Shown here: positions 1-64,000 of the stretch, in pieces
How the letters are laid out: every line of letters begins with the position of its first letter
Position numbering within the stretch: position 1 is the stretch's first letter
Source of the DNA: Fibrobacteria bacterium
GTDB lineage: Bacteria; Fibrobacterota; Fibrobacteria; UBA11236
NCBI GenBank assembly: GCA_041746255.1
Contig: JBGTHM010000125.1
Coordinates: 64,114 to 128,113, forward strand
Reading direction: 5' to 3'
DNA: 64,000 nucleotides
Program-made: the position numbers and the translations under genes
The notes under the pieces: generated by a model
What the model was told of the DNA's origin: nothing
Database searches by the model: none
The model's input: only the letters and a program-made list of their open reading frames with translations

Positions 1-1
1 G

Positions 2-1522
2 TCCAATCCCATCGATGCGGAAAGTGGAGACCTCTTTTTCAGTACCTTCAAACGCGATTCCCTGGGCGGCTTCGGCCGACATAGTCTCGTGGCCGTTCTG
101 GATAGCTTTACCATAATGCAGGACATTTCCGATTCGCCCACCGAGACGCGAGCCCTGAAAATCAACGAGGGTAGCCAGCGTGGGGCCATGTATGCTTATG
201 AAGGATTCTCTCCGCGTGAATCGGGTGATTTGCAATACTCGTTGTCGTATCTGAGATTGGGCCGCGCCGATGCTTATCGCGATACCCTGCCTCCTCCGAG
301 CCATCAAAACTTTCGCCTTCCCTGGTATTATGCTTCGGGTTCCAGTTTTGAAAATCTGCTTGGTAATTCCCACCAAAGCCGAGACGAAGCCTTCGCGACC
401 CTGCATTGGTATCCCTACGAGAAAACCCGTGGTATACAAATGGGTTACGGCGTGGAGTTGGAATATCAACGCGAAGACCGGCAATTCATGAATTCCAGTG
501 ATGGAAGGCGCAGCCTCCAAGCGGAGGCGGGATTATTAGGGGCCACCACTTTGCTGCGCATGCGCCGCGATTTACCTGCCAACTCCACCCTGGAGGGCAC
601 CGTAGGCGCGCTATCGGTGGCCTCGGGACTGGCGGGAGATGATGAATTCGAAACACTCATGCCCGGGCCGGTGGCTTCCCTGCGTTTAGGTAAGGGTCTT
701 GGAAAAGACCATAATATTTTCAGCGAATTGGCGCTAAGGCAGACCGCCGCCATCGAACCGGCGCCCGGCAACCGTCTCCAGGCGGGATTGACGCCCAGCG
801 CCGAATTCAAAACGGGTGTGAACGGTTCGCTGGGAAGCAAAATCCAATATGCCGGCAGTGCGTATACTCGATTTTACCAGGATCCCACCCTGCCGGTTCC
901 CGAAGTTTATTGGAACTATCGCGAAACCCAGACGGCTGAATTCGCCAATGTGACGGGCGGAAATCTGGTCGCCACCTGGCTGCCGAATCATCACATGGGA
1001 ATGAGCGTCAACGCTTCGTCGGTACAGGGGGATTATTACTTGAAAGACGAGGGAACCATTCCCTGGGAATCCAACCGCACCTTGGATTTGGCGGCCAACT
1101 TTCGTTTTCTTCCCCGTCGCGATTCCCTGCTGAGTTTCATCGTCACCTATGGAGTGAATAACGGAGTTCCCTTATACGAATACGCGATGAACCGTGATGG
1201 CGGCAATGCCGAAAACTCCACCCGTACCGTGCGTCGCAGTTCCGACTATCCTTCGGTTTCGAGGCAGCGCACCGACATTCGTATCAACCTTAATCTTAAA
1301 AGCGGGCTACGGCCCCTGGATACTTTCCGCTTCTTTTTCGAAGCCGACAATATCTTCGCGCATTTCGACGACCCGTTTTTCCGGGAGCTGGGCGGGGATA
1401 ATCAGCGCCGTCGCGGCTGGACCCGCTCGGGATCCGAAACCAACGATGTGCTCAAGCCGGTGGTAACCCGGGGCATGGGGCTCTTCATCCTATTCGGATT
1501 CGAAGCGAAGCTGCTTATTTAG
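2..1522 (+). CDS. Outer-membrane beta-barrel protein (TonB-dependent-receptor-like), 5'-truncated
   Basis: The frame is open from base 2, upstream of the ORF-track start at 89. Many amphipathic beta-strand segments; C-terminal strand GLFILFGFEAKLLI. Confidence 0.6.
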   Translation, partial: SNPIDAESGDLFFSTFKRDSLGGFGRHSLVAVLDSFTIMQDISDSPTETRALKINEGSQRGAMYAYEGFSPRESGDLQYSLSYLRLGRADAYRDTLPPPSHQNFRLPWYYASGSSFENLLGNSHQSRDEAFATLHWYPYEKTRGIQMGYGVELEYQREDRQFMNSSDGRRSLQAEAGLLGATTLLRMRRDLPANSTLEGTVGALSVASGLAGDDEFETLMPGPVASLRLGKGLGKDHNIFSELALRQTAAIEPAPGNRLQAGLTPSAEFKTGVNGSLGSKIQYAGSAYTRFYQDPTLPVPEVYWNYRETQTAEFANVTGGNLVATWLPNHHMGMSVNASSVQGDYYLKDEGTIPWESNRTLDLAANFRFLPRRDSLLSFIVTYGVNNGVPLYEYAMNRDGGNAENSTRTVRRSSDYPSVSRQRTDIRINLNLKSGLRPLDTFRFFFEADNIFAHFDDPFFRELGGDNQRRRGWTRSGSETNDVLKPVVTRGMGLFILFGFEAKLLI

Positions 1523-1730
1523 GCTGGTTGGTAGAAGGGGATTCAACCTGGTATATCACCGGGTGGATTTGCTGCGAAACCGGAAGCAGCGACGTGCGGC
1601 TCACCCGGTCGATGGAAGCGTGCGTCTCTTCGGAGCGTGCCATCGATTGGAATTCAAACGACTGGATTTGTCCACTAAAGGATTCGGCTACTTCGCGCGC
1701 AGTCAGGATTTTTGTGCGGATTGCGCCCAT
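1515..1730 (-). CDS. Small hypothetical protein (71 aa)
   Basis: ATG 10 nt downstream of the stop of the co-oriented 1740..2351 gene; fills the gap to the convergent gene; plausible composition. Confidence 0.45.
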   Translation of the reverse strand: MGAIRTKILTAREVAESFSGQIQSFEFQSMARSEETHASIDRVSRTSLLPVSQQIHPVIYQVESPSTNQPK

Positions 1731-1739
1731 ATAACCCCT

Positions 1740-2351
1740 TTAGGGAAACAAACCGGTTTCGGAGCAACCCTCGGGACTTTCGTCTTCGGCCCGCAACACT
1801 TCGAATTCCATTTCATACTCGCTGGGCGTGAAAAGCAGGGAGTCGGATCCACCTTGACGTATCCATATCATCAGCCGGTCCTGAAAAGGCGCTTCGTGAA
1901 ATTTTTGCAGCAAGGCGGCATTGACGGGCAGCACTTTCAGGGTTTCGGCAGGCGCTCCGGTGATGGCGATAAGTGAATCTACCGAGGGCTGGTGAGCCCG
2001 TATGACGGAGGTGGAAAGGGTGTCGCAAGCGGGACAGGTGAACAAAGCGCGCCCCTCTTCCGTTGTAAGTTGCATCATCCGTTTTTGGCCGTCGCAGGGA
2101 ATGTATATGGCATACCCTTGCCCTTCGATAAGACTTATCTGAATCCATTCGGAAGGCAGGTTATTCCAAGTCGACAGCAGCGATTCGCCATCGAGGAATT
2201 GCGATGCGGTTACTCCTTCTCGAGCGGCTTCTTCCTGTACCTTACGAAGCCGACTATTGGTGACCAGATAAAGTACGAACCACAGCAAAATAGCTACGCC
2301 TAAAATGGCAAAGAGGACTTTTTTCCCGGACACCGTGTTTTCGCTTGCCAT
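1740..2351 (-). CDS. Hypothetical membrane-anchored protein
   Basis: N-terminal TM helix (VLFAILGVAILLWFVLYLV) followed by a soluble domain with CPAC; divergent from pgi. Confidence 0.75.
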   Translation of the reverse strand: MASENTVSGKKVLFAILGVAILLWFVLYLVTNSRLRKVQEEAAREGVTASQFLDGESLLSTWNNLPSEWIQISLIEGQGYAIYIPCDGQKRMMQLTTEEGRALFTCPACDTLSTSVIRAHQPSVDSLIAITGAPAETLKVLPVNAALLQKFHEAPFQDRLMIWIRQGGSDSLLFTPSEYEMEFEVLRAEDESPEGCSETGLFP

Positions 2352-2509
2352 GTCTCAAAAATTAGTTAATGGCTTTCGGATAAACCGATAAAGGTGAAAA
2401 TTCCTTATGTTGATAACTTGTCTTTTTCGCAATTGGAAAAGGCCGAGGAGCCTTGAGACCCAAGCTTGTTAGCTATATTTCCCTGCAAACACAGCGGAAG
2501 GAACGGCTC

Positions 2510-4192
2510 GTGAGCGAATTGACACAGTCCAGCGTCTGGAAAAGCCTTGAATCCCATTATGAATCCGCCCGCGAATGGCGGATGCGTGACCTTTTTGCAC
2601 GCGATGCAGGTCGGGCTCAGAAATTCCATTTGGAAGCCTGTGGATTATATGTTGATTTCAGCAAAAATATCATCACCCAGGAAACTCTGGGGTTATTACG
2701 TGGATTGGCCATGGAGGCCCGTGTGCCCGCCGCCCGCGAAGCCATGTTTTCCGGCCAACCCATCAATATCACGGAAGGGCGGGCTGTGCTGCATACCGCC
2801 TTGCGCAATCGTGGAAATTCGCCGGTAATGGTCGATGGCGAGGATGTCATGCCTCGCATCAATGCCGTGCTGAAACAAATGGAAACTTTTACCCGACGGA
2901 TCCGTTCGGGAGAATGGAAGGGGCATAGCGGGAAATCCATCCGTTTCGTGGTCAATATCGGAATCGGCGGTTCTGATTTGGGACCGTCCATGATTACCGA
3001 AGCGCTACGTCCCTATGGAGAGGATGCCTCCGGTCGCAGGCTGGAATGCTTATTCGTTTCCAATGTCGACGCCACCCATCTGGCCGAGGCATTAAAAAAA
3101 GTGGACTTGGAGGAAACCCTCTTTTTGGTAGCATCCAAGACTTTCACCACCCAGGAAACCATGCGGAACGCCCAATCGGCTAAGGCGGCTTTGTTGGAAA
3201 GGTTCGCAGGGGATGAATCGGCGGTGGCCCGGCATTTTGCGGCCCTTTCTACGAATATCCAGGCAGTGACGGCTTTTGGAATCGATCCCGAGAACATTTT
3301 TGCATTCTGGGATTGGGTGGGAGGACGCTATTCTTGCTGGTCGGCTATCGGATTGCCCATCGCATTGGCCATCGGATACGAGAATTTTCAGGAATTTCTT
3401 TCCGGAGCCCATGCCATGGATAAACATTTCCGGGAAGCCTCCCTGGAAAAAAACATCCCGGCGATTTTGGCCTTGCTGGGGGTTTGGTATAACAATTTTT
3501 TCCAGGCGCAAACCCATGCGGTTTTGCCTTATGATCAATACTTGCAACGTTTCCCGGCGTATTTACAGCAAGCAGACATGGAGTCGAGCGGGAAGTCGGT
3601 GGATAAAGAGGGCGTAAGAGTCGATTACCAGACGGGACCGGTGATTTGGGGCGAACCGGGGACCAACGGTCAACACAGTTTCTACCAATTGCTTCATCAA
3701 GGCACGAAACTGATTCCCAGCGATTTTCTCGCTCCGCTGGTTTCGCACAATCCCATCGCGGATCACCACGGAATTCTGCTTTCCAATTGTTTCGCTCAGA
3801 CCGAAGCGCTCATGCTTGGGCGTACCCGCGAAGAAGTCGAGGCGGATTTACGCGAAGCGAACCTGGACGACGCGGAAATTGCGCGTCTGGCGCCGCATAA
3901 AGTCTTTGAAGGCAACCGGCCTTCCAATACCATTTTGTTCGAAAAACTCACGCCTTATACCCTGGGTACGCTGATTGCTCTCTATGAGCATAAGATTTTT
4001 GTGCAGGGCGTAATTTGGAACGTCAATAGCTTCGATCAAATGGGAGTGGAATTGGGCAAGGTGTTGGCCAAGAAAATCCAGGCCGAACTGGCGCAAGTGG
4101 AGAAGAACCCTGCTGCGGAACTGGCCCACGACGGCTCGACGTCCACTCTTATCCGATATTACCTGGAGAAACGTTCACAGGCATCTCGCTAA
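2510..4192 (+). CDS. pgi: Glucose-6-phosphate isomerase
   Basis: Motifs [52 protein letters not shown]. Start moved to GTG 2510, downstream of a GGAAGGA RBS. Confidence 0.98.
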
Positions 4193-4225
4193 AATCGAAG
4201 ATTTGGGGATGGACCCAGGACAGTT

Positions 4226-6235
4226 TCAAGGGGCGTATTGCTTACCTTTTCGATGTAGATCGAGAATGCCCCTTACCTTTTGCCGCAACATTTCAGCCGT
4301 GAAGGGTTTCGCCAGAAAGTGCACTTCCGCGGAAGAAATACCCCTTCTTATGGCGATATCCTCGGTATATCCTGAAATGTAGAGTATGGGCATATCCGGG
4401 TGCATAGAATGCACGGCCATGGCCAGTTCGCGACCGCTCATGCGCGGCATGACCAAATCCGTTATCAGCAAATCGATAGGCCCCTCCTCCGCCTGGCAGA
4501 GGTTCAACGCCTCGTCGCCTCCATGGGCTTCGAGTACGCGATAACCGCTTTCCGTTAAAAGCCGCATGATCAGATTACGCACGGCCTCTTCGTCTTCGGC
4601 GAGCAATACCGTTTCGGTGCCTCCTTGCGCGGGTTTCGCCGGGTTCGCAAGGCTTGCATCGGAACTCGCCTTTTCGGACGATGCCGGAAAATAAATCCGG
4701 AAGGTCGTGCCTTCACCGGGTTCGCTGGTAACCTGTATGCAACCGTTGTTTTGCTTGACGATGCCATATACCGAAGCCAATCCCATGCCAGTACCCTGCA
4801 TTCCGGGTTTGGTGGTAAAAAAGGGTTCAAAGATATGCGAGAGCGTGTTTTTGTCCATGCCGGATCCGTTATCTTTGACGCTAAGCAGAACCCAATCGGT
4901 ACTGGCATTGGGTTCACAATTCAGCAAGCTCTCGGGAGGGGCGGCGGCAGCGGTTTCGATGGTGATGATTCCTCCCTCATTTATGGCATCGCGCGCATTG
5001 ATGACCAGATTCAGGATAATTTGCTCCAACTGCACCGCGTCCAGCTTGATAAGAGGCAGGTCGCAACCCAAAAGCGTGACCAATTCAATGTTTTCCCCGA
5101 TGAGCCGACGGAGCATTTTATTCTGACCGACCAACAATTGATTGAGATCGAGCACGTCGGGTTGGAGAATTTGCTTGCGGCTGAACATCAGCAATTGCCG
5201 GGTGAGGGAGGCGGCTCTTCCGCCGGCGCGTTTGATTTCCTCCAGACCCGTCATCAGGGTTTCCGGACTGTCGAGCGCATGCAAGAGCAAATCGCTGTAA
5301 CCATTGATGGCGGTAAGGATGTTGTTGAAGTCGTGGGCGATACCCCCGGCAAGCCGACCAATGGCTTCCATCTTCTGGGAATGCCGCAGATTATCCTCCG
5401 ATTGCTTGAGGGCCTCTTCCGCGCGCTTGCGTTCGGTAACGTTTTCGATTAGCCCGTCCATGAAGAGCTTGCCGTCGGCATAGCGATTAAGGACGATGGA
5501 AAGCGAGGCCCATATCACCCTTTCGTTTCGTTTGCGTAACGGCATTTCGGGCCATTGCGCATGCCCGTTCGCTTGCAGCGTCCGGGTCAGGGCAAGAAAT
5601 TCGGCGTCGGAAGAAAATAGGGAGCGCAGGTCCAGGGATTGGACAGGCTCTTCACGAGGGATACCCAACAATTCGAGAAACCCTGGGTTGGCCTCGAATA
5701 ACTTGCCTTCTAAGTCGGCCCGAAAGACGCCCACATTCAGCCGGTTAAGCAAATCCTGGAGGCGGTTTTCCACTTCGCGTGTGCGGGTTCTAGCATGGAA
5801 AATGCCGGATGCCGCCGATACGGCGGACCTTAATTGGTTGTAATTCCGTTGCGACTTCAAAACATAATCCGATAGCCCAGCCTTCATGGCCCGTACGGCG
5901 ATTTCCTCGTTTCCGGTGGCGGTGAACATAATGACCGGTCGCCAGGGAAAACGTTTCTTGATCTCTTCCGTAACCTTGATTCCGTTACTCCAAAGCAATT
6001 GGTAATCCGTGACCGCCACGTCGAAGGGGAACTCGTCCAGCGCTTTATCCAGTTCGGTTTGGTTGCGCACCTGTTCAATTTGCAACCGGCCGAATTCGCG
6101 ATCGAGTTCGCGGATGACCAGCAGACGGTCGTCGGGATTGTCGTCGATGATTAGAACCCGAATGAAAGCATCCTTGTCTTCAGTCATAAAAGGGATTCCT
6201 TCTACCATTGCAAGTTCATTGAATTTGCGTGTCAT
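4226..6235 (-). CDS. Hybrid histidine kinase REC-PAS-HisKA-HATPase-REC (CckA/NtrB-type kinase core)
   Basis: N-terminal receiver (LIIDDNPDD), PAS, H-box [13 protein letters not shown] boxes ([25 protein letters not shown]), C-terminal receiver (AEDEE...DLLITD...KPF). Confidence 0.95.
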
Positions 6236-6698
6236 TCCATACCTCGATTTCCCGGGGTGGATTCCGGTTCGCTTGCAGCCAATATTGTCCGATTAGGCGG
6301 ACAAGCGAAGAAAGCCCATCGAAGTCGGAAGGTTTCACGAGATAGGAATTCGCACCCAGAGTGTAGGCCCTTGCGATATCGGTCTCCTCGCCGGATGAGG
6401 ATAATATCACGACGGGCAGGAAACGAATTTGGTTCTGTCTACGCAGCCACTCCAAAACCTCAAAGCCGGATTTTCCGGGTAGTTTCAAATCCAGCAGGAT
6501 GAAATTGGGTAGAGGATAGCGGTTGCGGTCCGAATAGGGATCCAGGCCGGCCAAATAGGCTATGGCGTTCTCCCCATCCGCTACCACCTGGTAGTGCGCG
6601 CGCAGCTGGGATTTTTCGAACGCCCTGCGAACCAGCCATGCGTCGTTGGCATCGTCTTCGACATGCAGTAATGTATAACGCTGAATGGCGGTGGTCAT
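6216..6698 (-). CDS. Single-domain response regulator (Rcp1-like)
   Basis: VEDDAND...ILLDLKLPGKSGFEVL...AYTLGANSYLVKP...YWL; overlaps both neighbours. Confidence 0.93.
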   Translation of the reverse strand: MTTAIQRYTLLHVEDDANDAWLVRRAFEKSQLRAHYQVVADGENAIAYLAGLDPYSDRNRYPLPNFILLDLKLPGKSGFEVLEWLRRQNQIRFLPVVILSSSGEETDIARAYTLGANSYLVKPSDFDGLSSLVRLIGQYWLQANRNPPREIEVWNDTQIQ

Positions 6699-9600
6699 GG
6701 CTGCGCGCCTATCTCGGGCTGCGGAGGATTAGCCTCGTTCTTGGCGGCCAGCAGTTCTATCCAAAATCGGCTTCCACCCCCCGGTTCCGACTCGAGGCCG
6801 TAACGGCCTTTCATTTTTTCGATGCCTTTGCGGACGATTGCCAGGCCGATTCCGTTTCCCGGATAGGTTTCCTGTCCATGCAACCTCTCAAAAACCTGGA
6901 AGATATGTTTATGATGCTGCACGGGAATGCCGATGCCATTGTCTTCAATGCGTAGGCAAACCCAGGGGCCATAGGTTTCGGAGGCGATGCGCAACTTGGG
7001 CGTCATGTCGGGAAGGGTGAATTTGATGGCATTGGAGATTAGATTGGCCAATACTTGCACCAAAGTTAAATGGTGGGCCTTCACTTCAGGAAACGGATTG
7101 CGGAACTCAATTACGGCATGCTTTTCCGCAATTTCCTGTTGCAATTGATCAAGGGCTTCCTTTAGCGCCGTTTCCAAGTTTACGGTTTCCATGGACATAT
7201 CGGAGCGGCTCAGCCGGCTATACCCCAATAAATCCTGGATCAAGATGTCCATCCGTTTGGCGGCCGAAACGATACGTTCGGCGAATTCCCTGGCTTTGGG
7301 ATCCATGGAAGGGGCGTAATCTTCTATCAGCACCTGGGCGAATCCCTGCACGGTCCGTAACGGGGCGCGCAAGTCGTGGGAGACCGAATAGGAAAAAGCC
7401 TCCGCCTCCTTCATGGCCTCCCTTAATTCGTTCTCCGTGCGTTGTCTGTGACCGGCTTCCTGATTCAGGTTCTCATTCAAGCGGGTTAGTTGGACGATTC
7501 GGGTCCTGAGTTCATCATTCAGCCTAAGCACCTCCGCCGCCGAGTTCCTGTTCGCGGTAACGTCTTCCAGGGAAAGCAGGGTGAGCGCCCGGGGAATGGT
7601 TTTACCCTCGAGGCGGCGGGCGTTGATGAGGAGAATACGTTTTCCGATTTGGGGAAAGGTTTGTTCCCACTCAAAATCTTGCAGCTGTCCCCCTTGGGGA
7701 AGGGATTCGCGCAATAACCGGAAAAGAGGAGCCATTTCTTCCGGGGTACGCGCCAGTCGGTGCAAGGGTTGCTGCACCAGATTTTCGTGGGAAATGCGGA
7801 ACAGGTTCTTGAAGGCCGGATTGGCCGCTTGAATCAATAGGTCGTCGTCCAGAACCAGCAAAGGAGTACGCGTGGTTTCCACGATGGCTTCCGCGAAATT
7901 TCGGGCCTCCTGAAGCTGCTCCACTCCGCGACGCATGGCATCAATGTCGATGAAAATCAGCACGGCCCCATCCAGTTTGTTTTCGGAGGTTTTATAAGGC
8001 CGGATTCGCAGCAAGAACCATTTCCCGGCCTGGTCGCGAACCTCTAATTCTTTTTCGCCTATGCTATCAATGACCTCGGTCAAGACTTCCTGGAGATTGG
8101 GTATTTCCATCCGCAGGTTCAGGTCTCCGATAGGGCGTCCCAAGTCGGCGGGAATGAGATTGAAAGCCTTTTCGGCCATGGGAGTATAGCGCCGGATGCG
8201 TAAAGTCCTTTCCAGCATGATAATCGCCACATTGACGCTGGAGAGAAGATTGACCATATCGTTATTGACATGGGTCAGTTCGGAATTCCGGTTTTGCAAC
8301 TCATCGTTGAGGGTGGTCAGTTCCTCATTGCTGGATTGCAGTTCTTCCTTGGCCGTCTCCATTTCCTCATTGGTGCTTTGCAGCTCCTCGTTGCTGGAAA
8401 GGATTTCTTCATTGGCCGACTTCAATTCTTCGAATGTGGCTTCCTGTTCTTCAATGATGGATTGAAGGTATTCCTTGGCGGAGCTGAGTTCCTCTTGCAA
8501 GGCCTTGACCCGACTTTCCGCCTCTTTGCCGGGAAGTTCAACCGGGCTCTTGGTCAGGCTTTTCTTTTTGCCCTTGCCTTTGAAACCGAAATCCTGGGTT
8601 TCTTCGAAGAGCACCAGAAAAAACGCCTCGTGCCGGGGCAAGACCTTAATGGGTATGACCACTAGTGTGACGGTAGAGGAAAATTTGGCATCAAAGCGCA
8701 ACCCCTCTTTGGATATCGGGGTATTTTCGCGGATGGCGCTTTCCACGGTTCGGCGTACTTCGAGAAGTAGCGAAGGTTTGACCATCTTCAAAAGGTCGAG
8801 GCTGGGCGTTCCCGAGGCTGGTTCCAGAAATTTACCGGTTTGTCCCCGGAAATGGAGGATTTCCATTTGTCTGTTAATGACCACGCCGGGAGGCGCGTAT
8901 TTGGCAAGGATGATCTTTTCCGCTTCTCGGCCAATATCCCTTCCGGGAAGGGGGGTACGGTCCTCGGAAGGGGGAAGGACGGAGGCATGGTGCAAAAAAG
9001 CGGTGGAGGACAGATTCATGTGCAATTGGGAACTGGTGCTTCCGGCTTTTCTCCGGAACAGCTTGCATTTTCTACCCACCGGTTCGAACAAATCCGTGAA
9101 CTGGCCTACCGATTCCGAATTGCCCAGCAGCAAGTAGCCATTGGGTTGCAAGGCGTAATGAAAAGCCGGAAACACCCGTTTTTGCAAGTGGGAGTTGAAA
9201 TAGATGAGCAGGTTCCTACAGCTTATCAAGTCCATTTTCGAAAAAGGGTGATCGCGCGTGATATCGTGGCGGGCGAACACGCACATGTCGCGGATATGCT
9301 TGCTGATTTGATAATGGGAATCGGTTTTGCTGAAAAACCGCCGCAACCTGTCTTTGGAAACGTCCAGGGAGATATTTTCGATATACCTGCCCTTGCGGGC
9401 CTTATCGAGAACAACTTCGCTCACATCGGTGGCGAAAATCTGGATGGACGTATTGGTGGCCATATCACCCAGATGCTCCACCAGATAGATTGCCAAGGAA
9501 AAAGCCTCCTCGCCGGTGGAACAGCCCGGTACCCAAATGCGGATCGGGGTATTTCGATTTTTCTTTTTAATCAATTCGGAAAATACCGTGGTTTTAAGAA

Positions 9601-10537
9601 ATTCGAAACATTCGGTATCCCGAAAAAAATGAGTCACCTTGATGAGTAAGTCTTGATAGAGCGCTTCCATTTCGGAAGGATCGCGCAACACAAGTTCCGT
9701 ATATTTTTTCAAGCTATCCAGCCGGTGCAGCAGCATTCGCCTTAATACCCGGCGGCGAATGGTGTTTTGTTTGTACTGGGCGAAATCGACGCCGTGAACG
9801 GAAAATAATTTATCGAAAATCGTCCGAAGATGGGAAAGGTCTTGGTCCGACAGGGCGGAAGTTTCGGAATCTTCTGAGGGAGCAAATTTTTTCTCTCTGA
9901 GTTCCTTTCCCAGCCCTACCATTCTTTCGGCAATCGCCCGGGGCGGCAAGACGAAATCCACGGTGCCCGTGGACAATCCGTTGCGAGGCATGGATTGGAA
10001 TTTGGCGGTCTCGTCTTGAACGAAAACAATTCCATTGGCCGCCTTGATATCGTGCAAGGCTAGGGAACCGTCGGAGCCCGCACCGGAAAGGAGGATGGCA
10101 ATCGATTGCGAACCGAAGGCGCGGGCCTGGGAGCGCAAGAAAATATCGATGGGCATGGTTTGAATGTGTGAGTCGGGCCGGGCCAGGAGGAAACGGCCTT
10201 CCGAGGAAATTTCCATGGTTTTGCCCGGTGGAATCACGTAAATATGATTCGCTTGCAAACGCATTTTCTCCTTCACCTCAAGTACCGGTATGGCCGTAGC
10301 TTTTTGCAATAAGGGCGGGAGCAGGCTTTCATCGCGGGATAGCATGTGCTGGATGATTACGAAGGCCATGCCGCTTTGAGCGGGCAGGTATTTCAGCAGT
10401 TCCAGCAGGGGTTCCAAGCCCCCGGCGGAGGAGCCGATGGAGACCAGGGGAAAGGATGGGAAATCGGCGGATTTGGATACGGTTTTTGTTGGGCGGGGCC
10501 GCGCGGGAGCAGCTGTTTTTTTCTTTTTAGTTGCCAT
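6695..10537 (-). CDS. CheB methylesterase / CheR methyltransferase / coiled-coil / PAS / histidine kinase fusion
   Basis: CheB triad motifs (GSSAGG, IQHM, GAGSDG); CheR (VTHFFRD, WVPGCSTGEEAFS, CRNLLIYF); EELQSxNEE coiled-coil repeats; PAS; HK H-box FSYSVSHDLRAPLR. Confidence 0.95.
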   Translation of the reverse strand: MATKKKKTAAPARPRPTKTVSKSADFPSFPLVSIGSSAGGLEPLLELLKYLPAQSGMAFVIIQHMLSRDESLLPPLLQKATAIPVLEVKEKMRLQANHIYVIPPGKTMEISSEGRFLLARPDSHIQTMPIDIFLRSQARAFGSQSIAILLSGAGSDGSLALHDIKAANGIVFVQDETAKFQSMPRNGLSTGTVDFVLPPRAIAERMVGLGKELREKKFAPSEDSETSALSDQDLSHLRTIFDKLFSVHGVDFAQYKQNTIRRRVLRRMLLHRLDSLKKYTELVLRDPSEMEALYQDLLIKVTHFFRDTECFEFLKTTVFSELIKKKNRNTPIRIWVPGCSTGEEAFSLAIYLVEHLGDMATNTSIQIFATDVSEVVLDKARKGRYIENISLDVSKDRLRRFFSKTDSHYQISKHIRDMCVFARHDITRDHPFSKMDLISCRNLLIYFNSHLQKRVFPAFHYALQPNGYLLLGNSESVGQFTDLFEPVGRKCKLFRRKAGSTSSQLHMNLSSTAFLHHASVLPPSEDRTPLPGRDIGREAEKIILAKYAPPGVVINRQMEILHFRGQTGKFLEPASGTPSLDLLKMVKPSLLLEVRRTVESAIRENTPISKEGLRFDAKFSSTVTLVVIPIKVLPRHEAFFLVLFEETQDFGFKGKGKKKSLTKSPVELPGKEAESRVKALQEELSSAKEYLQSIIEEQEATFEELKSANEEILSSNEELQSTNEEMETAKEELQSSNEELTTLNDELQNRNSELTHVNNDMVNLLSSVNVAIIMLERTLRIRRYTPMAEKAFNLIPADLGRPIGDLNLRMEIPNLQEVLTEVIDSIGEKELEVRDQAGKWFLLRIRPYKTSENKLDGAVLIFIDIDAMRRGVEQLQEARNFAEAIVETTRTPLLVLDDDLLIQAANPAFKNLFRISHENLVQQPLHRLARTPEEMAPLFRLLRESLPQGGQLQDFEWEQTFPQIGKRILLINARRLEGKTIPRALTLLSLEDVTANRNSAAEVLRLNDELRTRIVQLTRLNENLNQEAGHRQRTENELREAMKEAEAFSYSVSHDLRAPLRTVQGFAQVLIEDYAPSMDPKAREFAERIVSAAKRMDILIQDLLGYSRLSRSDMSMETVNLETALKEALDQLQQEIAEKHAVIEFRNPFPEVKAHHLTLVQVLANLISNAIKFTLPDMTPKLRIASETYGPWVCLRIEDNGIGIPVQHHKHIFQVFERLHGQETYPGNGIGLAIVRKGIEKMKGRYGLESEPGGGSRFWIELLAAKNEANPPQPEIGAQP

Positions 10538-10785
10538 TAAAAAACCTATTGAACGCCCGGGATTAGGTGCGGTACCGTCACTTCATAATGAAGAACGCAT
10601 TGTTCCTAAAAGGCTTAATGTGAAACCGATACCCACCCAAAGTTATCGTGCTCGCGAGGAAGACGTTTTAAGTCTAATTTCGCGAATCCAATTCTGGAAT
10701 CCACTCCGCCAGATTTAAGTAAAACTAACTTTTCACAAACGGTAATGCAGTACTTTTCAACAAAATGTCAAAAAGTCTTTCCACG

Positions 10786-10814
10786 AATAAGTCGTTGATT
10801 TCAACAACTTATTC
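10786..10814. promoter_or_regulatory. Inverted repeat containing an IHF consensus site, next to DnaA-box-like 9-mers
   Basis: AATAAGTCGTTGA-TT-TCAACAACTTATT. The minus strand reads AATCAACGACTTA, matching WATCAANNNNTTR. A perfect DnaA box TTATTCACA is at 10809-10817. Confidence 0.45.
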
Positions 10815-10845
10815 ACAAATTGCGCATGGATATCGTTTTTGGGCT

Positions 10846-13800
10846 TTAAGCTTCTGTGTTGGTTGCATCCACTGGAGTAGAAGCCTGAGAAACTGTTTTC
10901 TCGTGAGAACAGGCGTTGCGAAACCGCTCCCATATATACTCGGATTGCGCGCGCGGTACGGGGCCGATTCGCCTCCATCTGCGATTGAGATCGCGGATGC
11001 GATCTTGGGTTTCTTCCGGTGACAGCGATTGCTCCGCAAGCTTTTCCGCTTCTTCGATGATCTCCAATTTCATGTCCAGGTTTTCCGCAGGATTTTCCTC
11101 TTTCAAGCCCAGAGCCTTTCTGCGGGCGGCGAAAAAATCATCACATGCGGCGCGGAAGCGATTCCAAATCGCGTCGCTTTTTTCCCGTGACACGGGGCCG
11201 ATTCCGCGCCATGCGCGTTGACAGTTTTTTACTCTCTCAGCGGCCTCATCCCAATTCATATCGGGATTGTGAAGGTTTTTTCCGAAGTTTTCGGAAAGTT
11301 TGGACAATTGCCAAGCCATGCGCGCCTGCGTTTCTTCTTCGTTCAGTTCGCGGCCACTTAACATTTCGATTTCGAAGCACAGGTCTTCCTTTTTCTTCAA
11401 ATTAGCTTCCCGGTCTTCGTCCCGCTGTGCAGCATTGGTTTTGAGATTTCCGAAAAAGGCGTCGCAGGCGCTGCGAAAGCGAAGCCACAATTGCCGGTCG
11501 ATTTCCCGCGGCGCTGGGCCTAAAGTGCGCCACTTCTCCTGCAAACTTTTGAAGCGCTCGGAGGTTTCTTTCCAATTGTTGGAATCGATCATGGCTTCGG
11601 CTTCGGCGCAAAGCTCCTCTTTAGCCGTCTGGTTGTCAGCCATCACGGATTTCCGTTGTTCATAAAAGGTATCGCAGGCTTTGCGGAAACGCTGCCACAG
11701 CTCCTCTTCGGCTTCGCGGGGGGCGGGCCCAGTCTCCTTCCAGGCGGCTTGCACCTCACGCACGCGATTGAATTTATCCTTGTCGGATTCCAATTCGTCG
11801 AGAGATTCGACAAGACGTACGAATTCCTCTTTCTTGACCTGATTGGCCGGTCTTTCGGCATCCATGTGTTCCAGGTATTGGTTGCGGGCCGTGAAAAATT
11901 TCTCGCAGGCGCCGTGAAAGCGCGCCCAGAGGGCTTCCGCCTTATCGCGGGGAACCGGACCGGCGGATTTCCATTGTTCCTGGAGTTCCTTGATTTTGGC
12001 AGCCGTCGCGCGCCAATCGGTGGAGTCCTGAAGCGATTCGGCCGTTTCACATAATTCTGTTTTCCGGGCCAGGTTGGCTTGCTGAAACGCATCCCGGGTA
12101 TCGTAAAAGGCTTTGCAAGCACTCCGATATCGGCTCCACAATGCATCGGTATGTTCTTTGGGCACCGCTCCCAGGGCCTTCCAAGCGCTTTGCGCCTCGC
12201 GCACGGTTTCCATGGCTTCACGCCAATCCTCGGCGTTGGCCATAGCTTCGATTTTAGCGCATAACTCTTCCTTGGCTTTGAGATTGCTCTCGCGCTCTTC
12301 GTCCAATTCGGCGAAGTATTCCTTACAGCGCTCGTATATCGTATCGCAAACCTGGTGGTAGCGTTCCCACAGGGCTTCGGAACTGTCCCAGGGAACGTGC
12401 CCCAGCGATTTCCATTGACCCGTGAGTTCGCGGAAGCGCGCCACCAGTATCTTTTTATCCTCGGTTTGCTGTAATTCTTCCAGCGCGGCGCAGATTTGTT
12501 GTTTGCCTTGGAGATTGGACCAACGCAGCCAGTCCAGCGCTTCGCGCAGCCTGTCCGTTATGGACCGATACCGGGTCTGCAATTTTTCATAATCTTCCGG
12601 CGATACCGGCCCTGCGTCTTTCCAGACTTGGTTTAAGCGCTTGAAATCTTTTTCGGCCGCCAGGAGATCATGGCTGTCGACCAAGTCTTCCATTTGCGAC
12701 AGCAGTTCTTCGCGTTTGCGGGTAGTTGCGTCGAAAGAATTCTTCAACAGGGAAGACGCTTCCGAAATGGCGGCATGGAATTTTTGTTCCAACTCCGGAT
12801 CGGTTCCGGCGCCGGGGAGGGATGCCAAGCGCGACCATTCGCCTTGTAGGTTTTCCAGGGTTCTACCGAGGTCGGCATGCTTGTCGGAGGGGGAGTCCGT
12901 GGATGGATTGCGTAGAGTCTGAGCCAGGGTTTCGGCGGCGATTCGCAAGCCTCCCCGAATATCCTGGGCCTCCTGTAACGTTTGGCTTTCCTTGGCTTCA
13001 CGGGCTTGTTGCCGGGATCGGTTTTCCAGGGCGGTAATGGCTTGGGAAAACCGCTTCCGCAAGGAGTCGTCTTCCGGGTTGGCCGTGTCCGCGGCAGGGA
13101 TCGCGTTCCATTGTCGCCGTATGCCGCTGAGGCGCTCCGCTGAGCTGCCATCGTCTTCGATATCTGCAAGCGACTCAAGCTCTTCGCAAATCCGGGTCTT
13201 GGCTTCTCTGGAAGCTTGTTCACGCCTCTCTTTTTCCTGAACCAGGATTTTTTCCTTTTTATAGAGGAATAAGCCCGTTTCAAAAACCTGGCGATTTCTA
13301 GCCAAGCGTTCACTTTGCTCGGAAGTAAGGTCGATTCCTTCGGTTTCCAATTGGGCAATGGCTTTTTGCGCTTCTTCCACTTGTTCGGAAAGCGGTTCCC
13401 ATGCTAAGGCATGCAGGCTATCGGAAAAGCCCGAGGCCTTTTCCGCTTGTTCGGCGGCTTTCTCAATGACCTGAAGGGCCAGCTCCATTTTGGCTTTATC
13501 GATGTTTCCGCGGTTCATTTTGGCCGCTTCTTTTTCGCGGAGCTTGAGTTTTTCCTTGGCGCCCAGCCGCACCGCTTTCAATTTGGCGTTGCGACCGAGG
13601 TTTTCCAATTGTCCCGATTGCCCGACTTTGGCGAGGGCTTTCAATGCGAGGGCCTCGTCGGTTTCCGCCATGGCCAGGTTATAAAATGCGCCGGCGCGCG
13701 TTACGCGCGCGAAGGCGTTGCGCCTTACTTCCAAAGACTGTGCGTTGACGGCGACGTCTTCCACGGATTTGGGATCGGTTATTTGCGCAAGCACGGCCAG

Positions 13801-14103
13801 GCGCTTTTGCAAGGCTTCGGGTGAAGCGGCTTCGGTCTTGGCCTCATCGGTGCGCAGGGAAGTGAGTTTCTTACGCGCCCACTCCTGAATTGATTTTTCC
13901 TGGCTTTTTTCAAGCAGGGCCGTCAGCTTGTTGATATCGGTCAATTTACGGGCTGCTGTCATTCTATTGGCCGGTTCGGCGGCTTCGAGCGCGACGGTCA
14001 GAAGCAGGCTTTGCTGTTCGGAATCCATGGCGTAAATCGCGGCCGCGCGAACGGCGGGATTGCTGTGTTTCCATTGCGGCTTGAAAAAATCGGTGAAACC
14101 CAT
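10846..14103 (-). CDS. DUF349 repeat-containing protein (1085 aa)
   Basis: N-terminal KPQWKHSNPAVR; many repeats of the type K..LC..AE.L.....W......K.LQ..WK..GPVP......LW.RF..ACD.FF. Confidence 0.9.
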   Translation of the reverse strand: MGFTDFFKPQWKHSNPAVRAAAIYAMDSEQQSLLLTVALEAAEPANRMTAARKLTDINKLTALLEKSQEKSIQEWARKKLTSLRTDEAKTEAASPEALQKRLAVLAQITDPKSVEDVAVNAQSLEVRRNAFARVTRAGAFYNLAMAETDEALALKALAKVGQSGQLENLGRNAKLKAVRLGAKEKLKLREKEAAKMNRGNIDKAKMELALQVIEKAAEQAEKASGFSDSLHALAWEPLSEQVEEAQKAIAQLETEGIDLTSEQSERLARNRQVFETGLFLYKKEKILVQEKERREQASREAKTRICEELESLADIEDDGSSAERLSGIRRQWNAIPAADTANPEDDSLRKRFSQAITALENRSRQQAREAKESQTLQEAQDIRGGLRIAAETLAQTLRNPSTDSPSDKHADLGRTLENLQGEWSRLASLPGAGTDPELEQKFHAAISEASSLLKNSFDATTRKREELLSQMEDLVDSHDLLAAEKDFKRLNQVWKDAGPVSPEDYEKLQTRYRSITDRLREALDWLRWSNLQGKQQICAALEELQQTEDKKILVARFRELTGQWKSLGHVPWDSSEALWERYHQVCDTIYERCKEYFAELDEERESNLKAKEELCAKIEAMANAEDWREAMETVREAQSAWKALGAVPKEHTDALWSRYRSACKAFYDTRDAFQQANLARKTELCETAESLQDSTDWRATAAKIKELQEQWKSAGPVPRDKAEALWARFHGACEKFFTARNQYLEHMDAERPANQVKKEEFVRLVESLDELESDKDKFNRVREVQAAWKETGPAPREAEEELWQRFRKACDTFYEQRKSVMADNQTAKEELCAEAEAMIDSNNWKETSERFKSLQEKWRTLGPAPREIDRQLWLRFRSACDAFFGNLKTNAAQRDEDREANLKKKEDLCFEIEMLSGRELNEEETQARMAWQLSKLSENFGKNLHNPDMNWDEAAERVKNCQRAWRGIGPVSREKSDAIWNRFRAACDDFFAARRKALGLKEENPAENLDMKLEIIEEAEKLAEQSLSPEETQDRIRDLNRRWRRIGPVPRAQSEYIWERFRNACSHEKTVSQASTPVDATNTEA

Positions 14104-14266
14104 GTATGACTCCTTGAAAAGACAGAGGACGGCCCGGCATGCATGCCCGCCGTTAAGGCGGTTTTAGGCCGCCCGGGGTAAATTCGTTGGTCTACAGTGT
14201 AAAAATTGCGGACAGCCCTGAAAAGGCGTGAAAAGGGGAAAGTCAGGTGATATTTGAGATTTCGCT

Positions 14267-14279
14267 GTGACCACCGTCA
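14267..14279. repeat. 13-bp palindromic direct repeat GTGACCACCGTCA, copy 1
   Basis: Identical to 17891-17903; GTGAC-N4-GTCA(T/C), resembling TGTGA-N6-TCACA. Confidence 0.6.
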
Positions 14280-14400
14280 TTGAACCATGTGGGGAGGGGA
14301 CTTATGTTTCACCCCTGAGACAGTTCAAGGCTCTGGATTATTGTAGGCAGCCCTCAATACCGGGTGGATGCCGCCACTTTCTGGACTCAAACCGGGGACA

Positions 14401-15000
14401 ATGACTAAAGGAATCTGGATTATCCTTATGTGCCTTTTCGGGGTTTCCTTTCCCTATGGAGAACTCTCTCTCGTCGCACCCGATGGCAGGCTTGACGGGG
14501 CTGCCGTCAATTTGATGTTTCACGAAGGTGAGCTCGAGCCTTTGGCTGACCGCCTTGAAGCTTACCTGAAGGTCACTCCCGAAAGTAATGAGGAAGATAG
14601 GCTGATAGCCTATAAATTTTTGGGGATAATCCACTCTTCGAGACCGGAGTCCCGCCTTAAAGGTGAGAGCTATTTTTACCAAATGCTTAAAATTGCGCCC
14701 AATATTGAATTGGTGCAGCCATATGTTTCCGACCGGATTCAGGAGGTATTCCAGAACGTGAAAAAGGAATACCATAAACGCGAAGCTCTCACCAAATTGC
14801 ACGATGAACTGGGTCGTCCGATTGAACTATCGGACTCCATTTCCGAACCGGTAGATAAAAAAAAGGGCAAGCGCAGAATTTGGGCGCTGGTCGGCGCAGG
14901 AGCGGGATTGGCGACTGCAGGGGGTGTCGTTGCCTGGTATATGACGTCTGACAGGGGAAACAAAAAAGCTGACCCTCAGATCATTGAGGTGGAGCCATGA
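14401..15000 (+). CDS. Exported hypothetical protein with a helical (TPR-like) domain and a C-terminal hydrophobic Gly/Ala segment
   Basis: Signal-like N-terminus from ATG 14401 (MTKGIWIILMCLFG); C-terminal WALVGAGAGLATAGGVVAWYM; ATGA overlap with the next gene. Confidence 0.75.
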   Translation: MTKGIWIILMCLFGVSFPYGELSLVAPDGRLDGAAVNLMFHEGELEPLADRLEAYLKVTPESNEEDRLIAYKFLGIIHSSRPESRLKGESYFYQMLKIAPNIELVQPYVSDRIQEVFQNVKKEYHKREALTKLHDELGRPIELSDSISEPVDKKKGKRRIWALVGAGAGLATAGGVVAWYMTSDRGNKKADPQIIEVEP

Positions 15001-17756
15001 GCAATCAAGTCTTATCGAAACTGGGATACGGACTATTGCTGGTTGCATCGGTATTTATCCTACAATTTTGCACTCAACCCGAATCAGAACCCAAATCCCC
15101 TCGAGTACTTTCTTTTAATCTTAATGATTCCTTAGAGCGATACGATAGCTTGTCCCTGATACTAGCCGATGAATTTGGAAAGCCCATCGACACGATTTTT
15201 TCAGGGCGGGTTACCCAGGAAACATCCATAAAAAAGTACACGCTCCCGTCAGGATTGAATCGGTTTCAGATAATCCGTACAGGATGGAAATCCGATGGAA
15301 TCGACGTAAAGACGCTAATCTATTCCGGAACGGAATTGACTGAAGAAGTCTTCACATCCCAATCTTTGGTGCCTGGAAAGGACCCGTTAAATACAGGGAA
15401 TAAACCCGGGGTGAAATTGGATTCAATTCGTGTCGGAAAATTCGTGGAGGGGCTAATTGGTAGGATCGAGTTTTGGGGGCGTTCCGAGTCAAAATCGAGT
15501 CGTATCGAAGTGGTAAAGAAACCGGAAGCGGCGGACTTTGAGTTTACGGAAAAACAGGGAAGTTTCAGTGCCGTACTGGAATGGAAACCCAACGAGACGG
15601 ATATAGGTGAGCACGCATTGGTGTTCCGGATTTTGGATAGTGTGGCCGCAATGGATACGGTATTGAAGGTGACGGTATCCGGTGCTTATTCGCTGAATCT
15701 TTCTTCGCAGGGAGATGGGGAAGTGAGGCCATCGGGGAAGCATAAGGCGATTGGGCCTTTGGGGGTGAGGGCAATCGCAGGCCCGGGCGCCTTTTTCCAA
15801 AAGTGGCTCATAGTCAGCGGCAAACCGGAAATAGACGATGTTTTCCAAGATTCCACCCGGATTACCCTACGCGAGGGCGATGTGCAAGTCGTCGCCGTTT
15901 TCAACGCCACCCCTCCCCCCAAAGTTCATTTTACTTCGCCTACGGCGGGGCTGAAATTCCAAAAGGATATTCCCATCGAAGTGAAGGTGAATGTGAATGA
16001 TTCGGGTGGAAAGATCAGCCGCATGGTGCTGACTTGGCGGAACCTAACTTATGGTAAGGAAGCGGAGATTCCCATGGAAAAACCTCCATTCGAGCGCTCC
16101 TTGGATTCACTTCTCGGCGGTAGCTATGCTTTAATCGTAAGTGCTTTGGGCGAGAATGGCGCAGAAGGACGTGACTCCCTCAATTTCAGCATCCACTCTC
16201 CGCCCATGGTGAAAATGCAATCCACACACGTTTCGGTGGCTGCCGGAGATTCGGCACGCTTTCAATCCCAATTGGCCGAAGGCGCCTACCCGGAACCCGT
16301 TTATCAGTGGAAAAGGGAAAATAAGACCCTGCCGGAATCGGGAGCTGAACTCCTTTTTCCTTCTGTCGCATACGGCGACGAGGGAACCTATTCGCTGCTG
16401 GTTTCCAACGAAGCGGGTTCGATGGAATTAAAGGACTTAACCCTTGAAGTCAAAGACGTGATCCCACCGAAGCTGGCGCTGGTTGGCGCGGTCGACACAG
16501 TAATCGCCATCAATTCCTTTTTCGCCGAACCCGGGGTTAAGGCGACGGATGATAAGGATGGCGAGATTACCGACCGAATTCGGGTGAGCGGCGCAGTTAA
16601 TCCCCAGAAAATCGGGAAATACTCCCTGACCTATACCGTTGAGGATATGGCGAAAAATTCCACGTCGATGGTAAGAACGGTAATAGTCGCGGGATGGGCG
16701 CTGGTGGATTCGACGAAGATCTGTTGTTCAACTTATATGGCGGGTATTGCGGCGAATGAAGATGGCGATCTCTTTCTTGCCTATTTGGACCGGTTGAACA
16801 CGGTTCATTTGTTGAAAAAACCTGCGGTCGGGGATTGGGTGGAATTGGCTGCGATGAAGGTCAGTGAAGATGTGAGGTCGGTGCGGATTAAGGTTTCACC
16901 CTTAGATAGACTACCTCGTATTGCATCATTGGCATGGAGTTCTGGCATAAAGTCGTATAAATGGAATGGGCATCAATTGGAGCAAACACACGATTTTTCC
17001 ACTTATGTGCCCGACAATACAGAAGCGTTTGATTTTGCAATTTCACCCGTTACCGGCTTTCCTGTTTTTTTGTTTTCTAAGGATTGGAGTGCGCGTTGGT
17101 ATACATCAGAAAAAATCGATTCTCCTCTTTTTGAACCCCAAGGGTTTATAGCAGATTATGCCGGTGATGATGTGTTTTCCATAAGTATGTCCCGGCAAGG
17201 AATTCCCTACATAACCTTTAACCTTGGGGATAACAAGGTTGTGGTTTACAAATATGTAGGGGAGAGTTGGGAACAAGTGGGTCCTGTAGTTGCGGATTAT
17301 TCCCAATATCCCTCGAATGGAAAAAGAAAACAAATCAAGTTGGATGCTGACGGGAGGCCTATAATCGCCATCTTTCCCGAAGGAAAGGCCCCTACGGTAT
17401 TTCGCCTGGCTTCGCAGTGGTGGGCAAACCTTTCGGGAATAGAAGACGAGAAGTTACAGTCCTGCAAAGGTGGAGCCTTGACCGTAGACGCAGGGAATTC
17501 ACCCGTAATCGCCTGCATTCAGGAATCTCAGGGGGCGTACAACGGAATCGTGGTCAAGCAATATCGGAAAGACAAATGGATATCAATGCCGGAGACTGAT
17601 CCTTCCGTCTTGTGGCTGGGTCATTCCCTTAACTTCCATAAACTTGCTCTTGAGGTTTCACCAGAGGGGGACCTTTATTTAGCGGCAGCGGAAGGGAATG
17701 GCTCCACCGATAGAATTTATGTCTGGAAATACCATGATCCGTCGACATTGAAATAA
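14997..17756 (+). CDS. Large surface lipoprotein with Ig-like/cadherin-like, DUF5011(HYR)-like and putative beta-propeller domains
   Basis: Lipobox-like ILQFC; Ig motif YQWKR...DEGTYSLLVSNEAG; DUF5011 motif EPGVKATDDKDGEIT...GKYSLTYTVED; C-terminal repeats ending in W. Confidence 0.8.
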   Translation: MSNQVLSKLGYGLLLVASVFILQFCTQPESEPKSPRVLSFNLNDSLERYDSLSLILADEFGKPIDTIFSGRVTQETSIKKYTLPSGLNRFQIIRTGWKSDGIDVKTLIYSGTELTEEVFTSQSLVPGKDPLNTGNKPGVKLDSIRVGKFVEGLIGRIEFWGRSESKSSRIEVVKKPEAADFEFTEKQGSFSAVLEWKPNETDIGEHALVFRILDSVAAMDTVLKVTVSGAYSLNLSSQGDGEVRPSGKHKAIGPLGVRAIAGPGAFFQKWLIVSGKPEIDDVFQDSTRITLREGDVQVVAVFNATPPPKVHFTSPTAGLKFQKDIPIEVKVNVNDSGGKISRMVLTWRNLTYGKEAEIPMEKPPFERSLDSLLGGSYALIVSALGENGAEGRDSLNFSIHSPPMVKMQSTHVSVAAGDSARFQSQLAEGAYPEPVYQWKRENKTLPESGAELLFPSVAYGDEGTYSLLVSNEAGSMELKDLTLEVKDVIPPKLALVGAVDTVIAINSFFAEPGVKATDDKDGEITDRIRVSGAVNPQKIGKYSLTYTVEDMAKNSTSMVRTVIVAGWALVDSTKICCSTYMAGIAANEDGDLFLAYLDRLNTVHLLKKPAVGDWVELAAMKVSEDVRSVRIKVSPLDRLPRIASLAWSSGIKSYKWNGHQLEQTHDFSTYVPDNTEAFDFAISPVTGFPVFLFSKDWSARWYTSEKIDSPLFEPQGFIADYAGDDVFSISMSRQGIPYITFNLGDNKVVVYKYVGESWEQVGPVVADYSQYPSNGKRKQIKLDADGRPIIAIFPEGKAPTVFRLASQWWANLSGIEDEKLQSCKGGALTVDAGNSPVIACIQESQGAYNGIVVKQYRKDKWISMPETDPSVLWLGHSLNFHKLALEVSPEGDLYLAAAEGNGSTDRIYVWKYHDPSTLK

Positions 17757-17890
17757 TTCGGATCATTTTTCCGCATCGAGCAGAATCTACCCAGGCATCC
17801 TGCGCCATGGGATCAAATCAACTTGGGGGCAAATTTACCCGCCCAACTTAACATATATGATAAGTTCGAGCGGAATATTTCTTGGGATTA

Positions 17891-17904
17891 GTGACCACCG
17901 TCAC
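17891..17904. repeat. Palindromic direct repeat GTGACCACCGTCAC, copy 2
   Basis: Matches 14267-14279; lies about 85 nt upstream of the Hcp-fusion start. Confidence 0.6.
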
Positions 17905-17986
17905 CCGGCCCTCCCTCACTCCGAAGCCATGTTGGTATCTTTCCGTACTCGAACCCGTTGACCCGATTCCCTTTCTCGATTAAGCC

Positions 17987-19894
17987 ATGCCGCTCAAAAC
18001 CTATATCCGCCTTGCCGGCGTAAACGGATTCTTTCCCGGCCCCATCGACTTGCCCCGCCGTGAGAATTGCTATCCGCTGCTGGAAGGCGCGCACTCCGTG
18101 CGCATGTTGCGACAGCGCAGCAACGGATTTACCGGCACCCGCCACCTCCGCTTCCACGAACCTTTTTTCGCCTCCTTTCCCCTGGATAAAGCCTACCCTT
18201 CGTTGATGCAATGCCTGTGCCATAGCGGCACTTTGCCTCTGGTGGAAATTTCGCTGTGGGATTTGGTGGAAGGGAGCTTCGAGGAGGAGCCGAAGGAAAA
18301 ACGGATTTTCCTTTATACGCTGGAAAATGTGAAACTGACCCAGGTGCGCACGCTGATGCGCGTTGCAAAGCTGGACGGAAAATTGCTACAAGCGCGCGTG
18401 GCGATGGTCTATGACAAGGTGACGTGGCTGCATGACGAGGGCTATCTCCTTTTCTGGGATAGCTTGAAGGATACGGGCAAGGAGGAGGCCAAGGAGGAGC
18501 CCGATCGGGGCGACGCGGAACCCGCGCCGGCTCCGGTTAAAAAGGTGGTCGAGGTGTTGCTGCAAAATCCCGTATGGGATTCGACGGAAGTGGGCTTCAA
18601 TGAAGAAGCCACGCTGTCGGTGGAATGCCAATTGCCGGAGGAACATAAAAACCGCAAGCGAGTACAGTTCGTGCTTTTCGCCAAGACCCCGAACGGTCCC
18701 GAGCAAATCGCCAAAGCCGACGGATTCACGGAAAACGGTCGTGCGACTTGTAAGATGCCGGTGTTTAAGCCTCAATATCACGGGAACGGTGAGGCTCCGA
18801 AAGAAGTGGAATATTTTTTCACCGCCAAACATACGCTGTCGGAGCCGTTGGATTCGGGGGCCAAGCCCGAAGGCGTGAAGTCGGTGGATAAGATGGCGGA
18901 ACCGCTGATCGACACGCATGTGGTGGTGGGCGTAACGTTTGGATTCGATTCGAGTTTTCTGCACCCGGACCAGATTCCAAAGTTGAAAGAATTGTGCGAG
19001 AAAATCGGGGCTTGGAGGAAGAGTTATCCCGACGGTAAGATGGCGTTGTTCGGGCATACGGATGCAGTGGGTAAGGAGTCCTACAACAAGGGGCTGTCGG
19101 AGCGGCGGGCGCGTTCGGTTTATGCGTTTTTGATGGGCGATTCGAGCGTGTGGGAGAATTTGCACAAGGAGGAGAATTGGAGTTTCGCCTGCACGCAAGC
19201 TTTGGTGAAGCAGGCGGGTTACGATCCCGGGGCGATTGACGGGTCGGATGGGCCGAAGACGCAAGGGGCGGTGAAGGGTTTTCAGGAATCACAGGGGCTT
19301 AAGGCCGATGGGATTGCGGGACCCAAGACGCGGGAGGCATTGTTTACTGGGTTTCTCGACGCAGTGCCGGAATTCAAGGGTCTGGGCTTGAAGACGAAGA
19401 ATTTTGACAAGGTGGACGGGCAGCCGAATATGGGTTGCAGCGAGTTCAACCGGGTGGAGGTCGTGGAGGGTAGGAGTGAGGCCAACCGGCGGGTAACGGT
19501 TTTGTTGGTGAAATCGAGCCAGACCTTTCCGATGGAGTATCCCTGTAAGCGCGGGAATATCGGGCCGTGCCAGAGTCAGGTAAAGAAGGCGGGAGAGCGG
19601 CGGACTAAGGGGTTCGGGTGTAAGTTTTATGATGGGTTGGTGGTGGAGGCGGTGATTTCACCTTCTGGGAGTCAGACATCGAAACCACAAAATCGCCGGA
19701 TTCGGATTCTGGATTTGGATGGAAACCCCTTACCCGATGCGGGTTTGTGTATGGACAATGGGGATAAATTGTCTCCCGATAACGAGGGCTGGTGTGAACT
19801 GACCCCGGAATACGGGTCCGCTACCGAATTTCACGTGGATACCCAGGCGATCGCAATGTATTGGAATTTGAATAAAAATGAGGGGATAGCTTAA
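17987..19894 (+). CDS. Hcp/TssD (T6SS tube)-like domain fused to Ig-like, OmpA-like (with inserted PG_binding_1) and C-terminal transthyretin-like domains
   Basis: aa 1-160 follow the Vibrio-type Hcp pattern (HSV...G.R.HEPF....LDKA.P.L.Q.L.....L..VEI..W...YTLENV.......V...YDKVTW.H). OmpA motifs FGFDSS, GHTDAVGKESYNKGLSERRA, NRRV. PG-binding motif GYDPGAIDG.DGPKT..AVK.FQ...GL.ADGIAGPKT. No signal peptide. Confidence 0.8.
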   Translation: MPLKTYIRLAGVNGFFPGPIDLPRRENCYPLLEGAHSVRMLRQRSNGFTGTRHLRFHEPFFASFPLDKAYPSLMQCLCHSGTLPLVEISLWDLVEGSFEEEPKEKRIFLYTLENVKLTQVRTLMRVAKLDGKLLQARVAMVYDKVTWLHDEGYLLFWDSLKDTGKEEAKEEPDRGDAEPAPAPVKKVVEVLLQNPVWDSTEVGFNEEATLSVECQLPEEHKNRKRVQFVLFAKTPNGPEQIAKADGFTENGRATCKMPVFKPQYHGNGEAPKEVEYFFTAKHTLSEPLDSGAKPEGVKSVDKMAEPLIDTHVVVGVTFGFDSSFLHPDQIPKLKELCEKIGAWRKSYPDGKMALFGHTDAVGKESYNKGLSERRARSVYAFLMGDSSVWENLHKEENWSFACTQALVKQAGYDPGAIDGSDGPKTQGAVKGFQESQGLKADGIAGPKTREALFTGFLDAVPEFKGLGLKTKNFDKVDGQPNMGCSEFNRVEVVEGRSEANRRVTVLLVKSSQTFPMEYPCKRGNIGPCQSQVKKAGERRTKGFGCKFYDGLVVEAVISPSGSQTSKPQNRRIRILDLDGNPLPDAGLCMDNGDKLSPDNEGWCELTPEYGSATEFHVDTQAIAMYWNLNKNEGIA

Positions 19895-19895
19895 G

Positions 19896-21167
19896 ATGAG
19901 TGAGAAATCCAAATCTTCCAGTTCACGAGTTGAAGTTTTCTCGAATCAGCCTTTTCAGTTGCAAGAGAATCAAAACGATGTCGACGTGGTGGTTATTCAC
20001 AAGCAGGAATTGAAATTCCAAAACCTTTCGGTGGATTCGACCACTCCGAGCCTTACCGTTCAAGTGAATTCGGATGGACGGACAAGGCTTCATTATGTTC
20101 CTGAAACCAAGGTCGCCGGAGAAAGAATATCGATAAAAGGTCCAGATTTGTGTGAAATTTGGTTTCCCCGGCCCGTTAATGAAAATACGGAATTTCTTTT
20201 TTCAGGAATTTCCAAGCCTTTTTCCATGAACATACCTTCGCGTTTCATCAATCCGGCCGACCCGATGTACTTCATGTACGGAGAGCTACCGGGATTTACT
20301 TCTAAGCCGTCGACACCTGCTATTACCCCTTCTTCCATGGGCAAAGTTCCTCCCGGATTGGAGGATTTATTCATTACTGTGGCGGACACCGACAACACAC
20401 TGGTTGCTGGTGAATTCCGCGAGGGGTTGAACCGTGTTGAAGATTTGAGGGAAAAGCAGAAAGGGCTTTTGGAAATATTGTTGTTGAATACCATTTCCAA
20501 TAAAAACTTGGCCGGTGCGGCAGGTCAAGTTATCGACAACTTTGGCTTGCTTTCGGATTTTGCACGTGGCGGAAGATTTTACATCAAAATAACAGATGGA
20601 AAATACTATGTCATTTTCAAGGGATACCCTGGGCTGCGGCGAATCTATACGAGTTCAAGATATCGTTTGGACAAGAATTTCACCAAGTTTTCGATGCTGA
20701 CAATCGCGCAGGGCGTGACGCCTGCCCTGAAATCGGCCATCCCCAGATTGAGTAAAGGGAGTACCATCGGTTTACTATGGGTTGGTAGCACAAATACCTA
20801 TTCCTGGCTGCAGGAGGATGAAAAATTCCTCAGCGATTTATTGATTCAAATGGGATCGGATATAGTTAAGGCGGTGGCAAGTACCATTGCCGCTGCGTTA
20901 ATAATAGCAATCGGAATAGTCTTCACCGGGACGTCCTTGGCGATCTTTACATTAATTATAGGAACAATATTTTTTGGATTTGCTATCGGTATGGGCCTGG
21001 ACATAATCGATAACTGGCTAGGTGTTACTGATATAGTCAAAAAATATGGCAGGAAAATAAGCGCCCCTCTCGCGCCGCTTTGGAGATCCTATATCGATGA
21101 GCCGCTTTCCAGTTTTTTACAAAAGGCAAGTTGGGAAGTCATGCGAATTGATTTGAGGTCGCCATGA
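19896..21167 (+). CDS. Putative Tme-family membrane-disrupting (pore-forming) antibacterial effector
   Basis: C-terminal half has YVIFKGYPGLR, then a DxxK motif (SDIVK, D322), two hydrophobic helices and LDIIDNWLGVTD, the pattern of Tme effectors. Starts 1 nt after the stop of the Hcp fusion. Confidence 0.7.
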   Translation: MSEKSKSSSSRVEVFSNQPFQLQENQNDVDVVVIHKQELKFQNLSVDSTTPSLTVQVNSDGRTRLHYVPETKVAGERISIKGPDLCEIWFPRPVNENTEFLFSGISKPFSMNIPSRFINPADPMYFMYGELPGFTSKPSTPAITPSSMGKVPPGLEDLFITVADTDNTLVAGEFREGLNRVEDLREKQKGLLEILLLNTISNKNLAGAAGQVIDNFGLLSDFARGGRFYIKITDGKYYVIFKGYPGLRRIYTSSRYRLDKNFTKFSMLTIAQGVTPALKSAIPRLSKGSTIGLLWVGSTNTYSWLQEDEKFLSDLLIQMGSDIVKAVASTIAAALIIAIGIVFTGTSLAIFTLIIGTIFFGFAIGMGLDIIDNWLGVTDIVKKYGRKISAPLAPLWRSYIDEPLSSFLQKASWEVMRIDLRSP

Positions 21168-21937
21168 AAGGCTCCTTGCCTGTTGCATTAAGGTCCGAAA
21201 AAGATTTTCGGAATAGCATACGCATCGGAATCATTCCTACTTCGGTGTTTTTTTTGCTATTGCTTTTGTATTACCCTATTTCGATAGCTATGTTTATTTA
21301 TTTTCCGTTCATAATTGCACATATCATTGTTATTTATATATCGAAGGATTCCTTTGGACTGCTAGCCCATCACAGGCTATTTCCTTCCATACTATTTGTG
21401 GCATGGCCTTACCTTTTTTGCTTGTTATACATCGCGTATGCAGGGAAGGCAACGCAATATCATCCGATCTATTTCCCCTCCCTTCTTGCATTGGGAAGCT
21501 TTTCATTTATTTTGACATTCTACTTCGGATTTAAGGATTGCCTGGCATTGGATGAAAAATCCGTTGAAAAACGCCTGAGGTCCGTGGATTGGGAAACAGG
21601 AATTTATGATGTCGAAACCCATTCCCTTGAATCGGTAAATATATTCGGAGTAATAGTTGAAAGCTTTCCGACCTGGAAATTGGTTTACCAGATTGGGTTA
21701 ATCCTCTCCCCGGGTCCAATTATACTTTTTACTGCCAAACACATTTCGGGACACCTCGTATCAATAATTATGGTAGCAGTTGGGTGGGGAGGGGCCATAC
21801 TATTTGGTGGAATATCGATAGAGTTAATCTATGATGCTTGGTTCTTGCGTAAAATGGAAAAAGAAAAAGGCGTTCGACTGGTTTTATCGAATTCTACCCG
21901 TGCAAATGAAATTTTTAAAAAAACTCGGGATGAATGA
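21164..21937 (+). CDS. Polytopic membrane protein, putative cognate immunity protein
   Basis: About 5-6 TM helices, very AT-rich, ATGA overlap with the effector stop. Confidence 0.65.
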   Translation: MKGSLPVALRSEKDFRNSIRIGIIPTSVFFLLLLLYYPISIAMFIYFPFIIAHIIVIYISKDSFGLLAHHRLFPSILFVAWPYLFCLLYIAYAGKATQYHPIYFPSLLALGSFSFILTFYFGFKDCLALDEKSVEKRLRSVDWETGIYDVETHSLESVNIFGVIVESFPTWKLVYQIGLILSPGPIILFTAKHISGHLVSIIMVAVGWGGAILFGGISIELIYDAWFLRKMEKEKGVRLVLSNSTRANEIFKKTRDE

Positions 21938-22089
21938 ATTCAGAAAACTCTTTCGTCGGCAGTAACTCGGGCGGTAGCGGAATCGAAAGAGTATGCGGTA
22001 CATTTTATTTAGAACGCCTAAAATAATGGATTAGTTATAAATATTGGTTAAAGGGGCGAAGAGGATTCCAGCCAACGAGGTGGGTTGAT

Positions 22090-22986
22090 TTGGTACAGAA
22101 ACTGTTTCTATTCTCGGTTTTTCTTGGCAATATATGGGCGCAATCCGGTGAAGAAATCCTGGAAAAACACGGGCTTACGGACCCTGATTTCAAACTGGAC
22201 GGTTTGGATTTCTCCTCCTTAACTAAAACAGTCGACTCCAGCGTGTATTTCTATCAGGGTACTACCAATCGTTTGGATAGTATGCATCAGCTTTATGAAT
22301 TTATGTCGCCCGCACCTGAATACCGCAAGGCCACCTTTTCCTATGTAAAAAGCAAAATGGGTCGTTACGAACGTGAAATAAAGGTGGATACAAAAACTAA
22401 TGAAGTCATTTATGATGAAACTCGTCAATTCGACAAGCATGACAAACTTCTATCAGTGAATACGCTGTCCGAGTCAATGGGTAAATCCGTCCAGGGTAAT
22501 ACCTATGACGAGCGCGGCAATCGCATCAGGACCCTAAGTTTCAATAATGAAAATAAGGTCGTGGGAGATAATTCTTTCGAATATGACTCCCAAAACCGTA
22601 TGGTGAAATGGATAAATAACAGTTACACAAATGAACGATATCGCAAATATTACTACACAGATTTTGACAGTTTATCCGCGGAAAGCAACGTCTACCCCGA
22701 AGAAAATCGAGAGGACATGTTTATCGTCTCTTTCTTCAACTCGGAAAAGTTACTCTGGAAATCAATCCACTATGCCTTTGACACGGTTCGGTCTCCACAA
22801 CTTATTTGGTACCATCAATACGATTCTCTCCGAAGAAAGACTAACTCCTATCTCTTCCAGTGGCTGGACACCACCAAGCCTTGGCGTATGGAGGATATGA
22901 CCTTGAGGTGGCGTGAAACCTATGAAGATGATTCGCGAAACCGGCTGAAACGGAAAATCATTCGGGAAGTGGGTTTTGATGATTAG
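22090..22986 (+). CDS. Exported YD/RHS-like repeat protein
   Basis: Signal-like N-terminus; repeats YDERGNRI, FEYDSQNRMV, YDSLRRKT, YEDDSRNRL. Confidence 0.65.
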   Translation: MVQKLFLFSVFLGNIWAQSGEEILEKHGLTDPDFKLDGLDFSSLTKTVDSSVYFYQGTTNRLDSMHQLYEFMSPAPEYRKATFSYVKSKMGRYEREIKVDTKTNEVIYDETRQFDKHDKLLSVNTLSESMGKSVQGNTYDERGNRIRTLSFNNENKVVGDNSFEYDSQNRMVKWINNSYTNERYRKYYYTDFDSLSAESNVYPEENREDMFIVSFFNSEKLLWKSIHYAFDTVRSPQLIWYHQYDSLRRKTNSYLFQWLDTTKPWRMEDMTLRWRETYEDDSRNRLKRKIIREVGFDD

Positions 22987-23306
22987 GACACAATTCTGCG
23001 CCCTGCGGCGCAGGTATGGAACAGTTCGCTGGTTATCCCGTAGCGCTGGCGGCAACCCATCGGGCAGGATGGAGTAGGTTTGTCGGCCTGATACACGCCG
23101 TTATTGTGTGGGACCTATCCCCGGGCATCCAGGAAATCGTCTATTTAGGGGAAATTAGGCGTTTACCCCCTTTGAATGCAGTCCCTAGCCTAAAAATTGA
23201 GGATATAGGCTTGCAGGGTATCGACTTAGGACCTTTTCTGCATTAAATTAAATTGAATAACCATCCCATTGGGACAATTACAATTTACCTGACAGGGGGG
23301 GAGTCG

Positions 23307-24755
23307 ATGAGAATCGAATATTTTATCTCAGCATTATTTATTTCACTAGCGATAGTAGTCAATCCATCCCCTGCGCAAATCCCCACCAGCGTCGTGCTCA
23401 AGCCCGTTTTCGCAGGGCAGATTTCTTTCACTCGACCCGTGTATTTCAACGAAATGCCAGGTAAACCCGAGCATTATATAATCCTGGAAAGCCATTTAGG
23501 TCGTGTTTCCTTGGCGCATCGGGAAAACAACCAATGGGTCAAGAAGGAGTTCCTGAGGATTTCCATAAATAGCAGTCAGCCCGAAATGGGTCTGCTCGGT
23601 TTCGCTTTCCATCCGGACTTCAAAACGAACCGGAAATATTACCTCAACTACAATCCAACGGGTAAGTTAGCGACGGTAATTGAGGAGCGCGTGGCCGATG
23701 TAACTTTTTTGAAGGATTCCGGGCAGCCTGGGCGCACCATCATGGAATTCGATCAGCCCTACGGAAACCATAACGGCGGCAGTTTGGAATTCGGGCCGGA
23801 CGGGTTTCTTTACATTGGAACGGGAGATGGCGGATCGGGCGGTGATCCGCAGAATCGGGCGCAGAACCTGAACGTTATCCTGGGAAAAATGCTGCGCATC
23901 AATGTGAATAGTAAGGACCCCGGAAAAGAATATGCCGTACCAAAGGACAATCCCTTTATCGGCGTAGATAATACCAGACCGGAAATCTGGGCCTACGGGT
24001 TGCGTAACCCTTGGAAATATTCCTTTGACAGTGAAACCCAGGAGTTACTGATAGGCGATGTCGGCCAAAGACATCGGGAAGAAATCACCCTGGCAAAAAA
24101 AGGCGAAAATTTAGGCTGGAAAATTCGCGAAGGAAATACCTGTTTCAATCCGAATAATGCTACCTCGCCCTTAAACACTTGCAATTTTAACGGCATGCGC
24201 GAACCGATCGTCTCCTTGCCGCGGTCAGAAGCGGAGTCCATCACGGGCGGATATGTATTCCGGGGCAGTCCGGATGCCCGTTTCACCGGGGTGTACATTT
24301 TCGGGGATTATGGCACCCGAAGGATTTGGGGATTGACGCATAAGGACGGGACCTTAATCGAGAGAGTCCAGATAGGAACCGCTTCCGGCGCGATTTCATC
24401 CTTCGGCACCGATTCGCAAGGAAATATCTACGTGGTCACCTTCAACGGAATATTCAAGCTGGAACATGCGGAGCTCCGTCCCGCGGCAACCTCTGCCCGG
24501 AAAACTAATGCCCCCTTCGGTATGGGTAAGTTTCAAGTGGTTAAAAATGCTGCCGGAACCTATTCCGTTTCCTTCCCATCCCCTTCGCACGAAAGCTTCG
24601 ACTTCCACCTCTTTCGCACCGACGGTACTCTGGCGATGAAGAAAAATTCCGTCCGCACGTCCCGGAAAATCGAATTGCTAGTGAAACCAGGCATGTACAT
24701 AGCGCGAATAAAAGCGGGGGGAGCCATTAATTCGCAAACGCTTTATCTCGATTAA
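23307..24755 (+). CDS. PQQ-dependent (aldose) sugar dehydrogenase family protein with a T9SS-like C-terminal domain
   Basis: GLLGFAFHPDF, NHNGGSLEFGPDGFLYIGTGDGG, EIWAYGLRNPW, SITGGYVFRG; C-terminus LFRTDGTL...KPGMYIARI resembles a Por-type CTD. Confidence 0.88.
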   Translation: MRIEYFISALFISLAIVVNPSPAQIPTSVVLKPVFAGQISFTRPVYFNEMPGKPEHYIILESHLGRVSLAHRENNQWVKKEFLRISINSSQPEMGLLGFAFHPDFKTNRKYYLNYNPTGKLATVIEERVADVTFLKDSGQPGRTIMEFDQPYGNHNGGSLEFGPDGFLYIGTGDGGSGGDPQNRAQNLNVILGKMLRINVNSKDPGKEYAVPKDNPFIGVDNTRPEIWAYGLRNPWKYSFDSETQELLIGDVGQRHREEITLAKKGENLGWKIREGNTCFNPNNATSPLNTCNFNGMREPIVSLPRSEAESITGGYVFRGSPDARFTGVYIFGDYGTRRIWGLTHKDGTLIERVQIGTASGAISSFGTDSQGNIYVVTFNGIFKLEHAELRPAATSARKTNAPFGMGKFQVVKNAAGTYSVSFPSPSHESFDFHLFRTDGTLAMKKNSVRTSRKIELLVKPGMYIARIKAGGAINSQTLYLD

Positions 24756-24767
24756 TTATCTTAATCC

Positions 24768-25988
24768 ATGCATGAATGGAAACGGCTAATGTTGCAGCTT
24801 CCCGCGTTGACAGCCGCCGTATTCCTGCTTTCCTGTTCCGGCGTCGCAGGTTCCAAAGCCGAAATCGCCTCCCAATCCATTCGCTTCGAACCCGCCTTCG
24901 CAACCGGCGACAAAAATAAATTCCAATACCCGCTGTGGTTCGGCCCGGTGCCTGGCTTGACCGAAGTGTACGCGGTAGTCGAGCGTGGCACCGGTGCGCG
25001 CGATGGCCGCGTGTGGTTGCTGGAAAAAAAGGGGGACGACTGGGATAAATCCCTGTTCCTCTCCGTACCGGTGGAATCGGGCCGCAGGCAGGGGGAAGAA
25101 CGGGGATTGCTGGGTTTGGTCTTCCATCCCGAGTTCGCCGAGAACCGTCGCTACTTTATCAACCGGAACCCGCCCAAGACCGGCGCGCAATCCGATTCGA
25201 CTTTCATCGAAGAAAGGTGGGCCCGCGACGATTTCCGCGGTGATTCGGGCAGACCTCCCAGACGTATTCTCTCAGTGGCACAGCCCTATTGGAATCACAA
25301 CGGCGGCGGCATGGCCTTCGGTCCCGACGGGTTGCTCTATATCGGAATGGGGGACGGCGGCAGCGGCGGCGATCCGCAGGGCCATGGCCAAAACCTGGAA
25401 ACGCTTTTGGGCGCCATGCTGCGCATCGACGTCAACGGCGCAGGAGAGACGGCGCCCTACTCCATCCCCACTGACAATCCCTTCGTAAACCGGCAAGGCG
25501 CCCAACCCGAAATCTGGGCATACGGCTTGCGCAACCCCTGGCGTTTCAGCTTCGACCCCCTGACCGGGGATTTATGGGTAGGCGACGTAGGGCAGGTCAA
25601 GCGCGAGGAAATCAACATTGTAACCGCCGGAGCCAATATGGGATGGGCGATTCGCGAAGGCAATCTCTGCTACCGGCCGCCCACAGGGTGCCGCGAAGAA
25701 GGGTTGACGCCGCCCATCGTCGATTTGGATCGCAATGCCGCGGCCTCCATTACCGGCGGTTATGTCTATCGGGGCGACACGGCATCCGAATATTACGGCT
25801 ATTATCTCTTCGGGGATTATCAAACCCGCTATATCTGGGCACTGAAGCAGGAGAACGGGCGGGCCTCCGATTTCAAAAGAGTGGGGCGGCTACCCGCCAT
25901 GATGGCGACCTTCGGCGTGGATGTCCGCGGAGAAATCTACGCCGTGGGTTTCGACGACGGTATCGTGTACCGCCTGATTCTACCTTGA
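24768..25988 (+). CDS. PQQ-dependent (aldose) sugar dehydrogenase family lipoprotein
   Basis: Lipobox LLSC; ERGLLGLVFHP, NHNGGGMAFGPDGLLYIGMGDGG, YGLRNPWRFSFD. Confidence 0.9.
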   Translation: MHEWKRLMLQLPALTAAVFLLSCSGVAGSKAEIASQSIRFEPAFATGDKNKFQYPLWFGPVPGLTEVYAVVERGTGARDGRVWLLEKKGDDWDKSLFLSVPVESGRRQGEERGLLGLVFHPEFAENRRYFINRNPPKTGAQSDSTFIEERWARDDFRGDSGRPPRRILSVAQPYWNHNGGGMAFGPDGLLYIGMGDGGSGGDPQGHGQNLETLLGAMLRIDVNGAGETAPYSIPTDNPFVNRQGAQPEIWAYGLRNPWRFSFDPLTGDLWVGDVGQVKREEINIVTAGANMGWAIREGNLCYRPPTGCREEGLTPPIVDLDRNAAASITGGYVYRGDTASEYYGYYLFGDYQTRYIWALKQENGRASDFKRVGRLPAMMATFGVDVRGEIYAVGFDDGIVYRLILP

Positions 25989-26987
25989 TTACCGGATTTC
26001 GCAATCGGTGAGGCAGTCGCCCTGTACGCAGCCGTCTACCTGCAAAGTCAGGTGATCCACCCGGTACTCCTCGTTCAGCTTTTTGGTGAGGCTTTCCATT
26101 ACGGCCTTTTGGGAGGTCGTGCCCGGGACGCATTGCACATGGGCGCTGAGGTATAAATCCCTGCCGTTCATGGTCCATAGGTGCAAATCGTGCACACTGT
26201 CGACCTCCAAGGTTTCCAGCATGGTTTTACGCACATCCTCCAGTTCGACGCCCTCCGGCGTGCCTTCCACCAGAATATGGGCGCTGCGGCGCATGATGCG
26301 ATAGCCGCCCAAGGCGATGACGACGGCGATGATGATGCTCAATAACGGATCGATCCACAGCCATCCGCCCAGGATTATCCCTATAGCCGCCACGACGGCG
26401 GCCACGGAGGCGGCCAGGTCTCCCATTACATGCCATAAGGCGCCTTGCAGGTTGAGCGATTTTTCCTCTTCGCCGCGATGCAGCCACCAGGCTACGAATA
26501 CATTGACGAGCAATCCCAGCGAAGCCACCCACAGCATGGGCCAGGCCATAACCTCCTCCGGAGCGAAAAGCCGCTGGACGCCATGGAAAACGATGAATCC
26601 CGCCATCAGGCAAAGGGAAAGCCCATTCGCGAAAGCCGCCAGAATTTCAAAGCGTTTGAAGCCGAAGGTTTTTTCATGCGTGGCGCGCCTTGTGCCCAGC
26701 GAGACCGCCAAGGCGGCTATTCCCAAGGCCACCGCGTCGGTAAGCATATGCAAACCGTCGCTTATCAGGGCCAGGGAATTGAAAAGCCAGCCGGAGACCA
26801 CCTCCACCACCATGAATACGGCGATGATGAAAAAGGAGAGTCGCAGCTTGTAAAAAGAAGCGTGCGGAACGTGGAGGATTTCCTCGCCATGATCATGCGA
26901 ATGTCCATGGTGGTGATCATGCCGGTGTCCATGACTGTGGCCCTGTTTATGGGCATGGCCTGTTTTTTCGGGATTTTTTTCAGCCAT
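25989..26987 (-). CDS. Cation diffusion facilitator (CzcD/ZitB-like) with a His-rich N-terminus
   Basis: SLALISDGLHMLTD, TFGFKRFEILAA, NLQGALWHVMGD, VHDLHLW; His-rich leader. Confidence 0.93.
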   Translation of the reverse strand: MAEKNPEKTGHAHKQGHSHGHRHDHHHGHSHDHGEEILHVPHASFYKLRLSFFIIAVFMVVEVVSGWLFNSLALISDGLHMLTDAVALGIAALAVSLGTRRATHEKTFGFKRFEILAAFANGLSLCLMAGFIVFHGVQRLFAPEEVMAWPMLWVASLGLLVNVFVAWWLHRGEEEKSLNLQGALWHVMGDLAASVAAVVAAIGIILGGWLWIDPLLSIIIAVVIALGGYRIMRRSAHILVEGTPEGVELEDVRKTMLETLEVDSVHDLHLWTMNGRDLYLSAHVQCVPGTTSQKAVMESLTKKLNEEYRVDHLTLQVDGCVQGDCLTDCEIR

Positions 26988-27002
26988 GGGTTTAAAAATA
27001 GC

Positions 27003-27039
27003 AAAAGACCCCTCCCGGGAGCGGAATCCGGAAGGGGTC
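27003..27039 (-). terminator. Rho-independent terminator downstream of the TonB-dependent receptor
   Basis: Stem GACCCCTCCCGG / CCGGAAGGGGTC (one G-U pair on the minus strand), followed by UUUU on the minus strand. Confidence 0.65.
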
Positions 27040-27097
27040 GGAGGGTTATGCCGGGATTTCAGGCCCCGGCAAGCGTTAGGGTTGCCTAAAGTTTGTC

Positions 27098-29353
27098 TTA
27101 CAAATCGACCCGAATGCCTCCAAAGAAGGTTCTGGGAAGAATGGGCCGTAGTCCGGAAGGAACCCGCGAGGCCACGCCTTGTTCATCCAAAATATTTTTC
27201 ACATTGCCGGTAAGGGAGGCATTCCGGGACAGCCGCCAAGCCGCGCCTACATCCACGGTTCCGTAATTGCCGATGCGATCCGAAGGATCGATGGTCCCGC
27301 TTCCCGCCGTGTTCCGCATAGGGCCCACATAATTTCCGACGGCATCGAGCGAAAGCGCGCCGACATTCAAGCCGCCGCCGACTAGCACACGGTGTTCCGC
27401 GAGTTGGGGCAGGTTATCACCTTCATTGACGTTGCCCCATAGTGCATAATCGCTATTAAAAGTTGTGAGAAACTCCCCTTGCATGTAGGTATACGCGGCG
27501 CGGACGGGAATACCCACCGGCAGGTTCATCAAGGCGCCGATATCATGACCCGCGGCCAGTTCCACTCCAAAAATACGCGCTTCGCCGCCATTGTGTTGCT
27601 CACCGGTGCTGAGTCCCCCGCCCGCGGCGGATTCGCTGCCGGAGAGATTGTCGTAGAGATTGGCGAAAACGGCGGCCTGGACATTGGCCGCGCCTGCTCG
27701 CAAGCGCGCTCCCAACTCAATGTTCAAGCTTTCCTCGGCCAGGATGCTGTCGTTCTGCCCGGGACCAGGCGGGTCGAAACCTTTATGCACGCCAGTGAAA
27801 ACCGTCAAAGCAGCGGTGGGAGCATAGGACAGTCCCAGACCCCATACAAAAACCTCCGTGGAACTTTCCCGGGTGGTGGGATCGCCGTCACGTTCCGGAT
27901 CGGTTGCCGCCCAGTCCCGCCTTTCGGAGTCCAGATGCTCATAGCGCACGCCCGGCGACAGGGTGAAGTCAGACCATTTGATGTCGTCCTGGAGGTATAG
28001 CGCCAGCGCATGGGTGGATCCGATGCGGTTATTACCACTGCCGCTGCCGGGAGCGCCGCGCTGGGTCAGCGAAAGCGAACCGTTCACCATCTGATACCGG
28101 TCGGACCATTGCAGTCGGCCTTCCTCATCATAATGGTAGCGCACGCCCACTTGGAGGGTGTGGTCGAGCATACCCGTAGTCGCTTTCGCCTGCACGCCGG
28201 TTTGCGCGCCCCAAGCGTAATAATTGCGATTGTTCGCCTTCACTTCCAAAGCGCCGGGATCGCTGTCGGCCTGGCCGGAGACAATGTTATAGGCATTGGC
28301 ATTGGCGGAAGGGTTGTTCAGTACAGTCGCGATGCCGATTCCAGCCACCTTATCGAGCTTATACCAATTGCGTTGGACATCGTTGCGATAGACGCGGGTG
28401 GTTATGTCGAGCCAGGAAAGAGGTTGGATGAAGTGCCGGAAGGAAAGCTGGTGCTGCTCCACGTCCAAACGGTCTTCGGCGGAGCCGGCATAGCGTCGGA
28501 GAGGATTGGCCCAGAAGTCGGCTTCGGTCAACCCGAGATAGGTTTCGTGGGAGACTTCGCCCGTGCGGCCCGCCTTGATTTCCGCCTCTTGATAAATGCT
28601 CCATTGCGCCGGAGTGTTCAGGCGGACCTTGAACAGATAGTCCTGTCTATCGAAGCCCGTGGGCGCGGCTTTGATCAAGTCGGGAAAGCGTTGCGCGGAA
28701 CCGGGCAATTCCTTGAAACCATCGGTACGTTGCTGGTAGGTTTCGGCCAGCCATCCGAATACCTCTCCGGAGCCGCCGGCGTAACCATGGAATTTACCCG
28801 ATTGATGTTCGCCCAGCGTGAGGTTGAGCCGAGCGGCGCTACCCACCGGAATGGGAGTGGAAACGAAATTGAGGACGCCTCCGGTGGTGCCGGGTCCGTA
28901 CAGCACCTGGCTCGAACCCTTGCGCACTTCCACCGAATGCATGCGCCCCACGGCGGGAAAGTAATAAGCGGCCGGCGCGGAATAGGGCGCGGGCGCGACG
29001 AGTATGCCGTCTTCCATCACGGTCACCTTGCCGCTGCGTTCGATGCCGGCACCTCGAATGCCGATGTTGGGGCGGTTGCCGAAGCCTTCCTCTTCCATGA
29101 CGTCGACGCCGGGGATTTCCCGCAATACCCGGTGGATATCGGTATAGTCCTGCTTGTCCAGGGTTTTGCGATCGACGATATGGGCGCTGCCCGCGATTTG
29201 CCGGAGACGGGCTTCGGCGCCCACCACTTGCAGCGATTGCATGGTCAGGGTGTCGCGGGCTCTCGCCGGAGAGGTCTCATCGGCATGGGAAGGTAGCGCG
29301 AAAAAGGCTGCGAGGCATAGGCCTGAGGCCGTCGTGCGGAGAAAGGGGGTCAT
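27098..29353 (-). CDS. TonB-dependent receptor (FecA-like, iron uptake)
   Basis: Signal peptide; plug motifs IPGV...EEGFGNRPNIGIRG, VEVRKG..Q..YGP.TTGGVLN; C-terminal beta-strand FFGGIRVDL. Confidence 0.93.
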   Translation of the reverse strand: MTPFLRTTASGLCLAAFFALPSHADETSPARARDTLTMQSLQVVGAEARLRQIAGSAHIVDRKTLDKQDYTDIHRVLREIPGVDVMEEEGFGNRPNIGIRGAGIERSGKVTVMEDGILVAPAPYSAPAAYYFPAVGRMHSVEVRKGSSQVLYGPGTTGGVLNFVSTPIPVGSAARLNLTLGEHQSGKFHGYAGGSGEVFGWLAETYQQRTDGFKELPGSAQRFPDLIKAAPTGFDRQDYLFKVRLNTPAQWSIYQEAEIKAGRTGEVSHETYLGLTEADFWANPLRRYAGSAEDRLDVEQHQLSFRHFIQPLSWLDITTRVYRNDVQRNWYKLDKVAGIGIATVLNNPSANANAYNIVSGQADSDPGALEVKANNRNYYAWGAQTGVQAKATTGMLDHTLQVGVRYHYDEEGRLQWSDRYQMVNGSLSLTQRGAPGSGSGNNRIGSTHALALYLQDDIKWSDFTLSPGVRYEHLDSERRDWAATDPERDGDPTTRESSTEVFVWGLGLSYAPTAALTVFTGVHKGFDPPGPGQNDSILAEESLNIELGARLRAGAANVQAAVFANLYDNLSGSESAAGGGLSTGEQHNGGEARIFGVELAAGHDIGALMNLPVGIPVRAAYTYMQGEFLTTFNSDYALWGNVNEGDNLPQLAEHRVLVGGGLNVGALSLDAVGNYVGPMRNTAGSGTIDPSDRIGNYGTVDVGAAWRLSRNASLTGNVKNILDEQGVASRVPSGLRPILPRTFFGGIRVDL

Positions 29354-29380
29354 GGCGAACTGCTCCTTGGTGGGTTAAAC

Positions 29381-29411
29381 ATTCTCAATAAGAATGAGAT
29401 TCAGTCTCAAT
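29381..29411. promoter_or_regulatory. Fur-box-like inverted repeat(s) upstream of the TonB receptor
   Basis: AATGAGATTCAGTCTCAAT (TGAGA-N5-TCTCA) overlapping ATTCT-N5-AGAAT, about 30-60 nt upstream of the start. Confidence 0.6.
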
Positions 29412-29484
29412 ATTAATTAAGGATAGATCGAAATGAAATTTGCGGCAAGGGGAGAGTTACGTCAAATCAACAAAGTGCAAGTGG

Positions 29485-30312
29485 CTACCCCGGCGAAAAT
29501 CCTGAAATTTCCTTGAGCAGCCGCGAAAGGCCCTCATTCAGGCGCGAAATCCTTCCCGGCAACGGTTCCAGCGAGGATTCGTCCAGATAGAGGTCCCGGT
29601 TGATTTCCAACATCAATCCGGGTTTGGCATGCGGGATCCGGGGGTCGGAATGGTGTTCTACGATGAATCCCTCATAGAAGGGATGGTTGAGGCTCACCCC
29701 CCTGGGGCCCTTTGCGTCTGACAGGAGATCTTGGAAAATACTTTCCAGGCGCTCCTTGACGAACCGGGCCATTTCGGGTGAACAGGAGTTATGGTGGTGA
29801 TCCGGATGTAACTTGCCGGTTTCGTCCCCGATATTGGCGACGCAAAAAGCCGGTCTGGGATTTCCGCTATCCGGGCCGATAGCCGGCCCTTGGCCTGACA
29901 TGGAATGGCAGTCGAGGAAGAACTTTATTTCCGTGCGGGACAGGATTTCCGCCATTGCAGAGTGGTAGGGATCGAAATAACGGCTAAGACGGCTCTCTCT
30001 TTCTTCCTCGGTTAGCTTGAATCCTTCCGGGTAAAACGCGCGGCGCGAGAAATCGGTCATCTTGATGATGCCGTTTTCCCCGTCTTCGTCTCTACGTCGG
30101 TTCAAATCGACTACGAAGCGCGAGACCGGCGCCTTTAGTACGATCGCTGCCTGGATAGCATAAATCGCTTCGGTAAACGGATCGCTTTCCTGCAACAGCC
30201 GGCGCTTCAGCGAAGTTTCGCATTCACCCGTCGCAAGCATCCGGGTCCTGACTTCGGGGGGCACTTCCGTGCTGCCGTGCGGAATGGAAAGGAGCAGAGG
30301 GAGGCTTTGCAT
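29485..30312 (-). CDS. N-formylglutamate amidohydrolase family protein
   Basis: LSIPHGS, DPFT, SRFVVDLNR, YFDPYH, LDCHSM, MLEINRDLY. Confidence 0.88.
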   Translation of the reverse strand: MQSLPLLLSIPHGSTEVPPEVRTRMLATGECETSLKRRLLQESDPFTEAIYAIQAAIVLKAPVSRFVVDLNRRRDEDGENGIIKMTDFSRRAFYPEGFKLTEEERESRLSRYFDPYHSAMAEILSRTEIKFFLDCHSMSGQGPAIGPDSGNPRPAFCVANIGDETGKLHPDHHHNSCSPEMARFVKERLESIFQDLLSDAKGPRGVSLNHPFYEGFIVEHHSDPRIPHAKPGLMLEINRDLYLDESSLEPLPGRISRLNEGLSRLLKEISGFSPG

Positions 30313-30334
30313 GGATTTTTTCTCGAGGGTATTT

Positions 30335-31924
30335 TCAGAAAGCGCTGCGGGTAAGTCGTAAGAGTTCGGCCGTGGTCCTATTCAGTTCGGCGCGCGAAGC
30401 GTCGAATTGGTTGACGAAGAGGGCGAAGGCCACCAGCCGGCCCGAATCGGCCTTAAGGTAACCGGCCAAGGCGTAAACACCTTCCAATGTGCCGGTTTTG
30501 GCATAGAGCTTATCGCTCCATCCTTTACCGTAGAACGATTCCAACCGGCCTTGTTTCTCGCCTCCATTCAGCAAAGATGCGTGAAAATGCTGGAAATGAG
30601 GTCGAGTGGAAATTCGGGTCAAGAATAAGGTGAAGTCGTCGGCGGCCACCCAGTTATGACGCGAAAGGCCGCTCCCGTCTTTCAGCCGAGTGCGCTGCAA
30701 AGGCATGCCCGTTGACTTCAACGAAGCGGTCAACGCTTGTAAGCCTTCGCTGAGGTCGCCGCGCTTTCCCGCGTGTTTTCCCATCAGGGCCAGCAATTGC
30801 TCGGCATAATTATTGTCGCTCTTTTGGTTGACGTATTTGATGATTTCGCGCATGGGGGGCGAGTAGTGTTCGGCTAATACCCGGTTTTCCCCTGGGGGAA
30901 GCGGTCTGGGAAAGGCTTGGGGGGTTTCCGGGCAAAAGGATGATTGGGATTTATCCGGAGAAAAGCGTATACCTCGGGCCGCAAGAAATTGTTGCAACTC
31001 GCGGGCGGCGGTCCAATCCGGATGGGGAAGACTGCCTTTGATGGAAAATCTTTTATGGCCCGCCGGGTAAGTGCCTTGTACGAGACGGGTCGGTCTCAAA
31101 AAGGAACCGAAGAGATAGGCCCTATCTCCGCTTCGCGGCGGACCGGTACGCACCCGATTTTCAAAATGGGTGATTCCGGTATGGCGGGGGCGGGTACCCA
31201 CAATCTGGGTGGACGCTCCGGGTTTGTCGGAGCCGGTGAAATCCAGCAAGTAAAGGTTGTCGTTGAAGCTCAGGCCGCTGACGATGCCTCCATAATAATT
31301 GCCGATGTCTTCCCACAAAGCGCTGGGGCTCGGCCCCCGCTGTTCGAGATACGCAGCATCGGCGATCACACAACCCGCCACTTCAGATATCCCTGCTTTT
31401 TTCAATGAATCGGCCCACACCGAAAAAATCGCCGCGGCGCCAAAAGCGGGTCCGAAATGGGCGCTGGCAAAGGCGGGGTCTCCACCGCCTTTCACGATAA
31501 GGTGACCTTTCAGGCGTCCCTGGGAGATTTCGCCCGAGGCCAATAGACGGGTGGTGAAGCGATGGTCCGGGCCGAATTTTTCGAGAGCGCTAGAGGTGGT
31601 GAATAATTTTTGCGTGGAAGCTGGAATCACGGCTTTGAGGCCGTTATAGGAGAAGACGGTTGCTCCGGTAGCCACTTCGCGCACCGAGTAGCTGAAAGTG
31701 GCTTCCGCGGGATAAGCGTTCATTTGCACGCTGAGCGGATTGACTTCGGCGGCGGCGCCCGGTATATTTGCGGACCCTGCGATGAGCAGGAGAATCGTCG
31801 CTAGGCGGAAAAGCACCCATGTGTGAAGGGCGCATCTCGGCAACGGAGGCGCAAGCGGAGGCGAATAGAGACGCATTTGCCTCTTTCGGAGCCGGAAAAG
31901 GCTGGGGATGGAAATTGCGCCCAC
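30335..31924 (-). CDS. dacB: D-alanyl-D-alanine carboxypeptidase/endopeptidase (PBP4, peptidase S13); true start probably downstream of 31924
   Basis: PASTQK (SxxK), KSDNNYAE (SxN), DGSGLSR, AKTGTL. Confidence 0.92.
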   Translation of the reverse strand: MGAISIPSLFRLRKRQMRLYSPPLAPPLPRCALHTWVLFRLATILLLIAGSANIPGAAAEVNPLSVQMNAYPAEATFSYSVREVATGATVFSYNGLKAVIPASTQKLFTTSSALEKFGPDHRFTTRLLASGEISQGRLKGHLIVKGGGDPAFASAHFGPAFGAAAIFSVWADSLKKAGISEVAGCVIADAAYLEQRGPSPSALWEDIGNYYGGIVSGLSFNDNLYLLDFTGSDKPGASTQIVGTRPRHTGITHFENRVRTGPPRSGDRAYLFGSFLRPTRLVQGTYPAGHKRFSIKGSLPHPDWTAARELQQFLAARGIRFSPDKSQSSFCPETPQAFPRPLPPGENRVLAEHYSPPMREIIKYVNQKSDNNYAEQLLALMGKHAGKRGDLSEGLQALTASLKSTGMPLQRTRLKDGSGLSRHNWVAADDFTLFLTRISTRPHFQHFHASLLNGGEKQGRLESFYGKGWSDKLYAKTGTLEGVYALAGYLKADSGRLVAFALFVNQFDASRAELNRTTAELLRLTRSAF

Positions 31925-31971
31925 GGATTTAAATTTACTAAGGAATTGACCGAGGATGGAAGGAATGGGCG

Positions 31972-32472
31972 ATGCATAAGGACCGAATGACTGTTTCCGA
32001 CGGTAAAACGGAGTCTTCCGAATTAATTCTCCACGCCGATCTCAACAGCATGGGGAATTTGTTCGGAGGCCGCCTGGTTTCCATGATCGACAAGGTGGCG
32101 GCCATCAGCGCCATCAAGCATACGCGCGGTCCCGTGGTCACCATATCCATCGATTCGTTGGTGTTTCGGCGTCCGGTCACCAATGGTTCCATCGTGACGC
32201 TCAAAGCTTCGGTCAATCGCGCCTTTTCCCATTCGTTGGAGGTGGGCGTAATCGCCATGACCTTGCCTCCGGGCGCTACCGAGGCGGAGAAAGTCTGCTC
32301 CGCTTATCTCAGCTTCGTGGCTTTGGACGAGGACGGCAAGCCGCGTCCGGTTCACGATGTCATTACCGAAACGGAAGAAGAAAAAAGACGTTGGCAGCAG
32401 GCGCTCATCCGCCGGAACCATCGCCTGAGTTTGCGCGATTTGCTGGATCGCGGCGAGGGTTGCGCTCCTTGA
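31972..32472 (+). CDS. Acyl-CoA thioesterase (hotdog fold, YciA-like)
   Basis: DLNSMGNLFGG...D..A, SLEVGV, FVALDEDGKPRPV. Confidence 0.9.
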   Translation: MHKDRMTVSDGKTESSELILHADLNSMGNLFGGRLVSMIDKVAAISAIKHTRGPVVTISIDSLVFRRPVTNGSIVTLKASVNRAFSHSLEVGVIAMTLPPGATEAEKVCSAYLSFVALDEDGKPRPVHDVITETEEEKRRWQQALIRRNHRLSLRDLLDRGEGCAP

Positions 32473-34442
32473 AAACATTCGCGGTAAATCTGGATCAGAT
32501 GGAGGTCTTTCCCGGGGATCCGGAAAGGAACGCCGCCCATATTCTGGCCGAAATGGAACGCTGCAAATCCGAAAAAGTCGATTTGTTGGTGTTTCCCGAA
32601 ATGGCGCTGCCGGGATATTTGCTGGGCGACATGTGGGAGAGGGGCGCGTTTCTGCGCGATTGCGACTATTGGGCGGAGCGCATCATCGCGGCTACCGGCG
32701 AACCGGGCATGGACATGACGGTTGTGTTCGGCACGGTCGTCACCGAATGGGACGAGCGCGGCGAAGATGGGCGGCCCCGTAAATATAACGGCTTCGTGGC
32801 GGCTCGCGAAGGCCGGGCCGTGATGAACCCGGCGCTGCGCCGTCCGTATGGGATTAAAACCTTGCTGCCCAGCTATCGGGAATTCGACGATCCCCGTCAC
32901 TTCTACGATACCCGTCGCCTGGCTTTGGAAAAAGGCGTCGCCTGGGAAGATTTGTTGCAACCCTGGGAACTGGAGGGCGGCGGCGAAAAAATGCGCGTGG
33001 GCATCATCCTGTGCGAAGACGCTTGGGACGATGATTATGCGCAAAAACCCCTGCAGGTCTTGCGGGCCAAAGGTTGCGACTTCATACTCAATTTGAGTTG
33101 TTCGCCTTTTACGCGCGGAAAGAACGGCAAAAGAAACCGCGTCTTTTCCGCCCATGCCGAGCGACTGGGTTGTCCGCTGCTGTATGTCAATGCCGTGGGT
33201 TTGCAGAACAATGGCAAGACGGTTTTCGCATTCGACGGGCATACTACCGCTTATGATGGCCAAGGGCGGGTGAAATTGGAGCTTGAAGCCCTGAATCCCA
33301 TGCGAGGGAGAGTGGAGTTCCTGCGGGGAAAAGATGGCTTGTTGGATTTCGCGGAAGCGGCGGTGAAAACGGGCGGAGTGGTGGCAAGCCATGTGGGCCG
33401 CGATAAGCCTTCGGTGCGGACCGAAGGCATGCCGGAGATCTATGCGGCGCTGCGTTTCGGCGTCGGGCGCTTTCTGGCCGGAACGGGCTGCGACAAGGTG
33501 GTCATCGGCGCTTCGGGCGGTATCGACAGCGCCGTCTGCGCCGCGCTTTTCGCTTCCATATTGCCCCCGGAAAATCTCTTGCTGGTGAATATGCCCAGCC
33601 GCCATAACAGCCCGACCACGCGCGGCCTGGCGCGGGAACTGGCCGGCAACTTGGGTTGCCTGTATGCCGAGGTTCCCATCGAAGAGAGCGTCGAGCTTAC
33701 GCGTAGGCAAATCGACGGTCTCCGGGCCGAGTCGTTGGACGGTAAGTTGCAAACCGTGCTTCACCTTTCCGATTTCCATCTGGAAAACGTGCAGGCGCGC
33801 GATCGTTCCGGCCGGATTCTGGCGGCGATTGCTTCGGCTTTCGGAGGCGTATTTACCTGCAACGCCAATAAGGCGGAAATCACGGTGGGTTATTGTTCTT
33901 TATACGGCGACTTGGCGGGATTCCTCTGCCCGCTCGGAGACCTATGGAAAGAGGATGTCTATGCCCTGGGGCGGTATGTGAATTCAGATGTATTTCATCG
34001 GGAAGTTATACCGGAAGGGGTTTTCACCGTGGTCCCCAGTGCGGAGTTATCCTCCCATCAAAATGTCGACCAGGGGCAAGGCGATCCGCTGGTCTATGCC
34101 TATCACGATAAACTCTTCTTCGCCTGGACGCAGCGTTGGCGGCGGGCTTCCCCCGAGGAGGTGCTGGAATGGTATTTGGAGGGAACCCTGAATTCCAACC
34201 TGAACTGCGGCATCGATGCCTACGCGCTATTTTCCGGGCCGGAGGAATTCATACTGGACCTGGAAAATTGGTGGAATCGATATTGCGGCATGGGGGTGGC
34301 CAAACGCATCCAAGCGCCGCCGGTGATGGCGGTGAGTTCGCGCGCTTACGGATTCGACCACCGCGAGCACCAGGGAAAGCCCTTTTATTCGCGGCGTTAC
34401 GCGGAGCTTAAGGAAAAAGCGCTGCGCACGGGGCCATCGTGA
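32469..34442 (+). CDS. nadE: Glutamine-dependent NAD(+) synthetase
   Basis: Nitrilase domain (FPEM, K, LCED) plus NAD synthase domain (GASGGIDSA, ENVQARDR, GYCSLYGD, PSAEL). TTG start overlaps the thioesterase stop. Confidence 0.95.
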   Translation: MKTFAVNLDQMEVFPGDPERNAAHILAEMERCKSEKVDLLVFPEMALPGYLLGDMWERGAFLRDCDYWAERIIAATGEPGMDMTVVFGTVVTEWDERGEDGRPRKYNGFVAAREGRAVMNPALRRPYGIKTLLPSYREFDDPRHFYDTRRLALEKGVAWEDLLQPWELEGGGEKMRVGIILCEDAWDDDYAQKPLQVLRAKGCDFILNLSCSPFTRGKNGKRNRVFSAHAERLGCPLLYVNAVGLQNNGKTVFAFDGHTTAYDGQGRVKLELEALNPMRGRVEFLRGKDGLLDFAEAAVKTGGVVASHVGRDKPSVRTEGMPEIYAALRFGVGRFLAGTGCDKVVIGASGGIDSAVCAALFASILPPENLLLVNMPSRHNSPTTRGLARELAGNLGCLYAEVPIEESVELTRRQIDGLRAESLDGKLQTVLHLSDFHLENVQARDRSGRILAAIASAFGGVFTCNANKAEITVGYCSLYGDLAGFLCPLGDLWKEDVYALGRYVNSDVFHREVIPEGVFTVVPSAELSSHQNVDQGQGDPLVYAYHDKLFFAWTQRWRRASPEEVLEWYLEGTLNSNLNCGIDAYALFSGPEEFILDLENWWNRYCGMGVAKRIQAPPVMAVSSRAYGFDHREHQGKPFYSRRYAELKEKALRTGPS

Positions 34443-35413
34443 CGGCGCGGGTCCAGGGCCGGACCGCTTTCGTGGCGCATGCCCGAGCCTTGCCGGGATT
34501 GCCCTCCGTGCGTCCCTTCCTGAAATGGGCGGGCGGCAAGTCGCAATTGCTGGAAGTGATCGATCGGCATTTCCCTCCCGCCTTGAAGGAAGGCCGGGTG
34601 AAAAATTATTTCGAACCTTTTCTGGGCGGGGGGTCGGTATTTTTCCATGTGGCCCGGCATTATCCCATCCGTTCGGCGCGGCTGTTCGACGTCAATGAAG
34701 AGTTGGTCCTGACCTATCGAGTGGTGCAGGAACGGGTGGATGAATTGGTGGAGTACCTTTTCGACTACTCCGCGAAATATCTGCGTTGCGGCCCGGAACG
34801 GCGGGAGAAGATGTATCGCGACATGCGCTCGCGTTTCAACCAGGACCGGTTCAACGTCAATTACGCCCGCCTGGCGGATAACTGGGTTCCCCGCGCCGCG
34901 CAGGTCATTTTCCTCAATAAAACCTGCTTCAACGGTTTATTCCGGGTGAACCGCAGCGGGGAATTCAATGTGCCTATCGGACGCTACGTAAAACCCGCCA
35001 TTTTGGATGAACTGAATTTACGGCAAGCTTCCAAAGCCTTGAGCATCGCCGAAATCCGACGGGGGGATTTCGCTTCCATCCGTTCACGCGCCAAGTCGGG
35101 GGATTTCGTGTATTACGATCCGCCTTATCGTCCTCTTAGCGCCACTTCGAATTTCAAGTCTTACAGTAAAATCGATTTCAACGATGGGGAACAGGGGCGG
35201 CTCGCCGGATTTTTCCGGGAATTGCATGCTAAAGGCGTCATGCAAATGCTCAGCAATTCCGATCCCAAAAATAGCGATCCCAAAGACGACTTCTTCGATC
35301 GCAGCTACGCGCACGACGAGTTTACCTTGAGACGCGTTCCCGCCACCCGGATGATCAACAGCAATGCGGCCAAACGAGGGCGCATCAACGAGCTCCTTAT
35401 CACGAATTACTAG
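34439..35413 (+). CDS. Dam/DpnM-family DNA adenine methyltransferase (D12 class)
   Basis: PFLKWAGGK, EPFLGGGSV, LNKTCFNGLFRVN, DPPY, MLSNS, ELLITNY. Confidence 0.95.
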   Translation: MTARVQGRTAFVAHARALPGLPSVRPFLKWAGGKSQLLEVIDRHFPPALKEGRVKNYFEPFLGGGSVFFHVARHYPIRSARLFDVNEELVLTYRVVQERVDELVEYLFDYSAKYLRCGPERREKMYRDMRSRFNQDRFNVNYARLADNWVPRAAQVIFLNKTCFNGLFRVNRSGEFNVPIGRYVKPAILDELNLRQASKALSIAEIRRGDFASIRSRAKSGDFVYYDPPYRPLSATSNFKSYSKIDFNDGEQGRLAGFFRELHAKGVMQMLSNSDPKNSDPKDDFFDRSYAHDEFTLRRVPATRMINSNAAKRGRINELLITNY

Positions 35414-35451
35414 CGCATGCTCCGTGCGGACGGTTTGGGAAGGGAGCCACT

Positions 35452-36765
35452 ATGGGAAAACAGGACGACGCTTGGGAAAAGGTTTTCCATCGGCTTCCTG
35501 TATTGGAAAGCCTTACGACGCAAGGCTATGCCCTGCTTACCGCGGATGAATTGAAGCTGCACGGCGAGAGGGAGCCTCGGCTGATGGCCAAACTGGATAC
35601 CTTGGCCGAAAGACCCGCCCTTTTCGTAAAGCACCAGCTCGCGCTGTTCCCCGTGCAAAATGGGCGTTACATCCTATTCCCGGATAAACGGCAGATGAGC
35701 TATTATGGCATCGGCCGGGAATGGGAGGCGATGACCCCGGAAATCTATTTTTCCCAGGTTGACCTCTCCGCTTATGACAGCTATCCCCGCGAGCAGAATT
35801 TCAGCGAAAGCCAGGCGCTGGATTTCGCCTACCTGGCTTCACTCTTACGGACTTTCTGCCGCGATGAAACCATGCAGCTTACCATTCGTGGCCGTCTTTT
35901 CTCCGGCGATTTCCATTTTACCCTTCCGGACCGCGAGCATAAGGTGGAGGTTTCGGGAGTGCAAATCGAAGTGGACGCCGGGTATGAAGGGCGGGACGCC
36001 ATTTATCTGGTGGAGGCCAAGCGTGGCCGTCGACAGGATTTCCACATCCGGCAATTGTATTACCCCTTTCTTAACTGGAAGGGAAAAACCGCCAAGAAAG
36101 TCATTCCCATTTTTTTCGCCTATAGCAATGGACAATTCTATCTCGCCGAATTCGGTTTCTCGGAAAAGTTCGGTGAGATGCGCGTGCTGCGCAAGGCCTG
36201 CTATACCGTAAACGATACGCCGTGGCTGTCCCTCGATTTACCGGGCTTATTGGAACGGGTGCGCGTCGAAGCGGAGCCGGAAACGACTTTCCCACAGGCC
36301 AATGATTTGGATAAGGTGGTGGATTTGTTGCAAATGGCCTCCGGAGGGAAGATTGGAAAAGCCGAAATCGCGGATCTTTTCGAATTCGAAGACAGGCAAG
36401 CCGATTATTACGCCAATGCCGCCGCTTATCTGGGGTTGCTGCGGCGCGAGAAAGGCACATTCGCCGTTACGGAAAGGGGAGCCGTTTTCAGAAGCTTGAA
36501 CCTGCGGGCGGAACGGACAAATTTTCTGGTGGAGAGGATGGCTGCGCTTCCGATTTTTCGAGACTCCTTGATGCTATTAATGGAAAGGGATTTCGAACTG
36601 GCTGCCATCGGACAAGATGAAATCGCTTCCATTATTTCCTGCCGGGCCGCGCTTTCATCGACCACTCCCTTGCGACGCGCCTCGACTGTGCGCAGTTGGT
36701 TGGCGTGGATTTTAAAGAACAGTCGAATTGAGGGGATAAATACGGTACAACTTTCCCTGGTATAG
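35452..36765 (+). CDS. Putative type II restriction endonuclease (PD-(D/E)xK; DUF6997/DUF6996-like) with a C-terminal winged-helix-like domain
   Basis: EPRLMAKLD, QIEVDAGYEG..IYLVEAK, DFHIRQLYYPF, FPQAND, RQADYYANAAAYLGL, RRASTVRSW; directly downstream of the methylase. Confidence 0.75.
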   Translation: MGKQDDAWEKVFHRLPVLESLTTQGYALLTADELKLHGEREPRLMAKLDTLAERPALFVKHQLALFPVQNGRYILFPDKRQMSYYGIGREWEAMTPEIYFSQVDLSAYDSYPREQNFSESQALDFAYLASLLRTFCRDETMQLTIRGRLFSGDFHFTLPDREHKVEVSGVQIEVDAGYEGRDAIYLVEAKRGRRQDFHIRQLYYPFLNWKGKTAKKVIPIFFAYSNGQFYLAEFGFSEKFGEMRVLRKACYTVNDTPWLSLDLPGLLERVRVEAEPETTFPQANDLDKVVDLLQMASGGKIGKAEIADLFEFEDRQADYYANAAAYLGLLRREKGTFAVTERGAVFRSLNLRAERTNFLVERMAALPIFRDSLMLLMERDFELAAIGQDEIASIISCRAALSSTTPLRRASTVRSWLAWILKNSRIEGINTVQLSLV

Positions 36766-36851
36766 CCTCGGAGCAGGCTAATTCAGGACTATTTCGGGGA
36801 AATCAGGCCAAATAGTTGACGTTTGCCCAAAGCCGGGTACATTATTGCCTT

Positions 36852-37286
36852 ATGAAGGAAAAATCTCCACTCGCCGTGACGGCAAAACGGTGGTTCGCCG
36901 CCGATAGGTACCTGTTGGTACGCACTTTTTCACGCGCGAAACTGATGGCGCAATGGATGTTTTTGGGAAAGAACGGATCGGCGGAAGTCGAAAACGAATT
37001 CAGGGTCAACGGCAAATTCAGCATTGAGATGCGGGAGGGAGGCGAAGTCCGCGAATATTCCGGCGCGTATAAGGAGATTGTCCCGGGCCGGAAAATCGTC
37101 TTTACCTGGCACTCGGATTCGGTGAAAAACACGGAAGTTACCATCACTTTCGCCGAGAAGGAAGGCGGCACCGAATTCATTCTCACCCACAGTCAGATTC
37201 CGGACGAAGAGACTCTCAAAGAGTTGGAACAGTTCTGGACCGCCTGCCTGAACAACCTGGAAAAAATGACTACTGAGAACAAATAG
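36852..37286 (+). CDS. SRPBCC/AHSA1-like domain protein
   Basis: G.Y.EIVPGRKIVFTW, TEVTITF....GGT...LTH, W...LNNL. Confidence 0.85.
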   Translation: MKEKSPLAVTAKRWFAADRYLLVRTFSRAKLMAQWMFLGKNGSAEVENEFRVNGKFSIEMREGGEVREYSGAYKEIVPGRKIVFTWHSDSVKNTEVTITFAEKEGGTEFILTHSQIPDEETLKELEQFWTACLNNLEKMTTENK

Positions 37287-37349
37287 GTAGGGCCGCTTCA
37301 CAGCGGGGTCACCTCCTCGTTTTACCAAAGGAAAGACTTTCAATATCGC

Positions 37350-37847
37350 CTATTTCTTCGGCTTTTTGCGGAAGTGAACCACCTTCTCCACTTCCGCATG
37401 CACGACGCCCTCGGCATCGGTCAGATTGACTTTGAAGTCGAGATCCAATTTTTCCTGACTCTCGAGTGCTTGGCGAACCCTATCCACCTGTTCGTCCGTG
37501 ATTAGAAATTCCGCGAAAAGATCCGCGCGACCCGGCTTGCGATAACGAATGCTTCCCGCTTTGTCCCACACGATGTAATTGCGTCCCAGAATATTCATGA
37601 ACATGGTCATGTAAACGGGATCGGTGGCCGCGAACATGCTTCCGCCGAAAGTCACGCCCACGATGTTTCGGGTTCTCCATGTGAGGGGCAGTTTGACCCG
37701 CACCTGTTGGAAGTCGGAACGGATGAAGACTATCTTGGCTCCGGTGAACCAATAGCAGGGGAAGAAATTGAGCCGCAAGCGTAGCAGCCGGGATTTCCAA
37801 TTCTCGTGCATGGGAATGGGGTTTTCCTTAATCATTGCGATAACCAA
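37350..37847 (-). CDS. DUF4442/PaaI-type thioesterase-fold protein
   Basis: TRNIVGVTFGGSMFAATDP, YIVWDKAGSIRYRKPG. Confidence 0.85.
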   Translation of the reverse strand: MVIAMIKENPIPMHENWKSRLLRLRLNFFPCYWFTGAKIVFIRSDFQQVRVKLPLTWRTRNIVGVTFGGSMFAATDPVYMTMFMNILGRNYIVWDKAGSIRYRKPGRADLFAEFLITDEQVDRVRQALESQEKLDLDFKVNLTDAEGVVHAEVEKVVHFRKKPKK

Positions 37848-37898
37848 CTCTCCGAAATGATGAAATCGGTCACTGCGGTGCTCGCCTAATTGTCGGAC

Positions 37899-38606
37899 TC
37901 ATAGCTCGCCCAAATAAGCTTCTTGCACCCGGCTGTCCCGGGAGAGCTCCTGGGAATTTCCCTCCATCAAGATACGCCCGGTTTCCAAAACATAGGCTCG
38001 ATGGGAATGATGCAGGGCTACCCGGGCATTTTGTTCCACCAGTAAAATGGTGGTCCCTTCGCGACTGATGGCTTCGATGGCCTGATAAATGCTCTTAACC
38101 AGCAAGGGCGCGATACCCAGGGAAGGTTCGTCCAAAAGCAGCAGCCGGGGGCGGGCCATCAAGGCGCGCCCGATGGCCAACATCTGCTGCTCGCCTCCGC
38201 TCAAGGTTCCCGCCATCTGGCGTTTACGCTCTTCCAATCTGGGGAACAATCCGAAAATATGCAGCAAGTCTTCCTGTTGTTTCTTTCGGTCGCGTTGGAG
38301 ATACCCCCCCAGCTCCAGATTTTCCATCACGGAGAGGTTGGCGAATACCGCCCGGCCTTCCGGCACCAGCGAAATGCCCATGCCGGTGATGAGATGCGTC
38401 GGCACTTTATTGATCCGCTTGCCCTCGTAGAGGATGTCGCCGGAGTAGGGCAGCACCAATCCCACGATGCTGCGCAAGGTGGTGGATTTTCCGGCCCCAT
38501 TGGCTCCGATTAACGTGACGATTTCGCCTTGCTCCACGTTGAGGGTTATCCCGGAGAGGGCTTCGATGGCGCCGTAGCGAGTGGATATATTATTGAGTTG
38601 TAACAT
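37899..38606 (-). CDS. livF: Branched-chain amino acid ABC transporter ATP-binding protein
   Basis: GANGAGKST, VPEGR, LSGGEQQMLAIGRALM, LDEPSLG. Confidence 0.95.
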   Translation of the reverse strand: MLQLNNISTRYGAIEALSGITLNVEQGEIVTLIGANGAGKSTTLRSIVGLVLPYSGDILYEGKRINKVPTHLITGMGISLVPEGRAVFANLSVMENLELGGYLQRDRKKQQEDLLHIFGLFPRLEERKRQMAGTLSGGEQQMLAIGRALMARPRLLLLDEPSLGIAPLLVKSIYQAIEAISREGTTILLVEQNARVALHHSHRAYVLETGRILMEGNSQELSRDSRVQEAYLGEL

Positions 38607-38618
38607 AATAGGATAAGG

Positions 38619-39380
38619 CTATTCTTTCCCCAGGTAGGCTTCGATGACGCCGGGATGGGTGCGCACTTCCTCCGGAGTTCCTACCGTAATGGTTTGCCCA
38701 TATTCGATGACCTGGATGCGCTCACAAACCCCCATCACCACTTTCATATTATGTTCGACCAGTAAAATGCTCAAATCGAACTCGTCGCGCAAGCGGCGTA
38801 TCAACGCCATGAGCGCCACGGCTTCTTGAGGATTCATGCCCGCGGCGGGTTCGTCCAACAACAGCAATTTGGGTCGAGTCGCCAGGGCGCGGGCGATTTC
38901 CAGCCGGCGTTGATGGCCGTAGGGCAGGTTCATGGAAAGGTCGTGGGCGCACCCTTCCAATTGGAAAAGCGAAAGCAGGCGATAGGCGAAGGCTTCGATT
39001 TCTTCTTCTTCTTCATGGAAGGCGGGACTGCGCACCACCGCCGACCATATATTCTGGCGTTTGCTCATGTGGCTGGAGACTTTCACGTTCTCCAAGACCG
39101 TCATGGTATCGAAAAGCCGGATATTCTGAAAGGTCCGCGCGATTCCTCTGGAGGCGATGACATGCGGGGCCTTGCCGTCAATGCGGTTCCCTTCCAGTAA
39201 GATAGCGCCGGAGGTGGGCGGGTATACGCCGGTGATGAGATTGAATATCGTGGTTTTGCCCGCGCCATTGGGCCCGATCAATCCGAAAAGCTCGCTTTTT
39301 TTCACAAAAAGATTGAGATCTTTCACGGCCACCAGACCGCCGAACCGAATCACGCAATCGTTCAATTCCAAAACGGCCAT
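38619..39380 (-). CDS. livG: Branched-chain amino acid ABC transporter ATP-binding protein
   Basis: GPNGAGKTT, RTFQNIRLF, LPYGHQRRLEIARALA, LDEPAAGMN. Confidence 0.95.
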   Translation of the reverse strand: MAVLELNDCVIRFGGLVAVKDLNLFVKKSELFGLIGPNGAGKTTIFNLITGVYPPTSGAILLEGNRIDGKAPHVIASRGIARTFQNIRLFDTMTVLENVKVSSHMSKRQNIWSAVVRSPAFHEEEEEIEAFAYRLLSLFQLEGCAHDLSMNLPYGHQRRLEIARALATRPKLLLLDEPAAGMNPQEAVALMALIRRLRDEFDLSILLVEHNMKVVMGVCERIQVIEYGQTITVGTPEEVRTHPGVIEAYLGKE

Positions 39381-39381
39381 G

Positions 39382-40449
39382 TTATTTGGTTCCCGTGACG
39401 ACGGGTTTCTTTTTCTTCAGGGTCGTCCCGCCCAACAGGCCTTGCGGGCGGTAAATCATGATAAGGATAAGGGCCAGCGAATAAATGACCATGCGGTATT
39501 CCGCGAAGCCCCGGAAAACCTCCGGAAGTATCGTGAGTATGACCGCTCCGAGAACGGCTCCGGCGGTGCTTCCCAAGCCACCCAGCGAAATCATGATGAT
39601 GATTTCAAAGGAGCGCAGAAAAGTAAAGGAGTTGGTGTGCAGGTACATGGTGAAATGGGCGAACAGGCAGCCGGCCATGCCCGCGAAAGCGGAGGAGATA
39701 ACGAAAGCCAATACCTTGGATCGGGTGACATTGATGCCCATGGCCTGGGCCGCGATTTCGTTTTCCCGTATGGCGGCGAAAGCGCGGCCATAGCTGGAGG
39801 AGACCAGATGCCGCACCGTAGTGATGGATACCACCACCATCAGGGCAACCCAGAAGAAAGTGCTCAGTCTCGTGATACCGGAAAACCCTCGGGCACCGCC
39901 CACGGCATCGATATTCAGGATCAGTACGCGGATTATCTCACCGAATCCCAAGGTTGCGATGGCCAGATAATCGCCCCGTAACCGCAAGGTGGGAATTCCC
40001 ACCAACAAACCCGCTACGGCGCTGGCGGCGGCGGCTACGGTCAGGGCGATGATAAGCAACGCGGAGTCCTGCACCACGGCGGGTAAAAATCCGAATAATC
40101 CCCGCAGCGTAGCACCGAAATAATAGGTGACGTATGCGGAGGTGTATGCGCCAACGGCGAAAAACCCGGCATGGCCGATGGAAAATTGGCCGGTGATACC
40201 GTTGATGAGGTTAAGACTCACCGCTAAGATAATATTGATGCCTGCGAGGATAAGGATTTGGTAATAGTAAGGCCCTTGCAGAAACGGTCCATCCAGAAAG
40301 ACCCAATGCACGGCCTCTTGCAAGAGGAGCAGGCCACCCAAGGCGCCCATAATCCATAGCCAACGCTGGGAAGCCCAGGGGCGTCGACGCTTGCGGATTG
40401 GGGCGGACGACGGAACTTGGGGAAGAGTATTGCTGAGTTCCGTTTCCAC
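39382..40449 (-). CDS. livM: Branched-chain amino acid ABC transporter permease
   Basis: GQFSIGHAGF, LRLRGDYLAIATLGFGEI, AIRENEIAA. Confidence 0.95.
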   Translation of the reverse strand: METELSNTLPQVPSSAPIRKRRRPWASQRWLWIMGALGGLLLLQEAVHWVFLDGPFLQGPYYYQILILAGINIILAVSLNLINGITGQFSIGHAGFFAVGAYTSAYVTYYFGATLRGLFGFLPAVVQDSALLIIALTVAAAASAVAGLLVGIPTLRLRGDYLAIATLGFGEIIRVLILNIDAVGGARGFSGITRLSTFFWVALMVVVSITTVRHLVSSSYGRAFAAIRENEIAAQAMGINVTRSKVLAFVISSAFAGMAGCLFAHFTMYLHTNSFTFLRSFEIIIMISLGGLGSTAGAVLGAVILTILPEVFRGFAEYRMVIYSLALILIMIYRPQGLLGGTTLKKKKPVVTGTK

Positions 40450-41349
40450 TCAGACCTTCTCCACTTGGCCTTTGCCGAGAATACCTTCGGGTTTGAAAAG
40501 AAGGATGACGATGAGGATGAGAAAGGCGATGGCGTCTCGATAGGTGGAGGACCCATAGCCCGCCACCATCACCTCGGCCATGCCCAGAATCAATCCTCCC
40601 AATAGCGCGCCGGTGATATTGCCGATACCTCCCAAAACGGCGGCCACGAATGCTTTGAGGCCGGTCATGATACCCATAAGCGGATCGATGCCCGGAAGGT
40701 TGAGTGAGACCAGGATTCCGGCCGCCGCCGCCAAAGAAGATCCAATGCCGAACGTCAGGGCGATAATGGCATTGGTATTGATGCCCATCAATTTGGCCGC
40801 ATCCAGATTGAAGGAAACGGCTCGCATGGCCGTTCCGGTGCGCGTATAATGAATGAAAAGATTGAGCAGTACCATCAAGGCCAGAGCCACGCCCAAAACG
40901 ATTACCTGCTGATTGGTGATAGTGACGCCCCAGAAAAGCATGCGCCGCTCTTCGATGATTTGCGGGAAGAATTTGGGGTCGGCGCCGAAAAGCAGTTGAC
41001 TGCCGTTTTCCAGAAACAGGGAGACGCCAATAGCGATGATGAGCATGGTGAGTCGCGGAGCCCTTCGCACCGGGCGATACGCGAAGCGTTCAATGGCCAT
41101 GCCGATGAGACCGCAAACGATCATGGCCCCCAGCATCACCACCGTGGCTTCCAAAAAGGCATTGCCGAGAAAGCCATGCACGCGCAGGGAGATGTAATAA
41201 CCCGTGAAGGCCCCGAGCATATAGACGTCGCCGTGGGCGAAATTGATTAGGCGCAGAATTCCGTAAACCATGGTATAGCCGAGCGCCACCAAGGCGTATA
41301 TGCTGCCTAGCGACAGGCCGTTGACTATTTGTTGGAGGAAGGTTTCCAT
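40450..41349 (-). CDS. livH: Branched-chain amino acid ABC transporter permease
   Basis: GSIYALVALGYTMVYG..INFAHG, KAFVAAVLGGIG. Confidence 0.95.
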   Translation of the reverse strand: METFLQQIVNGLSLGSIYALVALGYTMVYGILRLINFAHGDVYMLGAFTGYYISLRVHGFLGNAFLEATVVMLGAMIVCGLIGMAIERFAYRPVRRAPRLTMLIIAIGVSLFLENGSQLLFGADPKFFPQIIEERRMLFWGVTITNQQVIVLGVALALMVLLNLFIHYTRTGTAMRAVSFNLDAAKLMGINTNAIIALTFGIGSSLAAAAGILVSLNLPGIDPLMGIMTGLKAFVAAVLGGIGNITGALLGGLILGMAEVMVAGYGSSTYRDAIAFLILIVILLFKPEGILGKGQVEKV

Positions 41350-41376
41350 GGCCCCGTTTCCGTTTTCCCTCGGATT

Positions 41377-42558
41377 TTAAGGGTTGACGGTTTCTTTATA
41401 GCGGGCTACGCCGTCGTTGAACTCCAATACCACGGCCGACTTGAGGGCGTTGCGATGCTCGTCCAGTGAGATATTTCCGGTTATGCCCTGGTACTCTCGA
41501 GTCGTGGCCAAGGCTGCTTTGATATTATCCGCCCCCGTGTTTCCGGCCCGTCCGATGGCGTCGGCCAGAATCATGGCGGCGTCATAACCCAGGGCCGACA
41601 TCGCGTCCGGTTCTTCCTTGTATTTGGCCCGGAATTCTTCCACGAACGCTTGGATGATCGGATTGGGATCTTCAGCGGAATAATGGTTGGAATAGTAAGA
41701 GCCGTTCAACGCCGTCCCCCCGATTTCCCAAAGTTTGGCTGAATCCCAGCCATCGCCCCCCAGCAAGACGGCGTTCAGTCCCAGCGTGTTCGCCTGTCGG
41801 GCGATGAGTCCCACTTCAGTGTAATAACCCGGCACGAAAACCCCTTCCGGCTTTACGGCGCGAATGGTGGTAAGCTGCGCCCCGAAATCCTTGTCACCGG
41901 CGGAATAACTTTCATTGGCAACTATGGTTCCGCCCAGCGCTTCGAAATTCTGGGTGAAAAAATTGGCCAGTCCCATGGAATAATCGCTTTTAACGTCGCG
42001 CAAAATGGCGATTTTACGAAGACCCAAACTGTTATAGGCGAACTTGGCCATGACTGCGCCTTGAAACGGATCGATAAAGCAGATGCGGAAGATGTAATCG
42101 CCGATTTCCGTGACTTTGGGATTGGTCGAGGCGGGAGTGACCAAGGGAATTCGGTTTTGTTGGGCCACCGGAGCGGCCGCGATGGTGTTGGAGGAAGCGA
42201 CTTGGCCCAAAACCGCTACTACGCGATCCTTGTTGATTAATTTGGTTACGGCGGTAATGGACTCTTCGGGCTTGCCTTGGTCGTCTTCCCGGAACAATTT
42301 GAGTTGTTTGCCGAGGACGCCACCGGATTGATTGATCTTCTCCAAGGCCATGTCGACGCCTTTGGCGGTGGATTGCCCGAAGGTAGCCGTAGGTCCTGTG
42401 AGGGAGCCGAATTCTCCGATGCGGATGATATTGGCTTCTTCTGCCGAGTTTTGCCCGCAACTCATTAGGATTGATCCCAATACCAAGAGTGGAAGCAGGA
42501 AAAAAGTAAATGGAATTAGACGGATTTTCGGGTTCAATCGCATGGTGAATTTCCTCAT
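41377..42558 (-). CDS. livK: Branched-chain amino acid ABC transporter substrate-binding lipoprotein
   Basis: Lipobox LMSC; SLTG..A.FG, FRICFIDPFQG, GYDAA; first gene of the liv operon. Confidence 0.88.
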   Translation of the reverse strand: MRKFTMRLNPKIRLIPFTFFLLPLLVLGSILMSCGQNSAEEANIIRIGEFGSLTGPTATFGQSTAKGVDMALEKINQSGGVLGKQLKLFREDDQGKPEESITAVTKLINKDRVVAVLGQVASSNTIAAAPVAQQNRIPLVTPASTNPKVTEIGDYIFRICFIDPFQGAVMAKFAYNSLGLRKIAILRDVKSDYSMGLANFFTQNFEALGGTIVANESYSAGDKDFGAQLTTIRAVKPEGVFVPGYYTEVGLIARQANTLGLNAVLLGGDGWDSAKLWEIGGTALNGSYYSNHYSAEDPNPIIQAFVEEFRAKYKEEPDAMSALGYDAAMILADAIGRAGNTGADNIKAALATTREYQGITGNISLDEHRNALKSAVVLEFNDGVARYKETVNP

Positions 42559-42710
42559 TTTTTCCTCATTTCGGCTGAATCGAAAACCAATCGGAGTCCG
42601 AATAACAGATTAGATTAAAAAATAGCTACATGGGCCGTAATCAGTCAGCGTTAACAGGGTATTTCCGCCATTTGTTGGTATTTTTCCCGAATCTTGTTTT
42701 GGGAGGCTAA

Positions 42711-43307
42711 ATGTTCGGACTAAATCGCGGCGCGACGGTATTGTTGGCAAGTTTCAGCCTTTTCGGGTTGAGTGGCTGTGGTTATAACGCCATCCAGGCT
42801 CTGGATGAACAAATCAACGCTTCCTGGTCGGAGGTCCTCAACCAATACCAACGGCGTGCAGACCTGGTTCCCAATCTCGTGAACGTGGTGAAAGGCTATG
42901 CCGCCCACGAAGCCGAAGTGCTGCAACAAGTGACTGAAGCGCGCGCCCGGGTCGGCTCGATTCAGGCGACTCCGGACCTCGTGAACAATCCCGAAGCCTT
43001 CCAACAATTTCAAGGCGCCCAGTCCGAATTGGGTGGAGCCTTGTCCCGGCTTTTGATGGTGACTGAAAATTATCCGCAATTGAAAGCCGACGGTCTATTT
43101 CGCGATTTGCAGGCCCAGCTCGAAGGTACGGAGAACCGAATCACCGTAGCCCGTAATCGCTATATCGTGGCGGTGCAGGGCTACAATACCCGCATCCGGC
43201 AGTTTCCTTCCAATCTCACCGCCAAAATGTTCGGCTATAGCCCTAAGCCTAATTTTACCGTGACCAATCCGGAAGCCTTGTCGCAGCCCCCGCAAGTGGA
43301 ATTTTAA
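42711..43307 (+). CDS. lemA: LemA family protein
   Basis: CGYN..Q, QYQRRADLVPNLV, ENYPQLKA, LEGTENRI.VAR. Confidence 0.96.
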   Translation: MFGLNRGATVLLASFSLFGLSGCGYNAIQALDEQINASWSEVLNQYQRRADLVPNLVNVVKGYAAHEAEVLQQVTEARARVGSIQATPDLVNNPEAFQQFQGAQSELGGALSRLLMVTENYPQLKADGLFRDLQAQLEGTENRITVARNRYIVAVQGYNTRIRQFPSNLTAKMFGYSPKPNFTVTNPEALSQPPQVEF

Positions 43308-43337
43308 TCCCGGTATCCGGTATAGGATTTCCTGAAA

Positions 43338-44246
43338 ATGCCATCGGTTACCCCCTCGATCTCGGTTCGGAGTAAGTGGCCTAGGGCGCTTGTCGCTACG
43401 CTCTTTCCGCTCTTGCTTTTGGGTTTGGCTGTAGCCAGAGAGATGCCCCTTCCCGAGCTGACAGGCCGCGTGGTCGATGGCACCGGGCTGCTCACCTCCG
43501 AGCAAAGGCGCAGCCTGGAGACCCGTCTACAAGCCCTGGAAGAAACCCAGGGCGCCCAGGTCGCGGTTTTGCTGGTTCCTTCCACCGGCTCTGAAACCGT
43601 CGAACAATTTGCCTTACGAGTGGTGGAAAAATGGAAGTTGGGCCGCGAAAAAGTCGATGACGGCATTCTTTTTCTGATAGCCATGGAAGACCGGACCCTT
43701 CGCATCGAAGTCGGCTACGGCCTTGAAGGCGCGGTCAGCGATGCCGTCAGTAAGCGGATTATCAGCGAAATAGTCACACCTTGGTTCCAGGAAGGACGCT
43801 ACTTCGAAGGCATAGAGGCCGGTGTAAACAGCCTCATTAAGGTTATCGAAGGCGAACCCCTTCCCCCTCCCACTGCAAAGCGGGGAGACGAGGGAGACGG
43901 GAGTGGATTCGCAATCCTTTTTCTATTGATAGCGGTTGCAGTGGGAATGGTTCTCAAGGGAATTTTCGGCAGGATGTTGGGAGGATTCTTTACCGGCGGC
44001 TTGGTGGCTTTGTTCGGATGGCTATTTCTGGGGTCGTTGGTGGTTGCCTTGTTTTTCGGCTTTTTCGCATTTTTATTCGTAATAGCGGGTAATTTGGGAG
44101 GGCGGTTTGGACGGGGAGGTATCGGTCGTCATAGTGGATGGGGAGGCGGTGGTTTCGGAGGCGGTCGTCGAGGCGGCGGCTTTGGAGGCGGCTTCGGCGG
44201 CGGCGGAGGTGGTTTTGGCGGTGGCGGCGCATCGGGGCGTTGGTAA
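43338..44246 (+). CDS. TPM-domain (YgcG-like) membrane protein with a Gly-rich tail
   Basis: GRVVD.TG.L, RIEVGYGLEG, C-terminal GGGGGFGGGGASGRW. Confidence 0.92.
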   Translation: MPSVTPSISVRSKWPRALVATLFPLLLLGLAVAREMPLPELTGRVVDGTGLLTSEQRRSLETRLQALEETQGAQVAVLLVPSTGSETVEQFALRVVEKWKLGREKVDDGILFLIAMEDRTLRIEVGYGLEGAVSDAVSKRIISEIVTPWFQEGRYFEGIEAGVNSLIKVIEGEPLPPPTAKRGDEGDGSGFAILFLLIAVAVGMVLKGIFGRMLGGFFTGGLVALFGWLFLGSLVVALFFGFFAFLFVIAGNLGGRFGRGGIGRHSGWGGGGFGGGRRGGGFGGGFGGGGGGFGGGGASGRW

Positions 44247-44264
44247 GCAAGACGGAAAGACGGT

Positions 44265-44771
44265 ATGGGCAATACAACGATAACCCGGATAGCGGAACAT
44301 TTATGGACCGGAGAAATGCATGTTCGCTTCGCATTGCCGCCCGAGGTGATGCTAAAAATCGAAGCCGTTATCGGCGAATGTGAAACCACGCATGACGGCG
44401 AAATATGTTTCGCGGTGGAGCCGGCCATGGATTTGGGCTTGTTGCTCAAAGGGATTTCGGCGCGGGAGCGGGCGATTCAGGTTTTTTCGGATATGCGCGT
44501 CTGGGATACCCAAGGCAACAACGGAGTACTGATTTACCTACTCCTTGCCGACCATGACGTGGAAATCGTGGCCGACAGGGGTATTCACGAAAAGGTGGGG
44601 CCGCAAGGCTGGGAATCCATTTGCAAGCGCATGGAGGAATGTTTTCGGCAGCGTCGATTCGAAGAAGGGGTCGTGTTGGGAATTCGCGCCGTCAGCGAAG
44701 AGCTTTCCCGTCATTTCCCCAACACGGGCAAAAAAACCAACGAACTTCCCGATAAACCGGTAATCATTTGA
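44265..44771 (+). CDS. TPM-domain protein
   Basis: E....GEI, VWDT..NNGVLIYLLLAD..VEIVADRGI, NELPD. Confidence 0.9.
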   Translation: MGNTTITRIAEHLWTGEMHVRFALPPEVMLKIEAVIGECETTHDGEICFAVEPAMDLGLLLKGISARERAIQVFSDMRVWDTQGNNGVLIYLLLADHDVEIVADRGIHEKVGPQGWESICKRMEECFRQRRFEEGVVLGIRAVSEELSRHFPNTGKKTNELPDKPVII

Positions 44772-44787
44772 CGCGTTTCCGGCGCGG

Positions 44788-46686
44788 TCATTCCAAATAG
44801 GTATAACCGTATAGCCCGGAGCGGTAGATAGCCAGGAATTCCTTGCCTTCCAAGGCGGTAATACGCCCCTCCTTCACGGAAACGCTCACCCACGATTCGA
44901 GATCGCGCACAAGCTTCTTCGAGGAGAATTGCACGTAATCGAGCACGTCCGCCACCGATTCTCCGTCCAACACTTGGTCGATGACAAAGCCGCCGTTACC
45001 GTCGGCCACGATATGCACGGCATTGGTGTCGCCGAAAAGATTGTGCAAGTCGCCTAAAATTTCCTGATAGGCGCCGACCAGATAAACCGCGAGATAATAA
45101 GTTTCATCCGAATGCAATTCGTGCACCGGCAGACTTCTGCTGAGTTCAGCCTGACGGATGAAACGGTCGATTTGACCATCGGAATCGCAGGTGATGTCCT
45201 GCAATGTCGCCTGGCGGGTGGGTTCTTCCGTCAGCCTGTGAATAGGCATGATGGGGAAGATCTGATCCACGGCCCAGGAGTCGGGTAGAGATTGGAACAA
45301 AGAGAAATTGCAGAAATATTTTTCCGCCAGCAGCCGGGAAAGGTTTTGTAATTCGAGCGGTGGATGACGAAGTTGCGCCGCCATGGTTTCCGCTTTCTGG
45401 GCGATGGACCAGAAAAGCCTCTCAGCCTTGGCCCGGGTTCGCAAATCCAAAATGCCCAGGTTGAAGCGGTCCAGCACGTCCTCGCGCATTTGCAGGGCAT
45501 CGTGCCACGATTCCAACAAGGATGCCTGGGTGATATTTCTATAAATGGTATTGAGATCACGAACCAGTTCGCCATCGCTTTCCGAAACCTTGTGTTCATC
45601 CTCGTTCCAGACGGGCTGCCGGGCGGTTTCCAAAACGTTGAAAACCAGGATGGAATGGTGCGCGGTCAAGGCGCGGCCCGCTTCGGTGACGACATTGGGA
45701 TGCGGCAATTCATTTTTCGCCGCGGCATCGCCCAGGGTATACAGCACGTCATTGGCGTATTCCTGGATGGTGTAATTCACGCTGCTCGCGCTGGTTGAGC
45801 GCGTGCCGTCATAGTCGACGCCCAATCCACCCCCGATATCCACGAAATCGATTTTCAGTCCCATTTTCTGGAGTTGCACATAAAACTGGGCGACTTCGCG
45901 CAGCCCCGCTTTGATCTTGCGGATATTGGTAATCTGGCTGCCCAGATGGAAGTGGATGAGATTGATACAGGGTTCCAGGCCTTCCGCCTTGGCCAAGTCC
46001 AGGGCTTCGACCAGCTCGGAGCTGTTCAAGCCGAACTTGCTTTGATCGCCTCCCGACTCCTCCCATTTGCCGCTGCCGGAGCTGGCGAGCTTGATGCGCA
46101 TCCCGATATTCGGTTTAATATTGAGTCGTGTCGCCACGTTTTTGATAAGGCGCAATTCGTTGGTTTTCTCCACGACGATGAAGATTTTCTTTCCCATTTT
46201 CTGGGCCAGCAGCGCCAACTCAATGAATTCTTCATCTTTATAACCGTTACAAATAACCACGGATTCCGGATTGTCCATAATGGCCAATACGGCTTGCAGC
46301 TCCGGTTTGGAGCCGGCTTCCAACCCGATGTTGAATTTTTTGCCGTGACGGACGATTTCTTCCAGAACGGGGCGTTGCTGGTTGACCTTGATGGGGAATA
46401 CATTGAAATATTTTCCCTGGTACTCGTATTCGCGGGCGGCTTTTTCGAAACAGCTGGAAATCTGCTCGATGCGGCTATCGAGAATATCGGGAAAACGCAG
46501 TAAAACCGGGCATCCTACGTCTCGCAGTGCCAGTTCGTCCATGATGTCCTTGAGATCAATGTCCGTGCCTCCGCCTTTACGGATATGCACGGTGGCATGC
46601 CCTTTTTCATTGATATCGAAATAGCCCGCGCCCCACCCAGCGGTATTATACAGGTCTTTGGAATCCTCGATTCGCCACTTACGCAT
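44788..46686 (-). CDS. speA: Biosynthetic arginine decarboxylase
   Basis: FPIKVNQ (PLP Lys), GLEAGSKPEL, HFHLGSQI, DIGGGLGVDYDG, TCDSDG, GAYQEILGDLHNLFGDT. Confidence 0.97.
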   Translation of the reverse strand: MRKWRIEDSKDLYNTAGWGAGYFDINEKGHATVHIRKGGGTDIDLKDIMDELALRDVGCPVLLRFPDILDSRIEQISSCFEKAAREYEYQGKYFNVFPIKVNQQRPVLEEIVRHGKKFNIGLEAGSKPELQAVLAIMDNPESVVICNGYKDEEFIELALLAQKMGKKIFIVVEKTNELRLIKNVATRLNIKPNIGMRIKLASSGSGKWEESGGDQSKFGLNSSELVEALDLAKAEGLEPCINLIHFHLGSQITNIRKIKAGLREVAQFYVQLQKMGLKIDFVDIGGGLGVDYDGTRSTSASSVNYTIQEYANDVLYTLGDAAAKNELPHPNVVTEAGRALTAHHSILVFNVLETARQPVWNEDEHKVSESDGELVRDLNTIYRNITQASLLESWHDALQMREDVLDRFNLGILDLRTRAKAERLFWSIAQKAETMAAQLRHPPLELQNLSRLLAEKYFCNFSLFQSLPDSWAVDQIFPIMPIHRLTEEPTRQATLQDITCDSDGQIDRFIRQAELSRSLPVHELHSDETYYLAVYLVGAYQEILGDLHNLFGDTNAVHIVADGNGGFVIDQVLDGESVADVLDYVQFSSKKLVRDLESWVSVSVKEGRITALEGKEFLAIYRSGLYGYTYLE

Positions 46687-46916
46687 TTATGTTGTCCGTC
46701 TCCTGTTCCCGGGGGGATTGATTTCGACCCAAAAATAACAAAGGGGGCGGGAGTGCGGGGATTTTGGGACAGTCGGGAAAATTGGGTAGCGGAATAGGCC
46801 ACCCCAACCCCATTTTTAGGCGTTTTTCGAAGCCTCCCGCCTTTTCATCTTTTCCTTCTCGTAGCACCGGAATGGGATATTACTTTTGGAATGGATATGT
46901 AGCAGGAGGTCGCAAT

Positions 46917-47522
46917 ATGACACGCCTTGGCAAAGTTCTTCAATTCCGCATTTCGCTCCGACATATCGCCCCGGAAATATGGCGTCGAATTCAAATGCCT
47001 GCCACGAAAACATTCTGGGACTTACATATTGCCCTTCAGGATTCGATGGGTTGGCAGGACAAACATATGCATGTTTTCCGCCTACCCGCCGCTCATCCCG
47101 GCCATTTCACTGAAGTCGGATTACCCGGCGATGAGGGCTTATGGGAAGCGGAAGCCGTACTGCCTGGATGGAATATCAATCTTTCGCAGCATTTCCATAC
47201 TTCCGGCGCCAAGGCGATTTATGAATACGACTTTGGCGACGGTTGGGAACATGAAATAGAATTGGAAGCGGTGCTTCCGCGGGAGAAGGGGGCGAAATAC
47301 CCCGTTTGCCTGGATGGAGAACGTGCCTGTCCCCCTGAAGATTGCGGTGGCCCGCCGGGATTTGCGGATATGCTCGAGGTTTTGAAAAACCCTCACAGTC
47401 GTGAAGCCCGGGAGGTGACTTCCTGGCTGGGACGAACCTTCGACCCGGCGGAATTTTCGCCCAGTTCGGTGCGTTTTACCAATCCCAAGAAGAAGTTGGA
47501 TTTGCTGACCCGTGAAGACTAA
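46917..47522 (+). CDS. Plasmid pRiA4b ORF-3-like family protein
   Basis: PEIWRRI, LH..LQ..MGW...H.H.F, YEYDFGDGWEH, GERACPPEDCGG; AGGAGG RBS before ATG 46917. Confidence 0.9.
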   Translation: MTRLGKVLQFRISLRHIAPEIWRRIQMPATKTFWDLHIALQDSMGWQDKHMHVFRLPAAHPGHFTEVGLPGDEGLWEAEAVLPGWNINLSQHFHTSGAKAIYEYDFGDGWEHEIELEAVLPREKGAKYPVCLDGERACPPEDCGGPPGFADMLEVLKNPHSREAREVTSWLGRTFDPAEFSPSSVRFTNPKKKLDLLTRED

Positions 47523-47610
47523 GAGGTGCAAAGTTTGTACCTTTTTCACGCAACTCGCGGATTCTTTGCAAAAACAATCCGATTCCCTCCATTCAACCCT
47601 TGAGGCTTCG

Positions 47611-48324
47611 ATGCGTAAAGTCGTACCCCTTATAACCGCCGGCTTGGTCGTTGCGGTTCTCAGTAATTGTAACGCCGATAAACAAACGACCAGCGGCGCC
47701 AACGTGCAGCTCAAAACGAAAAAAGATTCCGTCAGCTATGCGATCGGCATGGATATCGGTGGAAATTTCAAATCCCAGTCCATCGAATTCGAAATAAAGG
47801 CATTGGTAGCCGGTATTCAGGATGTCGTGCAGGACAAACAAACCAAGCTGAACGAAGAGCAGATTGGTCAAATCATGACAGCCTTTCAACAGGAGATGCA
47901 GCAGAAAATGCAGGCTAAATCAGAAGAAGACTCAAAGAAAAACAAGGAGGTCGGAGTGGAATTCCTTAAGGCCAATGCCGAGAAGGAAGGCGTGGTAACC
48001 CTGGAAAGCGGTTTACAGTACAAAGTCATCAACGAAGGAAACGGCGCAAGCCCCACGGCGGAACAAAGTGTTTCCTGCCATTATCGCGGAACCCTTATCG
48101 ACGGCACGGAATTCGATAGTTCCTATAAGCGCGGAGAACCGGCCACTTTCCCCGTGAGCGGAGTGATACCGGGATGGACGGAAGCCTTACAGAAAATGAA
48201 AAAAGGCGCCAAATGGGAATTGTACGTTCCTTCCGATCTCGCCTACGGTGAACGCGGAGCCGGTCAGACAATCGGACCCAATGCGACACTCATTTTCGAA
48301 GTCGAGTTGCTGGAGATCATGTAA
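47611..48324 (+). CDS. fkpA: FKBP-type peptidyl-prolyl isomerase (FkpA/Mip-like lipoprotein)
   Basis: SYAIG, LESGLQY, HYRGTLIDGTEFDSS, VIPGWTEAL, LIFEVELL. Confidence 0.93.
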   Translation: MRKVVPLITAGLVVAVLSNCNADKQTTSGANVQLKTKKDSVSYAIGMDIGGNFKSQSIEFEIKALVAGIQDVVQDKQTKLNEEQIGQIMTAFQQEMQQKMQAKSEEDSKKNKEVGVEFLKANAEKEGVVTLESGLQYKVINEGNGASPTAEQSVSCHYRGTLIDGTEFDSSYKRGEPATFPVSGVIPGWTEALQKMKKGAKWELYVPSDLAYGERGAGQTIGPNATLIFEVELLEIM

Positions 48325-48379
48325 CCTAGCACTCCAACTGAATCCTAAAGATACGGGGCAAAGTCGCCGTGAGTCTAGG

Positions 48380-48412
48380 GTCCCGCTCCATTTTGGCGCG
48401 GGACTTTTTTTT
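48380..48412 (+). terminator. Rho-independent terminator after fkpA
   Basis: GTCCCGC...GCGGGAC stem followed by T8. Confidence 0.85.
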
Positions 48413-48466
48413 ATGCATTTCCGAAATATCGGAATTTCACAATCGGGAAAATTATTTTCCGATAAA

Positions 48467-49408
48467 ATGAATCCATTTATCGTTTCCATAGGCAGCCTCA
48501 ATGCCGACATTCAGGTGCGGGTCGACCGGTTACCGGGGTTACAGGAAACGCTTATCGGTCGCGACTTCATGATGCTGGGCGGGGGCAAAGCCGCCAATGT
48601 GGCTTTTCTGGCGCGGCGACTGGGTGTAGAATCCCGTCTGGTAGCTCGGGTGGGTAGCGATAGCCTGGCCGACCTGGCGTTAAAGGCCATGAAAAAAGTG
48701 GGTGTAGATTTACGCCATGTGAAAACCGTGCCTGGACAGTGTACGGCGGTAACCTTGATTTTCATGCGCCCGGACGGCGGAAAAGCCACCGTACTTTCTC
48801 AAAATGCCAATGACGCCTGGGGCCATGAGGATGAGAAGGAAATCACAACGGCACTAAATCAGGCTCCCGTCGGATCGGTGCTGGTTATCGATTTGGACAT
48901 TCCGGCTTTTCTGGTTCGCTACGCCCTACAGGAGGCGCGGCGACGTAACCTTGCCGTAATTCTTGATGCCTCTCCGATCAACCGGTTCACGGAGGATATG
49001 TTTCGGTATTGTGATTTTGTGACATTGACCCTAGGAGATGCTGCGCGGCTGCTGGGGCGTTCCCAAATCTATCCCGAAGAAGGAATCGAAGCGGCTGCGG
49101 AACTTGCGACCAGGGGTAGCGCTACAATTTGCCTGAAAATGGGGGCTGCGGGGTGTGCCGTCGTAGGGGAGGAAGTCTATCAAACGCTTTCTTCCCCCAT
49201 TCCCACCAGGCCGATGGTGGTTACAGGGGGAGGCGAGGCTTTTGCCGGAGCTTTGGCTGTGGCCCTACTCCAAAAAAGAAAATTGCAGGAGGCGCTTTCT
49301 TTCGCTGTAACGGTTTCGACCCTGGCGGTGACTAACTATGGAGCGCAAACGGCTTATCCCGATATGGACGAGGTGGAAAAGCACCTTGCCCAAGGGGTGA
49401 GTGGATAG
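48467..49408 (+). CDS. PfkB/ribokinase-family protein with degenerate catalytic motifs
   Basis: [29 protein letters not shown]-terminal signature reads [11 protein letters not shown] instead of DTxGAGD. Confidence 0.85.
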
Positions 49409-49424
49409 GGAAGAGGGAGGTAAC

Positions 49425-49934
49425 ATGGTCGGTGCGGGATGGGTTCGTGCATCTTTGATGGCATTGGCATGGATCAATTTCGCGTGCTCGGAGCAGGGGT
49501 CCAAGGATACCGATAAACAGGTTTTACGGGAACGGCTCACACCGATTCAATTCCATGTGACTCAGGAAAACGGTACCGAGAGGCCGTTTCAGAACCCTTA
49601 TTGGGATCATAAACAGGTTGGAATCTATGTGGATATCGTTTCGGGGGAGCCTCTGTTCGCCTCAAAGGATAAATACGACTCCAACACGGGTTGGCCCAGT
49701 TTCACCAAGCCGTTGGTGCCGGCTAATCTTGTTGAAAAAAAAGACAAGTCGTTGGGAATGGTACGCATTGAGGTTCGCAGTAAAAAAGCGGATTCCCATT
49801 TGGGGCACCTCTTTACCGATGGTCCCCCTCCCGACGGACTTCGTTATTGCATCAATTCGGCTGCGCTGCGTTTCATTCCGGTGGATTCCCTTGAAATCGC
49901 CGGGCTTGGTGAATTCGCCGCCTACTTGAAATAA
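49425..49934 (+). CDS. msrB: Peptide-methionine (R)-S-oxide reductase with an N-terminal signal/lipoprotein-like peptide
   Basis: [42 protein letters not shown] before ATG 49425. Confidence 0.95.
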
Positions 49935-50010
49935 CCCGCCCGCATCCATTTTTTTACCTTTCCTGCAGCATAGCCCATTGGGTTTGCTGTTTCGAAAAGG
50001 AGAAATTTCC

Positions 50011-50577
50011 ATGTGTACACCGATGCCAAAAATCCGCTTGTATCTCTCCCTCGCCCTAGTCGGCGCTTTTGTTAACGCTTTCGGCGCGGAAAACAGCGCA
50101 GGAAAATTAGTCTCATTGAAGCCCTATAGCGCGGGAGTACAAGTCGGCGCCTTGGGCGCCCTCAATGACGATTTGGCCGACTATAGCGGACAATTTCTGG
50201 AGTTTTCCTTTATCCAGCAATTCGAGGTGTCTCCCCGGGTCAATATGTTTCTCGATTTGGACTACATGTTACCCGACAACAATTTCGGAGGCCGTCTGGG
50301 TGGGGACTATCTTTTTGCTTCCGGCGGATTCAGACCCTTTGTCGGTATGGGCATCGGTATGCACTATTTTGAAAAGGACGGCGGACTGGCGGAAAGCTTC
50401 GGGCCCTCGGCAACGGCCCACTTCGGATTTCTATTCGATGTTATGGACGAGGTACAGTTGCGCGTCCGGGTTCCCTATCTTTTCGTGCTGAATAAGTCGC
50501 GGGACAATCTGGCGGGCCTGGAAATAGGTATGCTTTTTTCAAGCCCCCATCGCAAAACACGTGTGCAGAAACTCTAA
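50011..50577 (+). CDS. Small outer-membrane beta-barrel protein
   Basis: Signal peptide; alternating beta-strands (FRPFVGMGIGMHYF, LAGLEIGMLF); AGGAG RBS. Confidence 0.7.
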   Translation: MCTPMPKIRLYLSLALVGAFVNAFGAENSAGKLVSLKPYSAGVQVGALGALNDDLADYSGQFLEFSFIQQFEVSPRVNMFLDLDYMLPDNNFGGRLGGDYLFASGGFRPFVGMGIGMHYFEKDGGLAESFGPSATAHFGFLFDVMDEVQLRVRVPYLFVLNKSRDNLAGLEIGMLFSSPHRKTRVQKL

Positions 50578-50585
50578 ACGAATTC

Positions 50586-51146
50586 TCATTGCCGGCAAAC
50601 GACATTGGCCTGGGAACTGAGCCAGATACGTGCCCGTTCTTTGGCGTCCTTTGCGGCCGCTTCGGCTGAAGAAAAATAGTATTGCATGCTATTGGATTTT
50701 CCCGCGTATATGTCGCCGTTGGCGGGGTTACTGACGAAAACCTGGCTTTGTTTCAAGCTCCGTTCCACTTCCCGGAAAACCGGTTCCTGGCCCTGCACCG
50801 ACCGGGTTGTTACGATAATGAGGTCTTTTTGTTGCAACATGTAATTCACTTCCAACCGGGCGGTATGGACTTTGATATGGCGATTGTCTCCGGTTTTACC
50901 ATTGATATCCCGTAGAAACACCACCTCCGAGTGGATTTCCGCTTCGATTCCATCGATGGAGGGAAGCGAACGTAGACATTCCACCAGCCTCTCGGTAGTT
51001 ATCGCGCTCTCCCCATCCGCTTTGGATTCGGCTTGGATAACGGTAAGGCTTTTAGACTGGTTATCCTTGGGAGCGCCAAACCCCAAAACCGGTATTAATA
51101 GGGATATTCCGGCTAGAAAATAAGTGTGAATCCGTATCGTTTTCAT
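50586..51146 (-). CDS. Exported hypothetical protein
   Basis: Signal peptide; divergent from lpoB. Confidence 0.7.
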   Translation of the reverse strand: MKTIRIHTYFLAGISLLIPVLGFGAPKDNQSKSLTVIQAESKADGESAITTERLVECLRSLPSIDGIEAEIHSEVVFLRDINGKTGDNRHIKVHTARLEVNYMLQQKDLIIVTTRSVQGQEPVFREVERSLKQSQVFVSNPANGDIYAGKSNSMQYYFSSAEAAAKDAKERARIWLSSQANVVCRQ

Positions 51147-51314
51147 GTCAACCTCCCGACCGCTAGGGTCGAATTCCTGTAAATCAATCTACCTTTTTCA
51201 CAAGCCTGCTTTTGGCCCGGAATTCGCAGAGGGTCAAACTGCAATAAGCATACCAGGCAAAATTGACCCCTATATGTCAAAAATGTACAATACTAGCCTT
51301 CAAGGAGAATCCCT

Positions 51315-51926
51315 ATGTCCACGCAATTGCTAAAACTGTCCAGACACTTTACGCTGGCCTTGCTGGCCGGTTTGGTGCTGGCGGGCTGCGGAAAGAAAGT
51401 AACCCGTATCGGAGCCGATTCCACCGTCGATCTGTCGGGACGATGGAACGATACCGATTCGCGCCTGGTAGCCGAGGAAATGATTCAGGACGCCTTGGCC
51501 AAGCCTTGGTTGCAGCGTTACCAAATTCAGAACGCGACTCCGCGGGTGATTGTCGGCGAAGTCCGCAACAAAAGCCATGAACATATCAGCGTGGAGACTT
51601 TCGTCAAAGATATCGAGAGAACGCTGCTGAATTCGGGGCGGGTCGAATTCGTGGCGGCCAAGCCCGAGCGCGACCAAATCCGGGACGAAAAAGCGGATCA
51701 AGCCCAGCATTCCACCGCCCAGTCCCGTCAGATTATGGGAGAGGAAAGCGGTGCGGATTTGATGTTAATCGGCAGCATCAATACCATCGTAGACCAGGAA
51801 GGCCGGGAAGCCGTGCTCTACTATCAAGTCGATATGGAGCTCATCGAAATCGAGAGCAATAAGAAGATTTGGATAGGCAATAAGAAGATCAAGAAATTTG
51901 TGGAGCGCAGCCGGACGAAGTTCTGA
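51315..51926 (+). CDS. lpoB: Penicillin-binding protein activator LpoB family lipoprotein
   Basis: LAGC lipobox; DLSGRWNDTD, RNKSHEHI, GADLML.G.I, YQVDM.L. Confidence 0.8.
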   Translation: MSTQLLKLSRHFTLALLAGLVLAGCGKKVTRIGADSTVDLSGRWNDTDSRLVAEEMIQDALAKPWLQRYQIQNATPRVIVGEVRNKSHEHISVETFVKDIERTLLNSGRVEFVAAKPERDQIRDEKADQAQHSTAQSRQIMGEESGADLMLIGSINTIVDQEGREAVLYYQVDMELIEIESNKKIWIGNKKIKKFVERSRTKF

Positions 51927-51954
51927 CGGCCGCAATCCCGGCGGCATAACCGGC

Positions 51955-53442
51955 ATGTTAACCTCGAAACGTTCCCCGATTTCCGTGAAAAAAGCCCCCC
52001 TGACGGCCATGGTTTTCCCCATGGTCTTTTTTATAGTGGGGGCGCTCTTTTCCGGATGCGCCAATCGCAGCTTGACCCGTTACGATGCGCTCACTCCTGA
52101 GCTGCAAGCCTTCGACTATGACAAGCTCGCCCAAGCAGTCGCCACGCGGAAAAAACTTTATCCATCGCGCGACGGATTTCTTCATCAGCTCGACCTGGGC
52201 GTGGCATACCATTATGCGGGAAAATATGACACGTCGTCCATCCATTTGCTGAAGGCCGCCGAGATTTTGGATGGCCTGTACGCCCGCAGCATCACGGGTG
52301 AAGCGGTTTCTTTGCTGACCAACGATAACCTCCGGCCTTATCGCAGCCTGCCGTACGAAACCGTGCTGATGCATCAGTTTCTGGCTTGGAATTTTCTGGC
52401 CCAAGGCAAGGTGGACGCGAGTTTAGTGGAAACGCGCCGCGCCCAACTGTTGTTCAATGAATGGGAAAGAACGCGCGGTGAATCCGGAAAGTTCCAGGAT
52501 AACGGGCTTTTCCACTATATGTCCTCCCTGGCTTATGCGGCAGCGGGAGAACGGGACAACGCCATGATTTCGTTGTTCAAGTCCGTAAAGGCCTTTCGTA
52601 GCGAAGGCCGCTTACCCGATTTGATCAAGGCTTCGGCAATAGCACAGCTCAGGGACGCCGGCCGCGAAAACGACCTGTTGTTGCTGGAGCTTACGGAGGA
52701 AACGTCCCTATCACATCCGCAACTCCCGCCGACCTACGACGGCTCCGAAATCGTTTTGGTGGGTTTCGCGGGCCAAGGGCCCGTCCTTCAGGAAACGGTT
52801 TTCTGGGGAACCTGGGTGAAAGACGGTGTCTTGGTCTACCATTACCGCAATCCCCAGGGCGATACCGTAACCCAGATATTACCGGCGCCGGGATTGCCTC
52901 CAGGGGAGGCGCACAAGGCGCAGCAAGGGAAGAAAACCCGCAGCGGCACTACCTTTCACATCAAGTTCGCCCTACCCTCCATGAAGAAAATCCCGTCGCG
53001 ATCGGCTTACTTCACGGCTCGGGTCGAGGGAAGCGACGCTTCGATGCGCTCCGAAGAACTCGTGAACACCGAAAAACTGATGGAACAATACCTGGAGGAT
53101 ACCCGGATATCCACGCTTACGCGAACCGTTGTGAGAGTGGTATTGCGGACTCTGGCCCAGGAAAAAACTAAATCCGAGTTGGCGACGGCCAATCCCCTGT
53201 TAAACCTGTTACTGAATCTGGGGACCGACGCCTTGGCGGACCAGTTGGAACAAGCCGATACCCGCAACTGTTTTTTGCTGCCGCGTAGCGTTCAGATTAT
53301 CCGGATTCCCATTACGCCCGGAACCCATCAAATACAGGCCCAGGTTCGCGGTCGCGCGGGCGAGGCCCTGGAGACGCGCACCTTCACGGTGGAAGTGGGC
53401 GCGAGAGAGAAGAAATTCCTTTTCTTCCCTTCCCTGCAATAA
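51955..53442 (+). CDS. COG3014-like TPR lipoprotein (start uncertain)
   Basis: FSGC lipobox; SLLTNDN..PY....YE, ALVE.RR-like, EQADTR...LLP; downstream of lpoB. Confidence 0.75.
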   Translation: MLTSKRSPISVKKAPLTAMVFPMVFFIVGALFSGCANRSLTRYDALTPELQAFDYDKLAQAVATRKKLYPSRDGFLHQLDLGVAYHYAGKYDTSSIHLLKAAEILDGLYARSITGEAVSLLTNDNLRPYRSLPYETVLMHQFLAWNFLAQGKVDASLVETRRAQLLFNEWERTRGESGKFQDNGLFHYMSSLAYAAAGERDNAMISLFKSVKAFRSEGRLPDLIKASAIAQLRDAGRENDLLLLELTEETSLSHPQLPPTYDGSEIVLVGFAGQGPVLQETVFWGTWVKDGVLVYHYRNPQGDTVTQILPAPGLPPGEAHKAQQGKKTRSGTTFHIKFALPSMKKIPSRSAYFTARVEGSDASMRSEELVNTEKLMEQYLEDTRISTLTRTVVRVVLRTLAQEKTKSELATANPLLNLLLNLGTDALADQLEQADTRNCFLLPRSVQIIRIPITPGTHQIQAQVRGRAGEALETRTFTVEVGAREKKFLFFPSLQ

Positions 53443-53463
53443 GCGCCTCCATCCGGGAGCCCT

Positions 53464-56400
53464 TCAATAACCCTGAGGCAGGCTTTTCCGATCGCCTCCC
53501 AATCGGGTAAAATTCTTGAAATGCTTCTGGGCTTCGTCCTTCTGGGCGGATTTGTCGGCCACAATGCCCGCATAATAAGAAGACATGGGGTCGTCCGGAC
53601 ATAACGATAGGGCGTAGCGCGAACTGGCCGAAGAAGCCTGGATATTGTTCATATCCAGCAATACTTTCGCCTGGGAAAGGTACAGCGCGCAGGAGCGGGG
53701 ATTTCCCGTCAATCCTTCTTGAAGGAGCTCCTGGGCTCCTTTCGCTTGACCCTGTGCCAATAAAACCTCGGCCAATGCCACGATGCCTTCATCGTAATTG
53801 GAATCGTGCTCCAAGCTACGTTGCGACCATTGTTCGGCTTCGGAAATGTCGCCTAATTGCAGGCAGGTACGCGCCAGTAAAGCCATGACGGCGGGGTTGT
53901 CCGAAAATTCGAGCGAGCGCAGTAAAAAGTCGCGCGCCTCTTCGGTTTTGCGTTCGGCCAGTGCGGCTCGGGCTAATCCTTGAAAACCCTTGGCCATGCT
54001 GGTGCGGTTGAATGACTGGGTCAGGGCATGGAATTGATCACGGGCCTTATCCAGCCGTCCCAGCTCAAGATAACATTCTCCGGCCATGAAACTGGCGGGA
54101 GAGAAATCCGGCTTATGTTTGAGCGCAGCCTGGAATTCCGCGAGGGCCCTATCGAACTTCCTTTGTTCAAGGTAGGCTTGTCCGAGATTGTAGCGGAATA
54201 TGGCATTGCTCTCATCCTCTTTAACCAGACCGGCGAAAATGGTTCCGGCCTTGTCCCGCTCCCGCAATGCCAATAGCGACTGTCCCAGCGCCAGCCGCAC
54301 GGCCGTATCCTGCTTGAAGGAGGAAGACTCTATCAGCCTGCGGGCTTCTTCGGCACGCTTATTTTTGAGATGTAATTGGGCTAGACCGGCGACGGAAGCG
54401 GCGCTCGGGGACTTTTTCATCAGTTCGGAAAATTGCAGCATGGCCGTCTGCTCTTGCCCCAAACCGGTCAAGGCCTGGGCATAAACGAGGCGACTGGCAG
54501 GACTGAGTTCGGATACGCGCGGTCCCAGCATTTCCACGGCGATGGGGTAGTCCTCAAGGCGATAAAAAACGTCGGCCAAAGCCTCGGTATAGGCAAGATT
54601 GCCGGCGTCGTAACTCAAAGCGGTGCCGATTACCTCTCCCGCTTTTTCAAGGCGCCCCTTTTCCAAATGCACCAAACCCAGCCAATATCCGGCCTGGTGG
54701 TTTTGCGGTTGGCGGACAACCAATTCCTCCAATGCAGGCTGGGCATCCGATAGGGTGCCGCGGGCATGATGGATGCGGCTCAAGTTGTAAAGCAGCGCGG
54801 GATCCCTTTCGCCATGTCGCCAGGCATTGGTATAAGCCTTCAATGCCGGTTCGGATTTTCCCGATTCGAATAGCGCATGTCCCCATTGAACCTGATGATC
54901 CATAGTGGCTGGATCGATTCCCGCTAAGCGACCGTATAACGAGGCGGCGTCCCCATACTTCTTTTCCTGAAGTCTAATCCAGGCGAGGCCGCCCAAGGCA
55001 TGGAGGTTGTTCGAATCCAACCGTACCACGTCGGAGAAGGCCTGGGGAAGTTGCTGAGCCAGCCCCAGGTTTTGACTCAGCTCCATTTTGGCTATGGCGA
55101 CTTCCACATCGGACGGATCGACGGAGAAGGCCTTGACGAAGGCGTCGGCTGCCTGCGTCTCTTCGCCTTGGGAACGCAGGCTCATGCCCGTCAATTTCCA
55201 GGCCAGGGCTTGGATAGGCTTGGGCTGTTGAGGGATGGTCGCGGCTCCTTGCTTAAGCAGAAGCAGGGCGGAAGGGAAATTGCGATGCTGTGCCAAAGAG
55301 ATGCCTAGGTAGAGTGAAGCCTTGGCGTGGTCGGGTTTTTTGTTGAGAAGAATGTCGTAATAATCGGCGGCTTGGGCCAATTCGCCTTTGGACAGATGCC
55401 CATCGGCCAATTGTTCCAGGTAGGCTACCAATTCGGAGAGATAATCTTTGCGATCAAATTTCAATTCATGGCTGCGAACGTAATATTCCAGCGCCTTATC
55501 GATACGCCCCAGGCTGCGTGCCAATTGGGCCGTGGCAAAATGCAGCTCGGCGTTGGTGGGCTCCAAATTGACGAGCCGATCCATGGCCTCAAATTGCTTG
55601 GCGGGATTTTTAAGACCTGCATGCGCGTCGGCCAGAAGTTTCCAACTCTCGGAAATTTGCGGCTCAGAACGGGTCCAGCTTTCCAGGAAAGCCAAGGCCT
55701 CGGAATGCCTTCCCAATGCCATCGCCAATTGCCCTCCCCGTCGCTGCGCGTTCACGTCGGCCGGATTGGAGGCCAGTATTTCGCCGTAGAGTTTCAATGC
55801 CGAGGGGTCCCGCCCCAGGGCGGATGCATAGGCGTATTTGACGGCCAGGTCCTGCGGGAATGCTTCGTGTCCTATTCGGAGAACTTCCGTCAGGTGGCGC
55901 GAGGAAGTCGCTTCCCCATATATCCAAGCCTTTTCAAAGGCGCTCTTAAAATCTACCGCAGGGCCGACATCCCTCCGGTAGAGCATGTTATCGTAGAATG
56001 CCTGATTCGCTTCATTCTTTTTCTCCTGGTAGGCATAGGTTTCCGCCAGGGGAGCCAGCATCCACCGCTCCTTTTCCCTCTCGTCGCGCATGAATTTCTC
56101 GAAATGACGCAGCCGGTCGAGGTCGTAGCGTTGGTAATACTCCGAGACGAGAAGAATACGGCCCACCCGGTATTGAGGATGCTTCTTGACCAGTATTTCA
56201 ATGGGCTCGGGGTTGCCGGTGAACTTGAAGTCCAGCTCTGCCAGTTGGAATGTGTATTTCACGTCGGCTTTTTTCAAATCGACGAGATAGCGCAACGAAC
56301 TTTCTAGGCTGGCTGTGTCTTTCGTATGTTCGGAAAGCGCATGGAAGGACACCAAGGCATCCATGTCACGGGGATTACGGGCCGCCCATTGCCCATAATG

Positions 56401-59400
56401 GGAAATGGCGTCGGGGAAACGTTTGGCGGTTTCCATGGCCTTGGCCAGGCGAAGTTGGAAATCCTTGTAAACCGGATCGTAGCCGACAATGCGTTCCAGC
56501 GCTCCAACGTATTTCCCGACATCCGCAATCTTGACGTAGAGTCCCGAGAGGGTATCGAGGAAGGGTGGGCTGACGATACCTGAGGCGTCTTCGTGACCCA
56601 ACCGCAATTCGTACATGGCAACGGATTTGAGGAGTTGGTCCGTCCGCAAAAAGGCCTCTGCGGCCAAGGGGAAGTAAACCCCGGTCACGCGTTTGTCGGT
56701 GAGGACGTCATCCCAGGCGCGGGCGGATTGCGGATATTTTCCGTTAAGGTAATAGGAACCGGCCAACTTTCTTTTTTCGAGTTGATCGGGATTGTTCCCG
56801 GCCAGGAATTCGAAAAGCGCCAACGACTCCCGGATTTCCTTATCCGTTTTGAGGGTTTGCCCATAAGCGCGCGCGTAAAGCAGGTTTTTGGGTTCGAGTT
56901 CATAAGCATGCTTCAGGGCGCCGACTCCGGATTCGGTCATGCCTAATTTGGAGTAGCTGAAGCCCAGCTTGTACCAGGCTTCGGCTTTCTTGGGTAAACC
57001 CTTTACCGCTTCGCTTAACAGCGTGGCGGTAGTCCGGAACTTTTCATTCCCGAAATAAAAATTTCCCAGAAGCCATTGGTATTCCGCCCGGTTTTCGGCA
57101 TCCAGGTTGATCAGTTTTTCCAAGGTTACGACATAAGTCACCCTCTCTTCTTTCTTTCCCTTGGTGATGGATAGCAGCATTTTGTAGCCGCGAGCATCGG
57201 TAGGGTTGGTATTGAGGCAGCTGCGGATGTTGCTCATGGCCATGGCTGTGTCGCCTGCCTTGAGGTCCAATTCCGCCAGGCGAAGCAAGCCGCCCGCATT
57301 TTCGCGATCTACGATGAGAAGGTGTTGCAGGGCGATGCGGATATCCGTTTCCTTGCGGCCGGTTCTTTCATAGGAAAGGATCTGGATTTTCCGGACTTCC
57401 ATATCGTAGTCGGGATTGACTTCCAGGTAGCGTTCCGCCAGGTCGGCGGCCAGGACATAATCCTTGGCCGCGAATGCTCCGATGACGGCGCGTCGGTTTC
57501 CCAATATCCGGGAGGGAATCAAACGATTTGCGAGCGAATAATATTCACCGGATTTTGTCCATTGTTGTTTGAGGAAATACCCCTCACCCAAAAGGAGGAA
57601 TAATTCGGCGTTGGCCTTGTCATTCGGATTCGGCTTGGCGGAAGCCATCCGTTCCAGCACCGGAAAATATTTCATTATCTGCCCTTCGCCGGTGATGACG
57701 CTGGGTATAAGGGCCTGGTAGGCTTTGACATCGGGAGCCTTATTCAAAGCCATGCTCAAATATGCGTAGGCTTTATCCTTGTCCTTCTTCTGGAGATAAA
57801 TCTTCGCCAATTCAAACTGGACCTCGTGAGCGCTGGTATCCAATGCCTGGATTTCCTGGAGAACCTGGGACAGCTCATCCTCCTTGCGCAGCGATTTAAG
57901 CAGCGCCACCACCTTATCCCGCACGGCCTTGTCGTTGGGTTTCATGTACAAGGCCATTCGATAGTATTCCAGCGACTTTTCCGGTTTCCTTAATTCTTCG
58001 TAAACGCTTCCCAAACGCATGCTCAGTTCCAAATCGCCATGGCGCAGCGCATGCAAACCTTCGAGAGCGGGTGCCAGCTTGCTCTTTTCATTTGCTCGGG
58101 TGTGTAAGGCGATAAGCTGATTCCAGGGCTCGGGGTCGTTTTTGTCAAGCTGGGTCCAGCGATTTAACCATTGGGCCGCCACGTCCATTTTCTTCAAGGA
58201 TAAGGCGATTTCCACGGCCTTTTTCACCGCTTCGACGTCTTTGGGCCGCTTGGCAATTATTCCCTGGTAGAGGGCGAGTGCTTCCGCTGTATTGCCCAAG
58301 GTTCCGGCATAGGATGATTTTATGGAGATATCCTCGCCAAAGGTCTCGCTGCCTGATTTCAGTATAGCGGGAAGATGTTGGGAGCGGGTTTTACGCGCAT
58401 GGTCCAAAACCTTATTGAAAATGTCCCGGTCCTTATTACGGGCGGAGAGTAGCGAGTAATAAATCCGGCCCGCCTCGGCGTGTTTCTCCTGAAATGCATA
58501 GAGATCACCCAATGCTTCCAAAAGTTCGGGATTCCCTTTTGCCTGGGAGGTCAGGTCCGGCTCCAGCTTCGCCAATTTTTCGAAGTCGCTTCGATTATGG
58601 TATTCGCGGATAAGTATTAGTTTGGCCTTGGTATAACCGGGGTTGGCTTTAACCAGATCTTCCAACCGGCTTATTTCACCTCCGCGCTCGTAATGCAATT
58701 CCGCCTGCTGAAACCGGAATTTGGGATCCGCATCCTTATGGTTCACCAACAGGTTCAAGGCGTCGATGAGGCTGGCAGTGTCCTTGCGGGATGCGGCCAG
58801 CCGATGGAAGGCCTCCAGGGCGGGAAGGTCGTCAGGATTGTGAAAAGTCCACTGCGAGTAGAAGCGTAATGCTTCGGAAAAATTTCCGGATTTTTCCTGC
58901 GCGCGCGCCATTTGCAAGAGGTAGTCTTCATGCGTGAAGCTGACGTCCAACACTCGCGCCATCAGCTCCAAATGCTTCTTGGGATTGCTGGATTTGTATA
59001 TCTCAGCTAACTGGGTCAAAACTTTCAGGTCCTTGGGATTTTTTTCCAGGCGCTTTTCCAAAAGCAGTCGTGCCTTTTCAGGTTGGCGCGCCTGCAAAAA
59101 ACTTTCGGTAGCCAGGGGGTCTTCCAGGGCGATGGGGTTTCGGTTGTTTACGAACCAATCCCATTGTAAGGCCGCGCCTGCGTAGTCTCCGTTCAGAAAA
59201 TAGGCATGCGCCAACTTACGTCTCTGTTCGGGCGTGGGATTGTTGGAGCCTACGACTTTGAACAAGGCGAGATTATCCTTGAGGTCGGTCGGAGCGTTGA
59301 GGATATCGGCCAATCGGCGGGCGTATTCGGCATTGCGTGGATCCAGATCCCAGGCTTTGCGGTAATGTTGCGCGGCGTTTTCCCGGCCGAGCTCCTGTGA

Positions 59401-61386
59401 CGAGCGTCCCAATCGATACCACAGTTCGGCCTTGTCCGGAAAATGTTTGCTTAATCGGCTCAGGTTATCGGCGGCCAGGGAAAAATTTCCAGTTTCAAAA
59501 AGATAGAAGGCGCGTTGCAGGTCGTAGTCGTTCTGTTTTCCGGGTTCCAACCGGGCGAGGTTTTCCAAGGAAGTGATGTACAAGGCTTCACTGCCTGCTC
59601 GTTTTCGCGTCAAAGGTTCCAGAAAAGCATAAGCGCGCTTATCGTCCGGAAAGATACGCAGCCAATTCTGCGCATGCTTGACGGCATCAGCGGTGTCCTT
59701 GGCGGCCAAATCGAGCTCGGCGAGACGAAATAACCATTTATCATGGTAAGAGTCCAGGCTAATCACGCCTTGCACGGCCTTCCGTAGGCGCGCCGTGGAG
59801 GCGCCGGATTCGGAAAGGCTATGCGCGTGAGCAAGCCTTACTTCGAGGTCGTTGGGATCCATGTGTAGAAAATCTTCCGCCAGGTCGCCTGACAGGGAAT
59901 AGTTTTTAGCGGCGTGCAAATCCAGGATGGCCCGGCGGTTTCCTTTCAACAGGTTTTTATCCAGCGAGTGGGCCATGGCGTAAGCTTCTGCGGCGCGGGG
60001 GGTATTCCGGTTCAGCGAATAACCCCTTCCTACCAGGAAATGCAGTCTTCCATCGCGGGGATTTTGCTTTGCCGCAGCTTGCAGAGCCTGGAAGTGCTGG
60101 AGGACTTGTGCATCCGTGTAGATGACTTGCGGCAATAAGGCATTGTATTCCGGACGATTCGGGCTTCCCGCTAAGGCCTTGCGAAGGTAAGCGTAGGCTG
60201 CGCCGGTATCTTGGCGAGCCAGGAAGAGCTGGGCGAGTTGAAATTGCAAGGCATGATCCTTAGGATTTTTCTTTTCGAGGGCGGCCAGGGCATCGGTCCA
60301 CTTGCTGTCTTTCGATTGCGTCGCCAGGCCCATTACTTTTGCCTTGGCCTCGGAATGGTTGGGATTTATTTCCAAGGCTTGATGATAGGCGGCCAGGGCC
60401 CTTTCCGGTTGTCCAATCTTTTCCAGAATGGCCGCGGCTTCCAGGGGGATTTCTATCATCCGGGGCGCATTTCTCGCGGCTTCCCGATAATAGGGCAAGG
60501 CCTTATTCGGATCCGAATTCGCCCACAGGCGCGCCACTTGCAGGTTGAACTCGGCGTTGTCACGAAAGTGTGCGGAGATGCGGTCATAAATTTCCAGGGC
60601 CTTGGGCGCGCCTCCCTGGGCTTCATATGCCTTTGCTAATTCGTGGGCAATACCCCAATCGTTGGGGTTGATTTTGAGATACGCTTCCCGGGATTTGATA
60701 CCCTGAGGATTTTTCAATCCGTAGATCCGTGACAACTCGGCCAGGATTTCCGATTCCTTGGCGCTGAGGCTCCCCGATTGTTTTTGGAGTTGGATTTCAA
60801 GTATGGCCGCCAATTTTTCCTTTTGCGGAGGGTTGCGATAATGCTCCGCTAAAAAGTCGAGGCCGGCTTCGCTGGTGGGATGCTTAAGCCTGAAGTCCTC
60901 ATAAGCCTTGGCCGCTTCGGCTTTCTGTCCCGTTCTTTCCAGGGTTTGACAGTATCTTTCCCAATCTTCGGCATTGCTGGTAATCGCGGGCAATTGTTTG
61001 AAATATTTGAGCGCGGATCTATAGTCTCGGGATTCGAAATAACTGAGACCTAAAGCCCTCACGGCCGGCAAGCCGGGTTTTTTCAACAACTTGAGATGGC
61101 CCAAGGCCTTACCGTAATTCTGGCGTTCCTGATAGAGTATGCCAAGCGCCTCTTTGATGGATTCGTCGGCAGGCGCGGCCTTGAGCGCCCTTTCGAGTGA
61201 AGGAATGAGGGCGGGATTTTCCAGCACCGATTCACCCTTGATGACCTTGGCTACTACCTGCTTAAGTTCCGCAGCTTGTACCTGATCATTTCCATCGGCG
61301 CCGGAAGAGTAGTTGGGTAAAACCAGGAGCATACCCAGCAAGGAGCTTGTGAGGATTGAGTGTGCCTTTGTATGTAATGATTGCAC
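53464..61386 (-). CDS. Giant exported TPR-repeat protein (~2640 aa)
   Basis: Continuous TPR-like helices. Start reassigned to GTG 61386, preceded by GGAGGT and followed by a signal-like segment. The ORF-track extension to 61737 overlaps a plausible + strand gene. Confidence 0.88.
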   Translation of the reverse strand: MQSLHTKAHSILTSSLLGMLLVLPNYSSGADGNDQVQAAELKQVVAKVIKGESVLENPALIPSLERALKAAPADESIKEALGILYQERQNYGKALGHLKLLKKPGLPAVRALGLSYFESRDYRSALKYFKQLPAITSNAEDWERYCQTLERTGQKAEAAKAYEDFRLKHPTSEAGLDFLAEHYRNPPQKEKLAAILEIQLQKQSGSLSAKESEILAELSRIYGLKNPQGIKSREAYLKINPNDWGIAHELAKAYEAQGGAPKALEIYDRISAHFRDNAEFNLQVARLWANSDPNKALPYYREAARNAPRMIEIPLEAAAILEKIGQPERALAAYHQALEINPNHSEAKAKVMGLATQSKDSKWTDALAALEKKNPKDHALQFQLAQLFLARQDTGAAYAYLRKALAGSPNRPEYNALLPQVIYTDAQVLQHFQALQAAAKQNPRDGRLHFLVGRGYSLNRNTPRAAEAYAMAHSLDKNLLKGNRRAILDLHAAKNYSLSGDLAEDFLHMDPNDLEVRLAHAHSLSESGASTARLRKAVQGVISLDSYHDKWLFRLAELDLAAKDTADAVKHAQNWLRIFPDDKRAYAFLEPLTRKRAGSEALYITSLENLARLEPGKQNDYDLQRAFYLFETGNFSLAADNLSRLSKHFPDKAELWYRLGRSSQELGRENAAQHYRKAWDLDPRNAEYARRLADILNAPTDLKDNLALFKVVGSNNPTPEQRRKLAHAYFLNGDYAGAALQWDWFVNNRNPIALEDPLATESFLQARQPEKARLLLEKRLEKNPKDLKVLTQLAEIYKSSNPKKHLELMARVLDVSFTHEDYLLQMARAQEKSGNFSEALRFYSQWTFHNPDDLPALEAFHRLAASRKDTASLIDALNLLVNHKDADPKFRFQQAELHYERGGEISRLEDLVKANPGYTKAKLILIREYHNRSDFEKLAKLEPDLTSQAKGNPELLEALGDLYAFQEKHAEAGRIYYSLLSARNKDRDIFNKVLDHARKTRSQHLPAILKSGSETFGEDISIKSSYAGTLGNTAEALALYQGIIAKRPKDVEAVKKAVEIALSLKKMDVAAQWLNRWTQLDKNDPEPWNQLIALHTRANEKSKLAPALEGLHALRHGDLELSMRLGSVYEELRKPEKSLEYYRMALYMKPNDKAVRDKVVALLKSLRKEDELSQVLQEIQALDTSAHEVQFELAKIYLQKKDKDKAYAYLSMALNKAPDVKAYQALIPSVITGEGQIMKYFPVLERMASAKPNPNDKANAELFLLLGEGYFLKQQWTKSGEYYSLANRLIPSRILGNRRAVIGAFAAKDYVLAADLAERYLEVNPDYDMEVRKIQILSYERTGRKETDIRIALQHLLIVDRENAGGLLRLAELDLKAGDTAMAMSNIRSCLNTNPTDARGYKMLLSITKGKKEERVTYVVTLEKLINLDAENRAEYQWLLGNFYFGNEKFRTTATLLSEAVKGLPKKAEAWYKLGFSYSKLGMTESGVGALKHAYELEPKNLLYARAYGQTLKTDKEIRESLALFEFLAGNNPDQLEKRKLAGSYYLNGKYPQSARAWDDVLTDKRVTGVYFPLAAEAFLRTDQLLKSVAMYELRLGHEDASGIVSPPFLDTLSGLYVKIADVGKYVGALERIVGYDPVYKDFQLRLAKAMETAKRFPDAISHYGQWAARNPRDMDALVSFHALSEHTKDTASLESSLRYLVDLKKADVKYTFQLAELDFKFTGNPEPIEILVKKHPQYRVGRILLVSEYYQRYDLDRLRHFEKFMRDEREKERWMLAPLAETYAYQEKKNEANQAFYDNMLYRRDVGPAVDFKSAFEKAWIYGEATSSRHLTEVLRIGHEAFPQDLAVKYAYASALGRDPSALKLYGEILASNPADVNAQRRGGQLAMALGRHSEALAFLESWTRSEPQISESWKLLADAHAGLKNPAKQFEAMDRLVNLEPTNAELHFATAQLARSLGRIDKALEYYVRSHELKFDRKDYLSELVAYLEQLADGHLSKGELAQAADYYDILLNKKPDHAKASLYLGISLAQHRNFPSALLLLKQGAATIPQQPKPIQALAWKLTGMSLRSQGEETQAADAFVKAFSVDPSDVEVAIAKMELSQNLGLAQQLPQAFSDVVRLDSNNLHALGGLAWIRLQEKKYGDAASLYGRLAGIDPATMDHQVQWGHALFESGKSEPALKAYTNAWRHGERDPALLYNLSRIHHARGTLSDAQPALEELVVRQPQNHQAGYWLGLVHLEKGRLEKAGEVIGTALSYDAGNLAYTEALADVFYRLEDYPIAVEMLGPRVSELSPASRLVYAQALTGLGQEQTAMLQFSELMKKSPSAASVAGLAQLHLKNKRAEEARRLIESSSFKQDTAVRLALGQSLLALRERDKAGTIFAGLVKEDESNAIFRYNLGQAYLEQRKFDRALAEFQAALKHKPDFSPASFMAGECYLELGRLDKARDQFHALTQSFNRTSMAKGFQGLARAALAERKTEEARDFLLRSLEFSDNPAVMALLARTCLQLGDISEAEQWSQRSLEHDSNYDEGIVALAEVLLAQGQAKGAQELLQEGLTGNPRSCALYLSQAKVLLDMNNIQASSASSRYALSLCPDDPMSSYYAGIVADKSAQKDEAQKHFKNFTRLGGDRKSLPQGY

Positions 61387-61607
61387 GTGACCTCCGAAGG
61401 GGACGGGAATGGAGCGGATCCGGCTTGCCATGGGGGCTTGGTGGCCGGCAAGGCATGGTCGGATTCTAATTATCCCACCGAAAAAATTGAAGTCAAGGCG
61501 TATTGGGTTTTTTGGGAAAACTACTTCGGGGCCAATGTTAAAACCCGGCTTGAAAAGGGAATCTAGGTGAATTGTCGGCATGCCGGGGATTATAATGGCT
61601 GGGAGCC

Positions 61608-61841
61608 ATGGAAACACTATTTGATCACGAACCGAACGATGAAGAGCTGCAATTCCTATTCTTGGCCGGTCAAAATCGGGAAAAATACCTCGAAACCATA
61701 AGAGACCAGGAAACGGAGTTCGGAAATATCTACGCACTTTACATGATTCGAGGCAACCGCGATAAAGCCATGGAATATTTAGGGAAAATCCGAAATCCTA
61801 AAGAGCACTTCAATTCCAAAAAGGGCGGCACTGCCCGTTGA
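61608..61841 (+). CDS. Small hypothetical protein (77 aa)
   Basis: GGGAG RBS before the ATG; natural helical composition; 4 nt before the next co-oriented gene. Confidence 0.65.
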   Translation: METLFDHEPNDEELQFLFLAGQNREKYLETIRDQETEFGNIYALYMIRGNRDKAMEYLGKIRNPKEHFNSKKGGTAR

Positions 61842-61845
61842 AACC

Positions 61846-62625
61846 ATGCTGACCCTCGCTGAAATTCCCGCCCACATGGCGGATTGGCACCGCCAAAGTC
61901 AATCACTGGCCCAAGGCCTGCTCGAATTGCAGCCCCCGGGGGAAACAATTCATTGCCTGGAAAGGGAAGCGGATTTAGAGTTGCATTTCCGGGACTGTTA
62001 CATTCATATTCGCAAGGGCGTTTTCCGCCGGTTACTGGAGGGCAAAACCGTACGTTTTCACGAGCCGGGCGATTGGATTGCCATGTCCACGAGCTCCTGC
62101 CCGCAATCCAGCCTTGCCAGCGAATTCGGCTCAGAGGTATCGGTTTTTACCGGTAATGATTTCCGGGCGTTTTTAGCGAATACTCCGAAGGCGATGGAAT
62201 TATGGCTGCAATATTCCGTTTTGGAACAACGCTTGTTGCTGGGGATTTCCAGCCTGTTTATGCCCGACGAAACGCGGCGCGACATCCAATTGCTCGACTT
62301 CAAGCCGGGCGATACCATCATCAAAGAGGGTGAGGCATCCAGGTTTATTTTCGAACTGGTCCAGGGTTCCGCCGCGGTTTTTTCGGGTGGCGTGCATCTG
62401 TCGACGATAATGGAAGGCGAAATTTTCGGAGAAATCAGCTATTTCGCCGGCACCGAACGTACCGCAACGGTTACGGCCCAAACCGATTGCCTGGTCCAGG
62501 CCATGGAAAGGGAGAACTTCGCCTCTGCCATCCGCCGTAGACCGGAAACGGTGCTTCGGCTGATTCGTATACTCTGTGACAGGCTTCTATCGGTTGACCG
62601 GCGCTTGATCGAAGGCGGGGTTTGA
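61846..62625 (+). CDS. Cyclic-nucleotide-binding domain protein (tandem cNMP domains, the N-terminal one degenerate; no HTH)
   Basis: FKPGDTIIKEGE...G.A.V...EGEIFGEIS....RTATV.A...C. Confidence 0.85.
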   Translation: MLTLAEIPAHMADWHRQSQSLAQGLLELQPPGETIHCLEREADLELHFRDCYIHIRKGVFRRLLEGKTVRFHEPGDWIAMSTSSCPQSSLASEFGSEVSVFTGNDFRAFLANTPKAMELWLQYSVLEQRLLLGISSLFMPDETRRDIQLLDFKPGDTIIKEGEASRFIFELVQGSAAVFSGGVHLSTIMEGEIFGEISYFAGTERTATVTAQTDCLVQAMERENFASAIRRRPETVLRLIRILCDRLLSVDRRLIEGGV

Positions 62626-62652
62626 AACCGTTGATGGAATAGCGAAGGGCTA

Positions 62653-63999
62653 TCAGAAAAAATAACTGACCTTTGTCATAAAATACCAGTCTTTAAGAGT
62701 GGTAAAGGCGGCCTCATAGCCGTCAGAGAAGAATGTTCCACCAGTTCGAAAATGATCGTTCGCGATTTGAGCGCTGATACGGACATGGTTTTTAATCGTT
62801 TTGGCGCCATGTAGCGACCACTTCCAGTCGTCAGCATGCATTTTTTCCAGGTTGTAGGGGTCTTTGTTGGGATACAGGTCTGAGCCATATTTGATACTTT
62901 CGACTCCGGTAACGGGGTCGGTAACCACTTCACGTTTACCCCACCCGGATGCATTGGAAACCGGAATGGGGGAGTAGTAATTCGCAAGTTTGAAGTGATC
63001 ATTTTTATAGGGAGCACCGTACCATTCCACTTCCAGTGAGAGATGATCCAGTAAATCAAACATTGGTAGGTTAAAGCCAACCATAACCGGAATCCGCTGA
63101 CTGATTTTATCATAGATCCCGGCATAATCCTGCACTCCGATGAGTGCGATTTCGGAGTAGAGCTTTAAATCTTTCTCCCCAAGGGCTCCTTGTCCAAAGA
63201 GCCCTTTTAAATCCCAACTGAAGAAGGCTCCCAATTTTATTCCCTGGAGACTGAAGTACGTCGTGTCTTTTCTGGCCACGAAACCGATGCTGTCATCAGG
63301 AGTTACTCTTTCGCTTTGGGGTATAATTACCTGGCTTGTGCCTACAGAGTCACCTTCGAAGAAATACCGGCGATCATAGGGGTGGGAAATTTCGGAAATG
63401 TTGAAGTCTTCCTGGAAGATATCCGGGTCTCTGGGGGTGGTCATGGCGCTATTGATTGGAAGTATCCGATAAAAATTGACCCCTGCTCCTATTTCAAAAA
63501 AATCATTGGGCTTAAATTTTCCGATGTACGCAAGAGAATAGTCGAAGAGAGGCTGTAGTTTCGTTTCGCTGAATAAAAGCATGTCATGGGAAAAATTTCC
63601 CAGACTACTGTGCAATTTCATTCCCAGTAAATTGGCGATTCCGATGGTTTCATCCGCTTCGAAGCCGGAAAAAAGAAATCCGGGATAAACCGTTCCCCTA
63701 AGGAGATACAACCCGAGGTTTTGGATATCGTCATGGTAATTGTACGGATAGTAACCGAAGGTCAGTTGAAATGGGGAATCTTCTTTTTCTCCATGGGAAT
63801 AGGTAAATCGAGCCTCGGTAATATAGGGCGTTACCCCCACTCTTAGCCTTGCCGCTGAAGCCGGTCCACCCTGGGCCACATTAGACCCGGTCAGGCCTTT
63901 TTGGATTTGTTTGATCCCAATTCCTAAAGATCCTTCCCAGTTATCATTTATTTCAGCCAATGCGCTAATCTGACCGGTAACGCTTTGGAACCAATTGCC
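62653..63999 (-). CDS. Fibrobacterota-type outer-membrane protein, 5'-truncated
   Basis: Frame open to the window end; motif GYYPYNY....QNLGLYLLRGTVYPG; C-terminal WYFMTKVSYFF barrel signature. Confidence 0.7.
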   Translation of the reverse strand, partial: GNWFQSVTGQISALAEINDNWEGSLGIGIKQIQKGLTGSNVAQGGPASAARLRVGVTPYITEARFTYSHGEKEDSPFQLTFGYYPYNYHDDIQNLGLYLLRGTVYPGFLFSGFEADETIGIANLLGMKLHSSLGNFSHDMLLFSETKLQPLFDYSLAYIGKFKPNDFFEIGAGVNFYRILPINSAMTTPRDPDIFQEDFNISEISHPYDRRYFFEGDSVGTSQVIIPQSERVTPDDSIGFVARKDTTYFSLQGIKLGAFFSWDLKGLFGQGALGEKDLKLYSEIALIGVQDYAGIYDKISQRIPVMVGFNLPMFDLLDHLSLEVEWYGAPYKNDHFKLANYYSPIPVSNASGWGKREVVTDPVTGVESIKYGSDLYPNKDPYNLEKMHADDWKWSLHGAKTIKNHVRISAQIANDHFRTGGTFFSDGYEAAFTTLKDWYFMTKVSYFF

Positions 64000-64000
64000 A

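Follow-up and report, generated by a model that had tools for sequence, protein, structure and literature searches.

A proposed Hcp-type carrier with wall-binding domains, a Tme-family protein and a candidate immunity protein at one locus of a probable Fibrobacterota genome

Three coupled genes and their surroundings

The locus described here lies in a window of 64,000 nucleotides (the whole stretch of DNA that was analysed) and comprises three genes, designated P1, P2 and P3, followed by a further open reading frame, ORF4. The features, with gene boundaries taken from the ORF list, are as follows:

17844..17867, no strand: 24-bp palindrome CAACTTA-N10-TAAGTTC, a candidate operator, 120-143 nt upstream of the P1 start
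17987..19894, + strand: P1 gene, 635 aa; Hcp, beta-sandwich, OmpA-like domain with nested PG_binding_1, four-cysteine region and tail
17987..18496, + strand: Hcp (TssD) domain, P1 residues 1-170, from Pfam PF05638 and a profile against Hcp structures
18539..18886, + strand: beta-sandwich (Ig/macroglobulin-like), P1 residues 185-300, first part of the conserved trunk
18917..19510, + strand: OmpA-like peptidoglycan-binding domain, P1 residues 311-508, interrupted by PG_binding_1
19184..19360, + strand: PG_binding_1, nested in the OmpA-like domain, P1 residues 400-458
19511..19648, + strand: trunk end with C520, C528 and C545, P1 residues 509-554, closing at YDGLVVE, the recombination junction
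19649..19894, + strand: variable tail of 81 aa, P1 residues 555-635 plus stop codon, proposed docking platform for P2
19896..21167, + strand: P2 gene, 423 aa, proposed cargo effector
20508..21125, + strand: Tme domain, P2 residues ~205-410, with D322xxK325, a hydrophobic stretch at 319-372 and D369/D372
21164..21937, + strand: P3 gene, 257 aa, multi-spanning membrane protein, proposed immunity protein
22090..22986, + strand: ORF4, 298 aa, with a signal-peptide-like N-terminus

The tight coupling of the three genes, pointed out in the initial annotation, was borne out by coordinates and sequence. The TAA stop codon of P1 (19892-19894) is separated by a single nucleotide, g at 19895, from the ATG of P2 at 19896, and by the ORF coordinates the start of P3 and the stop of P2 share the ATGA at 21164-21167. 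P2 possesses a Shine-Dalgarno-like hexamer, GAGGGG, 10 nt 5' of its start, and its frame contains a stop codon three codons upstream of the ATG; it is therefore a separate gene. The GC fraction drops from 0.56 for the trunk to 0.488 for the tail, 0.447 for P2 and 0.395 for P3, with a value of 0.425 for ORF4. Within the interpretation favoured below, the tail, P2, P3 and perhaps ORF4 would constitute a cassette of low GC content attached to the trunk at YDGLVVE. ORF4, which may belong to this imported cassette, has a weak RHS_repeat as its sole Pfam match (E 0.09) and no paralogue in the genome.

The upstream palindrome, which in other copies reads GAACTTA..CAT..ATG..TAAGTTC, is retained upstream of all four P1 paralogues. 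A genome scan allowing up to two substitutions gave 26 matches, of which 15 have the CAT..ATG core, and one copy precedes a Tae4 effector gene, making the palindrome a candidate operator common to T6SS effector genes. A sigma-70-like match at 17834-17861 overlaps the palindrome, although shuffled sequences yield promoter-like matches at least as often as this region does.

Domains of P1 and its polymorphic C-termini

The N-terminus of P1 is an Hcp homologue, as was initially supposed. Pfam T6SS_HCP (PF05638) matches residues 18-149 with 26.0 bits against a cut-off of 23.5 (29.9 bits in the genome search), all four paralogues exceed that cut-off, and a profile built from seven N-termini matches the Hcp structure 4hkh over its full length (residues 1-165, E 6.7e-29), as well as 5mxn (2.6e-15) and 3he1 (1.5e-13). 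A homologue from another bacterial family (G027) has an Hcp domain scoring 63.8 bits in combination with the OmpA and PGB domains found in P1. In the AF2 model of P1 the Hcp region and the tail both have pLDDT <50, so that neither fold is structurally confirmed.

P1 has neither a signal peptide nor a hydrophobic segment. Residues 185-300 are modelled as an all-beta structure at pLDDT 90-96, for which Foldseek returned MG and Ig-like domains (for example 2p9r); P0019, which is related to P2 and of the Tme type, carries a homologue of this beta-sandwich at its N-terminus (pairwise E 6e-9). The wall-binding domains claimed for P1 are present. Pfam OmpA matches residues 317-384 with 34.7 bits, over profile positions 1-66 of 98 only, and PG_binding_1 (PF01471) matches residues 406-452 with 52.7 bits, corresponding to helices at 400-458 in the AF2 model; the closing OmpA strand, with a near-invariant N500-R501-R502-V503, is placed after the PGB1 helices. 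Foldseek matched the OmpA-like domain to OprF, Pal and OmpA C-domains with a probability of 1.00. Four cysteines, C484 (just upstream of residues 509-554), C520, C528 and C545, are near-invariant in 52 sequences.

Four paralogous carriers, P1 among them, share a trunk of 554 aa in this genome and continue into other C-termini and other downstream genes, as had been anticipated. They are 77-85% identical (whole-alignment identity to P1), with all invariant columns but two falling within residues 1-554. Past residue 554 the sequences are unrelated, and protein and DNA identity both end at codon 554/555, the DNA being 83-87% identical from 17977 to 19647-19649 in all three paralogue comparisons. 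The same trunk, mostly without Hcp, is found in many Fibrobacteres-labelled proteins. Clustering of the C-termini of trunk homologues, which took in the 96 of 120 listed homologues with the junction motif, gave 25 clusters, and the 83-aa remainder of the window copy is the shortest among those 96. Recognised domains include Tle1-like, NlpC/P60 and chitinase-like ends, with a CHAP match falling below its cut-off (21.3 bits versus 26); the recognised kinds all act on the wall or the membrane. Since the trunk is conserved while bearing 25 kinds of C-terminus, known toxins among them, it is a scaffold rather than a payload. The proposal that Hcp is fused to something other than a toxin is consequently correct for this copy only, since two paralogues end in domains of 350 and 556 aa (904 and 1110 aa in total) and trunk relatives carry the ends just listed.

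The tail, P2, P3 and the T6SS of the genome

The tail of P1 is unrelated to those of its three paralogues, unique among the 120 homologues listed, and recurs in one other record only, the metagenome locus L035. There, a 503-aa trunk protein without Hcp ends in a homologous tail, and the gene that begins after a 1-nt gap encodes a P2 relative with 36% identity, the nearest one that the metagenome scan detected. The arrangement of tail, stop, one nucleotide and ATG is thus the same at only 36-48% protein identity, and the co-conservation of tail and cargo amounts to two of two cases. A predicted complex of the tail with P2 residues 1-160 scored 0.70, a mark reached by 116/157 solved complexes and 2/215 mismatched pairs, against 0.08 for the best control, on thin alignments (2 and 12 rows) and with a calibration that is only rough for user-supplied alignments. 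Three runs share at least 83% of contacts, with partner pLDDT of at least 69. This modelling supports docking of the P1 tail to the N-terminus of P2 and, together with L035, upholds the earlier suggestion of an adaptor-like tip with a separate cargo.

P2 consists of an N-terminal beta-sandwich (~10-130), an alpha/beta region and the C-terminal Tme domain. We found 299 relatives, and in 3/30 of those scanned the Tme domain ends a VgrG or VgrG-PAAR protein. A P2-family profile matched the Escherichia coli LF82 PAAR protein LF82_RS14665 (E 2.1e-42), encoded inside a T6SS cluster and followed by a DUF1240 gene, and pairwise alignment equates P2 D322/K325/D372 with D301/K304/D347 of the LF82 protein, the residues named in a preprint (10.64898/2026.10.08.757527). 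P2, which had been called Tme-like, is accordingly a real member of the Tme family. No match to P2 was obtained in any of 40 related genomes; therefore, the pairing of P1 with P2 is not lineage-wide.

Directly 3' of P2, in the immunity position, P3 is a membrane protein with multiple predicted transmembrane helices, in agreement with the initial annotation. Its hydropathy peaks lie at ~17-68 (overlapping windows), 72-94 and 173-222, and inspection by eye gives ~5-6 helices, including one at 100-122 that the hydropathy scan did not flag. P3 has no Pfam family, and a word-index search returned only P3 itself. Assignment to DUF1240 was ruled out by the lack of a Pfam family and of similarity to the LF82 DUF1240 protein (E 2.6). 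From its position and topology, we propose that P3 is a Tmi-like immunity protein.

A genome-wide Pfam search (PF05638, PF05943, PF05954, PF05488, PF05936, PF06812 and PF12790) found none of these T6SS core families on the contig of the window besides the Hcp domain of P1, extending to the whole contig what had been noted for the window. A system standing apart from the T6SS is nevertheless contradicted by the presence, on contigs C62, C26 and C97, of TssA/B/C/E/F/G/K/L/M together with a canonical Hcp and VgrG; C62 encodes TssB, C, L and M, whereas Hcp and TssE, F and G are encoded on C26. The TssL shows a DotU domain only, and the genome contains no PAAR or TssJ family match. Among 41 genomes searched, which are related and hence not independent samples, none of the 14 TssC-negative ones has any P1 match, and the 15 with a strong match (E <1e-30) are all TssC-positive, the match in one of them (G001) spanning residues 1-311 only. 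Since Hcp is itself part of the query, this co-occurrence is to some extent trivial.

Interpretation and relation to known systems

In our judgement the locus is probably one arm of a polymorphic T6SS effector family, with P1 as an Hcp-type secreted adaptor, P2 as its Tme cargo and P3 as the immunity protein. The Hcp domain would place P1 into or onto the tube fired by the single T6SS of the genome, and the trunk would bind peptidoglycan once in the periplasm of the attacked cell. The 81-aa tail, itself not a toxin, would hold the N-terminal beta-sandwich of P2, which would disrupt the inner membrane from the periplasmic side, while the multi-pass P3, translationally coupled to P2, would protect the producer. 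The other three paralogues and many relatives would carry other toxins at the YDGLVVE junction. Counting against this reading are the 465-aa extension on a tube protein, the genome's lack of a PAAR or TssJ match and the lack of a detectable relative of P3.

P1 and P2 might instead be independent T6SS effectors sharing an operon, P1 being for example a non-catalytic, peptidoglycan-binding toxin of Tox-OmpA type and P2 being loaded via the canonical Hcp or VgrG. In favour of this, a toxic but non-catalytic role has been suggested for OmpA domains of polymorphic toxin systems (PMC3482391), Tme proteins elsewhere are loaded via PAAR, VgrG, MIX or RIX (PMC7046647, PMC10435454), and AF2 confidence is low for the tail. 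We regard this as unlikely, given that the OmpA-PGB trunk is the conserved part to which the varied C-termini are attached, that L035 too pairs this kind of tail with a P2-type gene and that the complex prediction passes its controls.

TagL and the extensions of TssL are OmpA-like or peptidoglycan-binding anchors of T6SS membrane complexes. By analogy with such anchors in other bacteria (mentioned in PMC3482391), the Hcp-OmpA-PGB proteins could fasten the secretion apparatus, or else the cell surface, to the cell's own peptidoglycan, leaving P2 and P3 as ordinary membrane proteins, and the bare DotU domain of this TssL fits such a role. The abrupt junction beyond which the four paralogues have unrelated C-termini, relatives with Tle1-like, NlpC/P60 and chitinase-like ends, the absence from P1 of a signal peptide or hydrophobic segment, and, in P2, a domain that also occurs at the end of VgrG proteins and has a characterised toxin among its homologues make anchoring very improbable. 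That P1 and P2 are the decaying remains of a single Hcp-trunk-Tme gene which a mutation cut in two, as their combined 1058 aa (near the sizes of the fused paralogues) and the single nucleotide between them might suggest, is scarcely credible when both ORFs are intact, P2 has its own start signals and upstream stop, L035 keeps the same arrangement despite its divergence, and 0 of 120 listed trunk homologues contain a P2-like domain (none at E <=1).

The primary paper on Hcp-ET1 to Hcp-ET5 is reportedly that of Ma et al. (2017). These specialised ('evolved') Hcp effectors of Enterobacteriaceae, as cited in PMC8262886 and PMC11148199, resemble P1 in having an N-terminal Hcp domain, a C-terminal extension well beyond 60-70 aa and orphan loci outside the T6SS cluster, and resemble its family in their variable ends and small downstream genes. 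In Hcp-ET proteins as described there, however, the toxin directly follows Hcp, whereas in P1 a conserved module of ~385 aa (beta-sandwich, OmpA-like domain with PGB1, four cysteines) intervenes; furthermore, the window copy ends in a short docking tail with the toxin in a separate gene, and the host is probably a member of the Fibrobacterota rather than an enterobacterium.

A parallel in operon logic is provided by the RIX secreted adaptors of Vibrionaceae, whose operons are described as comprising three genes, for the adaptor, its cargo effector and an immunity protein (Kanarek et al. 2023, PMC10435454). Like P1, these combine a T6SS delivery domain with a C-terminal loading platform without a toxin, their second and third genes encoding cargo and immunity; the loci are likewise orphan, and the RIX domain is elsewhere fused directly to toxins. 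The delivery domain here is instead Hcp, replaced in relatives by a short DPF-type leader, and a peptidoglycan-binding trunk separates it from the proposed platform. Some RIX adaptors have a TTR platform, as against a tail modelled at low confidence in P1, and the present locus is known from sequence and prediction.

P2 compares with Tme1 and Tme2 of Vibrio parahaemolyticus, which are paired with Tmi (PMC7046647), and with the PAAR-fused Tme of E. coli LF82, paired with a DUF1240 immunity protein (10.64898/2026.10.08.757527). As in the accounts given there, the C-terminal domain comprises DxxK, a hydrophobic helix region and then a conserved Asp, relatives are fused to VgrG or PAAR, and a gene with multiple transmembrane helices lies directly downstream. 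P2 differs in having its own N-terminal beta-sandwich in place of PAAR, MIX, RIX or VgrG, P3 (257 aa) differs from the LF82 immunity protein in not being DUF1240, and the host stands outside the Proteobacteria, to which the 2020 survey assigned the Tme family almost exclusively (PMC7046647).

Among polymorphic toxins, PGB1 and LysM occur as accessory domains and Tox-OmpA as a C-terminal one (Zhang et al. 2012, PMC3482391). OmpA-like and PGB1 domains accordingly have precedents inside secreted toxin polypeptides, some with an N-terminal Hcp, and the available parts of that survey contain no description of an Hcp-OmpA-PGB1 architecture. There, OmpA is the last domain of PVC-delivered proteins and presumed to be their toxin, whereas in P1 OmpA and PGB1 form the invariant middle trunk. 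The initial view of the architecture as uncharacterised holds for the combination; its logic, that of specialised Hcp proteins and secreted adaptor-effector-immunity operons, is already in print (PMC8262886, PMC10435454). Each of the parts is known, and what is new is the union of an Hcp-bearing, wall-binding carrier with a separate membrane toxin and an adjoining antidote gene, as we read P2 and P3.

The three-gene locus and the secretion system of its genome

Three same-strand ORFs lie in tight succession, the first two with a 1-nt gap between them (...GAGGGGATAGCT TAA G ATG) and the second overlapping the third by ATGA, an arrangement described in the initial annotation and confirmed here by the ORF list and the junction sequence. 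These genes and the one that follows are:

17987-19894, + strand: P1, proposed carrier of 635 aa (Hcp domain, beta-sandwich, OmpA-like domain with nested PG_binding_1, four-cysteine region and 81-aa tail, residues 555-635)
19896-21167, + strand: P2, predicted Tme-type cargo effector of 423 aa
21164-21937, + strand: P3, candidate immunity protein of 257 aa
22090-22986, + strand: ORF4, 298 aa, with a signal-peptide-like start

The GC content is 0.56 in the trunk (P1 from the beta-sandwich to residue 554), 0.488 in the tail, 0.447 in P2 and 0.395 in P3, against 0.531 for the window. The tail, P2, P3 and ORF4 are each single-copy in the genome. ORF4, with a GC content (0.425) as low as those of P2 and P3, gave in Pfam only a chance-level RHS-repeat row (E 0.09) and may be part of an imported cassette, where it would serve as an accessory protein or an orphan immunity gene.

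Two other accounts of the locus were rejected. A stand-alone system independent of type VI secretion is ruled out by the T6SS core genes and VgrG found elsewhere in the same genome. A split gene, in which P1 and P2 were once fused, is rejected on several grounds. P2 has its own start with an SD-like GAGGGG 10 nt 5' of it, and its frame holds a stop codon three codons upstream of that start. Also against a split, the locus L035 of a metagenome contig keeps the same succession of trunk-tail gene, 1 nt and P2 homologue, and a P2-like domain occurs in none of the 120 trunk homologues listed (of 139).

The T6SS core genes, whose presence in the genome the initial annotation had left to be checked, reside on two contigs, C62 (TssB, TssC, TssL (DotU), TssM (IcmF), TssK and TssA) and C26 (Hcp, TssE, TssF and TssG), with VgrG on C97; family models for PAAR and TssJ gave no match in the whole genome. 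C62 ends at 41005, directly past tssC, while C26 (8685 nt) has hcp at 8083-8571; the two probably join into one cluster, tssK...tssL-tssM...tssA...tssB-tssC followed by hcp-tssE-tssF-tssG. The Hcp family PF05638 is found in five places: the canonical Hcp of 162 aa on C26 (112.6 bits), and four long ORFs scoring 29.9-31.3 bits on C125 (the contig of the window), C80, C123 and C89.

All four long proteins, P1 and its three paralogues, contain Hcp, OmpA and PG_binding_1. The paralogues are 77-85% identical to P1 overall, and all invariant columns but two fall inside residues 1-554; conservation stops at ...FYDGLVVE, beyond which the sequences are unrelated. In DNA, each of the three paralogues matches the P1 gene at 83-87% identity from window position 17977 onward, the match breaking off at 19647-19649. 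Past residue 554 the four proteins continue for 81, 97, 350 and 556 aa (the last with HELAH), the C-terminal domains of the C89 and C123 paralogues having no PDB sequence match. The expectation that carriers of this kind would recur with other genes behind them was borne out, as the downstream genes differ at each of the four loci. On account of the sharp junction, the GC drop, the differing downstream genes and the single-copy tail, P2, P3 and ORF4, the P1 locus is built like those of polymorphic toxin families, with a recombination junction that is fixed.

The C80 paralogue (651 aa, 97-aa tail) is followed by a WG-repeat protein of 226 aa (C80:7153-7833, - strand); farther along the contig lies a 1345-aa protein (2315-6352, - strand) with a weak match to a T9SS sorting domain (19.6 bits, cut-off 27). 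In a genome of the same genus, the Hcp-trunk paralogues all break at contig ends, as expected of a repeated trunk.

A palindrome is shared by these genes and by other sites of the genome:

17844-17867 of the window: 24-bp palindrome GAACTTA[GT]CAT..ATG.TAAGTTC, which stands 5' of all four Hcp-OmpA-PGB genes
C80:6488 and 9960: further copies
C89:30715: further copy
C123:9274 and 14214: further copies
C41:1982: further copy
C56:5949: further copy
C73:3738 and 36845: further copies
C102:77794: further copy
C116:6861 and 7428: further copies
C8:41047: further copy
C96:5948: further copy

One copy lies about 230 nt 5' of a gene for a Tae4 amidase effector (C80:6739-7191, Pfam 71.6 bits), and the unknown ORFs adjoining several others may be further effectors. 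A genome scan did not find the palindrome next to VgrG or the core clusters of the T6SS. It may act as operator for a regulon of effectors, in which case it could serve to list the whole effector set of the organism.

Domains of the proposed carrier and the trunk family

The Hcp, OmpA and peptidoglycan-binding assignments of the initial annotation hold, on family scores and on matches to Hcp structures. In Pfam, T6SS_HCP (PF05638) covers P1 residues 18-149 at 26.0 bits (cut-off 23.5; 29.9 bits in the genome search), and the paralogues score 26.0-27.0 bits, above the cut-off; the NCBIfam TssD model (TIGR03344) gives 34.9 bits, under its cut-off of 58.9. A profile of seven N-termini matched the structure 4hkh over its full length (E 6.7e-29, residues 1-165 against 1-158), followed by 5mxn (E 2.6e-15), 3he1 (1.5e-13) and 6a2v (1.8e-13); its rows are the four paralogues, two proteins from the same-genus genome and one from G027, a genome of another bacterial family, and the profile is strengthened by the more Hcp-like G027 row. 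The G027 protein (1002 aa, Hcp 63.8 bits) has the same OmpA and PGB domains as P1 and links the weakly scoring Hcp domains of the P1 family to mainstream Hcp.

Structure modelling of P1 (AF2, 52-row alignment) succeeded in part. Residues 185-555 are confident (pLDDT 90-98) and form a beta-sandwich followed by an OmpA-like domain in which helices 400-458 are the PG_binding_1 insert; the Hcp region (residues 1-170, where the alignment is shallow) and the tail stay below pLDDT 50. Pfam places OmpA (PF00691) at 317-384 (34.7 bits, profile positions 1-66 of 98) and PG_binding_1 (PF01471) at 406-452 (52.7 bits), and the closing strand of the OmpA-like domain holds a near-invariant NRRV (residues 500-503). 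Foldseek pairs this domain with the C-domains of OprF, Pal and OmpA at probability 1.00. D359 and R374 are conserved in the 52 sequences; their equivalents in OmpA-like structures bind diaminopimelate, the role predicted for them in P1. Cysteines C484, C520, C528 and C545 are near-invariant, and P1 has no hydrophobic segment.

The 465 aa that follow the Hcp domain exceed the C-terminal extension of >60-70 aa by which specialised Hcp effectors are defined, proteins described as common but seldom tested (PMC8262886; 10.1101/2021.10.07.463556). What is recognised in this extension of P1 is its peptidoglycan-binding modules, together with the 81-aa tail without family match. Pfam searches to E 10 with the tail, the L035 tail, P2 residues 1-135, the trunk sandwich and the cysteine region returned chance-level rows only. 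The beta-sandwich (window 18527-18886) is homologous to residues 62-141 of P0019, a 579-aa Tme-type relative of P2 (pairwise E 6e-9), and because a P2 relative bears such an N-terminal domain, it is a mobile module of T6SS effectors; the protein P0005 showed no significant similarity to it.

Among 40 related genomes, P1 residues ~165-555 were matched at ~50% identity in ORFs of 570-1375 aa, often in several copies and as many as 19 matches in G006. At six such loci the trunk genes stand among housekeeping genes, with small unknown ORFs next downstream. Of the 41 genomes (G021, an unpublished genome, included), 27 have TssC. No P1 match at E <=1e-5 occurs in the 14 TssC-negative genomes, and all 15 genomes with a strong match (E <1e-30) are TssC-positive; the G001 match spans residues 1-311 only. 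This co-occurrence is partly trivial, Hcp being part of the query, and genomes so related do not count as independent samples.

The protein database yielded 139 P1 homologues at E <=1e-5. Among the 120 listed, 3 have Fibrobacteres or Fibrobacteria in their source names, and it is on such names that placing the locus in Fibrobacterota rests. Two records titled 'uncultured Bifidobacteriales bacterium', L012 and L013, hold the proteins nearest to P1 (74-76% identity); since the source names of homologues point to Fibrobacterota, this title probably reflects a mislabelled bin. A precomputed Hcp domain is present in only 4 of the 120. The other complete proteins listed mostly start with a short leader, M-x-x-DPF ... 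IF ... GGxGR, and continue with an acidic, proline-rich linker; in P0154-P0216 and in L035 (4473-5984) the DPF is often repeated ahead of IF and GGxGR, the linker is rich in Glu and Pro, and the leader occupies the place of Hcp in P1. Owing to this position, the DPF leader may be a T6SS loading signal. To our knowledge, no motif like it has been described.

The junction motif was found in 96 of the 120 listed homologues, with remainders of 83-759 aa falling into 25 BLAST clusters; the 83-aa remainder of P1 is the shortest of the 96 and a singleton. Recognised ends include Tle1-like phospholipase, NlpC/P60 and chitinase/lysozyme-like domains, and one further end matched CHAP under its cut-off (21.3 bits, cut-off 26). 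All of these ends are of kinds acting on wall or membrane, which would fit a scaffold that binds peptidoglycan.

The Tme-type proposed cargo, the P1 tail and the third gene

No Pfam or NCBIfam family was found for P2, and word-index homologue searches with P2 and with P3 each returned the query itself only. Exhaustive HMMER searching gave 299 relatives of P2 at E <=0.001 and 63 at <=1e-10, sharing residues ~205-410, usually at the C-terminus of the matched protein. Among 30 relatives scanned, three were VgrG or VgrG-PAAR proteins with the domain at their end, two had LysM and 25 had no family. As described, the Tme family is marked by a near-invariant DxxK in a C-terminal domain, a transmembrane helix after it and a flanking Asp; fusions to PAAR, VgrG, MIX and ImpA are also reported, as are downstream immunity proteins of 3-6 TMH that are mostly DUF1240-like (PMC7046647). 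The corresponding features of P2 are D322-I-V-K325, hydrophobic residues at 319-372, and D369/D372. Of 63 aligned family sequences, 46 retain D322, 53 retain K325 and 54 retain D372, and a block G235...G243...R248...Y256 is kept better still (58-62 of 63). Activity as a Tme effector would further entail toxicity from the periplasm only and loss of membrane potential.

Against the E. coli LF82 chromosome, the profile of P2 and 62 relatives gave a single match (E 2.1e-42, 146 bits), to residues 146-378 of LF82_RS14665, annotated as a PAAR protein and situated inside a T6SS cluster between tssA and a downstream DUF1240 gene. BLASTP aligns this protein with P2 directly (E 1e-5, 25% identity over 194 aa), pairing D322, K325 and D372 of P2 with D301, K304 and D347. 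A preprint on the LF82 PAAR-Tme/DUF1240 pair lists the effector among Tme proteins and reports it as toxic in the periplasm, D301 being essential (10.64898/2026.10.08.757527); from the description there, we infer that LF82_RS14665 is the preprint's LF82_440. The conjecture that P2 is Tme-like was therefore right by this profile match and the aligned D/K/D residues, and P2 can be assigned from sequence to the Tme family, with a C-terminal domain homologous to LF82 Tme.

The AF2 model of P2 (pLDDT 76.6) consists of a beta-sandwich (10-130), a beta-hairpin with helices (227-281) and long helices (287-417). Foldseek found no match to it at E <=0.001, and VIA-align against 48,161 chains reached a best Z of 7.2, at background level. 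P2 was found neither in the 40 related genomes searched nor, by tblastn, in a plasmid collection. Language-model look-alikes of P2 and P3, to be taken as leads only, fall in unnamed clusters commonest in Pseudomonadota.

The closest P2 relative of the metagenome scan, in L035, is 36% identical over residues 7-399 and runs off its contig, which ends before any third gene. A gap of 1 nt separates its start from the stop of the preceding gene, whose 503-aa product is an OmpA-PGB trunk protein that lacks Hcp and is 48% identical to P1 192-635, tail included (RRLRIVDVNGDP...EGWCEV in P1 against RRIRILDLDGNP...EGWCEL). The three paralogue tails are unrelated to that of P1 although the trunks are 77-85% identical, and the P1 tail is in none of the other 119 homologues listed (of 139). 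Tail and cargo are thus conserved together in two cases out of two. Complex prediction for P1 549-635 with P2 1-160 gave 0.70 against 0.08 for the best control. Of 157 solved complexes 116 attain this mark, as do 2 of 215 mismatched pairs, a calibration that holds only roughly for the thin user-made alignments used. The runs share at least 83% of contacts, with partner pLDDT at least 69, and the predicted interface is a pairing of strands between P1 570-577 and 610-619 and P2 16-35. The prediction supports a tail that would dock the N-terminus of P2.

P3 lies directly downstream of the effector gene, translationally coupled to it through the ATGA overlap, and its hydropathy peaks (~17-68, 72-94 and 173-222) correspond to about five to six helices counted by eye. 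Pfam gave no family at E <=1, DUF1240 included, and NCBIfam none; BLASTP against the LF82 DUF1240 protein found no similarity (E 2.6). Because Tmi sequences are very diverse, as the Tme paper states (PMC7046647), a P3 without DUF1240 similarity is still compatible with immunity, and by position and topology it fits a candidate immunity protein. In a separate metagenome contig (L036; 513-1699, 2692-3345), the gene of a 259-aa Tme-type protein overlaps that of a 135-aa protein in which three regions are hydrophobic, between a Sel1-repeat gene upstream and a pesticin/lysozyme-like gene downstream; this locus looks like an effector island.

Significance and comparison with known systems

The initial annotation had proposed an undescribed polymorphic toxin system. 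The polymorphic family is real and large; the system is not a new one, as the T6SS is encoded elsewhere in the genome. The locus varies T6SS effector logic, with an Hcp-type carrier that has a peptidoglycan-binding trunk and a predicted docking tail, a Tme-type cargo and a non-DUF1240 immunity candidate, and the P1 family is large, polymorphic and undescribed, in a phylum that has been little studied.

We tentatively propose a joint reading, plausible but somewhat more apt to fail than to hold, in which the trunk is a new class of Fibrobacterota T6SS effector, a scaffold for retention in the periplasm with swappable loader and payload, and P1 the first Hcp-type secreted adaptor. The trunk would fix wall- and membrane-acting toxins to the peptidoglycan of the victim. 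Its N-terminal loader would be interchangeable, either a full Hcp domain or the ~40-aa 'DPF...IF...GGxGR' leader, and so would the payload at the fixed junction, either a toxin fused to the trunk or a tail that docks separate cargo.

Most of what is understood about how T6SS effectors are loaded concerns VgrG, PAAR and small cargo housed in the Hcp ring. To this the locus would add an Hcp that seemingly carries a separately encoded toxin via a dedicated tail, a conserved peptidoglycan-binding scaffold between delivery domain and payload, and a Tme/Tmi-type pair outside Proteobacteria. Such a scaffold suggests that effectors can stay in the periplasm of the victim, the site of action of Tme, lipase and amidase payloads. 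The 25 C-terminal types in 96 listed proteins, most of unknown function, are a ready source of new antibacterial domains.

Some RIX adaptors have a transthyretin-like platform fold. A limited literature search, including PMC11148199 and 10.1101/2021.10.07.463556, did not turn up the Hcp-OmpA-PGB1 architecture, which supplementary tables could list, nor did the same search find a treatment of Fibrobacterota T6SS effectors. A 2012 survey notes that polymorphic toxins can contain peptidoglycan-binding domains and that there are toxins starting with Hcp (PMC3482391), and the RIX proteins of vibrios are described as secreted adaptors whose operons also encode a cargo effector and its immunity protein (PMC10435454). 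Unlike the RIX proteins, P1 has an Hcp domain at its N-terminus and is adaptor-like, not classed among them; like the RIX operons, the locus, as known from its genes, unites a protein with a delivery domain and no recognised toxin domain (P1), a predicted cargo effector (P2) and a candidate immunity protein (P3).

Follow-up and report, generated by a model that had tools for sequence, protein, structure and literature searches.

How does a protein without an export signal bring peptidoglycan-binding domains to a cell wall, and whose wall would that be? The question is raised by one reading frame in the window, the 64,000-nucleotide stretch of DNA analysed here, which comes from a Fibrobacteria bacterium known solely from a metagenome-type assembly. 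From its N-terminus the protein comprises an Hcp domain, an acidic and proline-rich linker, an Ig-like sandwich, an OmpA-like domain with a nested PG_binding_1 (PGB1) domain, a four-cysteine segment and a 79-aa tail. The features of the locus are as follows.

17844..17867, no strand: 24-bp palindrome CAACTTAaCATatATGaTAAGTTC, a candidate operator or promoter element within the upstream stretch that the paralogs share
17987..19894, + strand: whole reading frame (P0001), 635 aa plus stop; specialised Hcp of a polymorphic effector family
17987..18466, + strand: divergent Hcp (TssD) domain, aa 1-160 (PF05638, phmmer, alignment, model with Foldseek)
18467..18544, + strand: acidic/Pro-rich linker, aa 161-186 (sequence; low pLDDT)
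18545..18895, + strand: Ig-like beta-sandwich, aa 187-303 (pLDDT >90; structure matches)
18896..19141, + strand: N-terminal part of the OmpA-like domain (aa 304-385), carrying GHTD..G....N..LS.RRA (PF00691 profile 1-66/98)
19142..19381, + strand: PG_binding_1 three-helix domain, aa 386-465 with Pfam core 406-452, which interrupts the OmpA-like domain (PF01471 and structure)
19382..19516, + strand: C-terminal part of the OmpA-like domain (aa 466-510), carrying GCSEFN...NRRV (OmpA-like chains align over model 309..509)
19517..19654, + strand: Cys segment, aa 511-556, with FGC.FYDGLVVE at its end; final conserved block before the variable tail
19655..19894, + strand: variable tail, aa 557-635 plus stop, specific to this copy (singleton; pLDDT mostly <50)
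19896..21167, + strand: coupled downstream gene P0121, a candidate cargo toxin; 423-aa ORFan with a hydrophobic hairpin in its C-terminal part
21164..21937, + strand: gene for a 257-aa protein with five hydrophobic segments, in ATGA overlap with P0121; candidate immunity protein

The reading frame and its Hcp domain

The protein is encoded by one uninterrupted 635-aa frame. The earlier note had ended it at 19650, just past the Cys segment, and this was wrong: the frame runs 244 nt further, to 19894, and 79 more residues follow the Cys segment. At the other end, a TAA at 17981-17983 stands two codons 5' of the ATG (the open frame being 636 aa), so that an N-terminal extension or a hidden signal peptide is impossible. 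Hydropathy on the Kyte-Doolittle scale is low, with a top 19-residue mean of 1.23 over the whole protein and a top 10-residue mean of 1.11 in the N-terminal region, and a signal-like or transmembrane segment is therefore absent. The earlier claim that the protein lacks a signal peptide thus holds, through both the in-frame TAA upstream of the ATG and the want of a hydrophobic N-terminal stretch.

Sequence and predicted structure together identify the N-terminal domain as a divergent yet genuine Hcp, as had been proposed for aa 1-160. The Pfam T6SS_HCP model (PF05638) matches aa 18-149 over profile positions 9-129 of 129 (E 1.2e-5), at 26.0 bits against a cut-off of 23.5 and at 29.9 bits in the genome-wide scan. 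Against an Hcp identity, the Pfam margin is just 2.5 bits above the cut-off, and the stricter Hcp model TIGR03344 scores 34.9, under its cut-off of 58.9. A phmmer search with the domain against 1.84 billion proteins returned only 28 matches at E<=1e-3; all 25 further matches that were scanned for an Hcp domain (25/25) proved to be Hcp, and the domain aligns end-to-end with canonical Hcps, starting at residue 1. In the full-length AlphaFold model the Hcp part has a pLDDT below 50. The domain was then re-modelled by itself, giving a pLDDT of 86.7 and a pTM of 0.82 from an alignment that is rich in canonical Hcps and hence biased toward the Hcp fold. Foldseek found 77 PDB matches to this model at E<=1e-3, and those listed all contain Hcp, a few of them as engineered Hcp1 fusions; among the top matches are 4hkh_A (TMq 0.79, TMt 0.87) and 6a2v_A (E 8e-12). 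Complex prediction of a canonical Hcp with the fusion's Hcp domain scored 0.02 against a mark of 0.32, a result that bears neither way on ring assembly. Beyond the Hcp core the protein extends for ~475 aa, well within the class of specialised Hcps as set by an extension of more than 60 aa (PMC8262886).

The peptidoglycan-binding head

The region between linker and tail is modelled with a pLDDT mostly above 90 over aa ~186-556, falling to ~73 near aa 311-320. Its first domain, the Ig-like sandwich, matches the N-terminal domain of the B. fragilis T6SS effector BtaeB (BtaeB-NTD, 9jdh_A, Z 10.9) and an MG domain of alpha-2-macroglobulin (4u48_A, Z 9.2). The OmpA-like domain that follows is split. 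Pfam OmpA (PF00691) covers aa 317-384 at 34.7 bits against 27.2, over profile positions 1-66 of 98 only, and structure comparison places the remainder of the fold after the PGB1 insertion: the complete fold, model aa 309..509, aligns with the peptidoglycan-binding domain of TagL (5m38_A, Z 11.7, rmsd 2.5, 111/113 residues aligned), a match that is not specific, since a Z of ~11 is common to many Pal/OmpA/MotB domains. The inserted domain is recognised as PG_binding_1 (PF01471) over aa 406-452 (E 4.8e-14; 52.7 bits, cut-off 23), and its three-helix bundle, model aa 385..459, resembles phiKZ gp144 (3bkh_A, Z 10.0) and 5anz_A (Z 9.2, rmsd 1.3). Pfam and the structure models therefore bear out the earlier architecture of an Hcp, an acidic/Pro linker, an Ig-like region and a split OmpA domain with an inserted PG_binding_1.

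What we take to be the peptidoglycan-contact signature of OmpA-like domains, GHTD..G....N..LS..RA together with NRRV, is kept throughout the family: D359 in 51/52 rows of the alignment, R373 and R374 in 49/52, N500 in 52/52, R501 in 50/52 and R502 in 49/52. Four cysteines (C484, C520, C528 and C545) are likewise kept in 49/52 family rows, and the FGC.FYDGLVVE motif is found in 67 of the best 77 homologs. In this copy, RRARSV, NRRV and YPC..GPC..FGCKFY lie where they had been placed before.

Polymorphic tails and neighbouring genes

The genome encodes four paralogs whose first ~555 aa are 77-85% identical and which then diverge abruptly right after aa 554. Some 70 relatives carry the same Ig/OmpA::PGB1/Cys head, and the 76 unique tails fall into 18 unrelated classes, with HExxH in 43/76. 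A shared head of ~555 aa with unrelated tails is the polymorphic-toxin pattern, and on sequence grounds we assign the protein to a polymorphic-toxin family. A Pfam scan of 62 relatives found PGB1 in 62/62 and, in 61, an OmpA match confined to profile positions <=71 of 98. Their tails matched a Tle1-like lipase (2), GH19 (1) and NlpC/P60 (1), and these identifiable tails act in the periplasm; 56 of the 62 have a tail without any Pfam match. PDB sequence searches with the paralog tails gave no match; for the C89 paralog, whose HExxH tail is 553 aa long, the limit was E<=1.

What stands in front of the head also varies. Most relatives have a short 'MNLDPF' leader where Hcp would be, and in other phyla the nested OmpA::PGB1 cassette also occurs behind a LysM-like leader. 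A search of 32 family genomes with the 48-aa 'MNLDPF' leader, a query that is short and insensitive, gave seven matches in five genomes, two on known family genes and five on short or contig-end open frames, and identified the leader on no other protein body.

At 12 relatives' loci the downstream neighbour lies on the same strand within 132 nt in seven cases and on the opposite strand in four, and the contig ends in one. The downstream genes often have signal- or lipobox-like starts as read by eye; no immunity family was recognised among them. Behind the 1110-aa paralog lies a gene whose homolog (31% identity, E 3e-63) follows a member of the same tail class in another genus, and in a second same-tail-cluster pair compared across genomes the downstream genes are unrelated (1/2 pairs). 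A downstream immunity gene that varies with the toxin is a candidate, for which sequence comparison offers one conserved cross-genus pairing and one unrelated pair.

Upstream of the gene, ~170 nt are conserved across the four paralogs; a segment of ~42 nt that the other three share is absent from this copy. The genome has 14 sites with the palindrome GAACTTAnCATnnATGnTAAGTTC, which stands upstream of each of the four paralogs, upstream of a Tae4 gene and also beside housekeeping genes. The purL-, glucokinase-, panB- and pabB-like genes that adjoin it rule it out as a marker of a T6SS regulon.

Where, then, is the toxin of this copy? Tails of 81-93 aa occur in two of the four paralogs, and the C80 paralog has a comparably short tail followed by a lipoprotein-like gene. 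The 79-aa tail studied here is a singleton among the 76 unique family tails and matches no recognised Pfam or NCBIfam family; Atlas scores for aa 557-635 reach <=0.88, with a CarboxypepD_reg cluster at 0.85, and serve as leads only. A transthyretin-like adaptor was considered for this tail and set aside as a by-eye pattern backed by no test. The frame is separated from P0121 by a single nucleotide (TAA-g-ATG), and P0121 overlaps the gene for the 257-aa protein by 4 nt; these two tightly coupled genes probably belong to the same unit as the Hcp fusion. P0121 has hydrophobic segments at aa 319-356 and no Pfam or NCBIfam match. It has no homolog in 32 family genomes besides its own, found only itself in a search of 5.8 billion proteins at near lengths, and met nothing better than E 0.9 among PDB sequences. 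Its Atlas neighbours, again leads only, are unnamed Pseudomonadota clusters (0.96, 0.95) and, weakly, the T6SS-labelled ImpA (0.88) and VasL (0.82). The 257-aa five-TM protein has no Pfam or NCBIfam match either. Our favoured candidate, held tentatively, is that the toxin of this copy is the 423-aa ORFan, the five-TM protein providing immunity and the 79-aa tail serving as adaptor; the roles given to the tail and to the 423-aa protein are read from position and hydrophobicity alone. We think it somewhat unlikely that the tail constitutes a small toxin in its own right, and unlikely that the peptidoglycan-binding head is the sole payload of this copy.

Delivery, alternatives and known systems

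The genome encodes a type-i T6SS; the components covered by the search are Hcp-TssE-TssF-TssG on C26, TssL-TssM-TssB-TssC on C62 and VgrG on C97. Its TssL (276 aa) shows a DotU domain only, without an OmpA extension. A gene of the Tae4 family of T6SS effectors adjoins the C80 paralog. TssC is present in 23/23 head-bearing genomes against 115/296 overall, a co-occurrence that is weak once kinship is counted, at 8/8 head-bearing genera against 44/70. Among 62 neighbouring genes at 12 relatives' loci, none (0/62) encodes Hcp, VgrG or PAAR; DUF2169 lies two genes off at one locus. The earlier suggestion that the protein could reach a cell wall only through the T6SS tube gains support from the lack of a signal peptide, the real Hcp domain, the T6SS in the genome, a polymorphic-toxin family with periplasm-acting tails, and the signal- or lipobox-like downstream genes.

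We propose the following model, which we regard as probable: the protein is a specialised ('evolved') Hcp effector that is delivered to the prey periplasm, where its head binds peptidoglycan. The Hcp domain would be built into, or ride on, the T6SS tube and be shot into an adjacent Gram-negative cell. Once in the periplasm of the prey, the OmpA-like domain and the nested PGB1 domain would bind peptidoglycan, and the four conserved cysteines may then oxidise; binding and oxidation together would keep the arm at the sacculus. In long-tailed copies the variable C-terminal part would be the toxin. Peptidoglycan binding, itself predicted, is the only recognisable function of the head, which points to periplasmic toxins retained at the prey cell wall.

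It is conceivable that the head is itself the weapon, a non-catalytic toxin that would coat peptidoglycan or sequester its precursors in the manner of 'Tox-OmpA', in which case tails would be optional and the short copy complete. OmpA-superfamily domains have been proposed as non-catalytic toxins in PVC-delivered proteins, in the part of that work consulted (Zhang et al. 2012, PMC3482391); the head is much better conserved than any tail, and half of the paralogs have tails of merely 81-93 aa. We consider this improbable nonetheless, given that Zhang's OmpA domain, as described there, lies at the extreme C-terminus, whereas the present one is in every case internal with a variable tail behind it, that recognised enzymes occur in long tails, and that one immunity would have to serve the four paralogs sharing the head, yet different genes lie downstream of them. 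Alternatively, this copy might be decayed or orphaned, its toxin tail lost through recombination or truncation, with two genes downstream that have nothing to do with it. A singleton tail of just 79 aa, an ORFan downstream and the missing ~42-nt upstream segment would fit such a history. The intact frame with every head signature residue present, the retained upstream block and palindrome, the 1-nt junction and 4-nt overlap, which argue for a maintained operon, and the similarly short-tailed C80 paralog with its lipoprotein-like neighbour make it quite improbable.

A further alternative dispenses with T6SS delivery: the Hcp-like domain would have another role, for example as an oligomerisation scaffold, and release would occur by lysis or an unknown route. 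The divergence of the Hcp domain, its replacement by a short leader in most relatives and the location of the family genes away from T6SS genes are in keeping with this. We judge it very improbable in view of TssC in all 23 head-bearing genomes, the Tle1-like T6SS lipase domains among the tails, the Tae4 gene beside one paralog and the precedent of Hcp-toxin fusions as an established mode of T6SS delivery (as presented in PMC8262886 and PMC6099711). The protein might, lastly, be a structural accessory that fastens the T6SS of the producer to the producer's cell wall, in the way of TagL or of TssL with its OmpA-like extension. Its OmpA-like part has the peptidoglycan-binding domain of TagL, from the EAEC T6SS, as best structural match (5m38_A, Z 11.7), and the genome's DotU-only TssL has no OmpA extension of its own. 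This reading we hold to be remote: no signal peptide or transmembrane segment would take the protein to the producer's periplasm, a structural part would hardly have unrelated tails in four paralogs and relatives that bear enzymes, and the TagL match is unspecific, with Z ~11 also for many Pal/OmpA/MotB domains.

Returning to the specialised effector, we speculate further that the Ig/OmpA::PGB1/4-Cys head could be the dedicated periplasm-retention module of a new class of T6SS effectors. With its two cooperating peptidoglycan-binding domains, the head would fix the toxin to the prey sacculus, and prey-catalysed disulfides would lock the head in place. Loading would have two interchangeable modes, a covalent Hcp fusion in this genus or, in sister genera, a ~50-aa 'MNLDPF...DEIFVKSK.GG.GRR' leader acting as a new T6SS loading signal, with the LysM-like-leader cassette as a third variant. 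We offer this extended reading as possible, if on balance doubtful. That one genus joins this head to Hcp and the next joins it to a short leader is in any case a natural experiment on what suffices for the loading of a T6SS effector.

How does this family relate to known systems? Our literature searches found no description of the Hcp plus Ig/OmpA::PGB1/4-Cys architecture, and the family represents previously undescribed swappable-toxin weapons that probably latch onto a rival's cell wall after injection. Its at least 18 tail classes, mostly without known domains, are candidate antibacterial enzymes, and it gives an initial look at the T6SS effectors of a phylum that has received little study. 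TagL and the OmpA-like extensions of TssL, the cell-wall anchors of the T6SS (PDB 5m38, 4b62), share the OmpA-like fold and the peptidoglycan-contact signature; they are membrane-inserted and work in the producer's own periplasm, whereas here there is no export signal, PGB1 is nested and the frame is that of a polymorphic toxin. Zhang et al. 2012 (PMC3482391) describe Tox-OmpA and PGB1/LysM adhesion domains, which are similar in being peptidoglycan-binding domains in polymorphic toxins without classical enzymatic roles. As described there, Tox-OmpA occupies the extreme C-terminus of PVC-delivered toxins, while OmpA::PGB1 is here an internal, pre-toxin and T6SS-linked module, and the sections of PMC3482391 consulted make no mention of the nested arrangement.

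Two VgrGs provide further parallels. Vibrio cholerae VgrG-3 is described as a specialised spike with a C-terminal peptidoglycan-binding domain and peptidoglycan hydrolase activity (PMC6099711), and thus as a T6SS structural protein fused to a peptidoglycan-binding domain that is delivered to the prey periplasm and attacks the wall, which for our protein is predicted. According to the same account, it differs in having VgrG rather than Hcp as carrier, a single peptidoglycan-binding domain with no nested OmpA::PGB1, and one fixed enzyme with no polymorphic tails. P. aeruginosa VgrG2b joins a T6SS structural protein to an HExxH domain whose toxicity, in the description consulted, is confined to the periplasm, where an immunity protein from a downstream gene neutralises it (PMC6899460). 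The two largest tail classes of the family resemble its C-terminal metallopeptidase, with no sequence link found (C89 tail against PDB, E<=1); unlike VgrG2b, the tail of this copy is without HExxH.

Hcp-ET1 to Hcp-ET5 of the Enterobacteriaceae share the general form, an N-terminal Hcp with a C-terminal extension of more than 60 aa, and are described with exchangeable toxin domains, including the DUF2235/Tle1 lipase clan, and a downstream immunity gene (PMC6099711, PMC8262886). Specialised Hcps have been functionally demonstrated for just a few E. coli proteins, as stated in PMC8262886. The family differs from the Hcp-ETs in that the same head also occurs without Hcp in sister genera, in its phylum, probably Fibrobacterota, and in its unusually divergent Hcp. 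In the accounts consulted, the Hcp-ETs join Hcp to toxin with no intermediate module described, whereas this family adds a conserved pre-toxin module, the ~370-aa Ig/OmpA::PGB1/4-Cys head, between Hcp and tail.

Architecture of the Hcp fusion

The Hcp fusion is encoded by a single ORF of 635 residues (window 17987..19894, forward strand). The earlier note correctly placed a gene here but ended it at 19650, past the Cys segment and 79 residues too early. An in-frame TAA (17981-17983) lies two codons 5' of the ATG, in an open frame of 636 aa. Because of this stop codon, because the alignment to canonical Hcps begins at residue 1, and because its highest 19-residue Kyte-Doolittle mean (1.23) is too low for a signal peptide or transmembrane helix, the fusion has no export signal, as had been claimed, and none can be hidden upstream. 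Its domains are as follows.

Features of the Hcp fusion (residue numbers; gene on the forward strand)
aa 18-149: T6SS_HCP (Pfam, 26.0 bits, cut-off 23.5)
aa 187-303: Ig-like sandwich (top match BtaeB, a T6SS effector of Bacteroides fragilis, N-terminal domain, 9jdh_A, Z 10.9)
aa 317-384: OmpA (Pfam, profile positions 1-66 of 98 only)
aa ~304-385 and ~466-510: complete OmpA-like domain in two halves (structure search of the model)
aa 385-459: PG_binding_1 (PGB1) three-helix bundle between the OmpA halves (phiKZ gp144, Z 10.0; SltB3, Z 9.2)
aa 406-452: PGB1 (Pfam, E 4.8e-14)

With NCBIfam, families of these three kinds (Hcp, OmpA and PGB1) also matched, all below threshold. Modeled alone on an Hcp alignment, residues 1-165 reached a pLDDT of 86.7 and a pTM of 0.82, and all PDB matches of this model were Hcps, with the caveat for both results that canonical Hcps make up much of that alignment. 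The domain is divergent: a phmmer search of 1.84 billion representatives returned just 28 matches at E<=1e-3. The 25 further matches scanned are all PF05638 proteins, mostly stand-alone Hcps of ~155-205 aa. The nearest relatives outside the family (P0132, P0133 and P0141; ~29% identity to the Hcp part) are also Hcp fusions, of 499-806 aa, one with an Amidohydro_2 domain and one with a weak PGB1 match, which suggests a clade of fusion-specialized Hcp domains. One other phmmer match, P0144 (461 aa), is an odd pairing: two Hcp-domain stretches precede a FlgD-Ig-like domain, and its sub-threshold match to the C-terminal sorting domain of type IX secretion makes this Hcp-like protein apparently T9SS-routed.

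AlphaFold, run on a 70-sequence alignment, gave very high confidence across residues ~186-556, with the Hcp part and the tail modeled poorly, and a structural search against all representatives resolved the confident region into three units. Behind BtaeB, the Ig-like sandwich matches generic macroglobulin/Ig domains (Z ~9). That an OmpA domain is split by an inserted PGB1 domain, as first noticed from the sequence, is real, because the peptidoglycan-binding domain of TagL (5m38_A) aligns with the model over 309..509 in 111 of its 113 residues (Z 11.7, rmsd 2.5), a Z of ~11 also being reached by many Pal/OmpA/MotB domains, and because Foldseek spreads the 122-residue target OprF (5u1h) over ~205 alignment columns. 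Of the 52 alignment rows spanning the head, 49 keep C484, C520, C528 and C545. The putative peptidoglycan-contact positions of the OmpA signature are kept in 49-52 of the 52 rows.

Paralogs, relatives and the T6SS

The window's genome (G000) encodes a type-i T6SS spread across contigs:
C26: Hcp-TssE-TssF-TssG
C62, contig end: TssL-TssM-x-TssB-TssC
C97: VgrG

Besides one canonical Hcp gene it carries four Hcp fusions, all with the same Hcp+OmpA(1-65)+PGB1 layout. The other three share 77-85% identity with the window's protein; the paralogs are alike column by column through ...FGC.FYDGLVVE (aa 554) and unrelated from there on (tails of 81, ~95, 347 and 553 aa), a sudden switch that is the hallmark of polymorphic toxins. 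The start codon is ATG in the window's copy and GTG in the other three. On C80 (6739-7188, forward strand; L009:4740-5189) a 150-aa Tae4-family T6SS amidase effector gene (PF14113, E 8e-20) is convergent to the adjoining paralog, and a 226-aa WG-repeat, lipoprotein-like gene between them could provide immunity for either.

About 170 nt 5' of the four paralogs are conserved. A 24-bp palindrome, GAACTTAnCATnnATGnTAAGTTC, lies there at window 17844-17867, one of ~14 intergenic occurrences across the genome; the others are at:
C41:1982, C56:5949, C73:3738 and 36845, C80:6488 and 9960, C89:30715
C96:5943, C102:77794, C116:6861 and 7428, C123:9274 and 14214
It stands upstream of all four Hcp fusions and the Tae4 gene but is likewise found next to housekeeping genes (purL-, glucokinase-, panB- and pabB-like). 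In form it resembles a promoter-associated element or an operator recognized by a dimeric regulator. Between palindrome and start codon, the C80, C123 and C89 paralogs have a GC-rich, hairpin-like segment of ~42 nt (CCCCC..TTCGGGAATTCAGGGGG), which an alignment of the upstream regions shows to be absent from the window's copy.

Searching 5.8 billion proteins with the window's protein gave 146 matches. The motif that ends the head, C.F[YF]D.L[VI], is present in 67 of the best 77, followed by tails of 83 to 553 aa. A Pfam scan took in 62 of the 74 relatives P0004-P0077, the 12 omitted being mostly short or partial and one over the size limit. PGB1 occurs in all 62, and OmpA is confined to profile positions <=71 of 98 in 61, the exception being N-terminally truncated. 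Their tails match Tle1-like T6SS phospholipase (two), GH19 (one) and NlpC/P60 (one), with CHAP and M6 once each below threshold; the other 56 tails have no Pfam match. The 76 unique tails among 83 collected fall into 18 BLAST classes, a count unchanged without the two from the unpublished genome G254; HExxH is found in 43 of the 76, including the two largest classes (23 and 17 members). By these assignments, the tails include periplasm-type enzymes.

The N-terminus varies as well. Among 21 family ORFs callable in 30 related loci, two have the Hcp form, both from G000; the one other genome of this genus holds two or more Hcp-fused copies that are interrupted by contig ends, and the Hcp form recurs in P0017, a more remote database protein. 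In most relatives Hcp is replaced by a short leader, 'MNLDPF...DEIFVKSK.GG.GRR', ahead of the same acidic/Pro linker and head. This leader, ~50 aa long in sister genera (P0004-P0066; loci L013, L015, L037, L068 and L071), may act as a modular signal for T6SS loading; a search with this short query identified it on no other protein body (seven matches, five of them fragments). More distant proteins (P0078-P0111; 381-1108 aa, some source-labeled Gemmatimonadota) have the same nested OmpA(1-66)::PG_binding_1 cassette ~120 aa from a LysM-like start, 'MGFDKR..DGDTL..IA..FNWG', and lack both signal peptide and Cys motif. Possibly they form a separate polymorphic family whose loading domain differs.

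Is the head tied to the T6SS beyond the fusion itself? It was matched (aa 186-556) in 23 genomes out of 296 from the phylum, which is probably Fibrobacterota going by the names NCBI gives to homologs. Of these 23, 18 come from the 31 further genomes that share the window's family, and a genome holds up to six or more copies. TssC is present in 115 of the 296 and in all 23 head-positive genomes (G254 counted in both tallies). The genus-level count is fairer, because related genomes are not independent: TssC is found in 8 of 8 head-positive genera versus 44 of 70 overall, a co-occurrence that is suggestive only. The family genes lie outside T6SS clusters, with no Hcp, VgrG or PAAR among 62 neighbors at 12 loci and DUF2169 two genes away at one locus.

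Neighboring genes and candidate payloads

A single base (TAA-g-ATG) separates the Hcp fusion from the gene for P0121, whose 423 residues include a C-terminal hydrophobic hairpin (aa 319-356). The start of the next gene overlaps the end of this one (ATGA); its product, 257 aa long, has five hydrophobic segments. Neither product belongs to a Pfam or NCBIfam family, and for P0121 no relative was detected in the family genomes, among proteins of similar length in the 5.8-billion-protein search or in PDB sequences; its Atlas neighbors are leads only. Other genes in the window are:
10846-14103 (-): 1085-aa protein of nine DUF349 repeats, no obvious tie to the Hcp fusion
14997-17756 (+): 919-aa secreted protein, several Ig-like domains, no obvious tie to the Hcp fusion
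22090-22986 (+), after the three-gene unit: 298-aa protein, signal-peptide-like start, very weak RHS-repeat match (E 0.09)
53464-61737 (-): giant ORF, 2757 aa

For the window's copy we tentatively favor P0121 as a membrane-acting cargo, with the five-segment protein as its immunity partner. Behind the remaining paralogs, as behind several relatives, the next gene begins with what reads by eye as a lipobox or signal peptide. Downstream of the 1110-aa paralog lies a gene homologous along its entire length (31% identity, E 3e-63) to the gene after a member of the same tail class in another genus; the neighbor of a third member of this loosely linked class is unrelated. The 79-aa tail, a singleton among the 76, is rather unlikely to be a small toxin in its own right, and it seems improbable that the head alone is the payload.

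Proposed delivery and comparison with known systems

Given the layout, the missing export signal, the T6SS of G000 and the polymorphic arrangement of head and tails, we propose the following model. The Hcp domain would bring the protein into the T6SS tube, like the Hcp-ET proteins of Enterobacteriaceae, in which it is described as the way in (PMC6099711, PMC8262886). On firing, the effector arm would end up in the prey periplasm, where the OmpA-like domain and nested PGB1 are predicted to bind peptidoglycan and keep the toxin at the sacculus, and where the four cysteines may form disulfides or a metal site. The tube route proposed earlier is probably right, judging from the absent export signal, the Hcp domain and the T6SS genes, and tethering in the prey periplasm by the head is plausible.

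The combination of Hcp with split OmpA and PGB1 is confirmed. Specialized Hcps are already known, and peptidoglycan-binding domains have been described both from T6SS proteins and from polymorphic toxins; PGB1 and LysM are listed as adhesion domains, and 'Tox-OmpA' as C-terminal, by Zhang et al. 2012. The portions of the literature covered by our search describe neither a nested OmpA::PGB1 module, nor its use as a conserved pre-toxin head, nor a head alternating between Hcp fusion and short leader, nor T6SS effectors from this phylum; OmpA, PG_binding and Fibrobacter are absent from the main text of PMC11148199, whose supplements could list such architectures. Two precedents are Vibrio cholerae VgrG-3, a specialized spike bearing a peptidoglycan-binding domain (PMC6099711), and VgrG2b, whose HExxH domain works in the periplasm (PMC6899460).
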